64,000 nt of DNA. Origin: Bacillota bacterium (GTDB lineage Bacteria; Bacillota; Bacilli; Paenibacillales; UBA4045). The notes under the pieces were generated by a model. That model searched no databases, was not told the DNA's origin, and was given only the letters and a program-made list of their open reading frames with translations. The stretch lies in contig JAEZQY010000001.1 in NCBI GenBank assembly GCA_023441055.1, positions 81,032 to 145,031 on the forward strand, given 5' to 3'. Made by a program: the position numbers and the translations under genes. Shown piece after piece: positions 1 to 64,000 of this stretch (its first letter is position 1; the number at the start of each line of letters is the position of its first letter).

Positions 1-669
1 GCAGCCGCGCTTAACCAAGTGCTGCTCATGGAAGCGATGAAATCGTCATTCCTCCCGAACTTTCTTGCGATTCGTGACAATCTACATAAGATTGGGAAGA
101 TCAGGCGTTATTCGAGCAGCTATTGTCAGTATTCCTCTAGGTATGATCGTTACAAGAACGGTGAGAACATCAACACGTTCAATCCGGTATTCTCGAATGG
201 CGCGCTAATGGACTTAGGTATCTATTGCATCTATCCGTTGGTGATGCTGTTCGGTCAGCCGGAGCGTGTGCAGGCGAGTGCGATCATGCTGGATTCCGGC
301 GTGGACGGCGCAGGGAGCTTGCTGCTGTCCTATAGCGATATGGATGCGGTCATACAATACTCGAAGATTACAGATTCCTATGTGAGCATCGAGATCCAAG
401 GTGAAAATGGGACGATCATCATTGACAAAATAAGTACTCCGGACAAGGTGCAAATCCGGTATCGCGATGGCTCGATAGAGGAGCTTACTGTTCCTCAAGT
501 GGATAATACGATGCTCTATGAGGTGGAGGAATTTATCCAAGTAATAAAGCGGGGCAAGTGCGAATCACAAGTGAACTCGCATGAATTGTCGCTGCAGGTC
601 ATGCAGCTAATGGATGAAGCGCGCAGGCAGATCGGACTGAAGTATCCTGCTGATGAAGCCGTAAATTAA
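1..669 (+). CDS. Gfo/Idh/MocA-family oxidoreductase, C-terminal part (5' end outside window)
   Basis: The frame is open from base 1 to the stop at 669. The translated segment (NPVFSNGALMDLGIYCIYPLVMLFG...) resembles the C-terminal domain of Gfo/Idh/MocA oxidoreductases. Confidence 0.6.
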   Translation, partial: AAALNQVLLMEAMKSSFLPNFLAIRDNLHKIGKIRRYSSSYCQYSSRYDRYKNGENINTFNPVFSNGALMDLGIYCIYPLVMLFGQPERVQASAIMLDSGVDGAGSLLLSYSDMDAVIQYSKITDSYVSIEIQGENGTIIIDKISTPDKVQIRYRDGSIEELTVPQVDNTMLYEVEEFIQVIKRGKCESQVNSHELSLQVMQLMDEARRQIGLKYPADEAVN

Positions 670-793
670 TTATTTTGTTGTTAATTAATCACCCTGTAGC
701 GTATAACTATATAGTATGCGGATGCCACGGAAGCCCCTAATGACTACGAGCATTCATTACGATCATGTCAGTCACATTCCATAAGGAGTAGTC

Positions 794-1951
794 ATGCAGA
801 AGCACAACTTCACGTTAGCCATCTTATTATCGAATTTACTGATAATCTTCATGGGCATCGGGCTTGTTATTCCAGTCACGCCGACGATTATGAATGAGCT
901 GGATGTGTCTGGCTCCGTGGTCGGCAATATGGTCGCGGCATTCGCGCTAGCGCAGCTTGTTGTGTCGCCGTTCGCCGGGCGCGGAGTGGACAGGTTCGGT
1001 CGGAAGATCATGATTGTGATCGGACTCGTCATCTTCGGCTTGTCGGAATTGCTGTTCGGGTTAGGACAATCGGTGAGCGTTCTATTCCTGTCCCGTATGC
1101 TCGGAGGCGTTAGTGCTGCGTTCATCATGCCTGCTATCACCGCATTTATCGCGGATATTACGACAATTGAGACACGGCCGAAGGCGCTGGGGTATATGTC
1201 AGCGGCCATCTCCACGGGATTCATTATCGGTCCAGGCATTGGCGGATTCTTGGCAGCCTTCGGGACTCGTGTACCGTTCTTCTTCGCCGCTGTACTGGCG
1301 CTAGTCGCGATGATCCTGTCGATCATTACACTGCGGGAACCTACGCGTCACTATGAGGGGCAGAACTTGAAGCAGAAGGCAGGCATCAAGCGGATCTTCG
1401 CGCCGATGTACTTCATCGCGTTTCTAATCATTCTAATCTCTTCGTTCGGACTAGCTGCATTCGAATCGTTGTTCTCGCTGTTCACGGATCATAAATTCGG
1501 CTTCACGCCCAAGGATATCGCCATTATGATTACCGGTGGTGCGATCATAGGCGCAATTATCCAGATTCTATTCTTCGATCGATTAACCAGATGGATGGGT
1601 GAGATTAAGCTGATTCGAATCAGTCTAATCTTCTCTACTGCGCTTGTTCTTATGATCACGGTTGTCAATTCGTACCTATCGATCATGTTAGTGACGTTCA
1701 CGATCTTCATCGGATTCGACCTGATGCGTCCAGCCGTTACGAATTATCTAGCCAGGCTTGCAGGCAATGAACAAGGCTTCGTAGGCGGAATGAACTCGAT
1801 GTTCACGAGTATTGGCAACATCTTCGGTCCGATTATCGGCGGGATTCTATTCGATGTGGATTTGAACTATCCCTTCTACTTCGCGACGATCGTGCTGGTT
1901 ATTGGAATCGCGCTAACACTGCTGTGGAGAAATCCTATCGTGACCAAATAA
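794..1951 (+). CDS. MFS transporter (DHA1 drug-efflux type)
   Basis: 385 aa with about 12 hydrophobic helices and the MFS loop motif GRGVDRFGRK. AAGGAG lies 6 nt before the ATG. Confidence 0.8.
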   Translation: MQKHNFTLAILLSNLLIIFMGIGLVIPVTPTIMNELDVSGSVVGNMVAAFALAQLVVSPFAGRGVDRFGRKIMIVIGLVIFGLSELLFGLGQSVSVLFLSRMLGGVSAAFIMPAITAFIADITTIETRPKALGYMSAAISTGFIIGPGIGGFLAAFGTRVPFFFAAVLALVAMILSIITLREPTRHYEGQNLKQKAGIKRIFAPMYFIAFLIILISSFGLAAFESLFSLFTDHKFGFTPKDIAIMITGGAIIGAIIQILFFDRLTRWMGEIKLIRISLIFSTALVLMITVVNSYLSIMLVTFTIFIGFDLMRPAVTNYLARLAGNEQGFVGGMNSMFTSIGNIFGPIIGGILFDVDLNYPFYFATIVLVIGIALTLLWRNPIVTK

Positions 1952-1955
1952 AATT

Positions 1956-1988
1956 GCAGCACCTGCTCCTTGGAGCAGGTGCTGCTTT
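1956..1988 (+). terminator. Rho-independent terminator after the MFS gene
   Basis: GCAGCACCTGCTCC / GGAGCAGGTGCTGC inverted repeat followed by TTT. Confidence 0.7.
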
Positions 1989-2014
1989 CATGAGTGACGC
2001 TGGCGATGTCGCTA

Positions 2015-2776
2015 TTAAGCGAATCCCGCCTGCTTCAAATTGTTGTAGCTGATCTGCAAGCTGTCAAATGCATCAGTTGGTCCGCCATCGCGCTCAACTA
2101 GATACCACTTCACGCCGGCTTCTTCACATGCCTTGAATATATCCGGCCACGCTAGATTACCTTCCATTACCTCGGTCATGATCTGCTCGTTGTCAATAAT
2201 CGTCATATCCTTCAGGTGAATCGCATCAATCCGGCCCTTGAGCTTGCGGATCCAGGTTGCCGGATCGGCGCCGCCCGCCTGTACCCAATAGGTGTCTAGC
2301 GTGAACAGGAACGTCTCAGGATTCGTGCGCTCAGCAATAATATCTAGACCAAGCTTGCCGTTATACTTCTGGAATTCGAAGTGGTGATTGTGATAACTGA
2401 ATGTCAGTCCATTCTTGCCCAGCTCATTCGCAATATCATTGAATTTATCAGCGAACACAGCATAGCCTTCCGAATTGCGATATTCCGGAGGAAGACCGCC
2501 AAGACCTGCGATCCCGCAGCCCAGCGTATGATGCTCCTTGATCAAGCCGTCCAGATCATTAATAAACCGATCGTAAGGCATATGTGTGATGACGATCTTC
2601 AAGCCCAGCTCGCGGGCGATTTCAGCCAACTCCTCCGGGGCAATCGGTCCAAGCCCGGAAGCCTGAATCGTCGTATAGCCGAAGTCTCTAATTCTGCGCA
2701 AGGATTGCTTGATCGCTTCAGGTGTCCTCGCAAAATCTCTAATCGTATAGAGCTGTGCGCCTGCAATTTTCGTCAT
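2015..2776 (-). CDS. Sugar phosphate isomerase/epimerase (xylose-isomerase-like TIM barrel)
   Basis: The translation (AQLYTIRDF..., ...IDAIHLKD...) is typical of the AP-endonuclease-2/xylose-isomerase-like family. I placed the start at the internal MTKIAGAQ methionine. Confidence 0.7.
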   Translation of the reverse strand: MTKIAGAQLYTIRDFARTPEAIKQSLRRIRDFGYTTIQASGLGPIAPEELAEIARELGLKIVITHMPYDRFINDLDGLIKEHHTLGCGIAGLGGLPPEYRNSEGYAVFADKFNDIANELGKNGLTFSYHNHHFEFQKYNGKLGLDIIAERTNPETFLFTLDTYWVQAGGADPATWIRKLKGRIDAIHLKDMTIIDNEQIMTEVMEGNLAWPDIFKACEEAGVKWYLVERDGGPTDAFDSLQISYNNLKQAGFA

Positions 2777-2910
2777 GTTCGTTATTCCTCCCATATTAGC
2801 TAGATAACTTCCATCCTCTCAATGTATCACTATTATGTGCAATCCACATCGCCAATATTGTTTGAAACTATGCAAATCTTGCTGTATTATGAGAGCCGGA
2901 GGTGAAGGCA

Positions 2911-3789
2911 ATGGACCTGCTGGCGTATCATCAATCCTTGCATTATCGCGCTTCGGATCAAACCTTCTTCTATGATCATTCGAGAGATGACAAGCCGGAT
3001 CCGCGGAGCTTCAAACCACACTACGAGAAGGGGTACGAAGTATTCCTATTCATTAGCGGGTCCGGCAGCTATATGATTGAAGGCACGAAGTATGAGCTCG
3101 AGCCGTATTCCATTCTCCTAATGAATTCGAATGAATTGCATGCCATTGACATATCCGAGCATGAGCCTTATGAGCGCATTGTGCTCAGTATTAGGGAGAG
3201 CTTCTCTCTGCCATTTATGTTAAGCGGGGTCGACTTCTTCCGTACGATCAAGTACCGTGATCTTGGACATGACAATCAAATCCCTCCTCGAATCGTCTTG
3301 GAGAATGGTCTGATCGACCTGTTCGGCAAGCTGAGCCACCTGCTCACTACTGCCAACCCAGAGAATGAGATTGTAGCCAAATGTGTCATCGTACAGATGC
3401 TGTCGACCATTAACCGCATTGCCGAAACGAATAAAACCCGAATGAAAAGAAGGAGTAATAACAAAACCGGAGCCGTGCTCGCGCATATTAACGCCAACTT
3501 GGAGGAACCGCTCAGTCTGGACGTGCTCTCCGAGAAGTTCTATATGACCAAATACCACCTATGCCGCACATTCAAAGAGACGACCGGCTTCTCCATCAAT
3601 CAATACATCACCTATAAGAGAATTCACTTAGCGGACACTCTAATGAGTAAAGGAAGCTCCCCGACTCAAGCTTGCTTCATGTCCGGCTTTAACAGCTATT
3701 CGAATTTCTTCCGTTCGTATCGCAAGCTGACCGGTAAGTCGCCACGGAGCGGGCATCGGACTCGTCATTCCGGTGATGACAACGATTAA
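2911..3789 (+). CDS. AraC-family transcriptional regulator (cupin sensor + HTH)
   Basis: The C-terminus carries a double HTH (LSEKFYMTKYHLCRTFKETTGFSINQYITYKRI...). GGAGGTG lies upstream of the ATG at 2911. The gene is divergent from the isomerase gene. Confidence 0.8.
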   Translation: MDLLAYHQSLHYRASDQTFFYDHSRDDKPDPRSFKPHYEKGYEVFLFISGSGSYMIEGTKYELEPYSILLMNSNELHAIDISEHEPYERIVLSIRESFSLPFMLSGVDFFRTIKYRDLGHDNQIPPRIVLENGLIDLFGKLSHLLTTANPENEIVAKCVIVQMLSTINRIAETNKTRMKRRSNNKTGAVLAHINANLEEPLSLDVLSEKFYMTKYHLCRTFKETTGFSINQYITYKRIHLADTLMSKGSSPTQACFMSGFNSYSNFFRSYRKLTGKSPRSGHRTRHSGDDND

Positions 3790-3850
3790 GAATGAGCACA
3801 ATCTGGGTAAGCTATAGTGAATAATCACACTAGCTCCCAGGAGGTTGACG

Positions 3851-4984
3851 ATGAAAGCTGTAACTTACCAAGGCGCCAATCGAGTGGAACTGAAGGAAGT
3901 AGACGATCCGGTTATGGTGAACAAGGATGATGTGATCATCCGAATAACGAGCACGGCGATCTGCGGCTCGGATCTGCACCTGTATAAGGGAGCATTCCCC
4001 TTGCCTGAAGGATATGTCATCGGTCATGAGCCGATGGGGATCGTAGAGGAGGCTGGGCCTGAGGTGACACGGGTGAAGAAGGGGGATCGCGTCATTATCC
4101 CCTTCACTGTTGCATGCGGACATTGCTATTATTGCTCACACGAGATGGAGAGCCAATGCGATAACAGCAACCCGCATTATGACTCCGGCGGTTACTTCGG
4201 CTATTCGGAGAAATTCGGCAACTACATGGGAGCCCAAGCCGAGTACCTGCGAGTCCCATTCGGTAACTTCACACCATTCGTCATTCCAGAATCATGCGAG
4301 CTGGAGGACGAGTCTCTGCTGTTCCTGTCCGATGTGCTGCCGACCGCCTACTGGAGTGTCGAGCATGCCGGCGTGCAGTCCGGAGATACTGTCATTGTGC
4401 TCGGCTGCGGGCCGATCGGCTTGATGGCGCAGAAATTCGCCTGGCTGAGAGGAGCCAAGCGGGTCATCGCGGTCGATTACTTGCCATATCGTATGGCACA
4501 TGCGAAGCGGATGAATCAGGTGGAGACATTCGACTTCACAGAGCATGATGATATGGGGGAATACCTGAAGGAGATCACCCATGGCGGTGCCGATTGCGTC
4601 ATCGATTGTGTCGGCATGGATGGGAAGAAGTCACCTCTGGAATTGATCGGGCAGAAATTAAAACTGCAAGGGGGGACGCTCGGTCCGATTCAGATTGCAA
4701 CCAAGGCAGTGCGTAAATTCGGGACCGTGCAGCTGACGGGTGTCTACGGAGGAAATTACAATGTATTCCCGCTGGGCGCCTTCTTCGCTCGCAATGTTAC
4801 GCTGAAGATGGGCCAAGCACCGGTTATTCACTACATGCCTGAGCTCTACGATCAGATTGTGCGGGGCGCAATCAACCCCAGAGATATTATCACACATCGA
4901 CTGCCGCTTGAGGATGCCGAACATGCCTATCGGATCTTCAATGATCACGAAGACGATTGCATCAAGGTCATTCTGAAGCCGTAA
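3851..4984 (+). CDS. Zinc-dependent alcohol/formaldehyde dehydrogenase (MDR superfamily)
   Basis: Contains GHEPMG, the structural-zinc Cys cluster (CGHCYYCSHEMESQC) and a GCGPIG Rossmann motif. AGGAGG lies 7 nt before the ATG at 3851. Confidence 0.8.
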   Translation: MKAVTYQGANRVELKEVDDPVMVNKDDVIIRITSTAICGSDLHLYKGAFPLPEGYVIGHEPMGIVEEAGPEVTRVKKGDRVIIPFTVACGHCYYCSHEMESQCDNSNPHYDSGGYFGYSEKFGNYMGAQAEYLRVPFGNFTPFVIPESCELEDESLLFLSDVLPTAYWSVEHAGVQSGDTVIVLGCGPIGLMAQKFAWLRGAKRVIAVDYLPYRMAHAKRMNQVETFDFTEHDDMGEYLKEITHGGADCVIDCVGMDGKKSPLELIGQKLKLQGGTLGPIQIATKAVRKFGTVQLTGVYGGNYNVFPLGAFFARNVTLKMGQAPVIHYMPELYDQIVRGAINPRDIITHRLPLEDAEHAYRIFNDHEDDCIKVILKP

Positions 4985-5074
4985 CGAGCCAAGCAATGAT
5001 TTAATGCGAAAATAGAACCGTCAGATGCGGGCGATCATTGAGGATCAGATTGTGAATGATCAACTGTGCAGGGG

Positions 5075-5114
5075 CTACCGGGAACAGATTTTTTTTCAGA
5101 TCTGTGCCCGGTAG
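5075..5114. terminator. Bidirectional terminator between convergent genes
   Basis: A 15-bp stem (CTACCGGGAACAGAT / ATCTGTGCCCGGTAG, one mismatch) around a T-rich loop. Confidence 0.75.
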
Positions 5115-5148
5115 TCCTATTAATTGTGCTTGAATATAGGATTCCGTC

Positions 5149-6111
5149 CTATTCTTGTACCGTGTTCAGATGCTCGACCAGACGATTCCAGCTTTCAGTA
5201 AGCCCCTGCAGCATGCCCATCTCGATTACGGATTTAAGATCGTCAGCGGTTGCGTATACCGTTGTGCAGATGATCTGGGTTCTGCTGTTACCTAGATCAA
5301 TGAAGCTTGTGGTGATTGTCATGGATGGCAGGCTATCGTTCACTTGACCACTATCATCGGAGAACGAGTCAATCTGAACGATCTTCTCCGGCGGGTCAAT
5401 CTCCTGGAAGATGGAGATTCCCCAGGATTCCATATCGCCATCCGGCGAGCGCATGCAGTAATGCCACCTGCCGCCGGTTCGGAGATCCATATCGCATACC
5501 GGCATCGTCCAGCCCTGCGGCCCCCACCATTGCGCCAGATGCTCAGCCTCTGTGAACGCCGCATACACCAACTCACGTGGTGCGTTCAGCACACGTTCAA
5601 TAGTGAACTCCGACTCCCTGACCTGATGGAATTGCACCATAGGCAGCTGGTTCTCCAACCGCGCTAGGGTGGACACAGCGCCTTCGAGTGCACCGTATTC
5701 GCGAACCGATTTCTCCAGTTCTTCTAGCGATTTGAACGTCGTCTGCATCGTTAATTGTGTCGTATTCCCCTGACCGATGAAGGTGACTGTTGTGTTGAAC
5801 CAAGCTGGATCGGCGGAATCCCCATGTGCATACACGAGTCTCTCGTTCTCCACAATCTCCTGATAGGTAATCACATTGTCATAGTCGGTCCCCTCAGGGC
5901 CATGCATGATGTAGATCCATGAGCCACCAGGCCTAAGATCGAACGTCTTGATCGTTGTTCGGAAACCTGCAGGCCCCCACCAGCTCACCAGATGCTTGGG
6001 GTCAGTCCACGCCTTGTACACATACTCGACTGGCGCTTGGTACACTCGGTTAATGATCATCGTACGGTCTTGAATGGACGTTGTGGTGCTGGATGATTGG
6101 ATTACTGCCAT
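5149..6111 (-). CDS. SRPBCC-superfamily protein with two tandem AHSA1-like domains
   Basis: Two internal repeats share ...VY.A.TD/E..HL..WWGP.G...(DLR.GG.W...M..P.G). AGGAGG RBS is present. The gene lies downstream of an ArsR gene, which is a classic pairing. Confidence 0.7.
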   Translation of the reverse strand: MAVIQSSSTTTSIQDRTMIINRVYQAPVEYVYKAWTDPKHLVSWWGPAGFRTTIKTFDLRPGGSWIYIMHGPEGTDYDNVITYQEIVENERLVYAHGDSADPAWFNTTVTFIGQGNTTQLTMQTTFKSLEELEKSVREYGALEGAVSTLARLENQLPMVQFHQVRESEFTIERVLNAPRELVYAAFTEAEHLAQWWGPQGWTMPVCDMDLRTGGRWHYCMRSPDGDMESWGISIFQEIDPPEKIVQIDSFSDDSGQVNDSLPSMTITTSFIDLGNSRTQIICTTVYATADDLKSVIEMGMLQGLTESWNRLVEHLNTVQE

Positions 6112-6137
6112 AAATTCTCGCCTCCTAATAGATTCAA

Positions 6138-6464
6138 TTATTGTTGGACATCCTTGCTCTGCAGCTTCTCCAGATACTCTTCAAGTCGATCGAGACGAGC
6201 TTCCCAGATGCGGCGATAGGCACTAAGCCATTCATCAAGTTCCTGGAACGGCTCGGCCTGCAGCTGATAGATCCGCTTATTCGCTGCGGGCCGTACGCTC
6301 ACTAATCCTGCTTCGTTGAGTACACGCAGATGCTTGGAGGCTTGGGGCTGATTCAGTTCCAATCGATCTGCGATCTCGCCTACTGAGAGCGGGCCGTCGA
6401 GCAGAAGCTCTACAATCTCTAATCGGTTAGGTTCAGCTAGGGCGCTGAATGTTGTCGCATTCAT
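6138..6464 (-). CDS. ArsR/SmtB-family transcriptional regulator
   Basis: 108 aa with a winged-HTH pattern (LAEPNRLEIVELLLDGPLSVGEIADRLELNQPQASKHLRVLNEAGLV). Confidence 0.8.
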   Translation of the reverse strand: MNATTFSALAEPNRLEIVELLLDGPLSVGEIADRLELNQPQASKHLRVLNEAGLVSVRPAANKRIYQLQAEPFQELDEWLSAYRRIWEARLDRLEEYLEKLQSKDVQQ

Positions 6465-6605
6465 GATCCGTCAACTCCTCTGAAACCGAGTATACCACAC
6501 TTGGAATATTCCTGTAAAGGAATATACAGAGCAAAAAAAAGAGATTAACTGTTACATTTCTCATATAAACTTGCATGGTAGTATGGTAATATACTAATAA
6601 AGTGA

Positions 6606-7346
6606 ATGGAGGCGATCGGTATCCGCGATAAGACGAATCCAGATCAGGATAAGGCTGTACTAGAAACAATACGCGCTAAGTATGCTCATCACTCGAGCAG
6701 CGAAGCGGTGTATCTTACGCTGAAGGAAGCGATCGTGCAGCTGCTGCTTAAACCTGGCGAGCAGATCTCCGAGAATGAGATCTCGACCAGATTGAATATC
6801 AGCCGAACCCCAGTGCGCGAGGCGTTCATTCGGTTATCGCTCGAGCAGCTGTTAGAGATCTACCCGCAGCGAGGAACGTTCGTAGCGAGGATCGATCTGG
6901 AGCAAGTAGAGGAGGCTAGATTCGTCCGTGAGCATCTGGAATCAGCAGTGGTTAGGCTGGCTGCTGAGACGTTCAATGCGGAGCATCTATTCGAGCTGGA
7001 GACGAATCTAATGCTGTTCGAGCGGATGCTCGCAGAGAAGAACCACAGCAAGCTGTTCGAGCTCGATGAGCAATTTCACGAGACGATCGCTAAGGGCTGC
7101 GGCAAGGGGCGTATCTGGACGATCATCAAGCAGATGAAGGCGCATCTCGATCGCGTCCGGATCTTATCTCTGGTTGCAGAGTATCATGGGAACGAGATTC
7201 TAGAGCAGCATCATGCCATCGTGTCGGCCATACGCTCCCGTCAGCCTGAACAAGCCGAGGAAGTGATGACGAAGCATCTCCATCTGGTTCTATACGATCT
7301 AGATGCGCTGCAACGGGATTATCCCGACTATCTGAAGAGGGAGTGA
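6606..7346 (+). CDS. GntR/FadR-type transcriptional regulator
   Basis: N-terminal GntR HTH (ISENEISTRLNISRTPVREAFIRL) plus a helical FCD-like C-domain. It sits immediately upstream of uxuA. Confidence 0.8.
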   Translation: MEAIGIRDKTNPDQDKAVLETIRAKYAHHSSSEAVYLTLKEAIVQLLLKPGEQISENEISTRLNISRTPVREAFIRLSLEQLLEIYPQRGTFVARIDLEQVEEARFVREHLESAVVRLAAETFNAEHLFELETNLMLFERMLAEKNHSKLFELDEQFHETIAKGCGKGRIWTIIKQMKAHLDRVRILSLVAEYHGNEILEQHHAIVSAIRSRQPEQAEEVMTKHLHLVLYDLDALQRDYPDYLKRE

Positions 7347-7351
7347 GCACG

Positions 7352-8425
7352 ATGAGAATGGGTTTTCGTTGGTTCGGTGAAGGCAATGACCATGTTACAC
7401 TCAAGCAGATTAAGCAGATTCCGGGTGTCGAGGGTATTGTCTGGTCTCTACATCATGTTCCGGCTGGAGAGGAATGGTCCATGTCAGACATTCTAGCGGT
7501 CAAGGAGCAAGCGGCAGCACATCATCTCAACATTGATGTGGTGGAGAGCGTGAATATTCATGAAGATATTAAGCTGGGTCTGTCAACACGTGACGCGTAC
7601 ATCGCGAATTATTGCCGTACGATCGAGAAGCTGGGCCAGGCTGGTGTCAAGGTAATCTGCTACAACTTCATGCCGGTGTTCGATTGGATTCGCACGGATT
7701 TGGCGAAGGAGCTGGAGGATGGATCGACCGCGCTCTTCTATGAGCAGGCGAAGCTGGCGCATACCGATCCGATGGAGCTGGTAACGAAGCTGACGGCAGA
7801 TCCGAGCATCACGATCCCAGGCTGGGAACCTGAGCGTCTGCAGCATCTCTCTCTCCTATTCGAAGCCTACCGGAATGTGACGGAAGAGGATTTATGGGGG
7901 AATTTGCTGTATTTTCTGGAGCGGGTAGTGCCTGTTGCTGAGGAGAGCGGAATCAAGCTGGCGATTCATCCGGATGATCCGCCGTGGCCGGTGTTCGGAC
8001 TGCCGAGGATTATGACGTGTCAGGACAATCTGCGGCGAGTGCTGAGTCTGGTCGACAGTCCATCCAATGGGCTTACGCTGTGCAGCGGAGCGCTTGGCGC
8101 GAATCCAGCTAATGATGTGCCCGCGATGATCCGCGAGTTCGCTGATCGCATTCCGTTCGCGCATATTCGTAACGTAAGAATTTATGAGAATGGCGATTTC
8201 ATTGAAACCTCACATCGGGCTCAGGACGGGTCGATCGATATGGTTGACGTTGTGAAGGCTTACCACGAGAATGGCTTCACCGGCTATGTCAGACCAGATC
8301 ATGGTCGTCACATCTGGGACGAAGTTTGCAGACCGGGATATGGGCTGTACGATCGAGCGCTGGGCATTATGTATCTATGGGGCATCTGGGATACCTTAAC
8401 GAGAGAGGCAGGGGGACGATCATGA
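7352..8425 (+). CDS. uxuA: Mannonate dehydratase
   Basis: The N-terminus [30 protein letters not shown] and overall length are typical of UxuA. GAGGGAG RBS precedes the ATG at 7352. Confidence 0.9.
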
Positions 8426-9273
8426 TGATACCATTGAATCCGAATTTACGAGGCAAGGTGGCGGTAATCACAGGCGGAAGCGGTGTGCTGTGCAGCGCGA
8501 TGGCGATTGAGCTCGGCAGACAAGGTGTGAAGGTCGCGGTGCTGAACCGGCGCGCAGATAATGGGGAGAAGGTAGCGGAGGCGATTCGCGAGCATGGCGG
8601 TGAGGCGATATCAGTAGCTTGCGATGTGCTGGACGCGGAGAGCGTGAAGCGGGCAGAGGCCATTGTGAGCGATCTGCTCGGTGAATGCGACATTCTAATC
8701 AACGGTGCCGGCGGCAATCATCCGGATGGGACGACTACGAATGAGACGCTGAAGCTGGCGGACCTGCAGCAGGAGGGACTGAAGACCTTCTTCGATCTGA
8801 CCGCTGACGGCTTCGGATTCGTGTTCAATCTGAACATTCTAGGCACCTTGATTCCCACGCAGATCTTCACGCGCAAGATGCTGGGCAAGCCTGGCGCGAC
8901 GGTGATCAATCTGTCCTCGATGAGCGCTCCGAGTCCGATGACCAAGGTTCCCGCCTACAGTGCGGCTAAGGCAGGGATCGATAATCTGACCCAGTGGCTC
9001 GCTGTTCATCTGGCAGATGTCGGCATTCGCGTGAACGCGATTGCCCCAGGCTTCTTCCTCACGGATCAAAATAGAGCCCTGCTCACCCACTCCGACGGCT
9101 CGCTCAAGGAGCGTGCGCATAAGATCATTACGCACACGCCGATGCGCAGATTCGGCAAGCCGAGCGATCTGCTCGGTACCGTACTCTGGCTGTGCGATGA
9201 TCAGCAGTCCGGCTTCGTCACAGGCATTGTCGTGCCGATCGACGGCGGGTTCATGGCATACGCTGGCGTGTAG
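8422..9273 (+). CDS. SDR-family oxidoreductase (short-chain D-mannonate oxidoreductase type)
   Basis: Contains TGGSGVLC (glycine-rich motif) and YSAAK (catalytic Y-x3-K). The start overlaps the uxuA stop (ATGA at 8422-8425). The longer track ORF from 8326 is an upstream read-through inside uxuA. Confidence 0.8.
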
Positions 9274-9337
9274 ACGAAGCGTTGTCCGTGGTTTACACTG
9301 ATAGAGGAACAACAACAGAGAGCGATTAGGAGAAGAT

Positions 9338-9865
9338 ATGCGGATTGACTATCAGGAAGCATTGACAGATGAACAGCGCTTGGCGGATATATGGGGAATG
9401 CTCTGTACGTACGATCATGAGTTCGTGCCGCGATTATCTGCGCGGGCGAATACGTTCCAGTCGGAGCTTAGCCGCGATGACCTTGTGAAGCAGGAGCCTG
9501 TCCGCTATTATGAGAATCTGAAGCAGCAATCGTTCCTGCTCGCATTCGATGAGCGAGAGCAGCAGGTGATTGGCTTCATGTCGTTCAGACCGGAATATAT
9601 ATGCGAGGATCTTCAGGATGATGTTGTCACCTTATATATCACCACGATTATCGTAGAGAAATCACATCGCGGTAGGGGGATAACGACTAGCTTCTATCGG
9701 GAAATCGCGCTATTGGCCGATCAACGCCAATTGCCAATAACAACGCGAACATGGTCGACGAATCATTCGCATATTCACCTGCTGAACAAGCTGGGATTTC
9801 AGGAAGTGTTAAGGCTGAGGGACGGCCGGGGCTCGGGGATCGATACGGTTTATTTTCGCAAATAG
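9338..9865 (+). CDS. GNAT-family N-acetyltransferase
   Basis: Acetyl-CoA pocket pattern (IIVEKSHRGRGITTSF). AGGAGA RBS. Confidence 0.65.
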   Translation: MRIDYQEALTDEQRLADIWGMLCTYDHEFVPRLSARANTFQSELSRDDLVKQEPVRYYENLKQQSFLLAFDEREQQVIGFMSFRPEYICEDLQDDVVTLYITTIIVEKSHRGRGITTSFYREIALLADQRQLPITTRTWSTNHSHIHLLNKLGFQEVLRLRDGRGSGIDTVYFRK

Positions 9866-9886
9866 GGGTAAGGAGATACAGTCAGC

Positions 9887-10816
9887 ATGAACAGAAAGCT
9901 ATCCATGTGGGGGAAAATTAAAGCATACAAGCTCCATAATAGTATATACGCGATAATGATCTTATTCGTCTTCATGTCGCTGTCGATCTGGGTGTATATC
10001 GATGATCTGTTCGAGAACTTCCAGGTGGCCACTGATCTGGCGCTGGCATTCGCAACATCATTGCTAGCTACAATTTTCATGGTGCTGGCGGATGTCTATG
10101 TGAAATACAAGATGCATCAGAATGATCAATTTCTCGAGGGTGTGCATGAATTCGGCATCGACAATCTTCACTTCAATAAGCAGGAATTGCTGGAGCGTCT
10201 ATTGGAGGATTGTGATAAGGAGCTATGGATATCAGGCTATCGGCTCATCCTGACCAGCAAGATCACAGATGCCATTATGAAAGCGATCAAGCAGGGCGCT
10301 AAAGTACGAATCTTAGTCTCGCCTCCCTGGCTGAGCGGATTTCAATCCGTCTATGGACTTAACGATCGTGTCATGGACAATTATTGCAAGGTGTTCAGCG
10401 CGATTGTGAGAGCGAGCGCTGACGTACAGCAGACATGTGAGGTTCGGTTCACGAGCAAGCCATTGTTCAACGATACATACAAAGTGGATCAGCATCTGAT
10501 CACTGGTCCTTATATGCACAATCGTGACGAGGATAATAACCGGATTACCGCGAATGACTTCTTCACTTATGACTTGATCAAGAAGAGCAGGCTGTATCAA
10601 CTCGTGGAGAAGGAGTATCTCACCATCTGGGACGAAGCGGAAGAGATACTCGATTGGAACGAATTTGCGAAAGTAGCGGCTGCGTTCAGCATCCATGATT
10701 TACGAGAGCAAGAGAAAATTGGGATGATGCAAGGCGCGTGTGTGCGAACTACGCGCGCTGCGTCTGAGTTTGATCCGGTTGAAGCGCCTGCGCATGCTCA
10801 CACCTTGCCTTCATAG
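9887..10816 (+). CDS. Hypothetical membrane-anchored protein with a degenerate PLD-like C-terminal domain
   Basis: Two N-terminal hydrophobic helices. The C-domain has a PLD-fold-like pattern (ELWISGYRL...GAKVRILV...VRFTSKPLFNDTYKVDQHLITGPY) but no HxK catalytic motif. AAGGAG RBS. Visibly lower G+C than the neighbouring genes. Confidence 0.45.
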   Translation: MNRKLSMWGKIKAYKLHNSIYAIMILFVFMSLSIWVYIDDLFENFQVATDLALAFATSLLATIFMVLADVYVKYKMHQNDQFLEGVHEFGIDNLHFNKQELLERLLEDCDKELWISGYRLILTSKITDAIMKAIKQGAKVRILVSPPWLSGFQSVYGLNDRVMDNYCKVFSAIVRASADVQQTCEVRFTSKPLFNDTYKVDQHLITGPYMHNRDEDNNRITANDFFTYDLIKKSRLYQLVEKEYLTIWDEAEEILDWNEFAKVAAAFSIHDLREQEKIGMMQGACVRTTRAASEFDPVEAPAHAHTLPS

Positions 10817-12294
10817 ATATGGTACTGATTCTTGCCGCGCTCCTTGGATTGATACAGCGCAATATCTGCATGCTTGCAGAGCGTCTCCTCATCTGAGCCA
10901 TGCTCAGGAGCGATTGCAATCCCGATACTGAGCGAGACAGTAGGGCTGACGAGCTCAGCGGTGGATGTATACTGCTGCGCAGATTGCAGCAGGAGCTCTG
11001 CAGTTGCGATGATATCCTCTCGCGTAGTGGATGGCAGAATGATCATGAATTCATCGCCGCCTAAGCGGAAGCAGGAGTTGTTCCCGCGCGTAACCGCGCG
11101 AAGCAATTGCGCGAAGTTGATCAGCAGAGCGTCGCCCTGATCATGCCCCAGCTGGTCGTTCACTTGCTTGAAGTTATCGAGATCAATCATGAATAGCGCT
11201 GTGCATCCTTTATTCGTAAGAAGCGCATTCTGTATGGATTCGTCGAATGCAGCGCGATTCTTCAAGCCGGTCAGACTATCGTGAAAAGCTAGATACATCG
11301 GTCGGGCGATCCATCGGGAGATGCCGTAAGCGAGCAGGATGGCACCGAGGAAAATAATGCTCATCTGCAGCATGAAGATGCGAATATGATTGTCCAGCAC
11401 AGCTTGTAGTCGATCATCATGGTAGATGATCTCCAGAATCTTCTGCTGTGTAGTACCCTTATCATAGTTGGAGAGGTAATGAATGAATCTAGCTTTGGCA
11501 GGCATCCCTTCCCAAACCGTGTCGATTTCCGTCGGCTGGCCTGTTGTCAGCGTCTGTTGGAAAGCGATTCGGTGTTCTTCTGACAGCTTATGAGGGATTG
11601 GATTCCCCAGTGCTAACCCGCCGATGTTCAGGATGTTCATATCCAGGAACGCATGATTCTGGTTGCGAAGCTGGTCAACCATATGTAGGAAATTAAATTC
11701 CTGGAAGACCGGACTATCTTGAATGGAATATCCTAACTGAATGATATATCGCTGATCAGGTGTTGCCATGTAGCTGTACTTCGTAATTGTGCCAGTCGCC
11801 TGTTCGACATCGAATCCATCATGATAGAATTCGCCTGTCGTTCTGCGTTGGTCCAGTACCCTGGCGAGCTTGGTACAGCATAGGTTGAAATTAAGTCCAA
11901 CATCGGTGGGTACCGTGCTATGCGTAATGCTATTATTCTGATCAATCATATGAATGTCGAAGGATAGCAGTTGCTTCCACTCGGGTAATGACCAGTCATC
12001 CAGATTCGGGTTAGCCAGATAAGCCTGCTGAAGCTGGATAGATCCTTCACGCATCTTCTCTGTGATTTCTTCTGCAAGCAGGTAATTAGCCTTCTCGCTG
12101 TTCTCCAATGCGAATACAAGCCTGTCAATATCCTGCTGCAGTAGACGTTGCTCATACCGGATCGCTTGATCCTTCAGTCTAAAGTGATTTGTCGTGGCCA
12201 AGGTAATTGAGATAGCAAAGGTGAATATGACGATGATGAAGGTCAATTTAATACGGAAGTCGATACGCAAAATTATACACCTCTTGGGCTGCAT
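10798..12294 (-). CDS. Diguanylate cyclase (TM - extracytoplasmic sensor - TM - GGDEF)
   Basis: The C-terminal domain has RLGGDEF and the LKNR/DLDNFKQVND motifs, and two hydrophobic helices flank a sensor region of about 280 aa. An alternative TTG start at 12270 follows AAGAGGTG. The 3' end overlaps the convergent gene by 19 bp. Confidence 0.85.
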   Translation of the reverse strand: MQPKRCIILRIDFRIKLTFIIVIFTFAISITLATTNHFRLKDQAIRYEQRLLQQDIDRLVFALENSEKANYLLAEEITEKMREGSIQLQQAYLANPNLDDWSLPEWKQLLSFDIHMIDQNNSITHSTVPTDVGLNFNLCCTKLARVLDQRRTTGEFYHDGFDVEQATGTITKYSYMATPDQRYIIQLGYSIQDSPVFQEFNFLHMVDQLRNQNHAFLDMNILNIGGLALGNPIPHKLSEEHRIAFQQTLTTGQPTEIDTVWEGMPAKARFIHYLSNYDKGTTQQKILEIIYHDDRLQAVLDNHIRIFMLQMSIIFLGAILLAYGISRWIARPMYLAFHDSLTGLKNRAAFDESIQNALLTNKGCTALFMIDLDNFKQVNDQLGHDQGDALLINFAQLLRAVTRGNNSCFRLGGDEFMIILPSTTREDIIATAELLLQSAQQYTSTAELVSPTVSLSIGIAIAPEHGSDEETLCKHADIALYQSKERGKNQYHIYEGKV

Positions 12295-12379
12295 TTAATT
12301 GTCGAATGATAGTTGCTACCATTATACATGGAATACCTGCGTTTGTGATCATAACAATGACACGCACCACGCGCAGCGC

Positions 12380-12408
12380 TTGAAAACTTACAGGCTCCGT
12401 TATAGAAT
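12380..12408 (+). promoter_or_regulatory. Sigma-A-type promoter candidate for argS
   Basis: TTGAAA (12380-12385), 17-bp spacer, TAGAAT (12403-12408). Confidence 0.45.
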
Positions 12409-12448
12409 ATAACGATACACTAATGGAGTCGGAAAGGAAGTCGTCTGG

Positions 12449-14170
12449 ATGATGGATTATCGTTGGAAGATCGCGGAAGCGCTCAGCGGAGTAAGCGATG
12501 CGGTAACGACTGAGGAATTCGCAGGTCTTATTGAAGTGCCGCCGAATCCGCAGATGGGAGATTTCTCGCTCCCTTGCTTCAAGCTAAGCAAGTCTCTGCG
12601 TAAAGCGCCGCCGGTGATCGCGGAGGAGCTGCGCGCGGGAATTGATGCGGCTGGTCTTTATTTTGTCGAGAAGGTAGAAGCGGTGTCGGGGTATGTGAAT
12701 CTGTTCCTGGATCAAGCTGTGTTCGCGCGTGAGGTAATCAGTGGCGTGCTTGCTGCCGGAGAACGATATGGCGCGGACACACTAGGCTCGGGCAAGACGA
12801 TTGTCATCGATTTCTCCTCGCCGAATATCGCCAAGCCGTTCCATGTCGGCCATCTGCGCTCGACGATGATTGGACAAGCACTCGGCAATATTCATCGCTA
12901 CCTGGGCTACAACGTTGTCGGTATCAACCATCTGGGCGATTGGGGCACACAGTTCGGCAAGCAGATTGTCGCTTACAAGAAGTGGGGCAACGAAGCGGAC
13001 GTTGAGGCGAATGACGTACGGGAGCTCGTTCGCTTGTATGTGAAGTTCCATGAAGAGGCTGAGCAGCATCCAGAGCTGGAGGATGAGGCCCGGGCGGAGT
13101 TCCTCAAGCTGGAGCAGGGCGACCCAGAGGCGGTTAGGCTGTGGAAGTGGTTCATTGAGATCAGCTATCGCCAATTCAACAAGATTTATGAACTGCTCGG
13201 CGTCTCGTTCGATTCGCTGGCAGGCGAGAGCTTCTATAATGATAAGATGGCAGCGACTGTACAGGAGCTGGAGGAGAAGCAGCTGCTCACGGAGGATGAC
13301 GGCGCGCGTATTGTGCGTCTGGATGATTATAATATGCCGCCTGCGCTCATCATTAAGAGTGACGGCGCAACACTGTACCACACGCGCGATATAGCCGCCG
13401 CGCTGTATCGGCAGCAGACGTATGATTTCGAGAAGGCGATCTATGTGACGGATTACGCGCAGAATCTCCACTTCGCGCAGTGGTTCAAGGTAATCGAGCT
13501 GATGGGCTATGAATGGGCGTCCAAGCTGGTTCATGTTCCATTCGGCAGAGTCCATCTGGAGACAGGCGGATTCTCAACGCGTAAGGGGAATGCGATCTGG
13601 CTGGAGGATGTGCTCGCACAGGCGATCGCCAAGACAGCCGATATCATTGAAGCGAAGAACCCCGATCTGGAGAATAAGGAGCAGGTGGCCCGGGAGGTCG
13701 GCGTAGGCGCCATCGTATTCCATGATCTGAAGTCCAATCGGATTAAGGATGTCATCTTCTCCTGGGAGGAGATGCTCAGCTTCGATGGCGAGACCGGACC
13801 TTATGTGCAGTATACGCATGCTCGGGGCTGCAGCCTGCTGCGCAAGGCTGCTGATCAATATGGCGACGATAGCGAATCTACCCAGTGGCAAGAGGAGCTG
13901 CTGGTCGGACCGGAAGCCAGCCAAGTACTGACTGATCTGTACCAGTTCCCGGACCGTATTCGTCAGGCGATGGAGAAGCTGGAGCCATCGATCATCAGTC
14001 GACATCTGGTAGATCTGTCGCAGAGCTTCAACCGGTTCTATCATGAATGCCCGATTGTGGTTGAGGATACTCAGCTTCGTGCAGCCAGGTTGGCGTTAGT
14101 ACGCAGCACTGTACTCGTGCTTAAGACAGGCCTTGCCTTGATCGGTCTGGCAGCGCCTGAGAAGATATAA
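12449..14170 (+). CDS. argS: Arginine--tRNA ligase
   Basis: 573 aa. Contains the class I HIGH-type motif (PNIAKPFHVGHLRST) and a C-terminal anticodon-binding region that ends like ArgS proteins. Confidence 0.95.
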   Translation: MMDYRWKIAEALSGVSDAVTTEEFAGLIEVPPNPQMGDFSLPCFKLSKSLRKAPPVIAEELRAGIDAAGLYFVEKVEAVSGYVNLFLDQAVFAREVISGVLAAGERYGADTLGSGKTIVIDFSSPNIAKPFHVGHLRSTMIGQALGNIHRYLGYNVVGINHLGDWGTQFGKQIVAYKKWGNEADVEANDVRELVRLYVKFHEEAEQHPELEDEARAEFLKLEQGDPEAVRLWKWFIEISYRQFNKIYELLGVSFDSLAGESFYNDKMAATVQELEEKQLLTEDDGARIVRLDDYNMPPALIIKSDGATLYHTRDIAAALYRQQTYDFEKAIYVTDYAQNLHFAQWFKVIELMGYEWASKLVHVPFGRVHLETGGFSTRKGNAIWLEDVLAQAIAKTADIIEAKNPDLENKEQVAREVGVGAIVFHDLKSNRIKDVIFSWEEMLSFDGETGPYVQYTHARGCSLLRKAADQYGDDSESTQWQEELLVGPEASQVLTDLYQFPDRIRQAMEKLEPSIISRHLVDLSQSFNRFYHECPIVVEDTQLRAARLALVRSTVLVLKTGLALIGLAAPEKI

Positions 14171-14310
14171 GAACATAATGTGGTTAAGGAGCTGCGCATG
14201 GTCAAATTTGACTGTGGGCAGCTTTTGTGTGTTCAGAAAGCCTATAAATCCACAAGATTTCGGTCATACTAGTGCTGAATGCCGCTTATTATAGCAAGGA
14301 GGCGAAGTAA

Positions 14311-14514
14311 ATGTCGGCAAAGAAGGATTTCGATAATCTAGTTCAATATACCGCGGAGCGGCTAACGCATTATATTGAGACACCGAAGGAGCAGAGGAAA
14401 CGGATGCGCTTGGAACAGGCCCAGCGTAGAGAGAACTGGAGCTACAGGTGGTTTGGGATGCTCCCCTATGCGATTAAGCAATGGGTGCGGGGGGTGAAAG
14501 TAAAAAAAGAATAG
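14311..14514 (+). CDS. Small YqzE-like protein
   Basis: 67 aa. The pattern ...YIETPKEQRK...RWFGMLPYAIKQW resembles the Bacillus YqzE family as I recall it. Confidence 0.45.
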   Translation: MSAKKDFDNLVQYTAERLTHYIETPKEQRKRMRLEQAQRRENWSYRWFGMLPYAIKQWVRGVKVKKE

Positions 14515-14593
14515 ACATATTCCCAGTAATCAGATAAGATTATATCCTATAATCCAACTGAATTACTTGGTATTCGAAGGGCGTGGAGAATCT

Positions 14594-15655
14594 ATGATGA
14601 TATTCGCGATCGCAATCGGTCTATTCTTTGCTATGAATATCGGAGCTAGCGGCACAGCTGCGGCAATGGGCTCAGCCTACGGGGGCGGTGCAATCAATCG
14701 GAAGTGGATTGCAGTTGTGCTGGTGGCATTCGCCGCGTTGGCGGGCGCAGTGCTAGGCGGTGGTGAAGTCGTGAAGACCATCGGGAGCGGATTGATTGAA
14801 CCGAGTCTCATTACCGTCAAGATTTCCGTTATTATTCTGGTATCCGCCTGCATCACATTGTTCTACGCCAATCTAGTCGGCATTCCGCTCTCGACGAGTG
14901 AAGTAACTGTCGGAGCTGTTGTTGGTGTCGGTGTGGCGTATCAGACCATGTTTGTCAGCAAGATCCTGTTCATCGTCGGCGTCTGGCTCACGATGCCCTT
15001 CGTGGCGTTCGGTATCGCCTATCTATTGGCCAAGACAACACCCTTTATCGAGCGATGGTTAGGGAAGCTTGGCAAGCCAAAACTGGTTAAGGGCTTATTA
15101 GTCGCGTTTCTCATCTTCGCAGGCTGCTATGAGGCGTTCTCTGCGGGGATGAACAATGTCGCGAACGCCGTTGGACCGCTGGTAGGCGCTGGCATTATGA
15201 CTACTGAGGTTGGCGTATGGGTCGGCGGATTGTTCGTGGGCTTAGGCGCAATTCTGCTCGGTGGTAAGGTGCTGGAGACTAATGGTAAGAAGATTACGAA
15301 GCTATCCTTAATTAACGGCAGTTTCGTATCTATGACCAGCGGTACATTGGTGATTGTCGCCTCTGTCTTCGGCATACCTGTCCCATTGACACAAGCCACG
15401 ACAATGGCTATCTTCGGCGTCGGTCTGGCCGACCACGGACGCAAGCTCTGGGATAACGCCGTAGTGAAGCGGATTGTGAAGATCTGGCTCATCTCACCGC
15501 TCTCTTCATTAGTGGTCTCTTACTCATTGGTCGAATTCTTCATTCGCCAAAATTATTATGCGATCATTGTGGTGGCTAGCGTATTCATCATTACGGTCAC
15601 GTTCTTCGGCTTTAAGCGCTTGCGTCATCGTGAGTTTGAGGGAGAAGGCATCTAG
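14594..15655 (+). CDS. Inorganic phosphate (PiT-family) transporter
   Basis: Polytopic membrane protein with the duplicated PiT signature (NIGASGTAAAMG and GMNNVANAVGPLV). GTGGAG RBS precedes the ATG at 14594. Confidence 0.75.
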   Translation: MMIFAIAIGLFFAMNIGASGTAAAMGSAYGGGAINRKWIAVVLVAFAALAGAVLGGGEVVKTIGSGLIEPSLITVKISVIILVSACITLFYANLVGIPLSTSEVTVGAVVGVGVAYQTMFVSKILFIVGVWLTMPFVAFGIAYLLAKTTPFIERWLGKLGKPKLVKGLLVAFLIFAGCYEAFSAGMNNVANAVGPLVGAGIMTTEVGVWVGGLFVGLGAILLGGKVLETNGKKITKLSLINGSFVSMTSGTLVIVASVFGIPVPLTQATTMAIFGVGLADHGRKLWDNAVVKRIVKIWLISPLSSLVVSYSLVEFFIRQNYYAIIVVASVFIITVTFFGFKRLRHREFEGEGI

Positions 15656-15668
15656 GCGAGTGAGCTGC

Positions 15669-16052
15669 TTACAGGGGATACTCGCCCAGACCATACTCAG
15701 ATAACTGAAGCTTGCCGGAATCATCCATGCTCACAACCATATAGCCTATCGCTCGTTCCTGGTCGGATAAGATGACAATCCAGCCGTGCATGCCAGGACC
15801 GAGTGGCTCTCTGCGCCACTGAGCATGATGCCAGGCGGCGTATTCCTGTTGCTGGGAGAGCTCTGAAACCCAGCCCTTCACCGCCTCTTCGAAGCGCTCG
15901 GAGAAGGAACTCTCTGAGTCGGGGATAGCGAGCGTCTGTTCCATTGATTGGCTCGAATGGGGATGCGCAGCTTGCGCAGTCAAATGTATGGCTGAAGCAG
16001 ACATCAGGACAATTCCTCCTGATAGAACGGCAAGTATGAACATACGATTCAT
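15669..16052 (-). CDS. Hypothetical secreted protein
   Basis: 127 aa with an N-terminal signal-like segment (MNRMFILAVLSGGIVLMSASA). AAGGGTGG RBS. It is the last gene of the helicase-yqhG string. Confidence 0.5.
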   Translation of the reverse strand: MNRMFILAVLSGGIVLMSASAIHLTAQAAHPHSSQSMEQTLAIPDSESSFSERFEEAVKGWVSELSQQQEYAAWHHAQWRREPLGPGMHGWIVILSDQERAIGYMVVSMDDSGKLQLSEYGLGEYPL

Positions 16053-16103
16053 GTACCAACCACCCTTTAAATTAATCGTAATCGAAAGACGGATACACCG
16101 GCA

Positions 16104-17087
16104 TTATTGATAGCGAAAGCTATCCGAGAGCAAGTGATAATATCCGCAGTGGATAGGCGCAACCTCCACGCGCGGCTTATATTGCCACTCGATCTCTTCC
16201 TTGCGCCGGGTGTATTCAGCGGTCAGCTCATCTCTACGACGCGCTGCTTCAGTAGCGGCTTCGCTCATTGGCTCGACCTCGCTAGACGCATCGCGCTGCC
16301 CGCTATCCACGATTCGTTCTAGCTTCTCCTTCAGCGCTGCGCCGTAATAGCTGTCGATTCTAGCCATCTCTTCTTCCATTCTCTCCAATGCTTTACTGGC
16401 CCATTCATAATCGGCTTGGCGAAGCTGCTGCTCGATATACGATTCCAGCGTCATGACGGCTCGAGCGAGCGTAATCGACTCGCGCAGCATCGTTCGAGGC
16501 GGAATTCGTGAGGTCAGCTTCCTGACTCTGACGCGTTCCTCGAAGTCGGTGACGACCTCACCTGTATTCATACTGATCCCGAGCGAGATCATTTCCTCTC
16601 GCTTCATATCACAGATGAATTCAATCTTGTAGTTCACGCCAAGCCAAGTCGTATAGGGGACAGAGGAATACGTGCCCGCCGTGAGCTCGGGCGGTTCCTC
16701 GAACAGCTGCACATAGCGCCCCTTACTATGAGCGGAGTGGAAGATCTGCTCCAGCCTGCGTGAGCCGAAGACGACGGTCTCCTCCAATATGCGATTGGAC
16801 GGAGCTGCGAAGAGTGGCATCATTGCATTTCTGACAGGTGGCGAAGTCTCGCCGGGCGCTGCTGGGTCTTCTGGATTAGCCGGATCGAAGAGGAATTTCA
16901 TGCTCATCGTCTCGGGCTCAGCCCCGGTACGTTCAATGAAGCTCCAGTAATAGTGGCGCCCAGTCAGATCCAGATCCGCCTCAGGCGAGAGCTTGACCGT
17001 GAGATGCGCAGAGGACCGCTCCATGATATGGCAGCCTGTCGCGTCTAGATAACGTTCGCAATAAGCGGCAACCTGCTCCTTATTCAT
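16104..17087 (-). CDS. yqhG: YqhG-family protein
   Basis: It lies immediately downstream of the SNF2 helicase and overlaps it, as yqhG does in Bacillus. I placed the start at MNKEQVAAYCERYL (overlap with the helicase stop). Confidence 0.6.
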   Translation of the reverse strand: MNKEQVAAYCERYLDATGCHIMERSSAHLTVKLSPEADLDLTGRHYYWSFIERTGAEPETMSMKFLFDPANPEDPAAPGETSPPVRNAMMPLFAAPSNRILEETVVFGSRRLEQIFHSAHSKGRYVQLFEEPPELTAGTYSSVPYTTWLGVNYKIEFICDMKREEMISLGISMNTGEVVTDFEERVRVRKLTSRIPPRTMLRESITLARAVMTLESYIEQQLRQADYEWASKALERMEEEMARIDSYYGAALKEKLERIVDSGQRDASSEVEPMSEAATEAARRRDELTAEYTRRKEEIEWQYKPRVEVAPIHCGYYHLLSDSFRYQ

Positions 17088-18780
17088 GTACGGCTCCTCG
17101 CGCAGACGCAATTGTATCGCCGATCTTGACTAGTCCACGCTTGATATCCTCATCCGTCTCGGCTTCGAGCATTATGCGATTCAATCGCTGCTCGAAGGTT
17201 GCGTCCTGCTCCAGCCGCTCGAGAATCGTATCCAGCTCGCCGATAACCAGCTCGAACATATTGATCTTCTCATGCAGCAGGCTGACAAGGTGCTCTTCGA
17301 TCGTGCCCAGTGTGCACAGATTGTAGATGTTCACATCGCAAGTCTGCCCCAGACGATGTACGCGGCCAATCCGCTGTTCGACCCGCATCGGATTCCAGGG
17401 CAAGTCGAAGTTGATGATGTTGTGACAGAACTGCAGATTTATGCCTTCTCCGCCAGCCTCGGTGGCGACCAGCACCTGAGCACGCCCGCGGAACTTGTCC
17501 ATCATCCAATCCTTCTTGCCACGGTTCATCCCGCCGCGATACGGCACTGCTGTCAGATTGTGATCGCTGAAGAACTTCAGCAGATACTCCTGCGTTGCGC
17601 GGTATTCTGTGAACACAATCACCTTGTCGTCGACCTCCCGTATCAGCTCCAGCGTCTTATCTGCCTTCGTATTCGAGGCGATTCCCTTAATCAAGCTGAC
17701 GAGCTCCCAGATCCGTTCACGATAGGGGGAATCCTCCGGTGTCTTCTTAAACAGATTCACTAATGTTAAGAATACTGCGTCTCTGCTGGAGCATACTTCA
17801 CGCTGCAGCGTCACCAGCGACAGCATACTGCTGGCGACTATTCCAGCCTCACGCACACGATCCCGCACGAAGCTGGTCACGCCCTCATAGAGCGCTTGTT
17901 CTTCTGCGGACAAGGTGAGCGGTATATTCTTCACATTCCGCTTAGTGAAGGAGATGCCTCCGTCGCCTCTGCGATTGCGGATCATCACCTTGGCCAACTC
18001 GTCATGCAGCGCCTCCTTGTTCTTCGGCCTACGCTTGTGTGCGACGTAATCAGCAGTGAACTTGCCCTCGGCACCTAATTGCCCCGGCTTAAGCATCGTG
18101 ATCAGATTGTACAGCTCGCTCATATCATTCTGCACAGGTGTGGCGGTCAGCATTAAGCAATACTTCTTGTGAATCTGGCTGACAAAGCTGTAATTCGTTG
18201 TATTCTTATTCTTCAGCTTATGGGCTTCATCGATAATGAGCATGTCGTACTCCTGAGCAAGCACCAGCTCGCGATGCGGGTCCCGCTTGGCGGTATCCAT
18301 AGATGCCACAAGCACATCCGCGCTCTCCCACATATAGGATTTCTTCTGCGCCATCGCAGGGATACCGAACTTCTGATTCAGCTCCCTCACCCATTGCAGC
18401 ACCAGTGAAGCCGGCACGAGAATGAGCACCTTATGCGCGAGACCGCGCACCATATATTCCTTCAGGATGAGTCCGGCTTCTATCGTCTTGCCTAGTCCAA
18501 CCTCATCCGCTAGAATCGCTCGGCCGCGCATCTCGTAGAGCACGCGCCTCGCTGTATCGATCTGATGAGCCATCGGTGTAACATCTTGCAGGAGCGGGAG
18601 GGCCTGCAGTTCATCGAAGCTGCGCACGAGCTTGCTGGCAGTGGCCTCGCTGGCGAGCTGCGCCATCTCATAGCGATCCCACGGGCCGTTATTCTCATTC
18701 CTAGCGGTTAACTCCTCACACCAGCCACGCGAGAAGCGTACCTGAACAAGCGAATTGATCGGCTTCAGGATATCCTGCAT
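17080..18780 (-). CDS. SNF2-family DEAD/DEAH-box helicase (YqhH-like)
   Basis: Contains motif I (DEVGLGKT), motif II (DEAHKLKN) and the helicase C-domain (QRIGRVHRLGQ). A strong GAGGAGGAGG RBS is present. Confidence 0.9.
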   Translation of the reverse strand: MQDILKPINSLVQVRFSRGWCEELTARNENNGPWDRYEMAQLASEATASKLVRSFDELQALPLLQDVTPMAHQIDTARRVLYEMRGRAILADEVGLGKTIEAGLILKEYMVRGLAHKVLILVPASLVLQWVRELNQKFGIPAMAQKKSYMWESADVLVASMDTAKRDPHRELVLAQEYDMLIIDEAHKLKNKNTTNYSFVSQIHKKYCLMLTATPVQNDMSELYNLITMLKPGQLGAEGKFTADYVAHKRRPKNKEALHDELAKVMIRNRRGDGGISFTKRNVKNIPLTLSAEEQALYEGVTSFVRDRVREAGIVASSMLSLVTLQREVCSSRDAVFLTLVNLFKKTPEDSPYRERIWELVSLIKGIASNTKADKTLELIREVDDKVIVFTEYRATQEYLLKFFSDHNLTAVPYRGGMNRGKKDWMMDKFRGRAQVLVATEAGGEGINLQFCHNIINFDLPWNPMRVEQRIGRVHRLGQTCDVNIYNLCTLGTIEEHLVSLLHEKINMFELVIGELDTILERLEQDATFEQRLNRIMLEAETDEDIKRGLVKIGDTIASARGAVHE

Positions 18781-18797
18781 GTCGCCGCAACCTCCTC

Positions 18798-18990
18798 CTC
18801 GTGAATTAACGTTGTGACTAACCCGGCGATTAATTCACAGCCGCCTTGGCGTGTCCTCGTGAATTAACGTTGTGACCAACCCCGGCGATTTACTCGCATA
18901 AAGACAATGACGCCGTCATTCGCGAGTAAACGCTGATACGATTAATTCGCAGCCGCCTTGGCGTGTCCTCGTGAATTAACGTTGTGACTA
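18798..18990. repeat. Dispersed intergenic hairpin element, three copies
   Basis: CTCGTGAATTAACGTTGTGAC occurs at 18798-18818, 18856-18876 and 18968-18988. A 50-nt version (CGATTAATTC[A/G]CAGCCGCCTTGGCGTGTCCTCGTGAATTAACGTTGTGAC) occurs at 18827-18876 and 18939-18988 with one mismatch. It contains a 9-bp inverted repeat, TTAATTCAC-N20-GTGAATTAA. Confidence 0.85.
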
Positions 18991-19175
18991 ACCTATGCGT
19001 GATCTCGTGAGTAAACATTGGATGACATTCGATTATTAGTATGCGCATCAAGTGATAGTTTCCATGCATAACCGACAACTTCGAATGAGGGAAAACGGAA
19101 TCTAGGAGGACAAGGGCGGCTGAAAAACATCAGTTGGGGAGGTTGCCCCAATGGGCAATAAAGTGATGGGGAGAC

Positions 19176-19395
19176 GTGCGTGCAGCGCCGGAAAGTGAAG
19201 CTGCATGATACTGTTCGAGGTAACTGGTGCATGTAACGTCGGAAAGTGAAGCTGCATGGTGCTGTGCGAGATAACTGGTGCGTGCAGCACCGGAAAGTGA
19301 AGCTGCATGGTGCTGTGCGAGATAACTGGTGCGTGCAGCGCCGGAAAGTGAAGCTGTATAGTGCTCATGTCGAATTAATCGGTGCGTGTAGCGCC
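19176..19395. repeat. 51-bp tandem repeat, 4 full units plus a partial fifth
   Basis: GGAAAGTGAAGCTG recurs at 19190, 19241, 19292 and 19343, an exact 51-bp period. Units span 19176-19226, 19227-19277, 19278-19328 and 19329-19379, and a partial unit starts at 19382. Confidence 0.9.
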
Positions 19396-19525
19396 AGAGC
19401 TCGTCCTGATCGTATATTCGCAGCTCAACGAGCATGGATGAGACGCTGGCCGCACGCAAGCCTGCGTTGAATTACCTGCGTGCGTTTCATCTGCGTCTCA
19501 TTCCATGTCGCGTTCAAGCCTTATT

Positions 19526-22500
19526 TTATATCAGCAGCTTCAATAATCGATTAATCACAGCCGCCGCTTGGGCACGACTGCCGAATTGCTCCGGCCTGAA
19601 ACTCCCGTCGATCCCTTGGAGCAGACCGAGCGAGCTGGCTGCGCGAACCTGATTGCGCGACCACTGGCTAATCTGCGCGGCATCCTTGTAGTCGGGTTCA
19701 TCGACATCCTCGAACTGCTCTATACGGCTATCTGTCGCATACAAGTACGCCTGCATGATCATGACTGCCATCTGCTGTCTGGTGATCCGCTCATTGGGCG
19801 CGAAACGGTCGTCATTCATCCCTCTTATAATGCCGTTCTGATAGGCTGCACGAATATCATTCGCGTACCACGCGTCCTTCGGTACGTCTAGGAATGGCAA
19901 TGATTGATCCTTCGGCGCAAGCTTCAATGCCCTGGATAGCATAGCCGCGAATTGTGCTCTCGTCACATGCCCTTCGGGGTGATAGAGCTGCTCAGTCATG
20001 CCGCTAACGATCTGCTTGGCCGCTAGCGATTCAATGTCCGATCTAGCCCAATGCTGGGTGATATCTGCGAAGGTCTTATCGCTCTCGAACACGCCGTAGA
20101 CGGAGAAGTGCGCAAGCGCTGTCGAGATACTGTCGTCATGATGATATAGGCCTCCGATATAACGCCATTGCTGCTGACTAGTCTCATAGTGGAAAATACC
20201 GGCACGATCATGATTCGTACTCGGATCCACATGGAGCGTCAATCGCACTGCACCGGATAATCGTTCTAACGGCTGATCATTCAGCAGCCAGACGAAATCA
20301 TAAGCATCTGATCGATCATGCAGCGCTTGCTGAGTAGCCGCTTGCATGACGGAAGGTTCCGCAGGCTTCACCTTGAGCTTTACCCGATCAGTATCCGTGA
20401 CCTTCAACCAATGTGGAGGCAATTCTAGGAGCCAGTAGCCGGTATCAATAATTATTGACTTGTTCTTCGCAGCAGCCAGCGCAATAATTGGACCGGTCAA
20501 CTCCAGTGTAAGATGTTCATACGGCTCATCGTATGGAATTTCGATCGTGTAGACGGAATCGGAACCGTTCAGCCGGTTGCGGGCATTCTGCTCATTGGGT
20601 TCATACGTCAATGTCACCTGATCAGCCTCACCTGTGTAGGTGACCTTATCCGATAGATCAATAGCGAATCCTATGAACGGCGCCCCGCTACCATTACCGC
20701 TATCACTACCATTATCACCATTATCGCCTTTCCCATCATCCGTCTTCGCAGGCTGCGTACTGACCTCCAGTCGCGCTTCGTCTGATAGATTGCCTGCTTG
20801 ATTAATCGCGGCAATCGAGAACGCATATTTCGTAGCTGGCTTCAGCTGGTCTGCGGTATAAGCTGGCCCGGTCACATAATCTGTCATGTCAGCATCTCCA
20901 TCCGAGACGTTGACCCGGTATTCGACCGCGCTCGGAACGGCATTCCATTCCAGAGAGATGCTGCTGTCGGTCACGACGGTCTCTCGCACATTCTGCGGTT
21001 TATCCGGCGTGCCGATTACCGCCTTGATAGCCTCGCTGTAGAGTGAGCGGCGCCCGAGATAGTCAATGGCTGCAATCGTATAGCTGAGCTCTTGACCAAT
21101 GGTTAATCCCTCATGTGCATACTCGGTTACATCGTAGAGCGTCTCCGACGCGCCATCCTTGAACGTTAGCTCATAGCCCATAACCTGATCTTCAATGGAC
21201 GCTGTCCACTTCAGCAGGATTGATTCGTTGGTCTGTGATGCGATGTGGAAGCCGCTAACTGGTGAAGGCAAAGTCATCTCGACTGCGCTGAGATTATCCG
21301 TCGATTCATTCCCTGCAACATCGACAGCAGCTACCGAGACTGTATAGGTCGTAAGCGGCTGCAGCTCGTTAATCGTCAATCTCGTGTCCGTCGTTGTGTA
21401 AACCTGATCATCGACGAAGACGCGATATTCCGCTGCATCCGGCACAGCATGCCATTCCACCATTAAGGCTTGATGGGTGAAGTCATAGATATTCACATAG
21501 TCCGGAGCTGCTGGAGGTGTAGTATCCGCAGTTGGCAATGTTCGGAAGGAGATGACGCTCTCCGATGAATAGTTAGCCGACGTGTCCACTGCAGCAACCT
21601 TAAACGTATAATCAGAGTCCGCCAGCAGCGGAAGAGTGGTATAGCTAGTGTCTCTAGTTACACTAACTATCCGGCCATCTTCAGAGAATACCTCATAATG
21701 ATCAACCGCGATATTGTCCGTGGACGGTTCCCAACTGATTGTCACAGTGCCATCGGCATTGAATGCATGCGAGATCTCACCGGGTCTAGTCGGATTCTTC
21801 GCGGCGATCTGCCCATGGACCATGATCGCCTGCACCGCATCATACCAGATATCGCCCATGATCTCGAAGGCTTCACGGCCCGGATGAATGCCATCCTGGA
21901 TCGGATCGCCATGGACATAAGGGAAGTACTCATTCTTCATAAGCGAATAGGTGTCGACGAAGCCGACCTTCTGTCCACGACTTTGATGCTCTACGATAAG
22001 AGCCCTGATCTTCGCATTGAAGATAAGCACACGAGGGGTGAATACGTCAGGATCGGATTGCATAGGCGTAATACTAGAGATGATGATGTGAGTGCTCGGA
22101 GAGAGCTCATGAATCCGGTCAATTAATTCTGACACATCATCAGGCGCAGCAGCTGCTCGACCAGCGGAGAACATATCATTGGTGCCTGTGAATACGAGCA
22201 GAATATCTGGGTTGTACAGAGGCACCTGCTTGTCCACGAGCGCGATCAGATCGTCTACGGTATAGCCGGAGTCGCCATGGCCTTCATGATCGAGATCAGG
22301 TGCTATGTCGCCGACAGCTCCGAATGGATTGTCGGTTCGGGAGCCGACCAAATTGGCATCAAGTCCGGCCTGACGCAGCTTCTGCCAGAGGAAGCCGCGA
22401 TAGCCGCCTTCATAGAATTTTCCATACGTCATGGAGGCGCCAATCGGCATAATCGTAGTGCTGCCTGCTGATTTGGCCGTCACGGTCACCAGATTATTGC

Positions 22501-23362
22501 TCGGATCAGACATAACGCCGTTCTCCGTCTCAGCAGATACTGTGAAGCGATATTGCGCAGCTGCCCGCAGATTCGTCACGGTGAAGTCGGTGACATCGCC
22601 ATACACAGCACCGATGACCGTATCGTCTTGGGCGATATGGTAGCGGGCAATGGCTTCACTTCCGACAGGCGGGCTCCAGGCGAGCTGGATTGTGGTATCC
22701 GTTGCGCTGACAGCATGAAGTAATCTAGGCGACCAGCTGCTAGTCAAGCTTAGATTGTCGATCTGAATCACACCGCTGCCGTCAGCTTCACGGGCCTTCA
22801 GAATGATATGAACCTTAGCGTAACTGGCATCGGCCGGTGTATAAGCACTGAGCAGCTCGCGGATAGGCGTGCCGATATTGCTGTTGTCCAGCGCGCGATA
22901 TATATTCCTCTCGTTAGACTTCCCTTCCAGATAACGCCCTTCTGCGTCCAGATACTCCAATCGGAGCGTGACGAGTGCATTATTCATCTGTTCGATGTAC
23001 AAATCAGCCGACAGCGTGATCCATTCGCCTGGATTTACACGGACGGTTTGGACAATTCGCTTGGTCTCATATTGCCATTCGAAGCGAGGGGCAGTGATTT
23101 GATAAGCATATTGATTATGATCGTCATAGACCATTGCAGTTACCGTTCCCATGGTGCCAGAGGACACATCCTGATAAGTCTCCCACGGCTCGGCGTCACC
23201 AGTCTCGAAATCGCCGTTCACAAGCAGATTGACTGCTGCTAAGGCGCTTGAGCCGTCGCTCCCAGCGGGCACAGGGGGGGAATCTGCGGCGGATAATAGG
23301 ATAGATGCCAGCATTGACCCGATGATGATACCAATAAGCGATAGACGACGTACACGTTTCAT
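19526..23362 (-). CDS. Large S-layer-anchored surface protein: signal peptide - CBM-like - Fn3 - SGNH/GDSL hydrolase - Fn3 array - 3x SLH
   Basis: Signal peptide MKRVRRLSLIGIIIGSMLASILLSA follows a GAGAGGAG RBS. SGNH blocks are present (IMPIGASMTYG, GHGDSG, LVFTGTNDM, DGIHPG). There are several Fn3-like repeats (e.g. LEWNAVPSAVEYRVNV). Three C-terminal SLH repeats are present (FADITQHWARSDIESLAAKQIVSG...). Confidence 0.85.
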   Translation of the reverse strand: MKRVRRLSLIGIIIGSMLASILLSAADSPPVPAGSDGSSALAAVNLLVNGDFETGDAEPWETYQDVSSGTMGTVTAMVYDDHNQYAYQITAPRFEWQYETKRIVQTVRVNPGEWITLSADLYIEQMNNALVTLRLEYLDAEGRYLEGKSNERNIYRALDNSNIGTPIRELLSAYTPADASYAKVHIILKAREADGSGVIQIDNLSLTSSWSPRLLHAVSATDTTIQLAWSPPVGSEAIARYHIAQDDTVIGAVYGDVTDFTVTNLRAAAQYRFTVSAETENGVMSDPSNNLVTVTAKSAGSTTIMPIGASMTYGKFYEGGYRGFLWQKLRQAGLDANLVGSRTDNPFGAVGDIAPDLDHEGHGDSGYTVDDLIALVDKQVPLYNPDILLVFTGTNDMFSAGRAAAAPDDVSELIDRIHELSPSTHIIISSITPMQSDPDVFTPRVLIFNAKIRALIVEHQSRGQKVGFVDTYSLMKNEYFPYVHGDPIQDGIHPGREAFEIMGDIWYDAVQAIMVHGQIAAKNPTRPGEISHAFNADGTVTISWEPSTDNIAVDHYEVFSEDGRIVSVTRDTSYTTLPLLADSDYTFKVAAVDTSANYSSESVISFRTLPTADTTPPAAPDYVNIYDFTHQALMVEWHAVPDAAEYRVFVDDQVYTTTDTRLTINELQPLTTYTVSVAAVDVAGNESTDNLSAVEMTLPSPVSGFHIASQTNESILLKWTASIEDQVMGYELTFKDGASETLYDVTEYAHEGLTIGQELSYTIAAIDYLGRRSLYSEAIKAVIGTPDKPQNVRETVVTDSSISLEWNAVPSAVEYRVNVSDGDADMTDYVTGPAYTADQLKPATKYAFSIAAINQAGNLSDEARLEVSTQPAKTDDGKGDNGDNGSDSGNGSGAPFIGFAIDLSDKVTYTGEADQVTLTYEPNEQNARNRLNGSDSVYTIEIPYDEPYEHLTLELTGPIIALAAAKNKSIIIDTGYWLLELPPHWLKVTDTDRVKLKVKPAEPSVMQAATQQALHDRSDAYDFVWLLNDQPLERLSGAVRLTLHVDPSTNHDRAGIFHYETSQQQWRYIGGLYHHDDSISTALAHFSVYGVFESDKTFADITQHWARSDIESLAAKQIVSGMTEQLYHPEGHVTRAQFAAMLSRALKLAPKDQSLPFLDVPKDAWYANDIRAAYQNGIIRGMNDDRFAPNERITRQQMAVMIMQAYLYATDSRIEQFEDVDEPDYKDAAQISQWSRNQVRAASSLGLLQGIDGSFRPEQFGSRAQAAAVINRLLKLLI

Positions 23363-23610
23363 TAATATAACGCTCCTCTCGTATTCCACATCCTCAGTCC
23401 AAGGACATTGTATAATAGAATGATAGATATGGTAAATGGTGTTAAAATGTAACGTTATGTATCATCTTGTCGATCCATGTGTAAATGCGTCCCTTACCGC
23501 TCGATTTGTAAAGAAATTGCGTATTCGCTATCATGAATACCAACGAACATAGGAGCGTTGTAAGCAATCAAGCTAGTCATTTCTGAGTGGAGGTGGATGA
23601 TGTGAGCAAT

Positions 23611-24453
23611 ATGAACAACAACTGGCGATTTATAAATTCAGGGCCGTGCTCGCCTGCGGAGAACATGGCGATAGACGAAGCGATTTTGACCAGTCACAGC
23701 AAGGGGCTAGTGCCTCCAACTGTACGATTCTACGGCTGGAGTCCAGCGACGCTGACGATTGGTTATTTTCAGAAGGCGGATGAAGAGGTGAATTTCGAGC
23801 GGCTGCATGCCCGCGGACTCGGCTTCGTGCGGCGTCCAACAGGCGGCAGAGCCGTGCTGCATGATGCAGAGCTGACATACAGCATCATCGTGTCAGAGGA
23901 TTATCCGGGTATTCCGAGTACCGTGAATGAAGCTTATCGGGTGCTGAGTGAGGGGCTGGTGCATGGGTTTCGCAGACTCGGCTTGCAGGCGGAGATGGTC
24001 AATCTGTCGAGCGAGGAGGACAAATCGAAGATGATGACAGGCTCGGCTGCCTGCTTCGATTCGCCTTCCTGGTATGAGCTCGTTGTTGAAGGACGCAAGG
24101 TCGCGGGCTCTGCGCAGGTCAGACAGAAGGGCGTCGTGCTGCAGCATGGCTCGATTCTGCTGGATCTGGATGTTGACCTGTTGTTCGAGGTGCTGCAATT
24201 CCCCAGTGAACGTGTCCGGGAGCGCTTGCGGGCATCCTTCACGGAGAAGGCTGTAGCCATTAATGATGTGAAGCGCAGACTGGGGCACGCGGAAGTGAGC
24301 TTGACAGAGGCTGAGGCGGCATTTCGAAGCGGATTAGCGGAGGGTCTCGGCGTTGAGCTGGAGTCCGGCGATCTGTCCGAATGGGAGCGGGAGCTTGCGC
24401 TGCAGCTCGTTCTGGAGAAGTACGGTCACCGGGATTGGAATTTCCGCAGATGA
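23611..24453 (+). CDS. lipM: Octanoyltransferase LipM (lipoate-protein ligase family)
   Basis: About 280 aa in the LplA/LipM family (WRFINSG...ENMAIDEAIL...RFYGW.PATLTIGYFQ). Synteny with yqhH/yqhG matches Bacillus yqhM=lipM. The start is ambiguous (GTG 23587/23602 or ATG 23611). Confidence 0.75.
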   Translation: MNNNWRFINSGPCSPAENMAIDEAILTSHSKGLVPPTVRFYGWSPATLTIGYFQKADEEVNFERLHARGLGFVRRPTGGRAVLHDAELTYSIIVSEDYPGIPSTVNEAYRVLSEGLVHGFRRLGLQAEMVNLSSEEDKSKMMTGSAACFDSPSWYELVVEGRKVAGSAQVRQKGVVLQHGSILLDLDVDLLFEVLQFPSERVRERLRASFTEKAVAINDVKRRLGHAEVSLTEAEAAFRSGLAEGLGVELESGDLSEWERELALQLVLEKYGHRDWNFRR

Positions 24454-24479
24454 TCCGCGCACATCGCCGCATGGGAAAA

Positions 24480-24521
24480 TGTGATGAAGATCACTAGCGT
24501 TCCTCATCAATCTTCTATAAT
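24480..24521 (+). promoter_or_regulatory. Crp/Fnr-type box plus -10 element upstream of the RIC gene
   Basis: TGTGAtgaagaTCACT (24480-24495) has its centre 28.5 bp upstream of TATAAT (24516-24521). Confidence 0.55.
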
Positions 24522-24573
24522 GAATGTATAAGCAATGAGATTTATTCTCAGTTGAATAGAAGGAGGACGTCAT

Positions 24574-25293
24574 ATGAAGCCCATTAGGATTGAGCAGAAT
24601 CGGCCAATCGGTGAGATTGTAGCTGATTTCCCGACTGCCGCGCTTATCTTCAAGAAGCACCGCATCGATTTCTGCTGCGGTGGTGATCGGCCGCTGTCAG
24701 TCGCGGCAGGCGCGAAGCAGGTCGACGTTCAGACCGTCATCGAGGAGCTGCATGCCGCATACCAGGCTGAGGCTAATCGCAAGGATCGCGGCACGGATTG
24801 GCAATCCGCGGACTACACAGCGTTAGTCGATCATGTGTTAGATACTCATCACGCCTATCTAAAGCGCGAGCTTAGCGGTATCGGCGAGTTCACGAATCGT
24901 ATTCGCAATGTGCATGGTTATCATCATCCTGAATTGCTGCGCCTCGATGAGCTGTTCCGCCAGGTGAAGGCAGAGCTTGAGGAGCATATGCAGAAGGAGG
25001 AAGCGCAAATCTTCCCGCTTGTGAAGCAATATGCGGCTGCAGGAGACAGAGAACTGCTGGCAGAAGCCGTCAAGACGATTGACGAGCTGGAGGCGGAGCA
25101 TAGCGCAGTAGGCGAACTGCTGGAGGAGATGCGCGAGATTACCGCGGACTATACGCTGCCACCGGAGGCTTGCCGGAGCTATACGGTCACATTCGAGAAG
25201 CTGGAGGAGCTGGAGGATGATATGTTCCAGCATATCCATCTTGAGAATAATATCATGTTCCCTAGACTGGAGAAGGAGCTGAGTGCCTTATGA
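24574..25293 (+). CDS. scdA: Iron-sulfur cluster repair di-iron protein (RIC / ScdA / YtfE family)
   Basis: N-terminal ScdA_N signature (HRIDFCCGGDRPL) plus a hemerythrin-like His/Glu-rich C-domain. AGGAGG RBS. Confidence 0.85.
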   Translation: MKPIRIEQNRPIGEIVADFPTAALIFKKHRIDFCCGGDRPLSVAAGAKQVDVQTVIEELHAAYQAEANRKDRGTDWQSADYTALVDHVLDTHHAYLKRELSGIGEFTNRIRNVHGYHHPELLRLDELFRQVKAELEEHMQKEEAQIFPLVKQYAAAGDRELLAEAVKTIDELEAEHSAVGELLEEMREITADYTLPPEACRSYTVTFEKLEELEDDMFQHIHLENNIMFPRLEKELSAL

Positions 25294-25577
25294 TGAAACT
25301 GCCCATGCTGAAGGAGAAGGATTGGTCGCTGAATCTGGAGGATGAAGCCTTCGTCGACAATCCGCAGGAGCTGATCGAAGAGGCAGTTAAGGCGGTGGAG
25401 ATCACCGCTGCCGGCCATTACGTGAATCTGGTGACGCCTGCTGGAACCGGTCACCCGGAGCAGGGGCTGCTCGGCGAAATCAAGCAAGCTATCGATCGCG
25501 CAGGTGTCGCTTATCAACAGATTGTTTACGTGGACGAATGCGGATGCGGCGGCTTCGTCACCAGAGTATATCGATAA
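25290..25577 (+). CDS. Small conserved protein with a C-terminal CGCGG motif
   Basis: 95 aa ending ...YVDECGCGGFVTRVYR. Its ATG overlaps the RIC stop (ATGA, 25290-25293), which implies translational coupling. Confidence 0.6.
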   Translation: MMKLPMLKEKDWSLNLEDEAFVDNPQELIEEAVKAVEITAAGHYVNLVTPAGTGHPEQGLLGEIKQAIDRAGVAYQQIVYVDECGCGGFVTRVYR

Positions 25578-25595
25578 TTTGCATTAGCTTTTGAG

Positions 25596-25706
25596 GTAGT
25601 TTTGTTGCGATGATTACTCAGGGGGTATAGCTTCACAAAACTAAGCGTATGCTTCCGAAGTAGTTTTGTTGCGATGATTACTCAAGAGGTATAGCTTCAC
25701 AAAACT
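25596..25706 (+). repeat. Two copies of a 47-nt hairpin-capable element (64-bp period)
   Basis: GTAGTTTTGTTGCGATGATTACTCA[G/A]G[G/A]GGTATAGCTTCACAAAACT occurs at 25596-25642 and 25660-25706. Each copy has AGTTTTGT...ACAAAACT inverted ends. No T-run follows either copy. Confidence 0.85.
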
Positions 25707-25723
25707 TGGAGGAGGAACTAATC

Positions 25724-26065
25724 ATGGAAATCAAATCCTTAGGTCCATTGCGAGAGTTCGGCGAGGAACGCTTCACGAAGAGAATTATTCACAAGAAGGA
25801 TGAAAGTGTCGTATTCGTGTTAAACTTCGAGCCGGGACAGGAGCTGCCTACGCATAACCACCCGGGGACGGCTGTCTACATTCTGGTATTATCCGGCTCA
25901 GGCGAGGTGGTGATTGACGGGACGCCGTCCGCAATTACGGAAGATGATGTGGTATGGGTCGATGGAGCAGAGCAGTTCGCGTTCAAGAATACCGGCAGCG
26001 AGCGCGTTACGCTCTATGTCATGCTGGCGAAGATTCCGGATGAGCGATTCGCGCAGAATATCTAA
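25724..26065 (+). CDS. Cupin-domain protein
   Basis: Cupin motif (PTHNHPGTAVYILVLSGSGEVVIDG). GGAGGAGG RBS precedes the ATG at 25724. Confidence 0.75.
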   Translation: MEIKSLGPLREFGEERFTKRIIHKKDESVVFVLNFEPGQELPTHNHPGTAVYILVLSGSGEVVIDGTPSAITEDDVVWVDGAEQFAFKNTGSERVTLYVMLAKIPDERFAQNI

Positions 26066-26083
26066 TGAATGGAGGCTGGCGCG

Positions 26084-27349
26084 ATGACGGCGTCCAAGGC
26101 ACCCACTAATTTATACATTCTGCGATTAAGTTTCATACACTTCGCGACCGGCATCCTGCTATTACTGACAGCGATGCTGGCCGCTATCTGGCTAATTCCG
26201 GATATCGCGCAACTGGGCACATTCCGAGTGACAGAAGGGTGGCTGCTGGCCCATCTGCTGCTGCTCGGCTTCGCCTCCATGACAGCGATCGGCGCGAGCT
26301 ATCAGCTAGTGCAAGTCATCATGCGCACCGCACTGTTCAGCCGGCCGCTCGGATACGTCCAGTATGTCTGCTATACAGTCGGTCTGCTGCTCATCCTGCT
26401 CGGTTTCGGCTGGCGAATCCAGTTCGTGGCGCCGGGCGGCACGCTTGTCATTATCGGCATTATACTATACTGCGTTAATATGGGTATGACCTTGCTGCGC
26501 AAGCGCGAGTGGAACCCCTTCGTGCTGGGGATTGCGCTCAGTGCGGCCGCCTTCCTAGCGGCAGGTGTCATGGGCACGCTGCTGGGGCTGTATCTGGCGG
26601 GGAATCTGCCGTCTGCGCTGTCTGCGCTGGAGTACGATGTACTCTTCGGCAGCCATCTGTGGCTAGGGATCGGCGGCTGGCTGTCCGGTCTGATCGTGGT
26701 GTTCAGCTTCAAGCTGCTGCCCATGTTCTATGTGTCACCCAAGAAGGTGACCAGACAAGTGTATGCGATTATAGGCGGCTTCCACACAGGCATTGGGCTG
26801 CAGGTGGTGTCACTGTGGCTTAGACAAGATACGCTTACGCTGGCAGCTTATCTGATCATTGGCGGTTCAGCGGTCTGGTTCACGATCTACTTGTTCCGGG
26901 TACGTGCACTCAGCCGCGCGAAGTCGCCAGTCGGTGCTGTGCGGACAGCCTTCTGGCTTATCCCATTACATACCGCGCTGTTCCTGCTATGGGGCGCGAT
27001 GATCCAGCTTCATATAGCAGAGGACCTACTCCATGAGAGCGTTCTGGCGTTCATAACACTAGGGTGGTTCATCCCTTCAATCTTAGCCTATCTGTCCAAA
27101 ATACTGCCATTCCTCTGGTGGGCGCATCGGTTCCGTACCGGGGCGCAGAAGAAGGCAGCTGTGCTGCTCTCTGAGATGCTGCCAGAGCGTCGGCTGACGC
27201 TGGAGCTGACTGGATACATAATAGGCGCTGCCTTACTGTCAATTGGCTTCTACTACGGTTCTGCCGCAATTGTGGTATTAGGGCAGGTGCTTATGACGGG
27301 CTTCCTGCTGGTCTATCTGTGTGAGCTGACCCGCACCTTCCGATACTGA
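26084..27349 (+). CDS. 12-TM His-bearing integral membrane protein, paralogue 1 (NnrS-like / haem-copper-oxidase-subunit-I-like; family not verified)
   Basis: About 12 hydrophobic helices. Blocks are shared with the protein at 36541-37773 (GW..AHLL.LG.A.M...GA.YQL; H.WLG..GW......FSFK.LPMFY.S; .LAYLSKI.PFLWW.H.). GGAGG lies 8 nt before the ATG at 26084, which is 18 nt past the cupin stop at 26063-26065. Confidence 0.6.
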   Translation: MTASKAPTNLYILRLSFIHFATGILLLLTAMLAAIWLIPDIAQLGTFRVTEGWLLAHLLLLGFASMTAIGASYQLVQVIMRTALFSRPLGYVQYVCYTVGLLLILLGFGWRIQFVAPGGTLVIIGIILYCVNMGMTLLRKREWNPFVLGIALSAAAFLAAGVMGTLLGLYLAGNLPSALSALEYDVLFGSHLWLGIGGWLSGLIVVFSFKLLPMFYVSPKKVTRQVYAIIGGFHTGIGLQVVSLWLRQDTLTLAAYLIIGGSAVWFTIYLFRVRALSRAKSPVGAVRTAFWLIPLHTALFLLWGAMIQLHIAEDLLHESVLAFITLGWFIPSILAYLSKILPFLWWAHRFRTGAQKKAAVLLSEMLPERRLTLELTGYIIGAALLSIGFYYGSAAIVVLGQVLMTGFLLVYLCELTRTFRY

Positions 27350-27454
27350 TGTAGCTGATAATGGAAATCTTAAGAAGCACGCTATATCTAGGGTGCGTTG
27401 GGTTATAATGGTATAGTGGGATCATAAAGCTGAATCGATAGGGGTGTCTAGTCG

Positions 27455-29137
27455 ATGGACGATCAGGATTTGCGAATACGCAGTCATGTGATTAGCGAGG
27501 GAACCGGCCGCGCGCCGAATCGAGCCATGCTAAGGGCGGTCGGGTTTACGGATGCAGACTTCCAGAAGCCGATGATTGGCATAGCCAGCACCTGGAGTGA
27601 AGTGACGCCATGCAATATGCATATCGATCAGCTCGCCGTGCATGCCAAGCAAGGAGCTAAAGATAATGGCGGAGCGCCGCTAACCTTCGGTACGATTACG
27701 GTATCAGACGGGATTGCGATGGGGCATGTCGGGATGCGCTACTCGCTCCCGAGTCGGGAGGTAATCGCCGATTCGATCGAGACCGTTGTAAGCGCAGAGC
27801 GATTGGATGGTCTAGTAGCGATTGGCGGCTGCGACAAGAATATGCCAGGCTGTCTAATCGCTATGGGGAGGCTGAACGTCCCTGCTGTATTCGTGTACGG
27901 CGGTACGATTGCGCCGGGTGATCTACACGGACAGGATATCGATATTGTCTCCGCCTTCGAGGCAGTTGGACAATTCAATCAGGGCAGTATCAATTCAGAG
28001 CAATTGTATGACGTCGAGTGCCATGCTTGTCCGGGAGCTGGCTCCTGCGGGGGTATGTATACGGCGAATACGATGGCTTCCGCTATCGAGGCAATGGGAA
28101 TGAGCTTGCCGGGCAGCTCATCGAATCCGGCGGAGACGTCGCTCAAGCAAGAGGATTGCTTCAAGGCCGGACAGGCGGTAGTCGATCTGCTACGCAAGGG
28201 AATCTATCCGCGGGATATCATGACTAGGCTGGCGTTCGAGAATGCGATCACTGTGGTGATGGCGCTGGGCGGGTCGACGAATGCCATCCTGCATCTGCTC
28301 GCCATGGCTCATGCGGTTGATGTTGATCTGACGCTGGACGACTTCGAGACAATCCGCGCTCGTGTGCCGATGCTGGCGGATATGAAGCCGAGCGGCCGCT
28401 ATGTCATGCAGGATCTATATGAGGCAGGCGGTGTCCCGGCTGTTATGAAGCTGCTGCTGGATGAGGGGCTGCTTCATGGTCACTGTATAACTGTTACTGG
28501 CAGGACCGTCGCCGAGAATCTGGCTGATCTTCCCGGATTGGTCGATGGTCAGGAGGTCATCCGACCGATGTCCAATCCGGTGAAGGCATCAGGCCATCTG
28601 GTCGTGCTGAAGGGGAATCTGGCACCGGAGGGCTCCGTTGCCAAGACATCAGGCCTCAAGTCAACGCGATTCATTGGGCCGGCGAGCGTGTTCGATTCCG
28701 AGGAGGAAGCAACCACTGCGCTGCTGGAGGATCGGATTCAGCCAGGTGATGTGATCGTCATCCGCTATGCCGGACCGAAGGGTGGACCAGGTATGTCCGA
28801 GATGCTAGCGATTACAGCGATTGTAATCGGCAAGGGCTTGAACGAGCAGGTTGCGCTGTTAACAGATGGACGCTTCTCAGGTGGGACGCACGGCTTCGTA
28901 GTCGGGCATATTGCCCCTGAAGCTCAAGTCTGTGGACCGATCGCGCTCATCCAGGACGGCGATATCATTACCATCGACAGCGAGACGCGAGAACTCAGCG
29001 TTGACGTATCGGAGGCTGAGCTCGCAGAGCGACGCCAGACCTGGGTCGAACCGCCACTCCGCTATAATCGAGGTGTGCTGTACAAGTACGCGCAGCTCGT
29101 CTCCTCGGCCTCTAAAGGCGCGGTTACTGATTTGTAA
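27455..29137 (+). CDS. ilvD: Dihydroxy-acid dehydratase
   Basis: 560 aa with typical IlvD blocks ([37 protein letters not shown]). Confidence 0.95.
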
Positions 29138-29387
29138 CCGGATTAGATTGTAGAAGCACGATACATGATTCACAGATAATCGCCCGTAGGCTATCCAGGA
29201 TTGGATAAGCAACGGGCGATTCGCCTGTCCAGAGTCGGATAAGCAGCGCGGGCGATTGGCAGAAGAAATTAAAGTATAAGGCACTTAAACTAACGGGCAG
29301 TTATTTGAAACTCACACTCTCACAATAAAGGATAATTATAGAAAAAATGTAGAACTCTCCAGATAACAACTAAAACGGAGGTGTGTA

Positions 29388-30440
29388 ATGTCAGATAATA
29401 TGGGGATTAACATTAATAAAGTACAATTGGATAACTATGTATTTAGCGGTATTGATGCCTCTTTAGTCGGTGCGATTAAATCAGTTGCTGATTATTATCA
29501 ATTTCCATTGACAACATCATGGATATATGGAATGTCAGGGCTTGCTTTCTTGCACGTACTTGATGAAAACTTAATGGAACCCAATGGAGGACCATCTGAA
29601 CCAGAGGTTTTTAATCTTGTACGTAATATTGGTTTAGAAATAGATGGTCTGCATGTTTATGCAGAAGGTGAAGACTTTTCTAACCTGCAAGCTGTAGCAT
29701 GGGAGAAGGCACAACTAGCCATTACCTCAAAGCAACCAGTTTTCGCAAAAAATATTGATATCGGGAGCCAAACATCAGTTATTTATGCTTATGATGAAGT
29801 CGGTTATTATACACGAACATGGCATACTGGATATGAGAACAGTGAAGACGTCATTCCTTGGAACTTACTAGGCTTAAGTCAATGTCCTTGTATCAACTGC
29901 GAAAATTATCGGAATTCAATCAACCAAACGGTTAACTTAGAAAGTGGTTTGATTTCTTTACACTGGGCTAATCCAATCCAACCAGTAGATGAATTGACTG
30001 CTTTTAAAGAAACACTTGAATTTGTTATACGTTTAAACGAAGAAGGAAGCTATGTGTGGGCGGGAAAAACTTATTTGGTGGGTTCGAAAGCTTATGAAAA
30101 ATGGTTAACTGCTTTGGAAAGTGATAGTGTGGATAAATACTTTTTTAGCCTATTCGTCGAGATTTTATATGAAGCAAGAAGCCATGCAATTAAATTTCTG
30201 TCGGAAATAAAAGGGAGGAACTTTGGGATAAGTGAACAATTGATTGATGCCAGTATAAATAAATATAGTGATGTTTCTGCTGAATATAAAATTTTGAGAG
30301 ACATGTATCCATATCAAGAACCACGTGATAGCGAAATAAAGCAAAAAGAACAGTGTATTGCTATCGTAGCGAAGTTGCATCAATTAGAGATGGACTGTTT
30401 AAAATTCATAAAAAAAATCCACAAAAGCATATCACAATAG
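29388..30440 (+). CDS. Hypothetical protein encoded on an AT-rich island (possibly BtrH_N/DUF4872-like; unverified)
   Basis: 350-aa ORF with a GGAGGTG RBS. The DNA is conspicuously AT-rich compared with the flanking genes. I recognise no catalytic motif with confidence. Confidence 0.55.
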   Translation: MSDNMGININKVQLDNYVFSGIDASLVGAIKSVADYYQFPLTTSWIYGMSGLAFLHVLDENLMEPNGGPSEPEVFNLVRNIGLEIDGLHVYAEGEDFSNLQAVAWEKAQLAITSKQPVFAKNIDIGSQTSVIYAYDEVGYYTRTWHTGYENSEDVIPWNLLGLSQCPCINCENYRNSINQTVNLESGLISLHWANPIQPVDELTAFKETLEFVIRLNEEGSYVWAGKTYLVGSKAYEKWLTALESDSVDKYFFSLFVEILYEARSHAIKFLSEIKGRNFGISEQLIDASINKYSDVSAEYKILRDMYPYQEPRDSEIKQKEQCIAIVAKLHQLEMDCLKFIKKIHKSISQ

Positions 30441-30484
30441 CTGAATGGACTAACGGGATACGATACCTCAATGGCATCAGGCTT

Positions 30485-30790
30485 TTGATAGAATGGCTGG
30501 AGCGGATGAATCGGGCGATAGACTATATTGAAGCGAATCTGACCGAGGAGATCGAATTGAACGAGGCGGCCCGCATGGCCTGCTGCTCGTCTTACCAGTT
30601 CCAACGGATGTTTTCGTTTATTACGGACGTGACGTTGGCAGAGTACATTCGGCGGAGACGGTTGACGCTTGCTGCGTTGGAATTGCAACACAGCGGGGCG
30701 GCGAAGGTGATCGTGTGGCGGAGATTTGCCATCGTTCGTCAGCGGGGATTTGCATCTCGTTCATGCGGCATGCAGCTACCGGAAGACTAG
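30485..30790 (+). pseudogene. Truncated AraC/MarA-type regulator remnant
   Basis: The first HTH is intact (..EWLERMNRAIDYIEANLTEEIELNEAARMACCSSYQFQRMFSFITDVTLAEYIRRRRL). After ...LQHSGAAKVI the sequence degenerates and stops. The second HTH and any effector domain are missing. Confidence 0.55.
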
Positions 30791-30988
30791 ACCGGACATG
30801 TTTCCGTACATGCTTTGTGCCTTCAAAGACAATGCCAGAAATACGGACGGGTACACCTCTGGTTCGCGGTTAGTAAGGCTGCCACGTTAAACTATACGGC
30901 AGCCTTCGTTGAATAAACGGGAAACGATAGTAACAATTGCGTTATTACATACGCCAGATGGGATTCATAAGCAGATGCTCCTCGCCGA

Positions 30989-31225
30989 TCAGGCAAGCTT
31001 GCTGATCTGTACTTGAAAGGTGATGGGACCTTGCTCCACATACTCCCAGCTGTATCCGCCCGGATACATGGATTGGAACTGGAAGTGCAGCGGCTTCGGG
31101 TCGTGGTCGTTAATCAGCAGCATCGCCTCACTCGGATTCAGCTTGGCGAAGGTTTCGAAGATGACTTTATGTTTTAGATGGGGCGGGTATTCGGTAGCGT
31201 TCACTGTTGCAGCATATTGACTCAT
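30989..31225 (-). CDS. DUF2249-domain protein (single domain)
   Basis: 78 aa from MSQYAATV. The pattern ...PPHLKHKVIFETFAKLNPSEAMLLINDHDPKPLHFQF...WEY.EQGP..F.V.I is the DUF2249 pattern as I recall it. AAGGAGGAG RBS. Confidence 0.65.
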   Translation of the reverse strand: MSQYAATVNATEYPPHLKHKVIFETFAKLNPSEAMLLINDHDPKPLHFQFQSMYPGGYSWEYVEQGPITFQVQISKLA

Positions 31226-31264
31226 TAGAAACTCCTCCTTGAATGGATGATGATTGTCATCTTG

Positions 31265-31307
31265 AGTGTAGCAATATGCGCTCAGCACCTGTGTGATGCG
31301 AATCACA
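31265..31307 (-). promoter_or_regulatory. Crp/Fnr-type box plus -10 element upstream of the DUF2249 gene
   Basis: A perfect TGTGAtgcgaaTCACA (31292-31307) has its centre 29.5 bp upstream of TACACT (minus strand, 31270-31265). Confidence 0.55.
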
Positions 31308-31397
31308 TTGTATCATGTCGCACACAATAGACTTAACCTCATCAAGTATTAGGGAATTTCCAGCGGCTAGTTTATAATGAATGGAGGAGGTGCAGCG

Positions 31398-32387
31398 ATG
31401 AAATTTATCGATAATCAAGGGATAACCGATCCACGCATCAATCTTGCGATCGAAGAATATGCGCTCAGACATCTGGATCAGGAGGACGATTACCTCTTGT
31501 TCTATGTGAATGAGCCCTCGATTATTATCGGCAAGAATCAGAATACCGTCGAGGAAATTAATCAGGCCTACGTGGAGGAGCACAGCATTCATGTTGTTCG
31601 AAGATTATCGGGTGGAGGCGCCGTCTATCATGATCTGGGCAATCTGAATTTCAGCTTCATTACCAAGGATGACGGACAGTCCTTCCATAATTATAGAAAG
31701 TTCACGGAACCAGTAGTGGAGGCACTGCATAAACTCGGCGTACAAGCGGAGCTTACCGGACGCAACGATATACAGGTAGGAGAGCGTAAAATTTCCGGCA
31801 ATGCGCAATTCGCGACCAAGGGACGGATGTATTCGCATGGCACGTTAATGCTCCAGACGGACCTGGAGGAGGTGACACGCGCTCTCAAGGCGAATAGGGC
31901 GAAAATTGAATCCAAAGGGATTAAGTCGATTCGCAGCCGAGTGGCGAACATCTCTGAGTTTCTGCGTGAACCAATTACCATGGAACAATTTAAGGATCAT
32001 CTATTAGCTTCTATATTCGGTGGCGGCCAGCGTGAGCAATATGTGCTGCAGGAGGACGATTGGCGCAGAATCGAAGAGATCTCAGCTGCTCGCTATCGGA
32101 CCTGGGAATGGAACTTCGGCAAATCACCTGCCTATAATGTGACAATCTCACGCCGGTTCGAAGGGGTAGGCACGCTCGACATCCGGCTGCAGGTGGAGGG
32201 AGGAATGATCGAATTCGTGAGAATCTTCGGTGATTTCTTCGGAACAGCGGATGTGCAAGAACTGGAGGAGCGGCTGGTGGGTGTGCCTTACAGCCGCGCT
32301 GAGATTGAGGAAGCCTTGGGCAAGCTGGATTTGAAGCCTTATTTTGGCAGGTTGGAGAGCGGGTTGTTCTTCGAGTTGTTCACATAG
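31398..32387 (+). CDS. lplJ: Lipoate--protein ligase
   Basis: MKFIDNQGITDPRINLAIEEYAL...RRLSGGGAVYHDLGNLNFSF is typical of the LplA/LplJ family, and a C-terminal accessory domain is present. GGAGGAGG RBS. Confidence 0.9.
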   Translation: MKFIDNQGITDPRINLAIEEYALRHLDQEDDYLLFYVNEPSIIIGKNQNTVEEINQAYVEEHSIHVVRRLSGGGAVYHDLGNLNFSFITKDDGQSFHNYRKFTEPVVEALHKLGVQAELTGRNDIQVGERKISGNAQFATKGRMYSHGTLMLQTDLEEVTRALKANRAKIESKGIKSIRSRVANISEFLREPITMEQFKDHLLASIFGGGQREQYVLQEDDWRRIEEISAARYRTWEWNFGKSPAYNVTISRRFEGVGTLDIRLQVEGGMIEFVRIFGDFFGTADVQELEERLVGVPYSRAEIEEALGKLDLKPYFGRLESGLFFELFT

Positions 32388-32406
32388 GAGCCCGTATAAC
32401 AGGTTA

Positions 32407-33585
32407 TTATTCGGGCTTTGTCTCTCTTCCAAGCACGAGTAGGGTTACAGCGCCAATGAGCAGCACGATTGTGAACAGGCTGAATATAACAGAATAGGTA
32501 TAGGTCTGGGCGAGCAACCATCCGACGAGCAATGGCGCGATCATGCTGCCGACTCTCCCGACCGCTGAGGCAAGACCTGCGCCAGAGGCCCGTACTGCTG
32601 TTGGGTAATTCTCTGGTGTATAGGCATACAGCGCGCCCCATGCACCGAGATTGAAGAAGGAGAGCATGGCGCCGGATAGAAGCATCACAGTGACGGTTGC
32701 GCTGCTGCCGAAGATGAACGCCGCGATGGCTGTCATCGCCATGAATAGGACGAGCGTAGGCTTGCGGCCGATGCGCTCCACCAGATAGGCAGCCGCGAAG
32801 TAGCCGGGTACCTGGGCAAGCGTCATGATGAGGACATATTCGAAGCTCTGGATTATGCTGTAGCCTTTATCCACGAGTACAGAGGGCAGCCACAGGAACA
32901 TGCCATAATAGGAGAAGGTGATGGCGAACCAGACGGTCCACAGGACGATGGTCTGCTGCTTGTACTGGGTGAAGAGCTGGCTCAGCGGGATGCGAGTTGC
33001 GCGTTTCGTGAACTTGGGAGATTCCGGAATGCGCTTGCGGATGAGCAGCGCATAGACGAGCGGCAGGGAGCCGATAATGACGGCGACGCGCCAGCCGAAG
33101 TCTGGAATGACATAATAAGCGATAATCGCCGCTAAGAGCCAGCCTACCGCCCAGAAGCTCTCGAGCAGGACGACGATACGTCCCCGCTTGTGTGCAGGCG
33201 AGAACTCATTGACCAGCGTTGAGGCGACTGGCAGCTCCGCGCCAAGCCCCAGACCCATGATGAAGCGCAGGACCAGCATGACGGCGAGCCCGGTTGCAGC
33301 TGCGCTGGCTAGACTAGCCATGCCGAAGATGATCAGCGTTGCGAGGAAAATCGGCTTGCGGCCGATGCGATCCGCCATATAGCCGCCGATCGACGCGCCC
33401 AGCGCCATGCCTGCCAGATTAACCGTTCCGAGCAGTCCGGTCTGTGTCGTAGTCAGCCCCCATTCGGAAGCTAGCGAGACGACGATGAAGGACAGAAGAC
33501 CAACATCCATCGCGTCGAACATCCAACCGAAACCCGCGGACCAGAATACTCGTCTCTGCACTCGATCTGACGCTTCTATCATCAT
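32407..33585 (-). CDS. MFS transporter
   Basis: 392 aa, 12 helices, with the MFS motif GGYMADRIGRKP and a second-half repeat LVERIGRKP. Confidence 0.8.
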   Translation of the reverse strand: MMIEASDRVQRRVFWSAGFGWMFDAMDVGLLSFIVVSLASEWGLTTTQTGLLGTVNLAGMALGASIGGYMADRIGRKPIFLATLIIFGMASLASAAATGLAVMLVLRFIMGLGLGAELPVASTLVNEFSPAHKRGRIVVLLESFWAVGWLLAAIIAYYVIPDFGWRVAVIIGSLPLVYALLIRKRIPESPKFTKRATRIPLSQLFTQYKQQTIVLWTVWFAITFSYYGMFLWLPSVLVDKGYSIIQSFEYVLIMTLAQVPGYFAAAYLVERIGRKPTLVLFMAMTAIAAFIFGSSATVTVMLLSGAMLSFFNLGAWGALYAYTPENYPTAVRASGAGLASAVGRVGSMIAPLLVGWLLAQTYTYSVIFSLFTIVLLIGAVTLLVLGRETKPE

Positions 33586-33655
33586 ATAATCCCCCTCATT
33601 GGACTAGTTATAGTATCCCACAGACCCGTATGGATTTACACACCTATTCAGACTG

Positions 33656-33684
33656 AAAAGCGACTCCCCAGTCGGAGAGTCGCT
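33656..33684 (-). terminator. Terminator after nirK
   Basis: AGCGACTC / GAGTCGCT stem followed by TTTT on the minus strand. Confidence 0.6.
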
Positions 33685-33699
33685 ATTCCCAGTCACTTA

Positions 33700-34689
33700 T
33701 CAGTGACTCATCGGCTTGGCACCATTGTCCTTGCCATCTTCGGTCACTCTTAGTATCGCCACCGCACCCTTGCTCGCATGGTTGAACTGATGGGTCACAA
33801 TGGCGTAGTCGCCAGCTTCTGTGACAGTGAATTCAACTACCGCGCCGCCGCTTGCTGGCAGCATGACCGTCTGCATTCCCTTCAGCACATTAGCGGGATT
33901 ACCATCCAGGTAGACGTTGTCCATGATCGTGCCCACGACGTGAAGGGAGCTTACTTCATTCGGGCCTACGTTGTTCACATAGAGGCGAACCTTGTCGCCG
34001 ACCTTAGCCAGCAGGGGCTTCTCCTTAAGGCCGAAGTCATTGCCGTTGAATACGACGTAGGAGGGTACACCGTTCAGGAAGTCACTGTAATCCTTCTCCT
34101 TATACCATTCGCTCTGTACGATTACATATTCCTGATCGATCTCAGCGTCAGTAGGATAGCCTTCAGTTGGCTCTACGATAATTACACCATACATCCCGTT
34201 CGCGATATGGGCCAGTACTGGTGCGGTTCCACAGTGGTACATGAATACGCCTGGCATATTGGCGGGATAAGTGAAGGTGCCTTCTTCTTCGGGCATGATA
34301 TCGATGAATTTCTCACTCGGCGATGCATGCACCGCATGGAAGTCCATGGAGTGGGGAACATCGGGATCGAGATTCTTCAGTGTGAAGTTAATGATATCGC
34401 CTTGCTTAACACGCAGTACAGGCCCCGGCACAGTGCCGTTGAATGTCCAGGCGTTATAGAATACGCCCTTGGAGATCTCCACATCAGTTACCTGCGCGGT
34501 CATCTCAATATTGACAATGTTGCCGTTACGCTCGACAATCGGTTCGATGGGCGGCTGGTTGATCTTCGCAGGGGCTGCAGCTTCTGCTGCTGGCGGATTA
34601 GACACAGGTGCTGCTTTGTTAGATCCACACCCGGTTAAAATCAATGCGATGGCGGACAGTAAGATGGCAGTTTTCTTTATGGCTAGCAT
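33700..34689 (-). CDS. nirK: Copper-containing nitrite reductase (NirK), lipoprotein form
   Basis: Lipobox LTGCGS. Type-2/type-1 Cu ligand blocks are present (PHSMDFHAVH; MYHCGTAPVLAHIANGMYG). It has a two-cupredoxin length of about 330 aa. ATG 34689 follows AAAGGTGA. Confidence 0.85.
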   Translation of the reverse strand: MLAIKKTAILLSAIALILTGCGSNKAAPVSNPPAAEAAAPAKINQPPIEPIVERNGNIVNIEMTAQVTDVEISKGVFYNAWTFNGTVPGPVLRVKQGDIINFTLKNLDPDVPHSMDFHAVHASPSEKFIDIMPEEEGTFTYPANMPGVFMYHCGTAPVLAHIANGMYGVIIVEPTEGYPTDAEIDQEYVIVQSEWYKEKDYSDFLNGVPSYVVFNGNDFGLKEKPLLAKVGDKVRLYVNNVGPNEVSSLHVVGTIMDNVYLDGNPANVLKGMQTVMLPASGGAVVEFTVTEAGDYAIVTHQFNHASKGAVAILRVTEDGKDNGAKPMSH

Positions 34690-34798
34690 GAGAATCACCT
34701 TTCCTTCTTATAATTGTGATTTCCTTCTCAACCAGCCGGAAAAAGTTTTGCCTGTCTGTTCGAGCTATCATCCGCTATCGGCTGGTTCTTATGATTCA

Positions 34799-34841
34799 AG
34801 CTTACGTTTTTAAGGAGAAACCAAATGTGATTGAGAACACA
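34799..34841 (-). promoter_or_regulatory. Crp/Fnr-type box plus -10 element upstream of nirK
   Basis: TGTGAttgagaACACA (34826-34841, 9/10 match) has its centre 29.5 bp upstream of TAAGCT (minus strand, 34804-34799). Confidence 0.45.
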
Positions 34842-34876
34842 TCTCAATTAGCTGTCGTTATGTCGCCACAATTGCA

Positions 34877-34918
34877 ATAAAAAATCAGGTAATGTGATGA
34901 TAATCACACTGCCTGATT
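34877..34918 (-). terminator. Terminator of the crp-GNAT unit (its stem contains a perfect TGTGAT-N4-ATCACA palindrome)
   Basis: Minus strand reads AATCAGGcagTGTGATtatcATCACAttaCCTGATTTTTTATT, a long hairpin plus a T-run. Confidence 0.7.
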
Positions 34919-34958
34919 GTAAATATACTTACAGTTATAGGTTATAGAGAGAGCAAGC

Positions 34959-35390
34959 TTATCTCCCAATCGTCTTCTCCATCACGACATGTGGCATATC
35001 CGCTTCCAGGAAGAGATCCGACGTCGTCTGATAGCCCAACTGGGTATAGAAGGACTCCGCGTGTGTCTGGGCATGCAGCTTCAGCTGCGTCATATTGTGC
35101 TGGATCGCGTATTGTTCCATGGCTTCCATTAAGTGTCTCCCGTATCCTCTTCTGCGATGCGGGGCTAAGATACAGAACCGCTCGACCTTGACGAATGGAT
35201 AGATGCTGCGTAATCGGCCTGTTCCGATTGGCAGCTCTCCATCGTAGAGGATGAAGTGGATGGACTCGGCTTCATGCTCATCTACTTCGAGTTCCATTGG
35301 AACCTGTTGCTCCTCCACGAACACTTGCATACGGATGTGAAATGCTGACTTCAGTTGTTCCTCTGTTGATGCAACCTCGATCTTCAGCAT
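34959..35390 (-). CDS. GNAT-family N-acetyltransferase
   Basis: Pattern ILAPHRRRGYGRHLMEAM. Start taken at MLKIEV, which follows GAAAGG. A GTG start at 35426 overlapping the crp stop is the alternative. Confidence 0.65.
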   Translation of the reverse strand: MLKIEVASTEEQLKSAFHIRMQVFVEEQQVPMELEVDEHEAESIHFILYDGELPIGTGRLRSIYPFVKVERFCILAPHRRRGYGRHLMEAMEQYAIQHNMTQLKLHAQTHAESFYTQLGYQTTSDLFLEADMPHVVMEKTIGR

Positions 35391-35422
35391 GTGATCGTCG
35401 ACCTTTCTATTCCATGTCCAAC

Positions 35423-36109
35423 TCACTTCACCAATAGCTCCTTCAGTCGATCAATGTCATATATCACATAACCAGTGCGGTCGGTTTCCAGGATACCATC
35501 CTTGCGCAGCTGGTTGATCAGTCGATTAACCGTCTCGCGAGTTGTGCCGATCGTGCTGGCGAACTCCTGGTTAGTCATTGGAACATTGATATGGATCGCG
35601 CCGTCTCTGGATGTACCGTACTTCTCCGCTAGGGTCAGGAGGAAGGAGAGGCCGCGGTCCTGCACGTCATTACCTGTCAACTCCTGCAGCTTGCGCTGCA
35701 GCTCTTCGATCTTCGTACTGAGTCCTCGCATCACCTTGATTGATATTTCGGGAATACGAATCAGAAGCTGCTCGAATGAACGAATGGGAATAGCCAGCAG
35801 CTTGGTATCGACGATGGCCTCTGTTGTTGCAGGGTAGGGATGTTGATTGAACAATCCCGTATGCGGGAACATCTCGCCGGATTTCAGGAAGGAGACAATA
35901 TGCTCATTGCCATTCTCATCAGTCTTGAATGCCTTGACCAGACCGTCCTGTATGAAGTATACCGCTTCCTTATCATCGCCTTCGATGAAGATAATCGTCC
36001 GCTTGCGGTAAGAACGTTGAATGGTAATGGTGTGGATCTGCTCCAATTCTTCATCGGTAAGGTCACGGAACAATGGAACCTTGCGTAGAATCTCCAATTC
36101 ATGCTTCAT
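35423..36109 (-). CDS. Crp/Fnr-family transcriptional regulator (cysteine-free)
   Basis: cNMP-binding-type beta-roll (LRKVPLFRDLTDEEL...) plus a C-terminal HTH with recognition helix TRETVNRLINQL. The 228-aa translation contains no Cys. Confidence 0.85.
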   Translation of the reverse strand: MKHELEILRKVPLFRDLTDEELEQIHTITIQRSYRKRTIIFIEGDDKEAVYFIQDGLVKAFKTDENGNEHIVSFLKSGEMFPHTGLFNQHPYPATTEAIVDTKLLAIPIRSFEQLLIRIPEISIKVMRGLSTKIEELQRKLQELTGNDVQDRGLSFLLTLAEKYGTSRDGAIHINVPMTNQEFASTIGTTRETVNRLINQLRKDGILETDRTGYVIYDIDRLKELLVK

Positions 36110-36156
36110 CCTCTGCGAATTCCCCTTTCATCACATAACGGGAAAAATGATAAAGA

Positions 36157-36189
36157 CCCCTTCAATAAAGTATAACCTTTTTTGAAGGG
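36157..36189 (-). terminator. Terminator after the DUF59 gene
   Basis: CCCCTTCAA / TTGAAGGGG stem. On the minus strand it is followed by a T-rich tract. Confidence 0.65.
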
Positions 36190-36204
36190 GGTTGGAATCC
36201 ATTT

Positions 36205-36513
36205 CTAGAAAAACGATAGCTGCTCCTTAGCCGCATCAGACATCTTCTCAGGTGTCCATGGCGGGCTCCAGACGACGTTCACATGCACAGCGTTTACCGC
36301 TGGCAGTCCCAGCAAGGCTCGCTCCACGCCGCCAGCTATTGTATCATGCATCGGGCAGCCTGGCGTAGTCAGTGTCATCGTGACGGTAACAATGCCGTCG
36401 TTATCTTGTTCGATGGCATAGATAAGTCCCAGATCAACAATATTCACGCCAAGCTCGGGGTCATAGACCAATCGCAGCTGGTCCATAATCAATTCCTGAT
36501 CAGTTAACATCAT
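36205..36513 (-). CDS. DUF59 / SufT-like metal-sulfur cluster assembly factor
   Basis: VYDPELGVNIVDLGLIY...TLTTPGCPMHD is the DUF59 signature. ATG 36513 follows GAGAGGAGTGG. Confidence 0.8.
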   Translation of the reverse strand: MMLTDQELIMDQLRLVYDPELGVNIVDLGLIYAIEQDNDGIVTVTMTLTTPGCPMHDTIAGGVERALLGLPAVNAVHVNVVWSPPWTPEKMSDAAKEQLSFF

Positions 36514-36540
36514 TTCCACTCCTCTCAGAATCGTAATAGA

Positions 36541-37773
36541 TCAACGTAAGAATACATTCGCGATCAATCCCATATAGCCGATCGAACTGATCGACAGCAG
36601 GCAGCCGCCGATCGTGATAAGCGGCATAACCGATGTGCCGATCCCGATCACGAGCAGCGCGAGGCTCGCTGCGATCAGGCTCAGCCCGATCCGTACATAC
36701 CGGTCATTGATCAGGTCAGACATCGTGGGAATCTTCTTCTTCCCGACCTGCGGGCCGTACTTATGCGTCCACCATAGGAAGGGCACGATCTTGGACAGAT
36801 AGGCCAGCATCGTGATGCCCAGAAACCCCCATAGGTAAATCCAGCCCAGCATCGTGCTGATGCGCACCTGCAGCACCTGGTCTGGCACAGCAGCAGCGGC
36901 GATCAGCACAATCAGGCTCACCAGTAGCAGCATTCGCGCCGACCAGATGGACCAGCGTATGCCCTCGCCCGGATTAGGCTTATGCTTGGCTCGTCGAATT
37001 TGCCGAATGTGATAGCTGTATAGGGCGAGTGCGGTGACAAGGAGGAGCAGGGCGAACCACTTCGCTAGATCATGCCAGTCCAGCAGGAAAGCGACGGCGC
37101 CGAGCGCGGCTGATGCATGCCAGAGATGTACGATATACTTCTGCAAGGTTTCGGAATGGCCGTGCGATAGATAGAACATCGGCAGCATCTTGAAGCTGAA
37201 GCCGATGATCAGCAGCCCAAACCAGCCGATCATACCTAGCCAGATATGCGCGTGGAAGATCTGCTCATGCATGAAGCTCCACCAGCCGAACGCGAAGTTC
37301 ATGCCCATTGCCATTCCGCTGAGACCTGTGAAGAAGAGGTAGACTACAGCGAGTCCCGCGCTGACCGTGATGGGTGTCCACTTACCGGCACGTACCAGAG
37401 TGGCAAACAGATTGATCGCGAATAGAATAATTCCGATATAAGCGACGGTGGCCGAGATGCCGATCAGCATGAAATTTGCTTGGTAGAAGCCGACCAGCAA
37501 GCCTGCAGAGCCAATGGTGAACACGCCATAATTAGTGAAGCCCAGCTTCTCACTGAAGATATTGGATTGCAGCACCACATTGATCAACTGATACACAGCA
37601 CCCATTGCAATCATCGTAGCCCAGCCGAGCACGAGCAGATGCGCGCTGAACCAGCCTTGGGGGCTGCGCGGATGCTCACCGATCCAGCCTGCCGCGTCAG
37701 CAAGATTGAAGCCCTGAAACAGGAAGAAGCAGACCATGCCAGTTATAATGAATGAGAAGGGGAGTCGGAACAT
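36541..37773 (-). CDS. 12-TM His-bearing integral membrane protein, paralogue 2
   Basis: 410 aa, alignable by eye over its whole length with 26084-27349 (same conserved His-containing blocks). AGGAGG RBS. Confidence 0.6.
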   Translation of the reverse strand: MFRLPFSFIITGMVCFFLFQGFNLADAAGWIGEHPRSPQGWFSAHLLVLGWATMIAMGAVYQLINVVLQSNIFSEKLGFTNYGVFTIGSAGLLVGFYQANFMLIGISATVAYIGIILFAINLFATLVRAGKWTPITVSAGLAVVYLFFTGLSGMAMGMNFAFGWWSFMHEQIFHAHIWLGMIGWFGLLIIGFSFKMLPMFYLSHGHSETLQKYIVHLWHASAALGAVAFLLDWHDLAKWFALLLLVTALALYSYHIRQIRRAKHKPNPGEGIRWSIWSARMLLLVSLIVLIAAAAVPDQVLQVRISTMLGWIYLWGFLGITMLAYLSKIVPFLWWTHKYGPQVGKKKIPTMSDLINDRYVRIGLSLIAASLALLVIGIGTSVMPLITIGGCLLSISSIGYMGLIANVFLR

Positions 37774-37790
37774 GGCGTGATCCTCCTAAC

Positions 37791-38342
37791 TTAAGATTTC
37801 GTTATCGTTACAATGGCAGACCCATCTTCTTGATTATCAACGCTATAGGTGTAATTGAGCGCATGGAGTTCTTCAATCAGGAACATGGGCACGCGATCAT
37901 TGTGAATAACCACCTGATCGCCAGCTGAGGCGCTGCTCAGCTTGGCTAATGTACGCACCATCGGCTGTGGCGGCTCCAGACCGCGATTGTCGAGCATGAA
38001 TACACGAGGCTCCGCGGCGGAATCACCCTGAGCTTCAGCAGACGCGTCACCCAGCTCATCATCCGCAGGCGCATCAGAGTGAGTAGCCTGATCACCAGTC
38101 AGCAGATGCTTCATACTCTTATGAACGAAGGTCGTGATCCAGTGCTCATCACCGACCTTCTCCACCTTGTTGTGGAAGCCCTTGGTCTTCATTAGACCGA
38201 GCAGAGGAGTCGGCTTGAACGTGGCATGCAGGACGAATAAGTCGTCCTTCTCCAGCTTCTTCACCGCATCCATAATTAGCTGGAATGGCTCCAGCTTCTT
38301 CTTCAATTGCTCTCTAACATCGAGCTCGATAGTCCGCGTCAT
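37791..38342 (-). CDS. Protein with two DUF2249-like domains joined by an acidic linker
   Basis: Domain 1 runs IELDVRE...LFVLHATFKPTPLLGLM...HWITTF. Domain 2 runs MLDNRGLEPPQPMVRTL...VVIHNDRVPMFLIEEL...GSAIVTITK. The start overlaps the upstream stop (ATGA). Confidence 0.6.
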   Translation of the reverse strand: MTRTIELDVREQLKKKLEPFQLIMDAVKKLEKDDLFVLHATFKPTPLLGLMKTKGFHNKVEKVGDEHWITTFVHKSMKHLLTGDQATHSDAPADDELGDASAEAQGDSAAEPRVFMLDNRGLEPPQPMVRTLAKLSSASAGDQVVIHNDRVPMFLIEELHALNYTYSVDNQEDGSAIVTITKS

Positions 38343-38683
38343 ACCGACACCTCCTTGAGCTGCTCTTTGGCTGCTTCGTACAACCCAGCCATACCGCCGT
38401 AGAGCGCATAGAAGAACGAGTCCGGCGCATCAAGCGAGAAGGATAAGTATTGCTTGGGATCGGTTCCCAGCATCTTCTCGAACAGGCTGGCGGAATCGTA
38501 GGCATAGAAGCAGAAGTAGGTGTACTCGAATTCCGGCATCTTATCGCGTATGGTCACGATGTCCTGCGCATATCGCGGGATATTCTGAGCAGCTTCCCGC
38601 ACCATGCTGATTGCATCGTCCAGCGTAACGTGAATCTGGATCGTCTTCTCGTCCACAATATCAATATGAGCCATAGGAAACAT
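38339..38683 (-). CDS. Hypothetical protein (first gene of the operon)
   Basis: 111-114-aa ORF (ATG 38683 or 38674) following AAGGAGTGG. I recognise no motif. Confidence 0.5.
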   Translation of the reverse strand: MFPMAHIDIVDEKTIQIHVTLDDAISMVREAAQNIPRYAQDIVTIRDKMPEFEYTYFCFYAYDSASLFEKMLGTDPKQYLSFSLDAPDSFFYALYGGMAGLYEAAKEQLKEVSV

Positions 38684-38717
38684 CCACTCCTTGTGAGAAT
38701 CATTATCAATAATTCTC

Positions 38718-38759
38718 AGTATAGCGCTCCTTCATATTCAGAACGTGATCCTAATCACA
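38718..38759 (-). promoter_or_regulatory. Crp/Fnr-type box plus -10 element upstream of the 38683 operon
   Basis: CGTGAtcctaaTCACA (38744-38759, 9/10 match) has its centre 28.5 bp upstream of TATACT (minus strand, 38723-38718). Confidence 0.5.
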
Positions 38760-38790
38760 CATGGCGATCATGCTGCACACTGCGCATAGA

Positions 38791-38830
38791 AAAAGCGGTG
38801 AAGCCAGAGTAACTCTGCTGCTTCACCGCT
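38791..38830 (-). terminator. Terminator after pepF
   Basis: An 11-bp stem (AGCGGTGAAGC / GCTTCACCGCT) with a T-run on the minus strand. Confidence 0.75.
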
Positions 38831-38855
38831 TATTCGAAATTCCTATGAGATTCAC

Positions 38856-40646
38856 TCAGCCTGTGAGCTGCTCCATCTGCTCGATCAGGCTCTTGAATAC
38901 GTCCATCGCTTGACGGATCGGTTCAGGAGAGGACATATCCACCCCGGCCTTCTTCAAAATATTGATCGAAAAGTCGCTGCCGCCGCTCTTCAGAAAACCT
39001 AGATAGCGATCGACAGCCGGCTCTCCCTCTTCCAGAATCTGCTTCGAGAAGCTGGTAGCGGCAGAGAAGCCTGTCGCATACTTATACACATAGAAGCTGG
39101 TGTAGAAGTGGGGAATTCTCGCCCATTCCATCTCGATATCCGAATCGACAACCATATCGCTACCGTAATACTGGAGGTTCAGATCATAGTAGATCTTCGA
39201 CAGCTCTTGCGGCGTCAGCGATTCGCCGCGCTCAGCAGCTGCATGAATAATCTTCTCGAATTCCGCGAACATCGTCTGGCGGAATACGGTTGTGCGGAAC
39301 TGATCCGCGTAGTAGGTCAACAGGTACATTTTCTCCTTGGGGTCTGTGGACTTGTTCAGTAAGTAATCCATCAGCAGCGCCTCATTCAACGTAGACGCGA
39401 CCTCCGCTAGGAAGATCGTGTACTGCGCATCGCGGTAGGAGAGGGTGTTGTCTGAGTAATAGGAATGCAGGGCATGCCCCATCTCATGCGTCAGGGTGAA
39501 CATGCTGTTCAAGTTGTCCTTGTGATTGAGCAGGACGTAGGGATGCGTGCCATAAGCACCCCAACTGTATGCGCCGCTGCGCTTGCCTTCATTCTCATAC
39601 ACATCGATCCAGCCATTGTCAAAGCCTTCGGCCAGCACCTTCAGATAGTCGTCGCCCAGAGGCTTCAAGCTCTCCATAACCGTCTTCTTGGCGTCCTCGT
39701 AGGAGATATTCATCTTAAACTCTTCGACTAATGGTGTGAACAAATCATACATATGCAAGTCATCCGTCTTCAGCAGCTTCTTGCGAAGCGCCATATACCG
39801 ATGCATCAGCGGCAGATGCTCATGGATAGTGTCGACGAGGTTGTCATAGACAGATACCGGAATGTTATCACCAGACAAGGACATCTCCAGGACAGACGGA
39901 TACTTGCGCGCCCGCGCGTAGAAGATATTCTTATTCACATTGGCGGATAAGGTTGCGGCCAGCGTGTTCTTCTGCTTGCTGTATGTGGCGTACATGGCTT
40001 GGAAGGCGTTCTTGCGCACCTCTGGATCAGAGCTCTCAAGGAACTCGATGTAACGCCCATGAGTGAGCTCAATCTCTTCGCCGTTCTCATTCTTCACCTT
40101 AGGGAATTTCATATCGGCATTGTTAATCATCCCGAATATTGTGCTGGGCGCTTGTGACAAATTGCCAATTTGGGCCATCAGCGCTTCCTCTTCCTTGGAC
40201 AAGATATGAGGCTTCTGGCGAAGCATCTCCTCCAAGGTGAATTTGTACGGCGTGAGCAACGGGTCTGCAATGAATGCCTTTAGCTGGTCCTCGCTGAGCG
40301 CCAGAATTTCTGGCGTAATGAACGAGGTCGCTTCGCTCACCTGTACGCTAAGCTTCTTGGCCTTGTCCGACAGGGCCATATGGGTCGGATCGGCCATATC
40401 CTCATGATGGCGCATATTGGCATAGACATATAACCGCTCAGTATGTAGGGACAAGGTGTCCTCCAGGGCGAAGCTATCCTTGACAGCCTGCGCGGATTGC
40501 AGTGTTCCTTGGTAGCTGGCGATATCCGCCATTAGCGATCCGACCTTCTTATATTCCGCGTCCCAATCCGCCTGGCTGGCGAATAGATCCTCCAGCTTCC
40601 ATCTGTGTGCTGCCGGGACATCAGCGCGCTTGATCAACTCACTCAT
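38856..40646 (-). CDS. pepF: Oligoendopeptidase F
   Basis: M3B family zinc motif (HEMGHALHS) and typical length from MSELIKRADVPAAHRWKLEDLF. AGGAGGAG lies 4 nt before the ATG at 40646. An in-frame upstream ATG exists at 40748 (see findings). Confidence 0.9.
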   Translation of the reverse strand: MSELIKRADVPAAHRWKLEDLFASQADWDAEYKKVGSLMADIASYQGTLQSAQAVKDSFALEDTLSLHTERLYVYANMRHHEDMADPTHMALSDKAKKLSVQVSEATSFITPEILALSEDQLKAFIADPLLTPYKFTLEEMLRQKPHILSKEEEALMAQIGNLSQAPSTIFGMINNADMKFPKVKNENGEEIELTHGRYIEFLESSDPEVRKNAFQAMYATYSKQKNTLAATLSANVNKNIFYARARKYPSVLEMSLSGDNIPVSVYDNLVDTIHEHLPLMHRYMALRKKLLKTDDLHMYDLFTPLVEEFKMNISYEDAKKTVMESLKPLGDDYLKVLAEGFDNGWIDVYENEGKRSGAYSWGAYGTHPYVLLNHKDNLNSMFTLTHEMGHALHSYYSDNTLSYRDAQYTIFLAEVASTLNEALLMDYLLNKSTDPKEKMYLLTYYADQFRTTVFRQTMFAEFEKIIHAAAERGESLTPQELSKIYYDLNLQYYGSDMVVDSDIEMEWARIPHFYTSFYVYKYATGFSAATSFSKQILEEGEPAVDRYLGFLKSGGSDFSINILKKAGVDMSSPEPIRQAMDVFKSLIEQMEQLTG

Positions 40647-40736
40647 GGTACTCCTCCTGTCAGTAGCGTTAAGTGCGGACGCGTAGCTGCCGCATCCACA
40701 ATTGACGCATAAGAATAGAATGGTTAGAACAGCAAT

Positions 40737-40831
40737 GGTCATACGCATCGGCGATCCTCCTTCACACCGATTAGTATGACCGCTTGGTCATACGCATCGG
40801 CGATCCTCCTTCACACCGATTAGTATGACCG
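40737..40831. repeat. 49-bp tandem duplication (2 units) carrying an RBS and ATG
   Basis: GGTCATACGCATCGGCGATCCTCCTTCACACCGATTAGTATGACCG occurs at 40737-40782 and 40786-40831. Each unit has GGTCATAC/GTATGACC inverted ends. Confidence 0.9.
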
Positions 40832-40858
40832 TTTCTCCAGCTTCAAACCCGAAGGATG

Positions 40859-41029
40859 CTATAAGAAGAAGCTGTACAGCAATAGGACGAAGGCGGCTGC
40901 CACCATGACGACGGCCATGATAGCCATCGGCTTGCGCAATCGCTCGGGCAGGGATTCCTTCTTCATAATCACAATCAGGGCGAAGGAGAATGCGACGATA
41001 ATAAAGATGACAAGTGCTTCCGTGTTCAT
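40859..41029 (-). CDS. Possible 56-aa two-TM small membrane protein (below the ORF-track size cut-off)
   Basis: My hand translation gives MNTEALVIFIIVAFSFALIVIMKKESLPERLRKPMAIMAVVMVAAAFVLLLYSFFL. GAGGTGA lies 9 nt upstream of the ATG at 41029. Confidence 0.35.
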   Translation of the reverse strand: MNTEALVIFIIVAFSFALIVIMKKESLPERLRKPMAIMAVVMVAAAFVLLLYSFFL

Positions 41030-41126
41030 AGCTTGGGTTCACCTCATACCGAGATCATTTCGGCATTGGAATACGGAATCCTGCTTCGCACAAGATTTTA
41101 ATTCATCCTATGCAGAGCGGAATCAG

Positions 41127-41807
41127 TTATGCCGCTGCATTGCTCTTCTTGCGAGATTTGTTCACCAGGTACCCTCCGGCAATAACGAGAATGACAACAA
41201 GCACCTCGAAGCCATACTTCACGAATGCCTCCGTGAACAAGAAGTCAATTAACTTCTCGCCCACAATCATCTTAGCTGCTGTGTATGCGAGCACGCCGCT
41301 GCCGATGTATAGAATCCATGGGAATCTGTCAATTAGTTGAATGATGAGCATACTGCCCCATACGACGATGGGTACGCTGATGAGCAAGCCGATGATGACG
41401 AGCTCCATGCTGCCGTGGGATGCACCGGCAATAGCGAGTACATTATCCAGCCCCATAACCATGTCAGCGACGATAATCGTCTGGATTGCCTTCCATAAGC
41501 TTGGCGCGGCTTTCACCTCGCCATGATCCTTATTATCGATCAGCAGCTTGAAAGCGATCCAGACGAGGACGAGACCGCCGACGATCATCAGGCCAGGAAT
41601 CTTGAGAAGCCATACCACTATGAATGTTGCGATAACACGGATAATGATCGCGCCTGCTGTTCCCCACCAGATGACTTTCTTCTGCTGACTTTTCTCTAGG
41701 TTTCTCGCGGCAAGGCCGATCAGGATCGCATTGTCACCTGCCAGTACTAAGTCAATCACAATAATGCTCAATAATGCCATGAACCAATCTGCTGTAAACC
41801 ATTCCAT
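41127..41807 (-). CDS. TerC-family integral membrane protein
   Basis: The motif DLVLAGDNAILIG is duplicated as VADMVMGLDNVLAIAG. 226 aa. Confidence 0.85.
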   Translation of the reverse strand: MEWFTADWFMALLSIIVIDLVLAGDNAILIGLAARNLEKSQQKKVIWWGTAGAIIIRVIATFIVVWLLKIPGLMIVGGLVLVWIAFKLLIDNKDHGEVKAAPSLWKAIQTIIVADMVMGLDNVLAIAGASHGSMELVIIGLLISVPIVVWGSMLIIQLIDRFPWILYIGSGVLAYTAAKMIVGEKLIDFLFTEAFVKYGFEVLVVILVIAGGYLVNKSRKKSNAAA

Positions 41808-41845
41808 CTGTTACTACCTCCATTGTTTGGGTCTGTCATGCGCAA

Positions 41846-42008
41846 TAAAAAGGCCTCTACCTAGTATGCGGTAAAGGCCTCAAAAATAATAAAGACCTTT
41901 ACCGTATGTTCACGATAAAGGTCTGGCTACAACAGATTCGTTGCCGACCAGCCGGGGTTAATACAAACCCGAATTGACGACTGTGTCGTATCTAGCTACT
42001 CCCCTTTA
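41846..42008 (-). promoter_or_regulatory. yybP-ykoY (manganese) type riboswitch with terminator, leader of the TerC gene
   Basis: The minus-strand leader starts AAAGGGGAGTAGC... and the aptamer closes ...TTGTAGCCAGACCTTT (about 42008-41916). A terminator follows (AGGCCTTTACC..GGTAGAGGCCT + T-run, 41881-41846). Promoter: TTGACC (42047-42042), 18-bp spacer, TATAAT (42023-42018). TerC genes commonly follow this riboswitch. Confidence 0.7.
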
Positions 42009-42060
42009 ATTGTAACCATTATAGATGAACAAGTTAAATTTGGTCAATCATTTTATTAGG

Positions 42061-42291
42061 CTATACGGAACGGAAGGCGGCTATAAGCTGCTCATATTCG
42101 TCCTCGCGGCCGATGAAGTCGGAGACGGGAAAGCGGCGCTCCACCCAATCCATCATCGCGGGCCGGCTCATGAAGGTGTGACAATCTTCACCCCATTGGT
42201 CCGAAATCTCGCGCACAATAAGGGTGCGCCCTTGCACTTCGACATTCAGCATATTCCAGTTGTCCTTCTTGTAGATCTGATGAATCTTCAT
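42061..42291 (-). CDS. Hypothetical small protein
   Basis: 76-aa ORF with a GGGAGGAA RBS. No motif recognised. Confidence 0.5.
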   Translation of the reverse strand: MKIHQIYKKDNWNMLNVEVQGRTLIVREISDQWGEDCHTFMSRPAMMDWVERRFPVSDFIGREDEYEQLIAAFRSV

Positions 42292-42395
42292 CCAATCATT
42301 CCTCCCGAATCAGCAATGTCTGCTGCTACATACGATAACGAAATCATTGCTCGATTGCAAATCCTTTGATATCTTGAGATGGGGTGGATAAGCGA

Positions 42396-42716
42396 ATGGA
42401 GACATATTTCACATATGATGAACGATTAGGAATACGCTTGCCCGATCTGAATCAGCAGTGGGCCGCGTATACACAGGAAGAACAGGAGCGCATCCTGAGC
42501 GAGTGGGAGCAGATTCGGGGCAGTATCCCTGAACGGATTAAGCAGATGGAGGCCATCATAAATGAGCGGCAAGCGCAGCTGAATGTTGAGCCCGTGTTCG
42601 CGGATGCGGTGAGGCTCAATCATGAGATCGCAGACTATGCCAGCCGCATCATGGATCTGCATATGCTGTTCCGGATCGACGAGCAGCTCGAGACTGGAAA
42701 GTCGCATTCTGGCTAA
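42396..42716 (+). CDS. Hypothetical protein
   Basis: ORF starting METYFTYDERL, preceded by GGGGTGG. The helical sequence is rich in charged residues. No motif recognised. Confidence 0.5.
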   Translation: METYFTYDERLGIRLPDLNQQWAAYTQEEQERILSEWEQIRGSIPERIKQMEAIINERQAQLNVEPVFADAVRLNHEIADYASRIMDLHMLFRIDEQLETGKSHSG

Positions 42717-42721
42717 ATATT

Positions 42722-42846
42722 CAAGCACGACGGCTAGACGTGATTACAAGCACGACGACTAGACGTGATTACAAGCACGACGACTAGACGTGATTACAAG
42801 CACGACGACTAGACGTGATTACAAGCACGACGACTAGACGTGATTA
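42722..42846. repeat. 25-bp tandem repeat, five units
   Basis: CAAGCACGACG[G/A]CTAGACGTGATTA occurs at 42722, 42747, 42772, 42797 and 42822. Units 2-5 are identical and unit 1 differs at one base. Confidence 0.95.
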
Positions 42847-42912
42847 GAAATTGACCTGAACTTGTATTATAATAGGAGGAATGGTCTTAGGGGCAAGGGA
42901 AGGTGAGGAAGT

Positions 42913-43989
42913 ATGCGTGCACCATTAAGACTGCGGACACTTCCGAGGAACCCAGCGGCATTGATGTATCGTTACTATCGATTCGTACTGCCGGAGGTGC
43001 GTGAGAAGCTGGCTCATTGGCGTTCGCGCGCTGCATTAATACCGGATAAGGAGCTTCGCAAGCAAGCACTGGCCAGTATTGACAGCAAGCAATTTCATTG
43101 CGAGGGCGGAGCCGTGTATGCGACGGCGAATATTGCGCAGCGCAGTGCGATGATCTCGCTAATCGTCGCCTTCCAGACGATTAGCGATTACTTGGACAAT
43201 CTGTGTGATCGCAGCACCTCCATGGACCCGTACGACTTCCGTAAGCTGCATCAATCCATGCTGGATGCGGTAGATCCTTCCTCATCTCCGAGTAATTATT
43301 ACGCGGAGCGGCAGGAGCAGGAGGATGGCGATTACCTGGTCAGCCTCGTACAGGAGTGCCAGCGATGTGTAGCACTGCTGCCTTCCTATCGGAAGGTACA
43401 ATCGCGTATAATCGAGCTTGTCGGGCTGTACTGCGATCTTCAAGTACATAAGCATATACGCAAGGATCAGCGCGAACAAGCCTTGCTGACCTGGTGGGAG
43501 CAGCATCGGGGTGTGTACCCGGCGCTGCAGTGGAATGAATTCGCTGCAGCCACGGGGTCGACGCTAGGCATGTTCATGCTATTCCTGACGGCGGCAAGGC
43601 AGGACATCACCGATTCCGAGGCTGACGCGGTTCAACAAGCCTATTTCCCTTACATCTGTGGTCTGCACATTCTTCTGGATTATCTGATCGATCAGCAGGA
43701 GGACGCAGAGGGGGGAGATTTGAATTTCTGCCGCTACTACGAGAGCCCTGAGCTTGCGGCTGAACGCATAGGCTGGTTCGCCTCGGAGGCCAAGCAGGCG
43801 ATACGCGCGTTGGATAGTCCTGGGTATCACAAGATGATCGTCGAAGGCTTGCAGGCGCTCTATCTGTCGGATCCCAAGGCTGGGCTGCAAGAAAGCGTAC
43901 GCAGAACGCGCAGTTTATTGATGAAGAAGAGCCCATTATCCCGCGTATTCTTCTGGGTGAACAGCATGTGGGTGCGCAAGACACAATGA
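42913..43989 (+). CDS. ytpB: Tetraprenyl-beta-curcumene synthase (YtpB/DUF2600 family)
   Basis: 358 aa. The N-terminus ...YRFVLPEVREKLAHWRSRAALIPDKELRKQALASI..K.FHCEGGAVYA and the DYLDNLCDR block match my memory of YtpB-family proteins. Confidence 0.7.
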   Translation: MRAPLRLRTLPRNPAALMYRYYRFVLPEVREKLAHWRSRAALIPDKELRKQALASIDSKQFHCEGGAVYATANIAQRSAMISLIVAFQTISDYLDNLCDRSTSMDPYDFRKLHQSMLDAVDPSSSPSNYYAERQEQEDGDYLVSLVQECQRCVALLPSYRKVQSRIIELVGLYCDLQVHKHIRKDQREQALLTWWEQHRGVYPALQWNEFAAATGSTLGMFMLFLTAARQDITDSEADAVQQAYFPYICGLHILLDYLIDQQEDAEGGDLNFCRYYESPELAAERIGWFASEAKQAIRALDSPGYHKMIVEGLQALYLSDPKAGLQESVRRTRSLLMKKSPLSRVFFWVNSMWVRKTQ

Positions 43990-44040
43990 TGCGAGTGATG
44001 GTGCTCTTACATTTTGTATATATTTAGGGAGGTAACATGG

Positions 44041-45006
44041 ATGAGTGTGAAATCAATTGCTGTATTAACCAGCGGAGGCGACTCCCAAGGGATGAACGCT
44101 GCTGTTCGAGCCGTAGTGCGCAGCGGGTTGTATCATGGACTTCAGGTATTCGCAGTGCAACGTGGTTATCAAGGGCTAATCAATGAGGACATTCGCGAGA
44201 TGGATCTGCGCAGTGTCGGCGATATTATTCAGCGTGGCGGGACCATTCTGCAGACAGCTCGGTGCAAGGAATTCATGACGCCTGAGGGTCAACAGCTGGC
44301 AGCGGACAATCTGCGCAAGCATGGCATAGATGGGTTGGTTGTTATAGGTGGAGACGGATCCTATCGCGGTGCTCAGAAGCTAAGCAATCTGGGGATCAAG
44401 ACGATGGGCCTGCCCGGCACAATCGATAACGATATTCCCTATACCGACTTCACGATCGGATTCGATACTGCAGTGAGCATCGTAGTGGATGCGATTAATA
44501 AATTACGTGATACGATGAGCTCTCATGAGCGTTCTTCCGTTGTGGAAGTCATGGGACGACACTGTGGGGATATTGCGCTGTACGCGGGTGTAGCGAGCGG
44601 CGCGGAGACGATCCTGGTGCCCGAGGTACCGCATGATCTTGATGTTGTGGCTAGACGCATGAAGGATAATTTCGATCATGGCAAGCGTCACAGTATTATC
44701 ATCGTTGCCGAAGGTGTTGGCAGCGGCGAGGAGATCTCCAAGGCGATCTCTGATCGCAACGGCATCGAGTCCCGCGTTACCGTTCTGGGACATGTGCAGC
44801 GCGGCGGCGCGCCTACACATAATGACCGAATCCTGGCAAGCCGACTCGGTGACTATGCGGTTCGCAGGCTAGTCGAAGGGGATTCCGGCAAGTCGGTCGG
44901 CATCTATAAGAACGAGCTTGTCGCGACAGACTTCGATCTAGTGATCGGCACGAAGAAGCCATTCAAGACGGACCTCTATGAGATGGCGATTCGGTTATCG
45001 CAATAA
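44041..45006 (+). CDS. pfkA: ATP-dependent 6-phosphofructokinase
   Basis: IAVLTSGGDSQGMNAA, GGDGSY, PGTIDNDI and MGRHCGDIA are canonical PfkA motifs. GGGAGG RBS. Confidence 0.95.
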   Translation: MSVKSIAVLTSGGDSQGMNAAVRAVVRSGLYHGLQVFAVQRGYQGLINEDIREMDLRSVGDIIQRGGTILQTARCKEFMTPEGQQLAADNLRKHGIDGLVVIGGDGSYRGAQKLSNLGIKTMGLPGTIDNDIPYTDFTIGFDTAVSIVVDAINKLRDTMSSHERSSVVEVMGRHCGDIALYAGVASGAETILVPEVPHDLDVVARRMKDNFDHGKRHSIIIVAEGVGSGEEISKAISDRNGIESRVTVLGHVQRGGAPTHNDRILASRLGDYAVRRLVEGDSGKSVGIYKNELVATDFDLVIGTKKPFKTDLYEMAIRLSQ

Positions 45007-45041
45007 AGTGGACAGTGGGGTTCATGCTCCCTGCATATAAG

Positions 45042-45088
45042 AGAAGAGCTGCTAGGAGAACATACGCGTTCATCCAAGCAGCTCTTCT
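45042..45088. terminator. Bidirectional terminator between pfkA and the convergent HlyD gene
   Basis: A 12-bp stem (AGAAGAGCTGCT / AGCAGCTCTTCT). Confidence 0.6.
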
Positions 45089-45095
45089 ATTTGGG

Positions 45096-46172
45096 CTATC
45101 TGAGGTATACGATATCCCCTTCGCTGAGGCCTTCGAGCACCTCGGTCTTATCCGAGGTTTCAATTCCGATTTGAATGTCGCGCCGCTCAATGCCATCTGC
45201 CCCGTCTGTATACACATAGTATTGATTCGCTTCACGCAATACAGCGATCGTCGGGACCACTATAGCATCCTGTCGACTATCGGTCACAATCTTCCCGGTT
45301 AGGCTTAGCCCGGCGATCAGGTCCGGCTGGTTTTCCAGACTGATGCGGATTTCGAAGAGAGCTGATCCGGACTGCTGGCCAATCGCGGCCTTGGCGAACT
45401 TGGCCACCTTCTCCACACGGCCCTCAATGGCTGCTCCGCCCCAAGCCTCAACCTTCACCTCAACGCGCATGTCCTCCTTGATCCGGAACACTTCATACTC
45501 GCTCGCCTCGGTGATCAGCTCCATGTTCGTGATATCGACGATATAGCCGATTAACTGGTCTTGCTCAACGCGGTCCGGCCGCTTGCCGTCCGCCAGCAGG
45601 AAGATCCCGCCTACAGGCGCAGTCATTCGCTGTCTATCTAATCGATCCTGCTTATCCTCGATATCGGCCTCTGCGATCTGGAGCTCCAGCTGCTTTAGCT
45701 TCTTGGCAAGCTCCTCCTGCTCCTTCTTGGCAAACCGTGTCAGCGGTGTCTGATCACCGGCTGTCGGCTGTTCGCTCGCTAATACCGCGGTGGCCTCCAG
45801 TAGCTTCAGATCCAGTCGTTGCTGCAGCAAGCGGGCTTCAGCGAGCGATAATTCCTGCTGCAGTCTTCCGCTATTGAGCTCGAACAGGATATCCTCCGCA
45901 TCGATACTCTGTCCTTCTTCCACATGCCAGGCGTTCACATCGGCGCTGAAGGGCGCATACACCGCGGTCTGATTCACATAGGATGACTTCCCCTTGACCT
46001 CTACGGATTGCGTAATATTCTCCTTGGTTACCTCGAATTGAATCTCATTCGCATAATCGTTGAACTGCTCTGAACCCCCGCTAGGCGGCTTGCTCGCTAG
46101 ATAGAGGAACACGGTTAGCGAGATGGCGGCGATCGCCAACACCATAAGTCCCCATTTCATTCTTCTCTTCAT
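45096..46172 (-). CDS. HlyD/RND-adaptor-family periplasmic-type adaptor subunit
   Basis: N-terminal anchor (MKRRMKWGLMVLAIAAISL), a coiled-coil middle region and a beta-barrel C-terminus. It is the last gene of the ABC operon. Confidence 0.7.
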   Translation of the reverse strand: MKRRMKWGLMVLAIAAISLTVFLYLASKPPSGGSEQFNDYANEIQFEVTKENITQSVEVKGKSSYVNQTAVYAPFSADVNAWHVEEGQSIDAEDILFELNSGRLQQELSLAEARLLQQRLDLKLLEATAVLASEQPTAGDQTPLTRFAKKEQEELAKKLKQLELQIAEADIEDKQDRLDRQRMTAPVGGIFLLADGKRPDRVEQDQLIGYIVDITNMELITEASEYEVFRIKEDMRVEVKVEAWGGAAIEGRVEKVAKFAKAAIGQQSGSALFEIRISLENQPDLIAGLSLTGKIVTDSRQDAIVVPTIAVLREANQYYVYTDGADGIERRDIQIGIETSDKTEVLEGLSEGDIVYLR

Positions 46173-46218
46173 AGCTCCTAACCCTTCCTTCTCCCCTAAA
46201 ATATTGACCGGCCATCTG

Positions 46219-47544
46219 CTACTCACGCTTGATTGCGGACAACGCGTCAGTCCGCGATGCCTTGATCGCCGGATATAGCCCAGACAGCACACCTGTCAGA
46301 ATAGCGAACAGCATCCCGATGGGCAGCACCCAACTGGATATGAATAAAATCTCCGAGCCTGCTCCTTGTCCAGAAAATTGGACGATGACCGCATTGATCC
46401 CCCAGATAACCCAATAGGAGAACAGGATGCCGAGCAGTCCGCCCAGCACGCCCAGCAGCGTGGCCTCAACTATGAACATATTGCGGATTTGAGCCAGGTT
46501 GGCACCCAATACCTTCATGATGCCGATCTGCCTCCTGCGCTGATGGGTGGCCATCGTCATGGCAACCACAATCGTCAGCGAGGCGACGAACAGGACGAAC
46601 AGCCCGACACCGCCGAAGATAAGTCGAACAATAATCATCTCTTCGTTGAACCGATCGATCTGCGATAGATTATTGTAGCTGTTCAAGCTAAGCTTCCGGA
46701 TTAATCGCTCAACCTGCTCGACCCTCGATTGATCGGTCACCTTGACCTTGGCGCTGTTGAAGGAATCGGTCGAAATGGGTTGTTCACGGTCACCTGCTGC
46801 GATATAAGTATTCTGAATCTTCTTAGCGGTCTCCATCGAGATATAGGCCTGCTTCTGATAACGTTGCTGATTAATCGGAGTACCTTCCACAGGCGCGATG
46901 ATACCGACGACTTTGAGCGGATAGGTGATCGTCTTCATCGATCCGTCAGCTTGCTGGATGTCCCTGTTCAAGCTAACTGTCTTCTGATACAACGGATACG
47001 AGATCGGTGGGGGCTCAACGCCACCCATACGAGCGGCAGCCTGCAGCGCGCGTTCATCATAGATGTCGAAGGTGGCGCCATAATTGATAATAACCGTATT
47101 ATCCAGATTGGCTGGCGATCCCTGTCGAAGTTCGAATCCGAAGTCGGGAAGTGACTCGAGCTCAGTGGCGATTAATTCCATATAGCCATACTTCGTATCG
47201 TCCACATTGAACCGCATGTAGCCAACCCCCTGGAAGGTGGCGGCCGCCAGTACATCCGGGAAGCTCTTGATAATGGATAACAGCTCAGGCGTAATCGGCA
47301 CCGGCTTGCTCTGATTTGGATCGTCTACAGAGATAATGTGGCCGGTAGAGATGTTGATCTCGTCCATCTTGAACCATTGATTCATCGATTGCTGACTGTA
47401 ATGACCAATCGATTCGCCGAGAGAGAGCGCCACAATGATCGATGTGCAGCCGATTGCAATGCCAAGCGCACATAGCGCGGTTACAACCTTGCGTCGTCTG
47501 AGCTGGTCCCAGCCCAGTCGTATGTAATCCTTTATTCTCATCAT
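46219..47544 (-). CDS. ABC transporter permease (FtsX/MacB type)
   Basis: One TM helix, a large extracytoplasmic domain, then three C-terminal TM helices containing the FtsX-like block. The start overlaps the ATPase stop. Confidence 0.85.
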   Translation of the reverse strand: MMRIKDYIRLGWDQLRRRKVVTALCALGIAIGCTSIIVALSLGESIGHYSQQSMNQWFKMDEINISTGHIISVDDPNQSKPVPITPELLSIIKSFPDVLAAATFQGVGYMRFNVDDTKYGYMELIATELESLPDFGFELRQGSPANLDNTVIINYGATFDIYDERALQAAARMGGVEPPPISYPLYQKTVSLNRDIQQADGSMKTITYPLKVVGIIAPVEGTPINQQRYQKQAYISMETAKKIQNTYIAAGDREQPISTDSFNSAKVKVTDQSRVEQVERLIRKLSLNSYNNLSQIDRFNEEMIIVRLIFGGVGLFVLFVASLTIVVAMTMATHQRRRQIGIMKVLGANLAQIRNMFIVEATLLGVLGGLLGILFSYWVIWGINAVIVQFSGQGAGSEILFISSWVLPIGMLFAILTGVLSGLYPAIKASRTDALSAIKRE

Positions 47545-48224
47545 GATGCGCCCAGTTCCTCCCCGACGAGCTTGCCGTCCTTCAGTCGCAGGATGCGCTG
47601 CGTGCGGCGGGCAACCTCTTGTTCATGCGTGACGATCATGAAGGTGATACCCAGTGTCTCATTCAGCTCCAGCAACAGGCGCAGGATCTCGGCTTCGGTC
47701 TGTGTATCCAGATTCCCGGTTGGTTCATCGGCGAATACAATCGAAGGATGGGTGATCAGCGCGCGTGCGATGCTCACACGCTGTTGCTGGCCCCCCGAGA
47801 GATCCGATGTGAACATATCTGCCTTTTCGCCAATGCCTACTTGTTCAAGTAGGAGCAGGGCTCGTTCTCTTCGCTCCTTTTCCTTAACGCCTTGGAAGAC
47901 GAGTGGAAGCTCCACATTCTCCCGTACCGTCAGATGCGGAATCAGCTCATAGGATTGGAAGATAAACCCGATGCGAGATCGTCTGAAGACGGCCAGCTCA
48001 TTCTCGCTCATGCGCTCGATTGGCTGACCGCATATGCGAATGGACCCCTCGCTTGGTTTCATGAGACCGGCCATCAGATTGAGCAGCGTTGATTTGCCCG
48101 AGCCAGAGCTGCCGAGCAAGGCAACAATCTCTGATTCAGCGACCGTGAAATCAATCTGATCGAGGACGGTTGTCCGTTCGCTGCCGGTTAGGAACTGATG
48201 GGTTAAAGCTTCTACTTGCAGCAC
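47541..48224 (-). CDS. ABC transporter ATP-binding protein (MacB/LolD type)
   Basis: Walker A (GSSGSGKST), signature (LSGGQQQRV) and Walker B (IVFADEPT). GTG start follows GAGGAG. Confidence 0.9.
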   Translation of the reverse strand: MLQVEALTHQFLTGSERTTVLDQIDFTVAESEIVALLGSSGSGKSTLLNLMAGLMKPSEGSIRICGQPIERMSENELAVFRRSRIGFIFQSYELIPHLTVRENVELPLVFQGVKEKERRERALLLLEQVGIGEKADMFTSDLSGGQQQRVSIARALITHPSIVFADEPTGNLDTQTEAEILRLLLELNETLGITFMIVTHEQEVARRTQRILRLKDGKLVGEELGAS

Positions 48225-48373
48225 GCGTTCATCTCCTCACATTAATGATCTAGTATATATAGACGTAACATAATCGAAAAGGACTGCATAAAGTTGAAAA
48301 TAAAAAAGAGCGCGCGATTGTCATGTATGCCGCGACACTCTAGCAGTTATTTTATAAGTCATATTTGAAGGTA

Positions 48374-49582
48374 CTATTTATATTCCACTCCGGATGTATA
48401 GCGATTGCCCGCATTCCAGAGCAGATATTCATGCACATCATTATCGTTCAGCGCACGGATCTGTTCCTCGATTTCATGCTTGCCATACTTAATATAACCG
48501 GGTATCCAGGTGGCGGTGAAGTCTTGAATCCATGGTCGGATAATGGGCTTCTGTTGCAGCTCTACTAATGGTTCGAGCTTCTTATGTGTATCCTCAGTCG
48601 CGCCATTAATGGTTACATATGGATTGGCGTCGGGAACCTTAGAGCCATACCAGCCGGTGCTGTAATGGCTCGGATAGATCATCGGACTTATTACATCAAC
48701 AAACTTCGAAATCTTCACGAAATCCTGCCCGATGCCTTCAGCAGCTGGGACGGAGGCTGCGTATCCGAAGATGTCAACGGAGATACGCGCGCCAAGATGA
48801 TTTAATTGCTCGCGAGCATATTCGACGAATTCTGCGACAACATCTACGCGGGAACGCTCATCGGTGTCGAAGCTGAGCGAATCTGCCTTCTTCTCGAAGC
48901 CTTCAGGGAACCGCACATAGTCGAATTGAATTTCCTTGAAGCCCATCTTAATGGCTTCCTTCGCCACTTCAATATTATAATCCCACACTTCCTGGCGATA
49001 GGGATTGACGAAGTTTTCCTTCCGGCCATTCATCCAGATATCTCCACCTGCAGTCAGGAACGACCATTCCGGCTTCTTCTTGGCTAGAATGGAGTCCTTA
49101 AATACAACGATACGGGCAATTGGATAAATCTCATTCTCCTCGAGTGTCGTCATCAGCTTGCCCATATCACCAATGATCTTCTTCGTGGTGCCAAGCTCCT
49201 GAATGATTTCATTATCCGTCACCCAAGTGACATTGCCCCAATCATCCTTGATATCGATCACAAGGGAGTTGAGCTCCGTCTCATTAAGCAAGGTGATAAG
49301 ATCTTGCAGCCTCGCTCCTCCAGCGGAGTGAGCGGTTGCGTATACACCCTTGATGTACGGCGTATCGGGTGCAGGATCGACCTTGATGAATTGGCCGTCC
49401 TCATCTGTGCCATCTACAAGGGCAGAATCAGGGATTGGGTCTGTACCTTCACCTTGCTGCTGCGCAATAATCGCGTTCTGGGTGTGAATAGACGCTTGAA
49501 CGAGCTGTTCATAGGTGGCTTCCGGACTCGCCGCCGATACGTCACCCCATACTAACAACAATGCGGCTAAAAGAATATCCAT
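48374..49582 (-). CDS. Putative glycoside hydrolase (DUF4015-like TIM barrel)
   Basis: IKGVY.T...AG......L......ELNSLVIDIKDD.G and FKEIQFDYVRFPE resemble the DUF4015 family as I recall it. The N-terminus looks like a short signal peptide. Confidence 0.55.
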   Translation of the reverse strand: MDILLAALLLVWGDVSAASPEATYEQLVQASIHTQNAIIAQQQGEGTDPIPDSALVDGTDEDGQFIKVDPAPDTPYIKGVYATAHSAGGARLQDLITLLNETELNSLVIDIKDDWGNVTWVTDNEIIQELGTTKKIIGDMGKLMTTLEENEIYPIARIVVFKDSILAKKKPEWSFLTAGGDIWMNGRKENFVNPYRQEVWDYNIEVAKEAIKMGFKEIQFDYVRFPEGFEKKADSLSFDTDERSRVDVVAEFVEYAREQLNHLGARISVDIFGYAASVPAAEGIGQDFVKISKFVDVISPMIYPSHYSTGWYGSKVPDANPYVTINGATEDTHKKLEPLVELQQKPIIRPWIQDFTATWIPGYIKYGKHEIEEQIRALNDNDVHEYLLWNAGNRYTSGVEYK

Positions 49583-49683
49583 AATAAGTTCTCTCCCTTA
49601 AATGCTCTATATGCTCTAATGATCATTATATGACAAAGAGCGACATACAAACAGGGAAATGTTGTTCATTCGACTTGGAAAAC

Positions 49684-49716
49684 AGATAAGGCTGCCCGTG
49701 TTAGGCAGCCTTATCT
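49684..49716 (-). terminator. Hairpin terminator downstream of the 64-aa gene
   Basis: A 13-bp stem (AGATAAGGCTGCC / GGCAGCCTTATCT). Confidence 0.6.
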
Positions 49717-49728
49717 ATATGAATCATG

Positions 49729-49923
49729 TTAATGAATAAAGGAAACCTTCTGATGCTCGAAAATACTCTGCTGAACAATCTCTATGGCGCCTGTTGAATC
49801 GAGCATATCAAGTCCATTCCTCAGCACTATCGGACAATCCAGTTCGTCCGGCTTCAGAAAGGAGTAGAGCTCAGGCGTCAGCTTCATTACTATGCTGGAT
49901 AGCTTTACTACTTGCATGTCCAT
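49729..49923 (-). CDS. Hypothetical small protein
   Basis: 64 aa from MDMQVVKL, following AAAGGGTGAG. Confidence 0.45.
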   Translation of the reverse strand: MDMQVVKLSSIVMKLTPELYSFLKPDELDCPIVLRNGLDMLDSTGAIEIVQQSIFEHQKVSFIH

Positions 49924-50041
49924 TCGTCTCACCCTTTCAACCGAATTGTACAACACGATCGAAAAGCGGTACCGCTGGAAAGCCTGTAGCCTGAATCATA
50001 CATAATTATATCATAATTTCATCTATAGAACTACTCAGCGA

Positions 50042-50863
50042 TTAATTCAATCTGCGGAATTCTCCGATCACGCCTACGGTCTCGACGATATTGACGAACG
50101 CTTTAGGGTCTATACGTTTAATCAGTGTGCGCAGCTCCGCAAGCTCATAGCGGGTAGTTACCGTCATCAGCATGTCCTTGTCATCATGGCTGTAAGCCCC
50201 TCTGGTATGAATGATCGTCACGCCGCGAGGACGCAGGAGAAGGTGCTCTAGCATCTCGTCTGTCTTGCCAGTGACGATGAAGGCGGTAATTTTCTCATGT
50301 CGAATGTGGACGAAGTCGATAAGTTTGCTGCTAATGAAGATACTGAGCATAGAATACAGTGCCGCATCCCAGTTATCTAGATAGCCGAGTGCTAGAACAA
50401 CCAAGCCATTGAGCGCGAATAACACATTGCCTAGCGGGAAATCACGCTTCTTGGTCAAGATTGAGCCGATGATATCGAATCCGCCGGAGGAGCCGTTATA
50501 ACGAAGTGTGATTCCGACACCAAATCCAGCAATGACACCACCGAATACAGCAGCCAGGATCGGATCGCTGACAACTGCCTTGGCGGGAATAACCTGCAAC
50601 AGCCAGGAGGTGCAGGTGACAGAGATGATGGTCAGCGCAATAAATTTTCGACCGATCGCGAACCAGCCCCACACCATAAGGGGGAGATTGATGATGAAGT
50701 ACAGGTAGCCGATATTCCAATCCGTGTAGTAACCAATAATCATGGAGATTCCTGACACTCCTCCACTCAGCAGCTTATGAGGAACAAGGAATAAGTTGAA
50801 CCCTGCGGCTACGAGGAAGGACGCCGCGAGAATGATGACGATATTTAGCGAACGGTTTAACAT
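50042..50863 (-). CDS. YitT-family membrane protein (with C-terminal DUF2179)
   Basis: Five or six helices with LLSGGVSGISMI, plus a soluble C-terminal domain (...TIIHTRGAYS...). Confidence 0.75.
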   Translation of the reverse strand: MLNRSLNIVIILAASFLVAAGFNLFLVPHKLLSGGVSGISMIIGYYTDWNIGYLYFIINLPLMVWGWFAIGRKFIALTIISVTCTSWLLQVIPAKAVVSDPILAAVFGGVIAGFGVGITLRYNGSSGGFDIIGSILTKKRDFPLGNVLFALNGLVVLALGYLDNWDAALYSMLSIFISSKLIDFVHIRHEKITAFIVTGKTDEMLEHLLLRPRGVTIIHTRGAYSHDDKDMLMTVTTRYELAELRTLIKRIDPKAFVNIVETVGVIGEFRRLN

Positions 50864-51003
50864 GTTGATCGACCTCCGTGTCAGGTGATTATTAACCAGT
50901 ATGGAAATGAATTTGGATTGTTATAACAGTTGCGGTTGACGGATACCACCTTTTCTATGGTACAGTAAAAAGTATAATATGAACAATTTGAGGGAGGATT
51001 GCC

Positions 51004-51594
51004 ATGATGTATGAATTAAAAGATGCAGAACGTATATTTGTATTTACGGGTCCTGACGGCGCAGGTCGGTCCACGATCGCGGATATGGTCGGTAACACCC
51101 TGGGCATAAAGAAAGTCATTGGATATACCACCAGACCTTCTCGTCCAATTGAAGAGGACGGACAGGATTATCATTTCATTACTATGCAACAATTCAAGGA
51201 AGCTGATGCTCGTGGCGAGTTTATTGAGAAGATTAGCTTCAAGAATAACCTATACGGGATTAAGAACAATGATATCGCGCGCATGTTCCTGAATTTCAGC
51301 TGCATCTACCTGATATTAAATATCGAAGGTGCGGAAATACTAAAGCGACTATACGGCGATAAGGTGGTTCGCGTCTTCGTTCATGCTGATAAGGCAACTG
51401 TAGAGAAGCGCCAGCGCGACAAGGGGTTGTCTGAGGAAGATATCTCCAGTCACTTGGAGCACTATGAGAAGGATATGGCCTATATGCAGAATTGCGAGCA
51501 CTCCTTCGAGAACCTGGATCTAGCTCATGTTGTGTTCGATATTACCAATGTATTCGAGGGTTATCTCCATCGCAATCTCGTTGATAAGGATTAA
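51004..51594 (+). CDS. Guanylate-kinase-like protein (atypical P-loop)
   Basis: The GMP-binding block YTTRPSRPIEEDGQDYHFIT is present. The P-loop reads GPDGAGRST, with Arg where the Walker A Lys is expected. Confidence 0.65.
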   Translation: MMYELKDAERIFVFTGPDGAGRSTIADMVGNTLGIKKVIGYTTRPSRPIEEDGQDYHFITMQQFKEADARGEFIEKISFKNNLYGIKNNDIARMFLNFSCIYLILNIEGAEILKRLYGDKVVRVFVHADKATVEKRQRDKGLSEEDISSHLEHYEKDMAYMQNCEHSFENLDLAHVVFDITNVFEGYLHRNLVDKD

Positions 51595-51711
51595 GTGGTA
51601 AATGTCGGATAACTTGTGTTATAATATTCAGGATATACTTTCGGACGGATGCTGCATGGATGGAGAGTATAGAGATATAAGGCGCATAAGACGCCTAAGA
51701 CAAGAAGGAGC

Positions 51712-53367
51712 ATGAATCTATTGGAAACAACGGACAACACTAACACGAACGAGAATGAACGCCCAACAATAACGTTTAATGATTTTAACTTGGAGCCTAA
51801 GGTATACCGCGCGATTACCGAGCTTGGCTTTGAGGAACCGACTCCGATTCAGATGAAGTCGATCCCGGTTGCCCTGACAGGCAGAGATTTGATCGGTCAG
51901 GCGCAGACAGGGACAGGGAAGACAGCAGCCTTCGGTATTCCGCTTATTAATAAGATTGATACTCGCGGCGACAAGATTGAGGCGCTGATACTGGCGCCTA
52001 CACGTGAGCTGGCCATACAGGTTTCTGAAGAGATTGGCAAGCTTGCTCGTTATAAGGGTGTACGCACATTGCCGATCTACGGCGGGCAAGAGATCGGTCG
52101 ACAAATCCGCGCTCTGAAGAAGTATCCGCATATTATTATCGGCACGCCAGGCCGGCTGCTCGATCACATTAACCGCAAGACGATTCGCCTGGATGAAGTG
52201 AAGACGGTCATACTGGACGAAGCGGACGAGATGCTGGATATGGGCTTTATGGAGGATATTCAAACCATTCTAAAGCTGGTCCCCAGCGAGCGTCATACGA
52301 TGTTATTCTCGGCCACGATGCCTGCTAACATCAAGAGGCTTGCGCAACAATTCCTAACGAATCCAGAGCATGTCTCGGTCATCCCGAAGCAAGTGGAAGT
52401 GCCATTAATTGCGCAATCCTACTTCGAGGTGCATGAGCGTCAGAAGTTTGACATTCTATCCCGGCTATTGGATATGGAATCGCCAGATCTTGCGATCATC
52501 TTCGGCCGAACTAAGCGCCGCGTAGATGAGCTGGCAGAAGCGCTGCAGAAGCGCGGGTATTCCGCCGACGGGCTGCACGGCGATTTATCGCAGAATCAGC
52601 GTGATGCTGTTATGCGCAAGTTCCGTGATGGCAGCATCGATGTGCTGGTTGCAACAGATGTCGCGGCGAGAGGACTTGACGTATCAGGCGTCACGCATGT
52701 TATCAACTTCGACTTGCCGCAGGATCCTGAGAGCTACGTGCATCGGATCGGCCGAACGGGAAGAGCGGGCAAGGAAGGCAGCGCGTGGACCTTCGTCACG
52801 CCGCGCGAGATTGATCATCTTCGCTTCATTGAGCGTGTGAACAGACATCGCATCAATCGCAAGCCATTGCCAAGTCTGGCAGAAGCGATCGAGGGTAAGC
52901 AGAAGGTGACTGCTGAGCGCTTATTAGATTCGATCAATAGCGATAGCATTAATGAGTTTAAGGGCTTAGCGATTCAACTGCTTGAGCAGTACGATAGCGT
53001 CCAATTGCTGTCAGCCTCGCTCATGCTGTTGACAGGCGAGAAGAATGACGTGTCGATCCAATTGACGCCGGAGGATCCGCTTCGCGCCAAGAAGAGAAGA
53101 TCGGATGTCAGCACAGCGGGTCGCAAGTATACGGGCTTCAGCAACAGCGGCGGCTCTCGCTTCGGACGCGGCAACAGCGGCGGTTCGCGTGATAGCTCGT
53201 CTAGAGATCGCGGGGGCTACGGTGATCGCGGAGGCTATGGCGACCGTGGAGGTTACGGCCGCAGCTATAGCAGTCGCGATAGCAGTCGTGATTATAGCCG
53301 TGATGGATCCAGTCGCAAGCCAAAGGCTGACCGCAAGGACCGCAGCTCAGACGAATTTACCAATTAG
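51712..53367 (+). CDS. cshA: DEAD-box ATP-dependent RNA helicase (CshA type) with an RG/SR-rich tail
   Basis: Q-motif (FEEPTPIQ), [15 protein letters not shown] and [10 protein letters not shown] are present, with a low-complexity C-terminal tail. The start could instead be TTG 51721, because the RBS lies very close to ATG 51712. Confidence 0.9.
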
Positions 53368-53391
53368 GATCGGGATCTGGAGGTAGCCGCG

Positions 53392-54171
53392 ATGGAAATG
53401 AAAGGGCTGATGGGGGGATTCTACCGCATATCTGAATGGATTATGCGGCTCTCCGGGATTAATCTGCTGTGGATCATCTGTTCGTTACCATTTGTCTTTC
53501 TGATATTCACACAACTGCTGTACATCGCAGGACAGTCTGCTGATGAGGTTGCATATACATCCTTGTATGAATTGCTTGCAGGGCTGCTAATACCTATGGT
53601 TATTGCGCCTTTCACCTTATTCCCTGCCACATCAGCCATGTTCTCAGTCGCGCGGAAGTGGGCGACAGGAGATGGGGATATCCCCATCTTCAAGTCGTAT
53701 TTTCAATACTACAAATCTAATTATAAGCAAGCGATGCTGGGCGGGATCTTCTTCGTTCTCGCCTTTATCATCATCGTAATTAATATTCAGTTCTATGCAG
53801 ACCAGAAATCCGGCTTGGCCATCCTGAATTATGTATTCTTATTTTTGATGGTGCTGCTTGCCGGCGCGCTTTTCAATTTCTTTTGTTATTTGTCTCATTT
53901 TGAGATGAACTTCCTAGGCATTCTCAAGAATAGCCTGCTGTTTACAATTGCAAGGCCTTTCAATACGGTGTATATGTTATTTATGAATATTGCGATCATG
54001 TACATTAGCTTCTTCAGGTTCACCTTCTTGATACCCTTCTTCATGGGCTCGTTGATCGCGGTTGTATCGTTCTGGGGCTTCCTTAGGAGCATCCAGCGCA
54101 TTCAGGATAAGGCTGAGCGGCTACGGGAGAAGGAAGAAGCTAAACAAGCGCAGAGCGAAGAGTCGGAATAG
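53392..54171 (+). CDS. YesL-family (DUF624) membrane protein
   Basis: FYRISEWIMRLSGINLLWIICSLPFV plus about 6 helices. Confidence 0.6.
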   Translation: MEMKGLMGGFYRISEWIMRLSGINLLWIICSLPFVFLIFTQLLYIAGQSADEVAYTSLYELLAGLLIPMVIAPFTLFPATSAMFSVARKWATGDGDIPIFKSYFQYYKSNYKQAMLGGIFFVLAFIIIVINIQFYADQKSGLAILNYVFLFLMVLLAGALFNFFCYLSHFEMNFLGILKNSLLFTIARPFNTVYMLFMNIAIMYISFFRFTFLIPFFMGSLIAVVSFWGFLRSIQRIQDKAERLREKEEAKQAQSEESE

Positions 54172-54202
54172 ATACTGGATACAATTCACTGTGCAGATCC
54201 AA

Positions 54203-54231
54203 TTTACAATTTGGGCAATCAGGCATATAAT
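54203..54231 (+). promoter_or_regulatory. Sigma-A-type promoter of the structured RNA
   Basis: TTTACA (54203-54208), 17-bp spacer, TATAAT (54226-54231). Confidence 0.55.
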
Positions 54232-54237
54232 AAGGAT

Positions 54238-54461
54238 AATAATCCTGCGATGCTCGTCACGGTTCCATGCTGTTTTGAACCAATGGACGTTTCTTGGGAG
54301 CCTATATCGGAGCGAGGCTGTCACGCCCTCTAAAGGGGACTTCAAAATCGCTTCAGCGGGCACCCACCTGCTTGGGCAGGTTCAGAAACACATAACCGAA
54401 CGGCATTCGCGGGTTACAACTCCTAATTTTCTCAGACACTACCTAATTGGTAGTGTTTTTA
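54238..54461 (+). ncRNA. Independently transcribed rod-like structured RNA, 6S RNA-like architecture
   Basis: It has its own promoter and its own terminator (ACACTACC/GGTAGTGT + TTTTT, 54436-54461). The 5' and 3' arms pair over the whole length: 54244-54253 with 54403-54413, 54260-54264 with 54394-54398, 54272-54281 with 54379-54389, and 54295-54302 with 54359-54366. An unpaired central region has a possible 3'-side mini-hairpin (CCTGCttggGCAGG). No plausible ORF is present. Confidence 0.5.
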
Positions 54462-54530
54462 TGTACAATCCCTCCCTGCTGTGCTAATATAAAAAATAGT
54501 GCAAAAGGTGAAGAGAACGGGGGAAAACTG

Positions 54531-54923
54531 TTGAACATCAAGCGGGTACTGGTTGGGATTTTTCGGAGTATCGAATCTACAGGCGAGAAGGCGAAGGATC
54601 CGCTGCTTAAGTCACACTTCTATAAGTTGTCCAAGGACAAGTTGATGGATGAGGTGTCTGCAGCGATTAAGAAGCTTCGCGGCTACAGGATCATTCATGA
54701 GGTGCCGAATGTAGGGGAGATTGTACTGGAGAAGAAGACGGCGCTTGGTCGTGTACAGGATATCACCATCACTGTGGTTGGCATTACGCCTGTCAGCTCT
54801 TCCGTGGATATCTACTCAGCGTCCAGAGGATCGCTGGGAGATCTCGGATCCAACTATCGAACCATCATCGAGATTTACAGTGCGCTAGACCGCGCGCTCA
54901 AGGTGTATAAGGACGCTAAATGA
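54531..54923 (+). CDS. Hypothetical cytosolic protein
   Basis: 130 aa from TTG 54531, following GGGGGA. The upstream part of the track ORF overlaps the RNA terminator and is unlikely to be coding. Confidence 0.45.
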   Translation: MNIKRVLVGIFRSIESTGEKAKDPLLKSHFYKLSKDKLMDEVSAAIKKLRGYRIIHEVPNVGEIVLEKKTALGRVQDITITVVGITPVSSSVDIYSASRGSLGDLGSNYRTIIEIYSALDRALKVYKDAK

Positions 54924-54934
54924 TCCTAAATGAA

Positions 54935-54971
54935 GAAACCATCCAATGGTCCTACGACCGAGGATGGTTTC
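54935..54971. terminator. Bidirectional terminator between convergent genes
   Basis: A 10-bp stem (GAAACCATCC / GGATGGTTTC) followed by TTT. Confidence 0.7.
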
Positions 54972-54990
54972 TTTGGGCTTGAGCCGGGAA

Positions 54991-55509
54991 TTAGATCAGC
55001 TTTTTAAGCGCTGCGATTGCAGCATCATAATCTGGATGCTCGGTCATCTCGCTCAATACCTCTATGTATTGAACCGTATCGTTCTTATCGATTACGATGA
55101 CAGCGCGCATATCCAGGCGAAGCTCCTTAATGAGCAGGCCGTAGTTCTCGCCGAAGCTAGCACGCTTGTGGTCAGACAATACCACGACCTTGTCTACACC
55201 TGCAGCGCCGCACCAGCGGGACTGAGCAACAGGCAGGTCAGCGCTGATTGTTAGGATGACAACATCATCGCCCAGCTTAGAGGCCTCTTCATTAAAACGA
55301 CGTGTTTGCGCATCGCAAACACCTGTATCCAGTGAAGGCACCGAGCTGATGAGTCTAACCTTACCGGAGTATTCTGACAATTGAATTTCTTCAACCAGAT
55401 TCTTGCTTACAACGGCATCCGGAGCCTTATCCCCAACCTTCAATTCAGGTCCAATCAGGGTAAGTGGATTACCTTTAAGCGTAGCGACATTCGCGCGTTC
55501 TTGAGCCAT
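54991..55509 (-). CDS. tpx: Thiol peroxidase
   Basis: SVPSLDTGVCDAQTRRFNEE is the Tpx active-site block. 172 aa from MAQERANV, following AAGGAGG. Confidence 0.9.
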   Translation of the reverse strand: MAQERANVATLKGNPLTLIGPELKVGDKAPDAVVSKNLVEEIQLSEYSGKVRLISSVPSLDTGVCDAQTRRFNEEASKLGDDVVILTISADLPVAQSRWCGAAGVDKVVVLSDHKRASFGENYGLLIKELRLDMRAVIVIDKNDTVQYIEVLSEMTEHPDYDAAIAALKKLI

Positions 55510-55671
55510 GTTCGAAATTTGCCTCCTTCTCGAATATAAGTAATATTTGGTATACACCTATTTAATTATATCTGTGACGAATCGCATTGTCCAATCCAGA
55601 GAAGACAAACAAGCATACAGCAGGTATAATTAATAGGGATAATGATTGCATAAAGTGAATGAGGGTTGATT

Positions 55672-56571
55672 GTGGAACTACGGCAATTGCAATACTTCGT
55701 TAAGGTAGCGCGTAAACAGCATGTTACACAAGCGGCAGAAGAGCTGCATGTGGCGCAATCGGCGGTCAGCCGCCAGATTCGTCTGCTTGAAGAAGAGATG
55801 GGTGTGGATCTATTCGTACAAGTCGGTCGGAATGTGCAATTAACACCCGCCGGCAAGCTGTTCTTGCACAAGGTTGAATCGATTCTGGCTGAGCTTGATC
55901 GATCTGTTAATGAGGTACGTGAGCTCATGGACCCCGACCACGGTGAGGTACGATTGGGATTCCCTCACAGCCTGGGTGTGAACCTGATCCCTTCTGTTGT
56001 AGCGGAATTCCGCAAGGGGCATCCGAATGTGAAGTTCCGCTTCCGACAAGGAAAGTTCGATGTATTAATTCAAGATGTTATCAATAATGAGGTTGACCTG
56101 GCATTTATCTCGCCATTTCCCGAGATTCATGCCGAGGTGACTGGCGAGTTGCTTATTACGGAGCAATTATTCGCGATCGTGCCCCCGAATCATCGGTTAT
56201 CGGATCAATTATCCATCGATCTGGCCGATCTGAAGGATGACCCGTTCGTCGTGTTCAGCGATGGCTACTCGCTGCGACCGATTGTTATAGAGGCATGCGC
56301 GAGAGCGGGGTTCAAGCCTGTGATTGGCTTTGAAGGGGAAGAGACAGATACGATTCGCGGATTAGTCGCTGCAGGCATGGGTGTCAGTCTGCTGCCTGAA
56401 CTGGCATTGCTTGAGGTCAGTCCGCTTCAGCCGGTTAAGGTTGCGCTGCGACCGCCTAGTGTTACACGTACAATCGGCTTAATTCGCCGCACGGACGAGA
56501 AGCTGCCGGTTGTCGCTGAGAAGTTCAGGCAATTTTTGATCGCATACTTTAATGATAAGCAGCAACGGTGA
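55672..56571 (+). CDS. LysR-family transcriptional regulator
   Basis: (V)ELRQLQYFVKVARKQHVTQAAEELHVAQSAVSRQIRLLEEEMGV is a typical LysR HTH. I prefer GTG 55672 to the track's TTG 55666. Confidence 0.85.
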   Translation: MELRQLQYFVKVARKQHVTQAAEELHVAQSAVSRQIRLLEEEMGVDLFVQVGRNVQLTPAGKLFLHKVESILAELDRSVNEVRELMDPDHGEVRLGFPHSLGVNLIPSVVAEFRKGHPNVKFRFRQGKFDVLIQDVINNEVDLAFISPFPEIHAEVTGELLITEQLFAIVPPNHRLSDQLSIDLADLKDDPFVVFSDGYSLRPIVIEACARAGFKPVIGFEGEETDTIRGLVAAGMGVSLLPELALLEVSPLQPVKVALRPPSVTRTIGLIRRTDEKLPVVAEKFRQFLIAYFNDKQQR

Positions 56572-56584
56572 AGGAGCGGATACA

Positions 56585-57361
56585 ATGGCACTCATTACAT
56601 GTAATTTCCATTCGGATTCGTTAGGGTTTGGCGCGTCAATGACGGTGATTTTGCCCGAGCGCACAAAGTCTCAGATTGGCATCGAGCATGGTGCTGTCGG
56701 CAAGAAGCATCCCGTCCTGTATTTGCTGCATGGGCTGTCTGATGATGATACAATCTGGCTTCGGCGCACATCTATAGAACGCTATGTTGCAGGTATGGGA
56801 CTTGCTGTGGTTATGCCGAATGTCCATCGAAGCTTCTACGCTGATATGGCATATGGCGGGCAGTATTGGACATTCTTGACCGAAGAGCTGCCCAGCATTG
56901 CTGGCTCCTTCTTCCCGCTGTCGGATGCCAGATCGGATAATTATGTTGCCGGCCTATCGATGGGCGGCTATGGGGCATTCAAGTGGGCGCTTAGTTACCC
57001 AGAGCGATTCGCTGCAGCGGGCAGTCTATCTGGCGTGTTGGATCTGGCGAAGCATCAGAATGGGAGGTTCCAGCGCGACATGCAGCTGGCCTTCGGTGAC
57101 CTGCCGATCAGCGGATCTGGCAATGATCTGCTGGAGCTGCTGGAGCGTAATCGCAATTCTGCAGCTGAGCTGCCTGATCTGTATCAGTGCTGCGGTACCG
57201 AGGATCACCTGTATGAAGACAATGTCACTTTTCGTACTGCATGCGAGGCGGCGAATGTTGACTTGCACTATGAAGAGGGGCCAGGCGCTCATAATTGGGG
57301 ATACTGGGATGCGCAGATTCAGCGATTCCTAGCAAGACTGCCCATTGCTTCCGAGCGTTGA
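56585..57361 (+). CDS. Esterase-family protein (esterase D / putative-esterase fold)
   Basis: HPVLYLLHGLSDD and the nucleophile elbow GLSMGGYGA are present. AAGGAG RBS precedes the ATG at 56585. Confidence 0.75.
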   Translation: MALITCNFHSDSLGFGASMTVILPERTKSQIGIEHGAVGKKHPVLYLLHGLSDDDTIWLRRTSIERYVAGMGLAVVMPNVHRSFYADMAYGGQYWTFLTEELPSIAGSFFPLSDARSDNYVAGLSMGGYGAFKWALSYPERFAAAGSLSGVLDLAKHQNGRFQRDMQLAFGDLPISGSGNDLLELLERNRNSAAELPDLYQCCGTEDHLYEDNVTFRTACEAANVDLHYEEGPGAHNWGYWDAQIQRFLARLPIASER

Positions 57362-57547
57362 AGGTGAGTATAATTAGCTCATAGTTACATAGACATCTGG
57401 AGCTGTCGCCCTGTTAGGGTGGCAGCTTTTGTGCGTGAGTTGTGCGTAAGTGAATATGTTTTATCATAGTCTTCCCAAGCAGTAACGGTTCCACCGGACT
57501 AAATGAGCTCAGATGGTGTTGATCTTAGTTCTACAATGCATTCCTTA

Positions 57548-57564
57548 TGTAATATAATATGACA
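57548..57564. promoter_or_regulatory. GlnR/TnrA-type box (distal)
   Basis: TGTAAtataataTGACA fits TGTNA-N7-TNACA. Confidence 0.4.
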
Positions 57565-57643
57565 CTAACCGGGTAATCACGAATTATTTATAGGGTGATA
57601 AGTAACATCTTTCGGATTTAGCGATATATCTGTAAAAAAATGA

Positions 57644-57672
57644 TTGAAATCTAGATTCGAGATAACTATAAT
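57644..57672 (+). promoter_or_regulatory. Sigma-A-type promoter candidate for the ammonium transporter
   Basis: TTGAAA (57644-57649), 17-bp spacer, TATAAT (57667-57672). Confidence 0.5.
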
Positions 57673-57692
57673 GACACTAAGAAAACATTACA

Positions 57693-57709
57693 TGTTATCT
57701 AATCTAACA
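57693..57709. promoter_or_regulatory. GlnR/TnrA-type box (proximal, downstream of the predicted TSS)
   Basis: TGTTAtctaatcTAACA fits TGTNA-N7-TNACA. It lies between the predicted -10 and the amt start codon. Confidence 0.45.
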
Positions 57710-57724
57710 TCGGGAGTGGTTGTA

Positions 57725-59068
57725 GTGAAGAAGAAAATTGGGATGTCCATGCTTGCGCTAATGGCCTTATCACCATCGGCAGCATTCGCCGCATCAGAAG
57801 GGGCGGAGTTGTCAGCGTTCGGACTAAATTCATTATGGGTTATGGTTGCTGCAATTCTAGTGCTGCTTATGCAAGGCGGGTTCATTCTACTTGAAGCTGG
57901 ATCGACAAGAATGAAGAATGCCGGTCACGTAGCGGGCAAGACAATCTTCACTGTTGGATTATGCACCTTGGTTTACTGGGCGATTGGTTATGGATTCGCC
58001 TTCGGCGGTGGAGGCAATCCCCTAGTCGGGCTAGACAGCTTCTTCTATAGTCCGGGAACCGATGCTGATCTGGCGCCATCAGTCTTCTTCGTCTTCCAGC
58101 TGGCATTCGCTGCGATCTCGCTCACGATCGCATGGGGGGGATTTGCCGAGCGAGCGAAGCTGGGCTCCTATCTGGTATTTACACTATTATTCTCCACACT
58201 GGTCTATCCAGTCATTGCTCACTGGATCTGGAATGCTGATGGCTGGTTAGCGAAAGATGGCGCACAAGACTTCGCCGGCTCGACTGTTGTACACTTAACT
58301 GGCGCATGTGCGGCGTTCGCGGCAACGGTGCTTCTGAAGCCGAGAATCGGTAAATTCAACAAGGATGGCACAGCCAATGAAATTCACGGTCACAGTCAAG
58401 TGTTCACGTCACTCGGTGTGTTGATTTTGTGGGTAGGTTGGTTCGGGTTTAATGCAGGCAGTACTGTTGCTATTGGAGACGGCTTCTTCGGATATGTGGC
58501 TTTCAACACGCAATTAGCTGCAGGGGCAGGCGCGGTCGCGGCGTTGATCATCTCTTGGATTATTATGGGTAAGGCAGATATCTCAACGATGCTCAATGGT
58601 GCGCTGGCAGGTCTGGTTGCCATTACAGCGTCCTGTGCCTTCGTAGAACCATGGGCTGCGGTTGTGATTGGTCTCTTAGCTGGCATGATCGTATTCGGCA
58701 GTCAGAAGATGTTCGAGAAGCTGGGGATCGATGATCCGATCTACGCGCTGTCTGTCCATGGCGTTGTCGGGATCTGGGGAACGCTTGCGAACGGATTCTT
58801 CGCTACCGAAGAGCTGGCGGCTAGTGTGGGCGTAGGTCAAGCGGGCTTATTCTATGGTGGTGGGTTCCATCAACTGGGCGTTCAATTTCTATCAGTCGTT
58901 ACAGCTGGCGGATACGCGCTTGCGGCCTCCTTCATTCTGTTGTTGATTACGAAGAGCTTGGTCGGTCTGCGTGTAACAGAGGAAGAGGAGATTATCGGCC
59001 TCGACTTGAGCGAACATGGCGTATACGGTTACCCAGAGCAATTGAAGAATACACAGCACACAGTTTAA
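57725..59068 (+). CDS. amt: Ammonium transporter (Amt family)
   Basis: Signal-like N-terminus, 11 helices, and Amt blocks (LMQGGFILLEAG, DFAGSTVVHL, VHGVVGIWGTL). GTG 57725 follows GGGAGTGG. Confidence 0.9.
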   Translation: MKKKIGMSMLALMALSPSAAFAASEGAELSAFGLNSLWVMVAAILVLLMQGGFILLEAGSTRMKNAGHVAGKTIFTVGLCTLVYWAIGYGFAFGGGGNPLVGLDSFFYSPGTDADLAPSVFFVFQLAFAAISLTIAWGGFAERAKLGSYLVFTLLFSTLVYPVIAHWIWNADGWLAKDGAQDFAGSTVVHLTGACAAFAATVLLKPRIGKFNKDGTANEIHGHSQVFTSLGVLILWVGWFGFNAGSTVAIGDGFFGYVAFNTQLAAGAGAVAALIISWIIMGKADISTMLNGALAGLVAITASCAFVEPWAAVVIGLLAGMIVFGSQKMFEKLGIDDPIYALSVHGVVGIWGTLANGFFATEELAASVGVGQAGLFYGGGFHQLGVQFLSVVTAGGYALAASFILLLITKSLVGLRVTEEEEIIGLDLSEHGVYGYPEQLKNTQHTV

Positions 59069-59102
59069 TTGGTGCGATTAATGATTGACGAGGAGACTAG
59101 TC

Positions 59103-60140
59103 ATGCGGCGAATCCTGGAAGGATTAAGTGAGCGAATTCAATTATGCGACAATCTGGGGCAGTTGCGAGCGTTGCGTGATCAGGTTCAGGAGAAGCTGCG
59201 TGACTGTCTCCTATTCACCGATCCAGTAGACTGGTATAGAATGGCGAACAACTGTCAGGATTGGTTGATCCAGCACGCCATCAGACTTGCTGAGCTGGAC
59301 GTATATCGGGAAGCGGGTGCGCCGCCGGCAGGTTCATATGCCTTCATCGTATTAGGCAGCGCCGGTCGCATGGAACAGACGTTATGGAGTGATCAGGATA
59401 ATGGATTGATTTACTCCAGCACGGATGAAGCAGCCAAGAATTATTACCGCAAGCTGTCCATCACAATAGAACATGCGCTCAAGCAGATAGGATATCCACC
59501 ATGTGAAGGTGAAGTAATCACCAGTAATGAGAAGTGGAGGATGTCGATTGCGGAGTGGAAGGCGACGCTGGCAGAATGGTTCGAGGATGGAGCTTGGGAG
59601 AATGTCCGGCAGCTGTTGATCATGGCTGATGCGCGTGTGATCTACGGCGATACCGGATTGCTGGATCAGCTCCGAGCGGAGTATCTGGATCGGGTAAGCC
59701 AGAGAGCGGATATCATCGCGCTTATGCTGCGCAATACGCTTCGCCACAAGGTGGTGCTGGGTCCGCTCGGACAGCTGATCAGAGAGTCCTATGGCGAGGA
59801 CGCTGGAGGGTTTGATATGAAGTATGGCGCCTATCTTCCTATGGTAAATGCCATTCGATTGCTCGCTATTAGGCATCACATCACAGCGACGTCGACGCAT
59901 GCTCGCTTAGAGGCGCTGCGGAGCCAGCTTGGTCATGCTAAGGTTGATCGTATTCGCGGCGCATTCATACACATTATGAAGCTAAGGGCGATGACCCCCT
60001 ATCAGCTTACGCCGGAGGGGTATTATGCGACACGCGGGAAGCTTCGTTCGCAGGATCTGACGAAACCGGTCATTGCCAAGCTCAAGCTAAGTCTGCATGT
60101 CGGTGAAGAGCTGCAACGATATATTAGAAAGCTGCAATGA
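59103..60140 (+). CDS. DUF294-type putative nucleotidyltransferase (NTase + DUF294_C, no sensor domains)
   Basis: NTase motif (GSAGRMEQTLWSDQDNG) followed by a helical substrate-binding-type domain. GAGGAG RBS precedes the ATG at 59103. Confidence 0.6.
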   Translation: MRRILEGLSERIQLCDNLGQLRALRDQVQEKLRDCLLFTDPVDWYRMANNCQDWLIQHAIRLAELDVYREAGAPPAGSYAFIVLGSAGRMEQTLWSDQDNGLIYSSTDEAAKNYYRKLSITIEHALKQIGYPPCEGEVITSNEKWRMSIAEWKATLAEWFEDGAWENVRQLLIMADARVIYGDTGLLDQLRAEYLDRVSQRADIIALMLRNTLRHKVVLGPLGQLIRESYGEDAGGFDMKYGAYLPMVNAIRLLAIRHHITATSTHARLEALRSQLGHAKVDRIRGAFIHIMKLRAMTPYQLTPEGYYATRGKLRSQDLTKPVIAKLKLSLHVGEELQRYIRKLQ

Positions 60141-60156
60141 ATGAGGAGGCTTACCG

Positions 60157-60894
60157 ATGAAGGACCCGCTCGGACCTGTCGGCAGAATGTGGAGTATCTA
60201 CAAGCAGGGTGGGCTGACTCCTACTGTAGCCTCGATACTCGGCTCGCCCAGCGCTGGTCAGATGGCTTTCATACGTTCAGCGATGAGGATGCAGCGGCAA
60301 ACCTCGCTCCTCGAATTACCGCTGCGTTCACTCGATGCCGTGGTGTTCGATCTGGAGACGACAGGCTTCCATCCCTATCAAGGTGATGAGATTATCTCAT
60401 TCGGCGCTGTAGCTGTAAGCGGGATTGATGTTCAGGACAAGGAGACGTTCTACAGTTTATCTAATCCGCACAGGACCATTCCGCATGAGATCGAGCGCTT
60501 GACTGGCATTGCTACAGAGATAGCTGAAGCAGCGCCCGAACTCATTACGGCCTTATCGCAGTTCCTGGAATTCGTGCAGCGAAGACTGCTGATTGCCCAT
60601 GGCACTGGACATGATAAGCAGTTCCTGAACGCGGCGCTCTGGAAGACCTCGAAGATCAATCTTACGCACCGCGTGCTGGATACGATGATGGTCGCGAAGT
60701 GGCTGCATCCGGCGCTGCCGACCTATGATCTGGACGCGCTGCTGCATCTGTACGATATCCCGATAACAGATAGGCATCACGCGCTGCAGGACAGCCTGAT
60801 GACGGCTCAGTTATGGGTGAGGATGGTCGATGCCATTACCGATCGTCAGGTGATGACATTAGGAGATCTGTATATGTATCTTAGCAGGCATTAG
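60157..60894 (+). CDS. DEDDh 3'-5' exonuclease domain protein (DnaQ/epsilon-like)
   Basis: ExoI (VVFDLETTG), ExoII (AHGTGHDKQFL) and ExoIII (HHALQDSLMTAQL) are present. GAGGAGG RBS. Confidence 0.75.
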   Translation: MKDPLGPVGRMWSIYKQGGLTPTVASILGSPSAGQMAFIRSAMRMQRQTSLLELPLRSLDAVVFDLETTGFHPYQGDEIISFGAVAVSGIDVQDKETFYSLSNPHRTIPHEIERLTGIATEIAEAAPELITALSQFLEFVQRRLLIAHGTGHDKQFLNAALWKTSKINLTHRVLDTMMVAKWLHPALPTYDLDALLHLYDIPITDRHHALQDSLMTAQLWVRMVDAITDRQVMTLGDLYMYLSRH

Positions 60895-60901
60895 GCTCTC
60901 C

Positions 60902-62155
60902 TTATCTTACCTCCTTGTCCGGCTTGATGAGGAAGAAGGATAGCAGGAGCGCCAGTAGAGAGAGGGCGGATACGCTGATGAACACCGCGCTGTGAGATTT
61001 ACCCATGATCCAGCTGAATAAGGGCGGACCGAAGGCGACGCCGAGGAAGCGCAGGCTGCTGTATAACCCTGTGATCATTCCGCGCTGCTCCAACTCGACG
61101 CTGCCTGTAATCATCGTATTCAAGCAGGGTAATATCAAGCCGGTACCGATGCTGCTGATAGTCAGCAGTGTGATGAACAGATAGATCTGCTTCAGGAAGA
61201 GAATGGAGCACCCCAGAGCGGCAGTCATGAGCGCGAATCCGATTAGGATGAGCCAGCGCATGACTATGCCGTTCTTTTTTATTAGGCTACCGGTTGTATA
61301 TGATGTTATAACCATGCCAGTCAGCGGAATAGCAAGCACGAAGCCCTTCGTTAAGCCCTTGATCCGGTAAGGGGCCTCCTCCAGGATGTCCGATAAGTAG
61401 AAGAGAACGCCGAACAGCACGAACAACGCCAGCGCACCGCCGAAAAAAGCAGGTAGGAGCCACTTGCCTTGGGCCTTGAAGGTGTCGACGATCGAGGCTA
61501 GATAAGGCTTCAGCTTCGGGGGACTGGACTCGCGCTTGGGCTCCTTAATCCAGAATATGATCGCCAGCAAGCTGAGAATGCAGAAGCCAGGGAATGCGAA
61601 GAAGGAGGCGTACCAGGCAATTAAGGCGAATAAGGAGCCGATAATTGGACTAAGCACCTTGCCGGCACCATTGGCCGCTTCCGTTAATCCAAGCGCCTTG
61701 CTTTCCTGTCCCCCGCTATATAAATCCCCTACGAGTGCCATTGCAATCGGCGAGGTGCCAGCCGCACCCAACCCCTGTATGGATCGAGCTGCAATCATAA
61801 CGCCATAGGACTCCCAAACCGCGCCTAGGCCTGCTAACAATCCGCCGAGCCCGTAGATGATAAGTGCCGGAATCATGATCGCCTTACGGCCGAATCGGTC
61901 TGAGAGATATCCGATAATTGGAATCGTGAGTCCGGCGGTAACAGAGAATAGAGATATCATTAGACTCGTCTGAAATTGGCTGATATCGAGCGCTTTCTTC
62001 ATCTCTGGGAGAATTGGAATGATCATGGAATTGCCGAAGACGAGCACCAATGGCACGCTGGCAATTGCGGTGTATGCGCTAAGCGAGCCTGATTGCTCCG
62101 ATGATGGCTTCGTCTTGGAAGACTTGCCTGGATTAGAGGTTGTGCTGTGTGCCAT
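60902..62155 (-). CDS. MFS transporter
   Basis: 417 aa, 12 helices, with the motif GYLSDRFGRK. AAAGGAGG RBS. Confidence 0.8.
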   Translation of the reverse strand: MAHSTTSNPGKSSKTKPSSEQSGSLSAYTAIASVPLVLVFGNSMIIPILPEMKKALDISQFQTSLMISLFSVTAGLTIPIIGYLSDRFGRKAIMIPALIIYGLGGLLAGLGAVWESYGVMIAARSIQGLGAAGTSPIAMALVGDLYSGGQESKALGLTEAANGAGKVLSPIIGSLFALIAWYASFFAFPGFCILSLLAIIFWIKEPKRESSPPKLKPYLASIVDTFKAQGKWLLPAFFGGALALFVLFGVLFYLSDILEEAPYRIKGLTKGFVLAIPLTGMVITSYTTGSLIKKNGIVMRWLILIGFALMTAALGCSILFLKQIYLFITLLTISSIGTGLILPCLNTMITGSVELEQRGMITGLYSSLRFLGVAFGPPLFSWIMGKSHSAVFISVSALSLLALLLSFFLIKPDKEVR

Positions 62156-62349
62156 CTGATCTGTTCCTCCTTTATGATGTAACTGCGCGAATGCGCATGA
62201 ACATGTACATTGTGTCCTCTGTTCATACGCTTCATTCCTGCATGAATCGTGCCCGGATTCGATTTGGCATTCTGCGGCGAACAGTGTATGCTAATAAGTG
62301 CAAGTCGAATCACTCTGGAACATACAATCTGTACAGGCGGTGACAAGTC

Positions 62350-62889
62350 ATGCGTAAGAAGAATTGGATGGTCGTAGCGGTAGTTCTCGTGTTAGCGGGA
62401 GCGGCGTTATATCAAAATATAGCCACAGCAGACGAGCGCTCTTCCGCGTCGCTGGAGGAAGCTGCCAAGCCGGGGTATCGAGCGCCGGCTTTCGAGCTAG
62501 TTGGGATGGACGGCATCACCTATTCCGTGGGCGGCGAGCGAGAGAAGCCGGTGCTTGTCAACTTCTGGGCGTCCTGGTGCGGACCTTGCCATATTGAAGC
62601 GCCCGATCTTCAAGAGCTCTATGAGAAGTATGACGGTAAGCTGGACTTGTACAGTGTGAATGTTATGAGTCTGGACACGCGCAAGGGTGCGGAGCGGTTC
62701 ATCGAGGAATACGGGCTGACCTTCCCGGTTCCAATTGATGAAGACGGGACCATTACGAGCAAGCGTTATGGCGTGGACGGCTATCCGACCTCATTCCTGG
62801 TGAATCAGGAGGGGATTGTCGTTGATGCGGTGTTCGGCATCATCGACCGTGAGGATTTGGAACGCAAGATTAACAAATTGCTACAGTGA
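62350..62889 (+). CDS. Membrane-anchored thioredoxin-fold thiol-disulfide oxidoreductase (TlpA/ResA-like)
   Basis: N-terminal anchor plus [14 protein letters not shown] (CxxC). Confidence 0.8.
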
Positions 62890-62902
62890 GAGGGTTTTAT
62901 TG

Positions 62903-64000
62903 ATGACGATTTCATTCATGGAGCTCGGCGTGCGTGAGCCGCTGGTTCACGCACTTAAGAAAGACGGATTAACCGTTCCGACTCCGATCCAGGAAGCGAC
63001 CATTCCGCTGCTGCTCAGTGGCCGGGATGTGATCGGCCAGGCACAGACCGGTACGGGCAAGACATTGGCCTTCCTGCTGCCGATCTTCGAGCGTATTCAG
63101 GTCAAGGAGGCGGCCACGCAGGCCATTGTGGTCACGCCAACACGCGAACTAGCCATCCAGATTGCCGCGGAGGCTAAGAAGCTCGCTGGTTCGGTAGGCG
63201 CCACAATCTTGGCGGCATACGGCGGCCAGGACGTGGAATCGCAAATTCGCAAGCTGAAGGGCGCGCCGCATCTGATTATCTGCACACCTGGCAGAATGCT
63301 TGATCATATGCGCCGTGGAACGATGCGCCTGGACCGTGTATCCTTCCTGGTCCTGGATGAAGCGGACCAGATGCTGACGATGGGCTTCTTGCCAGAGGTA
63401 GAGCGCATTATTATGGAGCTGCCGCGCAGTCGGCAGACGATGTTATACTCTGCTACGATGCCTGATGCGATTCGGCATCTGGCTAAGCAGTTCATGCGCA
63501 GTCCGGAGAGTGTCAAGATCAGCGGCAAGCGCGTGACACTGGAGGGCATTAAGCAGATCGTCGTGCAGACGACGGACCGCGCGAAGCTGGACGCCTGTAT
63601 CGAGATGCTCAACCGAGACCAGCCTTATCTAGGTGTACTATTCTGCCGAACCAAGATTAGAGCCAAGAAGCTTGCGGAATCATTGGCTGAAGCGGGATTC
63701 AGCGTGGGTGAGCTGCATGGCGACCTGTCGCAAGCCAAGCGCGAGCAGGTGATGAAGCGATTCAGAGAAGCGAAGATCCAGCTGTTGGTCGCGACGGATG
63801 TGGCGGCGCGCGGGCTGGATGTAGAGGGGATTACCCATGTATACAATTATGATATCCCGCATGATACTGACAGCTATATTCATAGAATTGGACGTACAGG
63901 TCGCGCTGGCAATGAGGGTGTAGCGATTACATTCGCGGCTCCGCGCGATGAGAGCTTCCTCCAGCAGATCGAGCGGCGAATCGGACTGACCCTGAGCAGG
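62903..64000 (+). CDS. DEAD-box RNA helicase, second copy (3' end outside window)
   Basis: This ORF is absent from the track because it has no stop in the window. My hand translation from ATG 62903 gives MTISFMELGV..., [26 protein letters not shown] and [10 protein letters not shown]. Confidence 0.85.
   Translation, partial: MTISFMELGVREPLVHALKKDGLTVPTPIQEATIPLLLSGRDVIGQAQTGTGKTLAFLLPIFERIQVKEAATQAIVVTPTRELAIQIAAEAKKLAGSVGATILAAYGGQDVESQIRKLKGAPHLIICTPGRMLDHMRRGTMRLDRVSFLVLDEADQMLTMGFLPEVERIIMELPRSRQTMLYSATMPDAIRHLAKQFMRSPESVKISGKRVTLEGIKQIVVQTTDRAKLDACIEMLNRDQPYLGVLFCRTKIRAKKLAESLAEAGFSVGELHGDLSQAKREQVMKRFREAKIQLLVATDVAARGLDVEGITHVYNYDIPHDTDSYIHRIGRTGRAGNEGVAITFAAPRDESFLQQIERRIGLTLSR

Follow-up and report, generated by a model that had tools for sequence, protein, structure and literature searches.

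A conserved unit of tandem-DUF2249, heme-copper-oxidase-like and DUF59 genes as a likely nitric oxide or denitrification accessory module

A gene for a DrpB-like tandem-DUF2249 protein, one for a predicted 12-transmembrane (12-TM) protein in the superfamily of heme-copper oxidases (HCOs) and one for a DUF59 protein form a single, deeply conserved syntenic unit, found around homologues down to ~27% identity. We analysed one copy in a 64,000-nucleotide stretch of contig JAEZQY010000001.1 from a Bacillota bacterium of the Paenibacillales (the window), where the trio and a preceding orphan gene lie behind a Crp/Fnr-type box. This operon is genuine and, because its gene order and its box recur in dozens of genomes, lies far beyond chance. 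It is most likely an accessory module for nitric oxide (NO) stress or denitrification. The operon and its immediate flanks comprise:

38744-38759, no strand assigned: Crp/Fnr-type palindromic box CGTGATCCTAATCACA, one mismatch to TGTGA-N6-TCACA
38718-38723, minus strand: -10 hexamer TATACT, 5' of g1
38339-38683, minus strand: g1, orphan gene, 114 aa as an ORF
37791-38342, minus strand: g2, 183 aa, tandem 2xDUF2249
36541-37773, minus strand: g3, 410 aa, predicted 12-TM HCO-superfamily protein
36205-36519 if a GTG start is used, the ATG at 36513 being better, minus strand: g4, DUF59/SufT-like
36157-36189, minus strand: terminator-like hairpin between g4 and the regulator gene

An ORF check of the window verified four tightly packed minus-strand ORFs at 36205-38683, with the spacing given in the initial annotation: an ATGA overlap at 38339-38342 joins g1 and g2, a 17-bp gap separates g2 from g3, and the ATG of g4, just 3' of a ribosome-binding site (GAGAGGAG), leaves 27 bp after g3. 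Homologues of g1 begin at M4 in the alignment, and so its true start is probably the ATG at 38674, giving a protein of 111 aa. Downstream of g4, the hairpin has a 9-bp stem, a 15-nt loop with structure of its own (4 further pairs) and then a T-rich tail, with a dG of -21 kcal/mol (z -2.9). It went uncalled by a simple terminator scan, and its earlier designation as a terminator is plausible but not strong.

Gene order is conserved well outside the window, so the condition that the initial annotation set for its own refutation, an order found in no other genome, clearly does not hold. The order 2xDUF2249, HCO-like, DUF59 was present in 76 of 80 Bacillales genomes, the HCO-like gene being preceded by 2xDUF2249 in 76 and followed by DUF59 in 77. 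It extends to divergent metagenome lineages, represented by 80 loci whose homologues are 27-54% identical to one distant family member. There, a DUF2249 gene stood next upstream in 59 of 61 scorable loci, and 25 of these 61 neighbours had DUF1858 as well, the architecture of DrpB; next downstream, DUF59 was present in 49 of 60. A neighbour is sometimes swapped for SufE or for an Mrp/NUBPL-plus-DUF59 Fe-S carrier, and RIC directly precedes the HCO-like gene in loci L055, L071 and L072. The hairpin and a possible -10-like TATACT downstream of g4 could be taken to indicate separate transcription, or a chance juxtaposition of small genes, but the ATGA overlap, the short gaps, the conserved upstream box and a gene order that persists around homologues of ~27-30% identity make either barely credible. 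Synteny effectively refutes chance juxtaposition.

The same comparison enlarges the operon. In most relatives a single-domain DUF2249 gene, carried by 54 of the 80 loci, directly precedes g1 and 2xDUF2249. The canonical Bacillales operon has five genes, and its first gene is detached in the window, at 30989-31225; the four-gene operon as first described stands as a compact co-regulated unit but gives a truncated view. Other genes and boxes in the window that bear on the operon are:

35423-36109, minus strand: Crp/Fnr-family regulator, 228 aa, cNMP_binding and HTH_Crp_2 domains
34826-34841 and 34893-34908, strand not given: boxes upstream of the NirK-like gene, from the box scan
33700-34698, minus strand: NirK-like copper nitrite reductase lipoprotein, TIGR02376 (E 1.3e-58) and Cu-oxidase domains
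31292-31307, no strand assigned: perfect TGTGATGCGAATCACA box, with 82 bp from its far edge to the start codon of the single DUF2249 gene downstream
30989-31225, minus strand: single-domain DUF2249 gene (DrpA-like), PF10006, 73.7 bits
26069-27349, plus strand: second HCO-like gene, a g3 paralogue of 426 aa with 31% identity (tblastn E 2.7e-37)
25706-26065, strand not given: cupin gene preceding the HCO-like paralogue
24574-25293, strand not given: ric/ScdA, upstream of the cupin gene and the HCO-like paralogue, with a box at 24480-24495

The box and -10 initially proposed at 38718-38759 were both found upstream of the operon. Their centres are ~31 bp apart, which is class II geometry; at a class II Crp/Fnr promoter the palindromic box is centred ~41.5 bp upstream of the start site. 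No -35 is present at the operon promoter, and a sigma-70 scan gave no full promoter there; a missing -35 is expected at an activator-dependent class II promoter. Of 80 related genomes, 73 have an equivalent box 80-90 bp 5' of the operon's first gene, compared with ~4 expected, and in operons headed by nirK the box precedes nirK. Geometry and retention of the box together predict a class II activator-dependent promoter. Within the window we counted 8 boxes of the TGTGA-N6-TCACA type against 1.8 expected, a number reached in 0 of 100 shuffles; these also precede nirK, ric and the lone DUF2249 gene, whose box-to-start spacing matches that in relatives. Because the same type of box precedes each of them, the operon, nirK, ric and the lone DUF2249 gene would be expected to be co-induced by nitrite/NO. 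For the operon, motif conservation suggests both induction by N-oxides and control by the adjacent Crp/Fnr regulator.

Domain searches place the Crp/Fnr regulator and the NirK-like gene just downstream of g4, as previously noted, together with a GNAT gene. The regulator falls below the cut-off of all NCBIfam equivalogs. It contains no cysteine and so cannot be an Fnr-type Fe-S/O2 sensor, a role ruled out by the absence of the Cys cluster. This Dnr-like protein likely reads TGTGA-N6-TCACA boxes, and it is presumably the reader of the operon box. Among the 80 genomes, 19 have an orthologue of it (at least 50% identity) no more than 6 kb from the operon; in the metagenome set, a Crp/Fnr gene is adjacent in 19 of 80 loci.

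Both DUF2249 assignments of the initial annotation held. The DUF2249 profile PF10006, presumably equivalent to COG4309, matches g2 in two stretches at 94.4 bits (cut-off 29.5), joined by an acidic linker, and it also matches the single-domain protein behind its own box. With a maximum hydropathy of 0.83, g2 is cytoplasmic, and the operon partner proteins are soluble with at most one cysteine each. TusA sulfurtransferases need a catalytic Cys in a CPxP motif. With no cysteine, g2 cannot have a TusA-like sulfur-carrier role (the single-domain protein is likewise cysteine-free); its PF01206 match of 26.4 bits is also below the gathering cut-off of 28.6. DrpB-type proteins combine DUF1858 with two DUF2249 domains, and g2 is DrpB-like but without the DUF1858 N-domain.

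This resemblance raises the alternative of signalling of the DrpA/DrpB type, in which g3 would sense NO, nitrite or redox state and DUF2249 would relay the signal to the Crp/Fnr protein, tuning nirK and ric. DrpA and DrpB, single- and tandem-DUF2249 proteins, control Dnr regulators, DrpB is membrane-bound without a TM segment and the promoter Pdrp depends on the Crp-family DnrT (PMC6282519). The regulator in the window lacks sensory cysteines, Crp/Fnr genes are adjacent at the frequencies given above, and proteins of DrpB architecture stand directly 5' of HCO-like genes in the 25 metagenome loci, and in L081. We nevertheless consider signalling unlikely, as most operons have no adjacent regulator, the partners (DUF59, SufE, Mrp/NUBPL and RIC) speak for iron or Fe-S chemistry, and in a double Drp mutant nitrate reductase activity is lost at the level of maturation too (PMC6282519).

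The 12-TM protein, g3, had been described as belonging to an uncharacterised family, and by itself it has no Pfam or NCBIfam match and no COX1 score. Structure and profiles place it elsewhere. Its AF2 model (pLDDT 94, pTM 0.91) found only HCO, NorB or CcoN subunits as top Foldseek matches (TM 0.65-0.75), and its family profile matches CcoN (3mk7_A, E 6.8e-9). PF00115 gives a weak match in 46 of 73 close and 43 of 65 diverse relatives; scores of relatives are 24-36 bits against a cut-off of 34.8. The protein is built of three homologous 4-TM units (internal repeats score 98.3-98.6%), and its family comprises 2506 clusters at 50% identity. From the model and the profiles, we assign g3 to the HCO superfamily, as a reduced, two-histidine type. 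The candidate NnrS itself was rejected: PF05940 matched none of the 73 close relatives (E<=1) and none of the 65 diverse ones (E<=0.1), which is 0 of 138 members of two overlapping family alignments.

Histidine conservation suggests what this reduced type retains. Across 126 diverse relatives the only invariant His are H45 (TM2) and H176 (TM6); among the conserved His, g3 and the paralogue in the window have only H45, H176 and H337 in common. The helix VII HH and helix X HxH are missing, with none on TM7 or TM10, and four of the six His of COX1 (helix II; VI; VII HH; X HxH) are therefore absent. Each of the two precedes the conserved Gly-Trp of its own repeat unit, H45 by five residues and H176 by seven; these GW-5 and GW-7 positions are those of CcoN H347 and H345, and the pair appears to mirror the two faces of HCO helix X. 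Both probably line the same pore (TM3-6 plus TM2), where they would coordinate a single heme b close to the outer face, so that g3 would have one heme site and no CuB/FeB site. Since the registers of H45 disagree, Pfam aligning it with a CuB His and the CcoN profile with the low-spin heme His, a five-coordinate, ligand-binding heme is also compatible with the alignments. The cytoplasmic loops of g3 hold further conserved features (H204, H255, H264 and WWTHKYG), and this cytoplasmic His cluster is subfamily-specific.

Without a CuB/FeB site, g3 would be neither an oxidase nor a classical NO reductase. A new catalytic NO reductase or O2 reductase would accord with the HCO/NOR fold, with NorB and CcoN among the top matches, with co-regulation and co-location with an NO-producing NirK, and with the continuing emergence of new NOR families in the superfamily (PMC11214002). 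Set against this are the four canonical metal-ligand His that are lost, the lack of a Pfam COX1 score for g3 and its neighbourhood: the window and the 80 related loci offer DUF2249, DUF59, cupin, nirK and ric genes, and no gene for a subunit II/CuA, NorC or CcoO partner. We regard a catalytic reductase as very unlikely.

Another role for the heme would be electron transfer, g3 acting as a menaquinol:NirK oxidoreductase whose outer-face heme passes electrons to the NirK lipoprotein and whose soluble neighbours are assembly factors. The predicted bis-His site resembles the low-spin electron-transfer heme of HCOs. The NirK-like protein of the window, which scores below the TIGR02376 equivalog cut-off, has an LTGC lipobox and is a lipoprotein on the outer face. 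In 37 of 80 genomes nirK is no more than 6 kb from the operon, and in at least 15 species it heads the box-controlled operon. A membrane menaquinol-dependent NirK activity, route unknown, is recorded in Bacillus azotoformans (discussed in PMC3475470). However, the link to NirK is not obligatory, because 43 of the 80 operon copies, more than half, have no nirK within 6 kb, and divergent metagenome versions pair with RIC (20 of 80 loci) over NirK (9). The window's own paralogue is grouped with ric and a cupin gene, no quinol site was identified in g3, and this route leaves three or four conserved cytoplasmic partners, and the SufE/Mrp substitutions, with no role. We judge it quite unlikely.

Of the soluble partners, g4 is a DUF59 protein as first called (PF01883, DUF59/FeS_assembly_P, 71 bits; cut-off 23.5), and its TLTTPGCP stretch, a T-x-x-P-G-C-P Cys motif, is invariant in 78 orthologues. 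It falls short of both SufT equivalogs (TIGR02945, 109.1 vs 143.4 bits; TIGR03406, 106 vs 202.6). The first gene, g1, in which no motif had been recognised, indeed has no Pfam or NCBIfam match. Its 334 homologues, restricted to Bacillales and none with a Pfam domain, have invariant FCFYAYD, SFSLDAPD and LYGGM motifs. The AF2 model (pLDDT 85) matches no PDB fold (best E about 1, TM at most 0.32), and the g1 profile has no similarity to RIC, DUF2249 or DUF59. In non-Bacillales operons the g1 slot is taken by RIC.

Our preferred reading, held with roughly even confidence, is a module induced by N-oxides, whose membrane hemoprotein and cytoplasmic partners, the latter handling iron or Fe-S, deal with the consequences of the NO made by NirK. 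The genes g1-g4 and the detached DUF2249 gene would be the Paenibacillaceae version of an ancient, widespread module, with the DrpB-like tandem-DUF2249, the 12-TM HCO-superfamily and the SufT-like DUF59 proteins as its core. When nitrite/NO appears, the Crp/Fnr regulator would act on the boxes and turn on the operon, nirK, ric and the lone DUF2249 gene together. The g3 hemoprotein would then serve as a redox- or NO-interacting membrane anchor, and DUF2249, DUF59 and g1 would dock on its cytoplasmic loops at the conserved features there and protect, repair or mature iron or Fe-S centres. Such a module would resemble NnrS together with RIC. The initial annotation had likewise guessed at a dedicated module for loading or repairing a metal centre, or for protecting Fe-S proteins during nitrite respiration; the RIC, SufE and Mrp/NUBPL contexts and substitutions fit this guess. 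We agree with its view that the gene combination has no experimentally defined function. Among DUF2249 proteins, DrpA and DrpB of Thermus have been studied by experiment (PMC6282519).

A bolder reading, speculative and rather unlikely in our estimate, makes the trio a membrane machine not recognised before. A single-heme oxidase offshoot would couple the menaquinone pool to cytoplasmic iron chemistry, supplying or withdrawing electrons or NO for reductive repair or de-nitrosylation of Fe-S or di-iron centres with DUF2249, DUF59 and RIC, or else would be the missing menaquinol-dependent donor/NO sink for Gram-positive NirK, with g1 as a functional stand-in for RIC specific to Bacillales.

DUF2249, DUF59 paralogues and NnrS-like HCO relatives recur in bacterial and archaeal NO/denitrification regulons, and we know of no mechanism for them after 20 years of comparative genomics. 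Treating the trio as one unit, tied in Paenibacillaceae to NirK by a Crp-type box, turns a vague association into a testable one. Soil bacteria that can be cultivated and transformed offer one heme site (H45/H176), three or four small partners and scorable phenotypes: NO tolerance, survival of Fe-S enzymes, nitrite reduction, and release of N2O or NO. The question bears on how Gram-positive nirK carriers without full denitrification handle their own NO, on soil NO/N2O emissions and on the reuse of the oxidase fold.

Among known systems, the HCOH proteins of Pei, Li, Kinch and Grishin (2014, Protein Sci 23:1220) are reportedly made of three homologous 4-TM units with two conserved His. By that definition, g3 resembles HCOH and NnrS proteins: it has 12 TM segments in three 4-TM units, an N-oxide genomic context and two conserved His, from which a single heme would be expected. 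What sets the g3 branch apart is a cytoplasmic His cluster of its own, together with neighbours, DUF2249x2 and DUF59, that are obligatory. NnrS belongs to NO regulons and is needed for NO resistance (PMC3345576; NO regulons also in PMC1274295). Linkage of DUF2249 to HCO-type proteins was noted earlier (PMC11218638, citing Pei 2014; PMC1274295), and parts of the association described here are already on record in silico (Pei 2014; Rodionov 2005; DrpAB 2018).

The Thermus thermophilus DrpA/DrpB proteins, which influence nitrate reductase at the levels of both regulation and maturation and are dependent on the Crp-family DnrT, are similar in that single- and tandem-DUF2249 proteins are encoded together, from a promoter dependent (there) on a Crp-family regulator and linked to N-oxide respiration (PMC6282519). 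DrpB associates with the membrane (PMC6282519), and divergent relatives of g3 are preceded by its exact architecture, whereas g2 lacks DUF1858. The Thermus drp genes adjoin nar, with no HCO-like or DUF59 partner reported there (PMC6282519), and the Paenibacillus operon carries the extra orphan gene g1.

In overall fold g3 is like CcoN (cbb3 oxidase, 3mk7) and NorB (cNOR, 3o0r), with TM scores of 0.68-0.73, and its TM1-3 are significantly profile-similar to TM9-11 of CcoN, H45 falling on the heme-b ligand H347. It differs from both in its ~12% identity, its lack of binuclear-centre ligands and second heme ligands, and its 410 aa without extra helices or partner redox subunits. With RIC/YtfE/ScdA and SufT-type systems, the operon shares RIC itself, inside homologous operons elsewhere and beside the paralogue in the window, and a DUF59 protein with a conserved Cys motif, of the same family as SufT and PaaD; the differences are that g4 scores under the SufT equivalog cut-off and that the Bacillales operon has g1, non-homologous to RIC, in the place of RIC.

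Haloarchaeal denitrification induces DUF2249 genes, one of them fused to an Fe-S carrier NTPase (PMC11218638). A further related arrangement is that of the COG4309-norB operons which Rodionov et al. (2005, PMC1274295) described in rhizobia and beta-proteobacteria. There a membrane protein from the HCO superfamily shares its transcript with a small uncharacterised protein, which those authors suggested serves it, and control is by NO-responsive factors: NnrR, an FNR-like factor or the Rrf2-type repressor NsrR. The membrane partner in those operons, unlike g3, is a bona fide NO reductase (PMC1274295).

The initial annotation proposed a compact operon of four genes, and all four ORFs were found as described in the window sequence:

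38339-38683, minus strand: g1, orphan protein, ORF of 114 aa
37791-38342, minus strand: g2, tandem DUF2249 protein (2xDUF2249), ORF of 183 aa
36541-37773, minus strand: g3, 12-TM heme-copper oxidase (HCO)-like protein, ORF of 410 aa
36205-36519, minus strand: g4, DUF59 protein, ORF from a mechanically listed GTG

As proposed, g1 and g2 overlap in the sequence by ATGA, and g3 follows g2 after 17 bp. The 27-bp gap proposed ahead of g4 matches a start at ATG 36513, behind a GAGAGGAG ribosome-binding site, and this is a better start than the listed GTG; homologues of g1 align from the fourth codon of its ORF. Pfam agreed with the two DUF2249 domains assigned to g2 (where a TusA match was sub-threshold), with DUF59 in g4 (DUF59/FeS_assembly_P) and with a third, lone DUF2249 at 30989-31225 on the minus strand. 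The regulator and nirK said to lie downstream appeared in Pfam and NCBIfam searches as a Crp/Fnr regulator and a NirK-like multicopper protein, together with a GNAT gene. The operon is a real feature of the window.

The 12-TM protein belongs to the HCO superfamily and has a reduced ligand set. g3 itself matched nothing in Pfam or NCBIfam, and neither its sequence nor a close-family profile found any PDB chain. Many relatives at 50-78% identity have a weak PF00115 match or are annotated as cbb3 subunit I or 'heme-copper oxidase family protein', and COX1 was matched by 46 of 73 close and 43 of 65 distant relatives. None of these 73 and 65 matched NnrS (PF05940), which rules out NnrS membership. 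An AlphaFold2 model made with 73 relatives (pLDDT 94, pTM 0.91) has 12 long helices, and Foldseek against the PDB matched it only to oxidases (aa3, ba3, bo3 and cbb3) and NO reductases (NORs), in each case to the catalytic subunit, at TM-scores of 0.65-0.75 and 9-16% identity. Among the profiles, only a broad one of diverse relatives (A3) reached the PDB, aligning with P. stutzeri CcoN at E 6.8e-9; a third homologue search with this profile mainly recovered close relatives again. The profile alignment places TM1-3 of the g3 family on CcoN TM9-11, with H45 opposite H347, the low-spin heme-b ligand, whereas the Pfam alignments have a different register, with g3 TM2-7 on COX1 TM6-10. The two registers arise from an internal three-unit symmetry, in which each 4-TM third of g3 is homologous to the other two (hhalign probabilities of 98.3-98.6%).

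The wider family comprises 2506 clusters at 50% identity (E<=1e-3), and only two histidines, H45 (TM2) and H176 (TM6), are invariant among 126 diverse members. The family alignments contain neither the HH of helix VII nor the HxH of helix X. Because these motifs are missing, we read g3 from its alignments as an HCO-fold protein that is yet neither oxidase nor NOR; the absent ligands, along with absent partner subunits, rule out a canonical enzyme of either kind. A novel catalytic NO reductase, a reading that shares the fold matches to NORs and faces the same missing histidines, is very improbable. In the repeat alignment H45 precedes a conserved Gly-Trp by five residues and H176 by seven, the positions of CcoN H347 and H345, which on helix X are directed at opposite pores. 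By this symmetry both H45 and H176 would point toward the pore of TM3-6, closed by TM2, an arrangement that would fit a single heme. This agrees with Pei et al. 2014, who reportedly described three-unit HCO-homology ('HCOH') proteins with two conserved histidines and probably one heme.

To follow the operon in other genomes, one genome per GTDB species was scanned, giving 402 relatives; the best 80, all Bacillales and mostly Paenibacillaceae, were analysed by tblastn with the window proteins.

Gene presence around the best 80 of 402 relatives
DUF59 as the next gene downstream of the HCO-like gene: 77 of 80
2xDUF2249 directly upstream of the HCO-like gene: 76 of 80
Single DUF2249 gene: 54 of 80
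g1: 44 of 80
nirK within 6 kb: 37 of 80
Orthologous Crp/Fnr gene: 19 of 80

The most frequent order was single DUF2249, g1, 2xDUF2249, HCO-like, DUF59, which makes the lone DUF2249 of the window the detached first gene of that operon. Adjoining the detached gene is a short ORF (30353-30790) whose only match, a partial one, is to AraC-type HTH_18 and which may be what is left of a regulator; it overlaps an ORF of 350 aa that has no Pfam match (29388-30440). The 29388-30790 region may be a trace of the rearrangement by which the operon was split. A small cupin gene stood beside the operon at 34 of the 80 loci. In 15 species the nirK, 2xDUF2249, HCO-like and DUF59 genes were contiguous on the same strand. 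This linkage, and equally the loci where nirK was not found within 6 kb, bear on the suggestion that g3 is a menaquinol-to-NirK electron-transfer subunit, which we consider unlikely.

The trio of 2xDUF2249, HCO-like and DUF59 genes is ancient, and the partners of the HCO-like protein are cytoplasmic: they have no TM segments, and DUF2249 also has no cysteine. Homologues with 29-44% identity to g3 are surrounded by the identical trio. At one locus (L081) the order is a DUF2249-ScdA_N-hemerythrin fusion, hemerythrin, DUF1858 + 2xDUF2249, HCO-like and DUF59, the third of these having the exact architecture of DrpB (DrpA and DrpB are the Thermus single and tandem DUF2249 proteins). A metagenome scan added 80 loci (L086-L165; alignments A5 and A6). 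Upstream neighbours of the HCO-like gene were DUF2249 proteins in 59 of 61 scorable cases, 25 of those 59 carrying DUF1858, and downstream neighbours were DUF59 in 49 of 60, with one SufE. Upstream there is one Mrp/NUBPL-type P-loop Fe-S NTPase/carrier with DUF59, and downstream one neighbour with ScdA_N; the Mrp/NUBPL, SufE and ScdA_N substitutes are all rare, and all are iron/Fe-S trafficking proteins. Many metagenome operons are ordered single DUF2249, RIC (the ric/ScdA family), DrpB-like, HCO-like, DUF59, so that RIC sits in the slot that g1 fills in Bacillales.

The orphan g1 lies between the single and tandem DUF2249 genes, and RIC (ScdA_N + hemerythrin) stands at its place in the non-Bacillales loci L090, L091, L093 and L114-L118. 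No Pfam or NCBIfam family matched g1, its profile had no similarity to RIC, DUF2249 or DUF59, and its model, though reasonable, matched no PDB fold. Its single invariant Cys lies within an aromatic FCFYAYD motif. Sequence searches detected no solved structure for DUF2249, and a role as a TusA-like persulfide carrier was rejected because the domain has no cysteine.

A conserved Crp-type box (palindrome TGTGA-N6-TCACA) is common to the operon, nirK, ric and DUF2249. The box and -10 predicted for the operon were both present, as CGTGATCCTAATCACA at 38744-38759 and TATACT at 38718-38723, in class II spacing; a generic scan called no promoter upstream of the operon, as expected of an activator-dependent promoter without a -35. 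The window has eight boxes that deviate from the palindrome at no more than one position, where 1.8 would be expected, and they precede nirK, ric and the lone DUF2249 gene. At 73 of the 80 Bacillales loci the 250 bp ahead of the first operon gene contain a box, most often at 80-90 bp from its start codon, where a background of 0.23/kb predicts about 4 loci; in nirK-led operons the box sits before nirK. The interval from the GNAT gene to nirK has three boxes (34715-34908), those at 34715 and 34826 with one mismatch each and that at 34893 perfect. Just 17 bp separate the first (34715-34730) from the GTG of nirK; it may be spurious, or it may serve repression. Of two further one-mismatch boxes, that at 42177-42192 is intergenic, beside a TerC gene, and a 110-aa ORF (42384-42716) with no Pfam match lies 192 bp downstream of it; that at 17608-17623 lies inside an SNF2-helicase gene and is probably due to chance.

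Lacking any cysteine, the Crp/Fnr-family regulator (35423-36109) cannot be an O2 sensor with an Fnr-type cluster. Its gene shares 4 bp with the GNAT gene downstream, and the two make up a regulator-acetyltransferase pair. We infer that this adjacent protein would activate the operon in response to N-oxides. The terminator proposed at 36157-36189 held up in part: the sequence folds at -21 kcal/mol (z -2.9), but its loop is long and a simple scan did not call it. The loop holds TTATACT, with a -10-like hexamer identical to the TATACT of the operon, so the element could also belong to the promoter of the regulator gene.

A further group of plus-strand genes looks like a second N-oxide cluster:

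24480-24495: box ahead of ric
24574-25293, plus strand: ric/ScdA, following the box
25706-26065, plus strand: cupin gene, after ric/ScdA
26069-27349, plus strand: HCO-like paralogue, 3-bp gap after the cupin gene, 31% identical to g3
27455-29137, plus strand: ilvD, after the paralogue

IlvD is an Fe-S dehydratase and a classic NO target. The paralogue and g3 have only H45, H176 and H337 as common conserved histidines; the paralogue lacks H204, H255 and H264, and these cytoplasmic histidines therefore mark the branch with 2xDUF2249 and DUF59. In three Paenibacillus genomes (L055, L071 and L072, about 5300-7230) the HCO-like gene has neither of these partners, ric immediately precedes it (gap ~30-50 bp), and the search used found no upstream box. 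Two lipoate-protein-ligase genes (LplA/B family) each adjoin a Crp-type box: one (23587-24453, plus strand) ends just short of the ric box, and the other (31377-32387, plus strand) and the single DUF2249 gene point away from each other, with the box region at 31292-31307 common to both. We speculate that lipoate is salvaged under NO stress, to which the Fe-S-dependent lipoyl synthase would be vulnerable.

Most likely, the module would manage NO derived from NirK and maintain iron and Fe-S centres, with g3 holding a single heme b close to the outer face. This NO-stress and metal-centre reading, which we judge about equally liable to be right or wrong, is suggested by the partner set of RIC, DUF59, SufE, Mrp/NUBPL and hemerythrin fusions. 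It also agrees with the literature: NnrS is a member of the NO regulon required for NO resistance (PMC1274295, PMC3345576), norB is co-transcribed with COG4309 (PMC1274295), and denitrification in haloarchaea comes with induction of DUF2249 genes, one of them fused to an Fe-S carrier (PMC11218638). DrpA and DrpB act on both the maturation and the regulation of nitrate reductase (PMC6282519). It is unlikely that the module is a Drp-like signalling device with output to the regulator, a reading on which both the DrpB-like metagenome proteins and the limited spread of the orthologous Crp/Fnr gene bear.

A DUF2249 link with HCO-type proteins has been noted previously. The operon goes unmentioned in reviews of denitrification genomics in Bacillus and Bacillota, and the literature contained no experimental work on its members. 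As far as the literature found extends, what appears to be new is that the trio is obligatory across deep divergence, that Bacillales have a five-gene form in which an orphan gene takes the place of RIC, that the box is conserved and that the operon is frequently fused to nirK. The proteins belong to DUF2249, DUF59 and the two-His HCOH type, and they depart in at least one tested defining feature from each of HCO proper, NnrS, TusA, the SufT equivalogs and the DrpB architecture. The closest known systems are the in-silico HCOH and NnrS families, DrpA/DrpB, RIC and SufT and, for their fold alone, NorB and CcoN.
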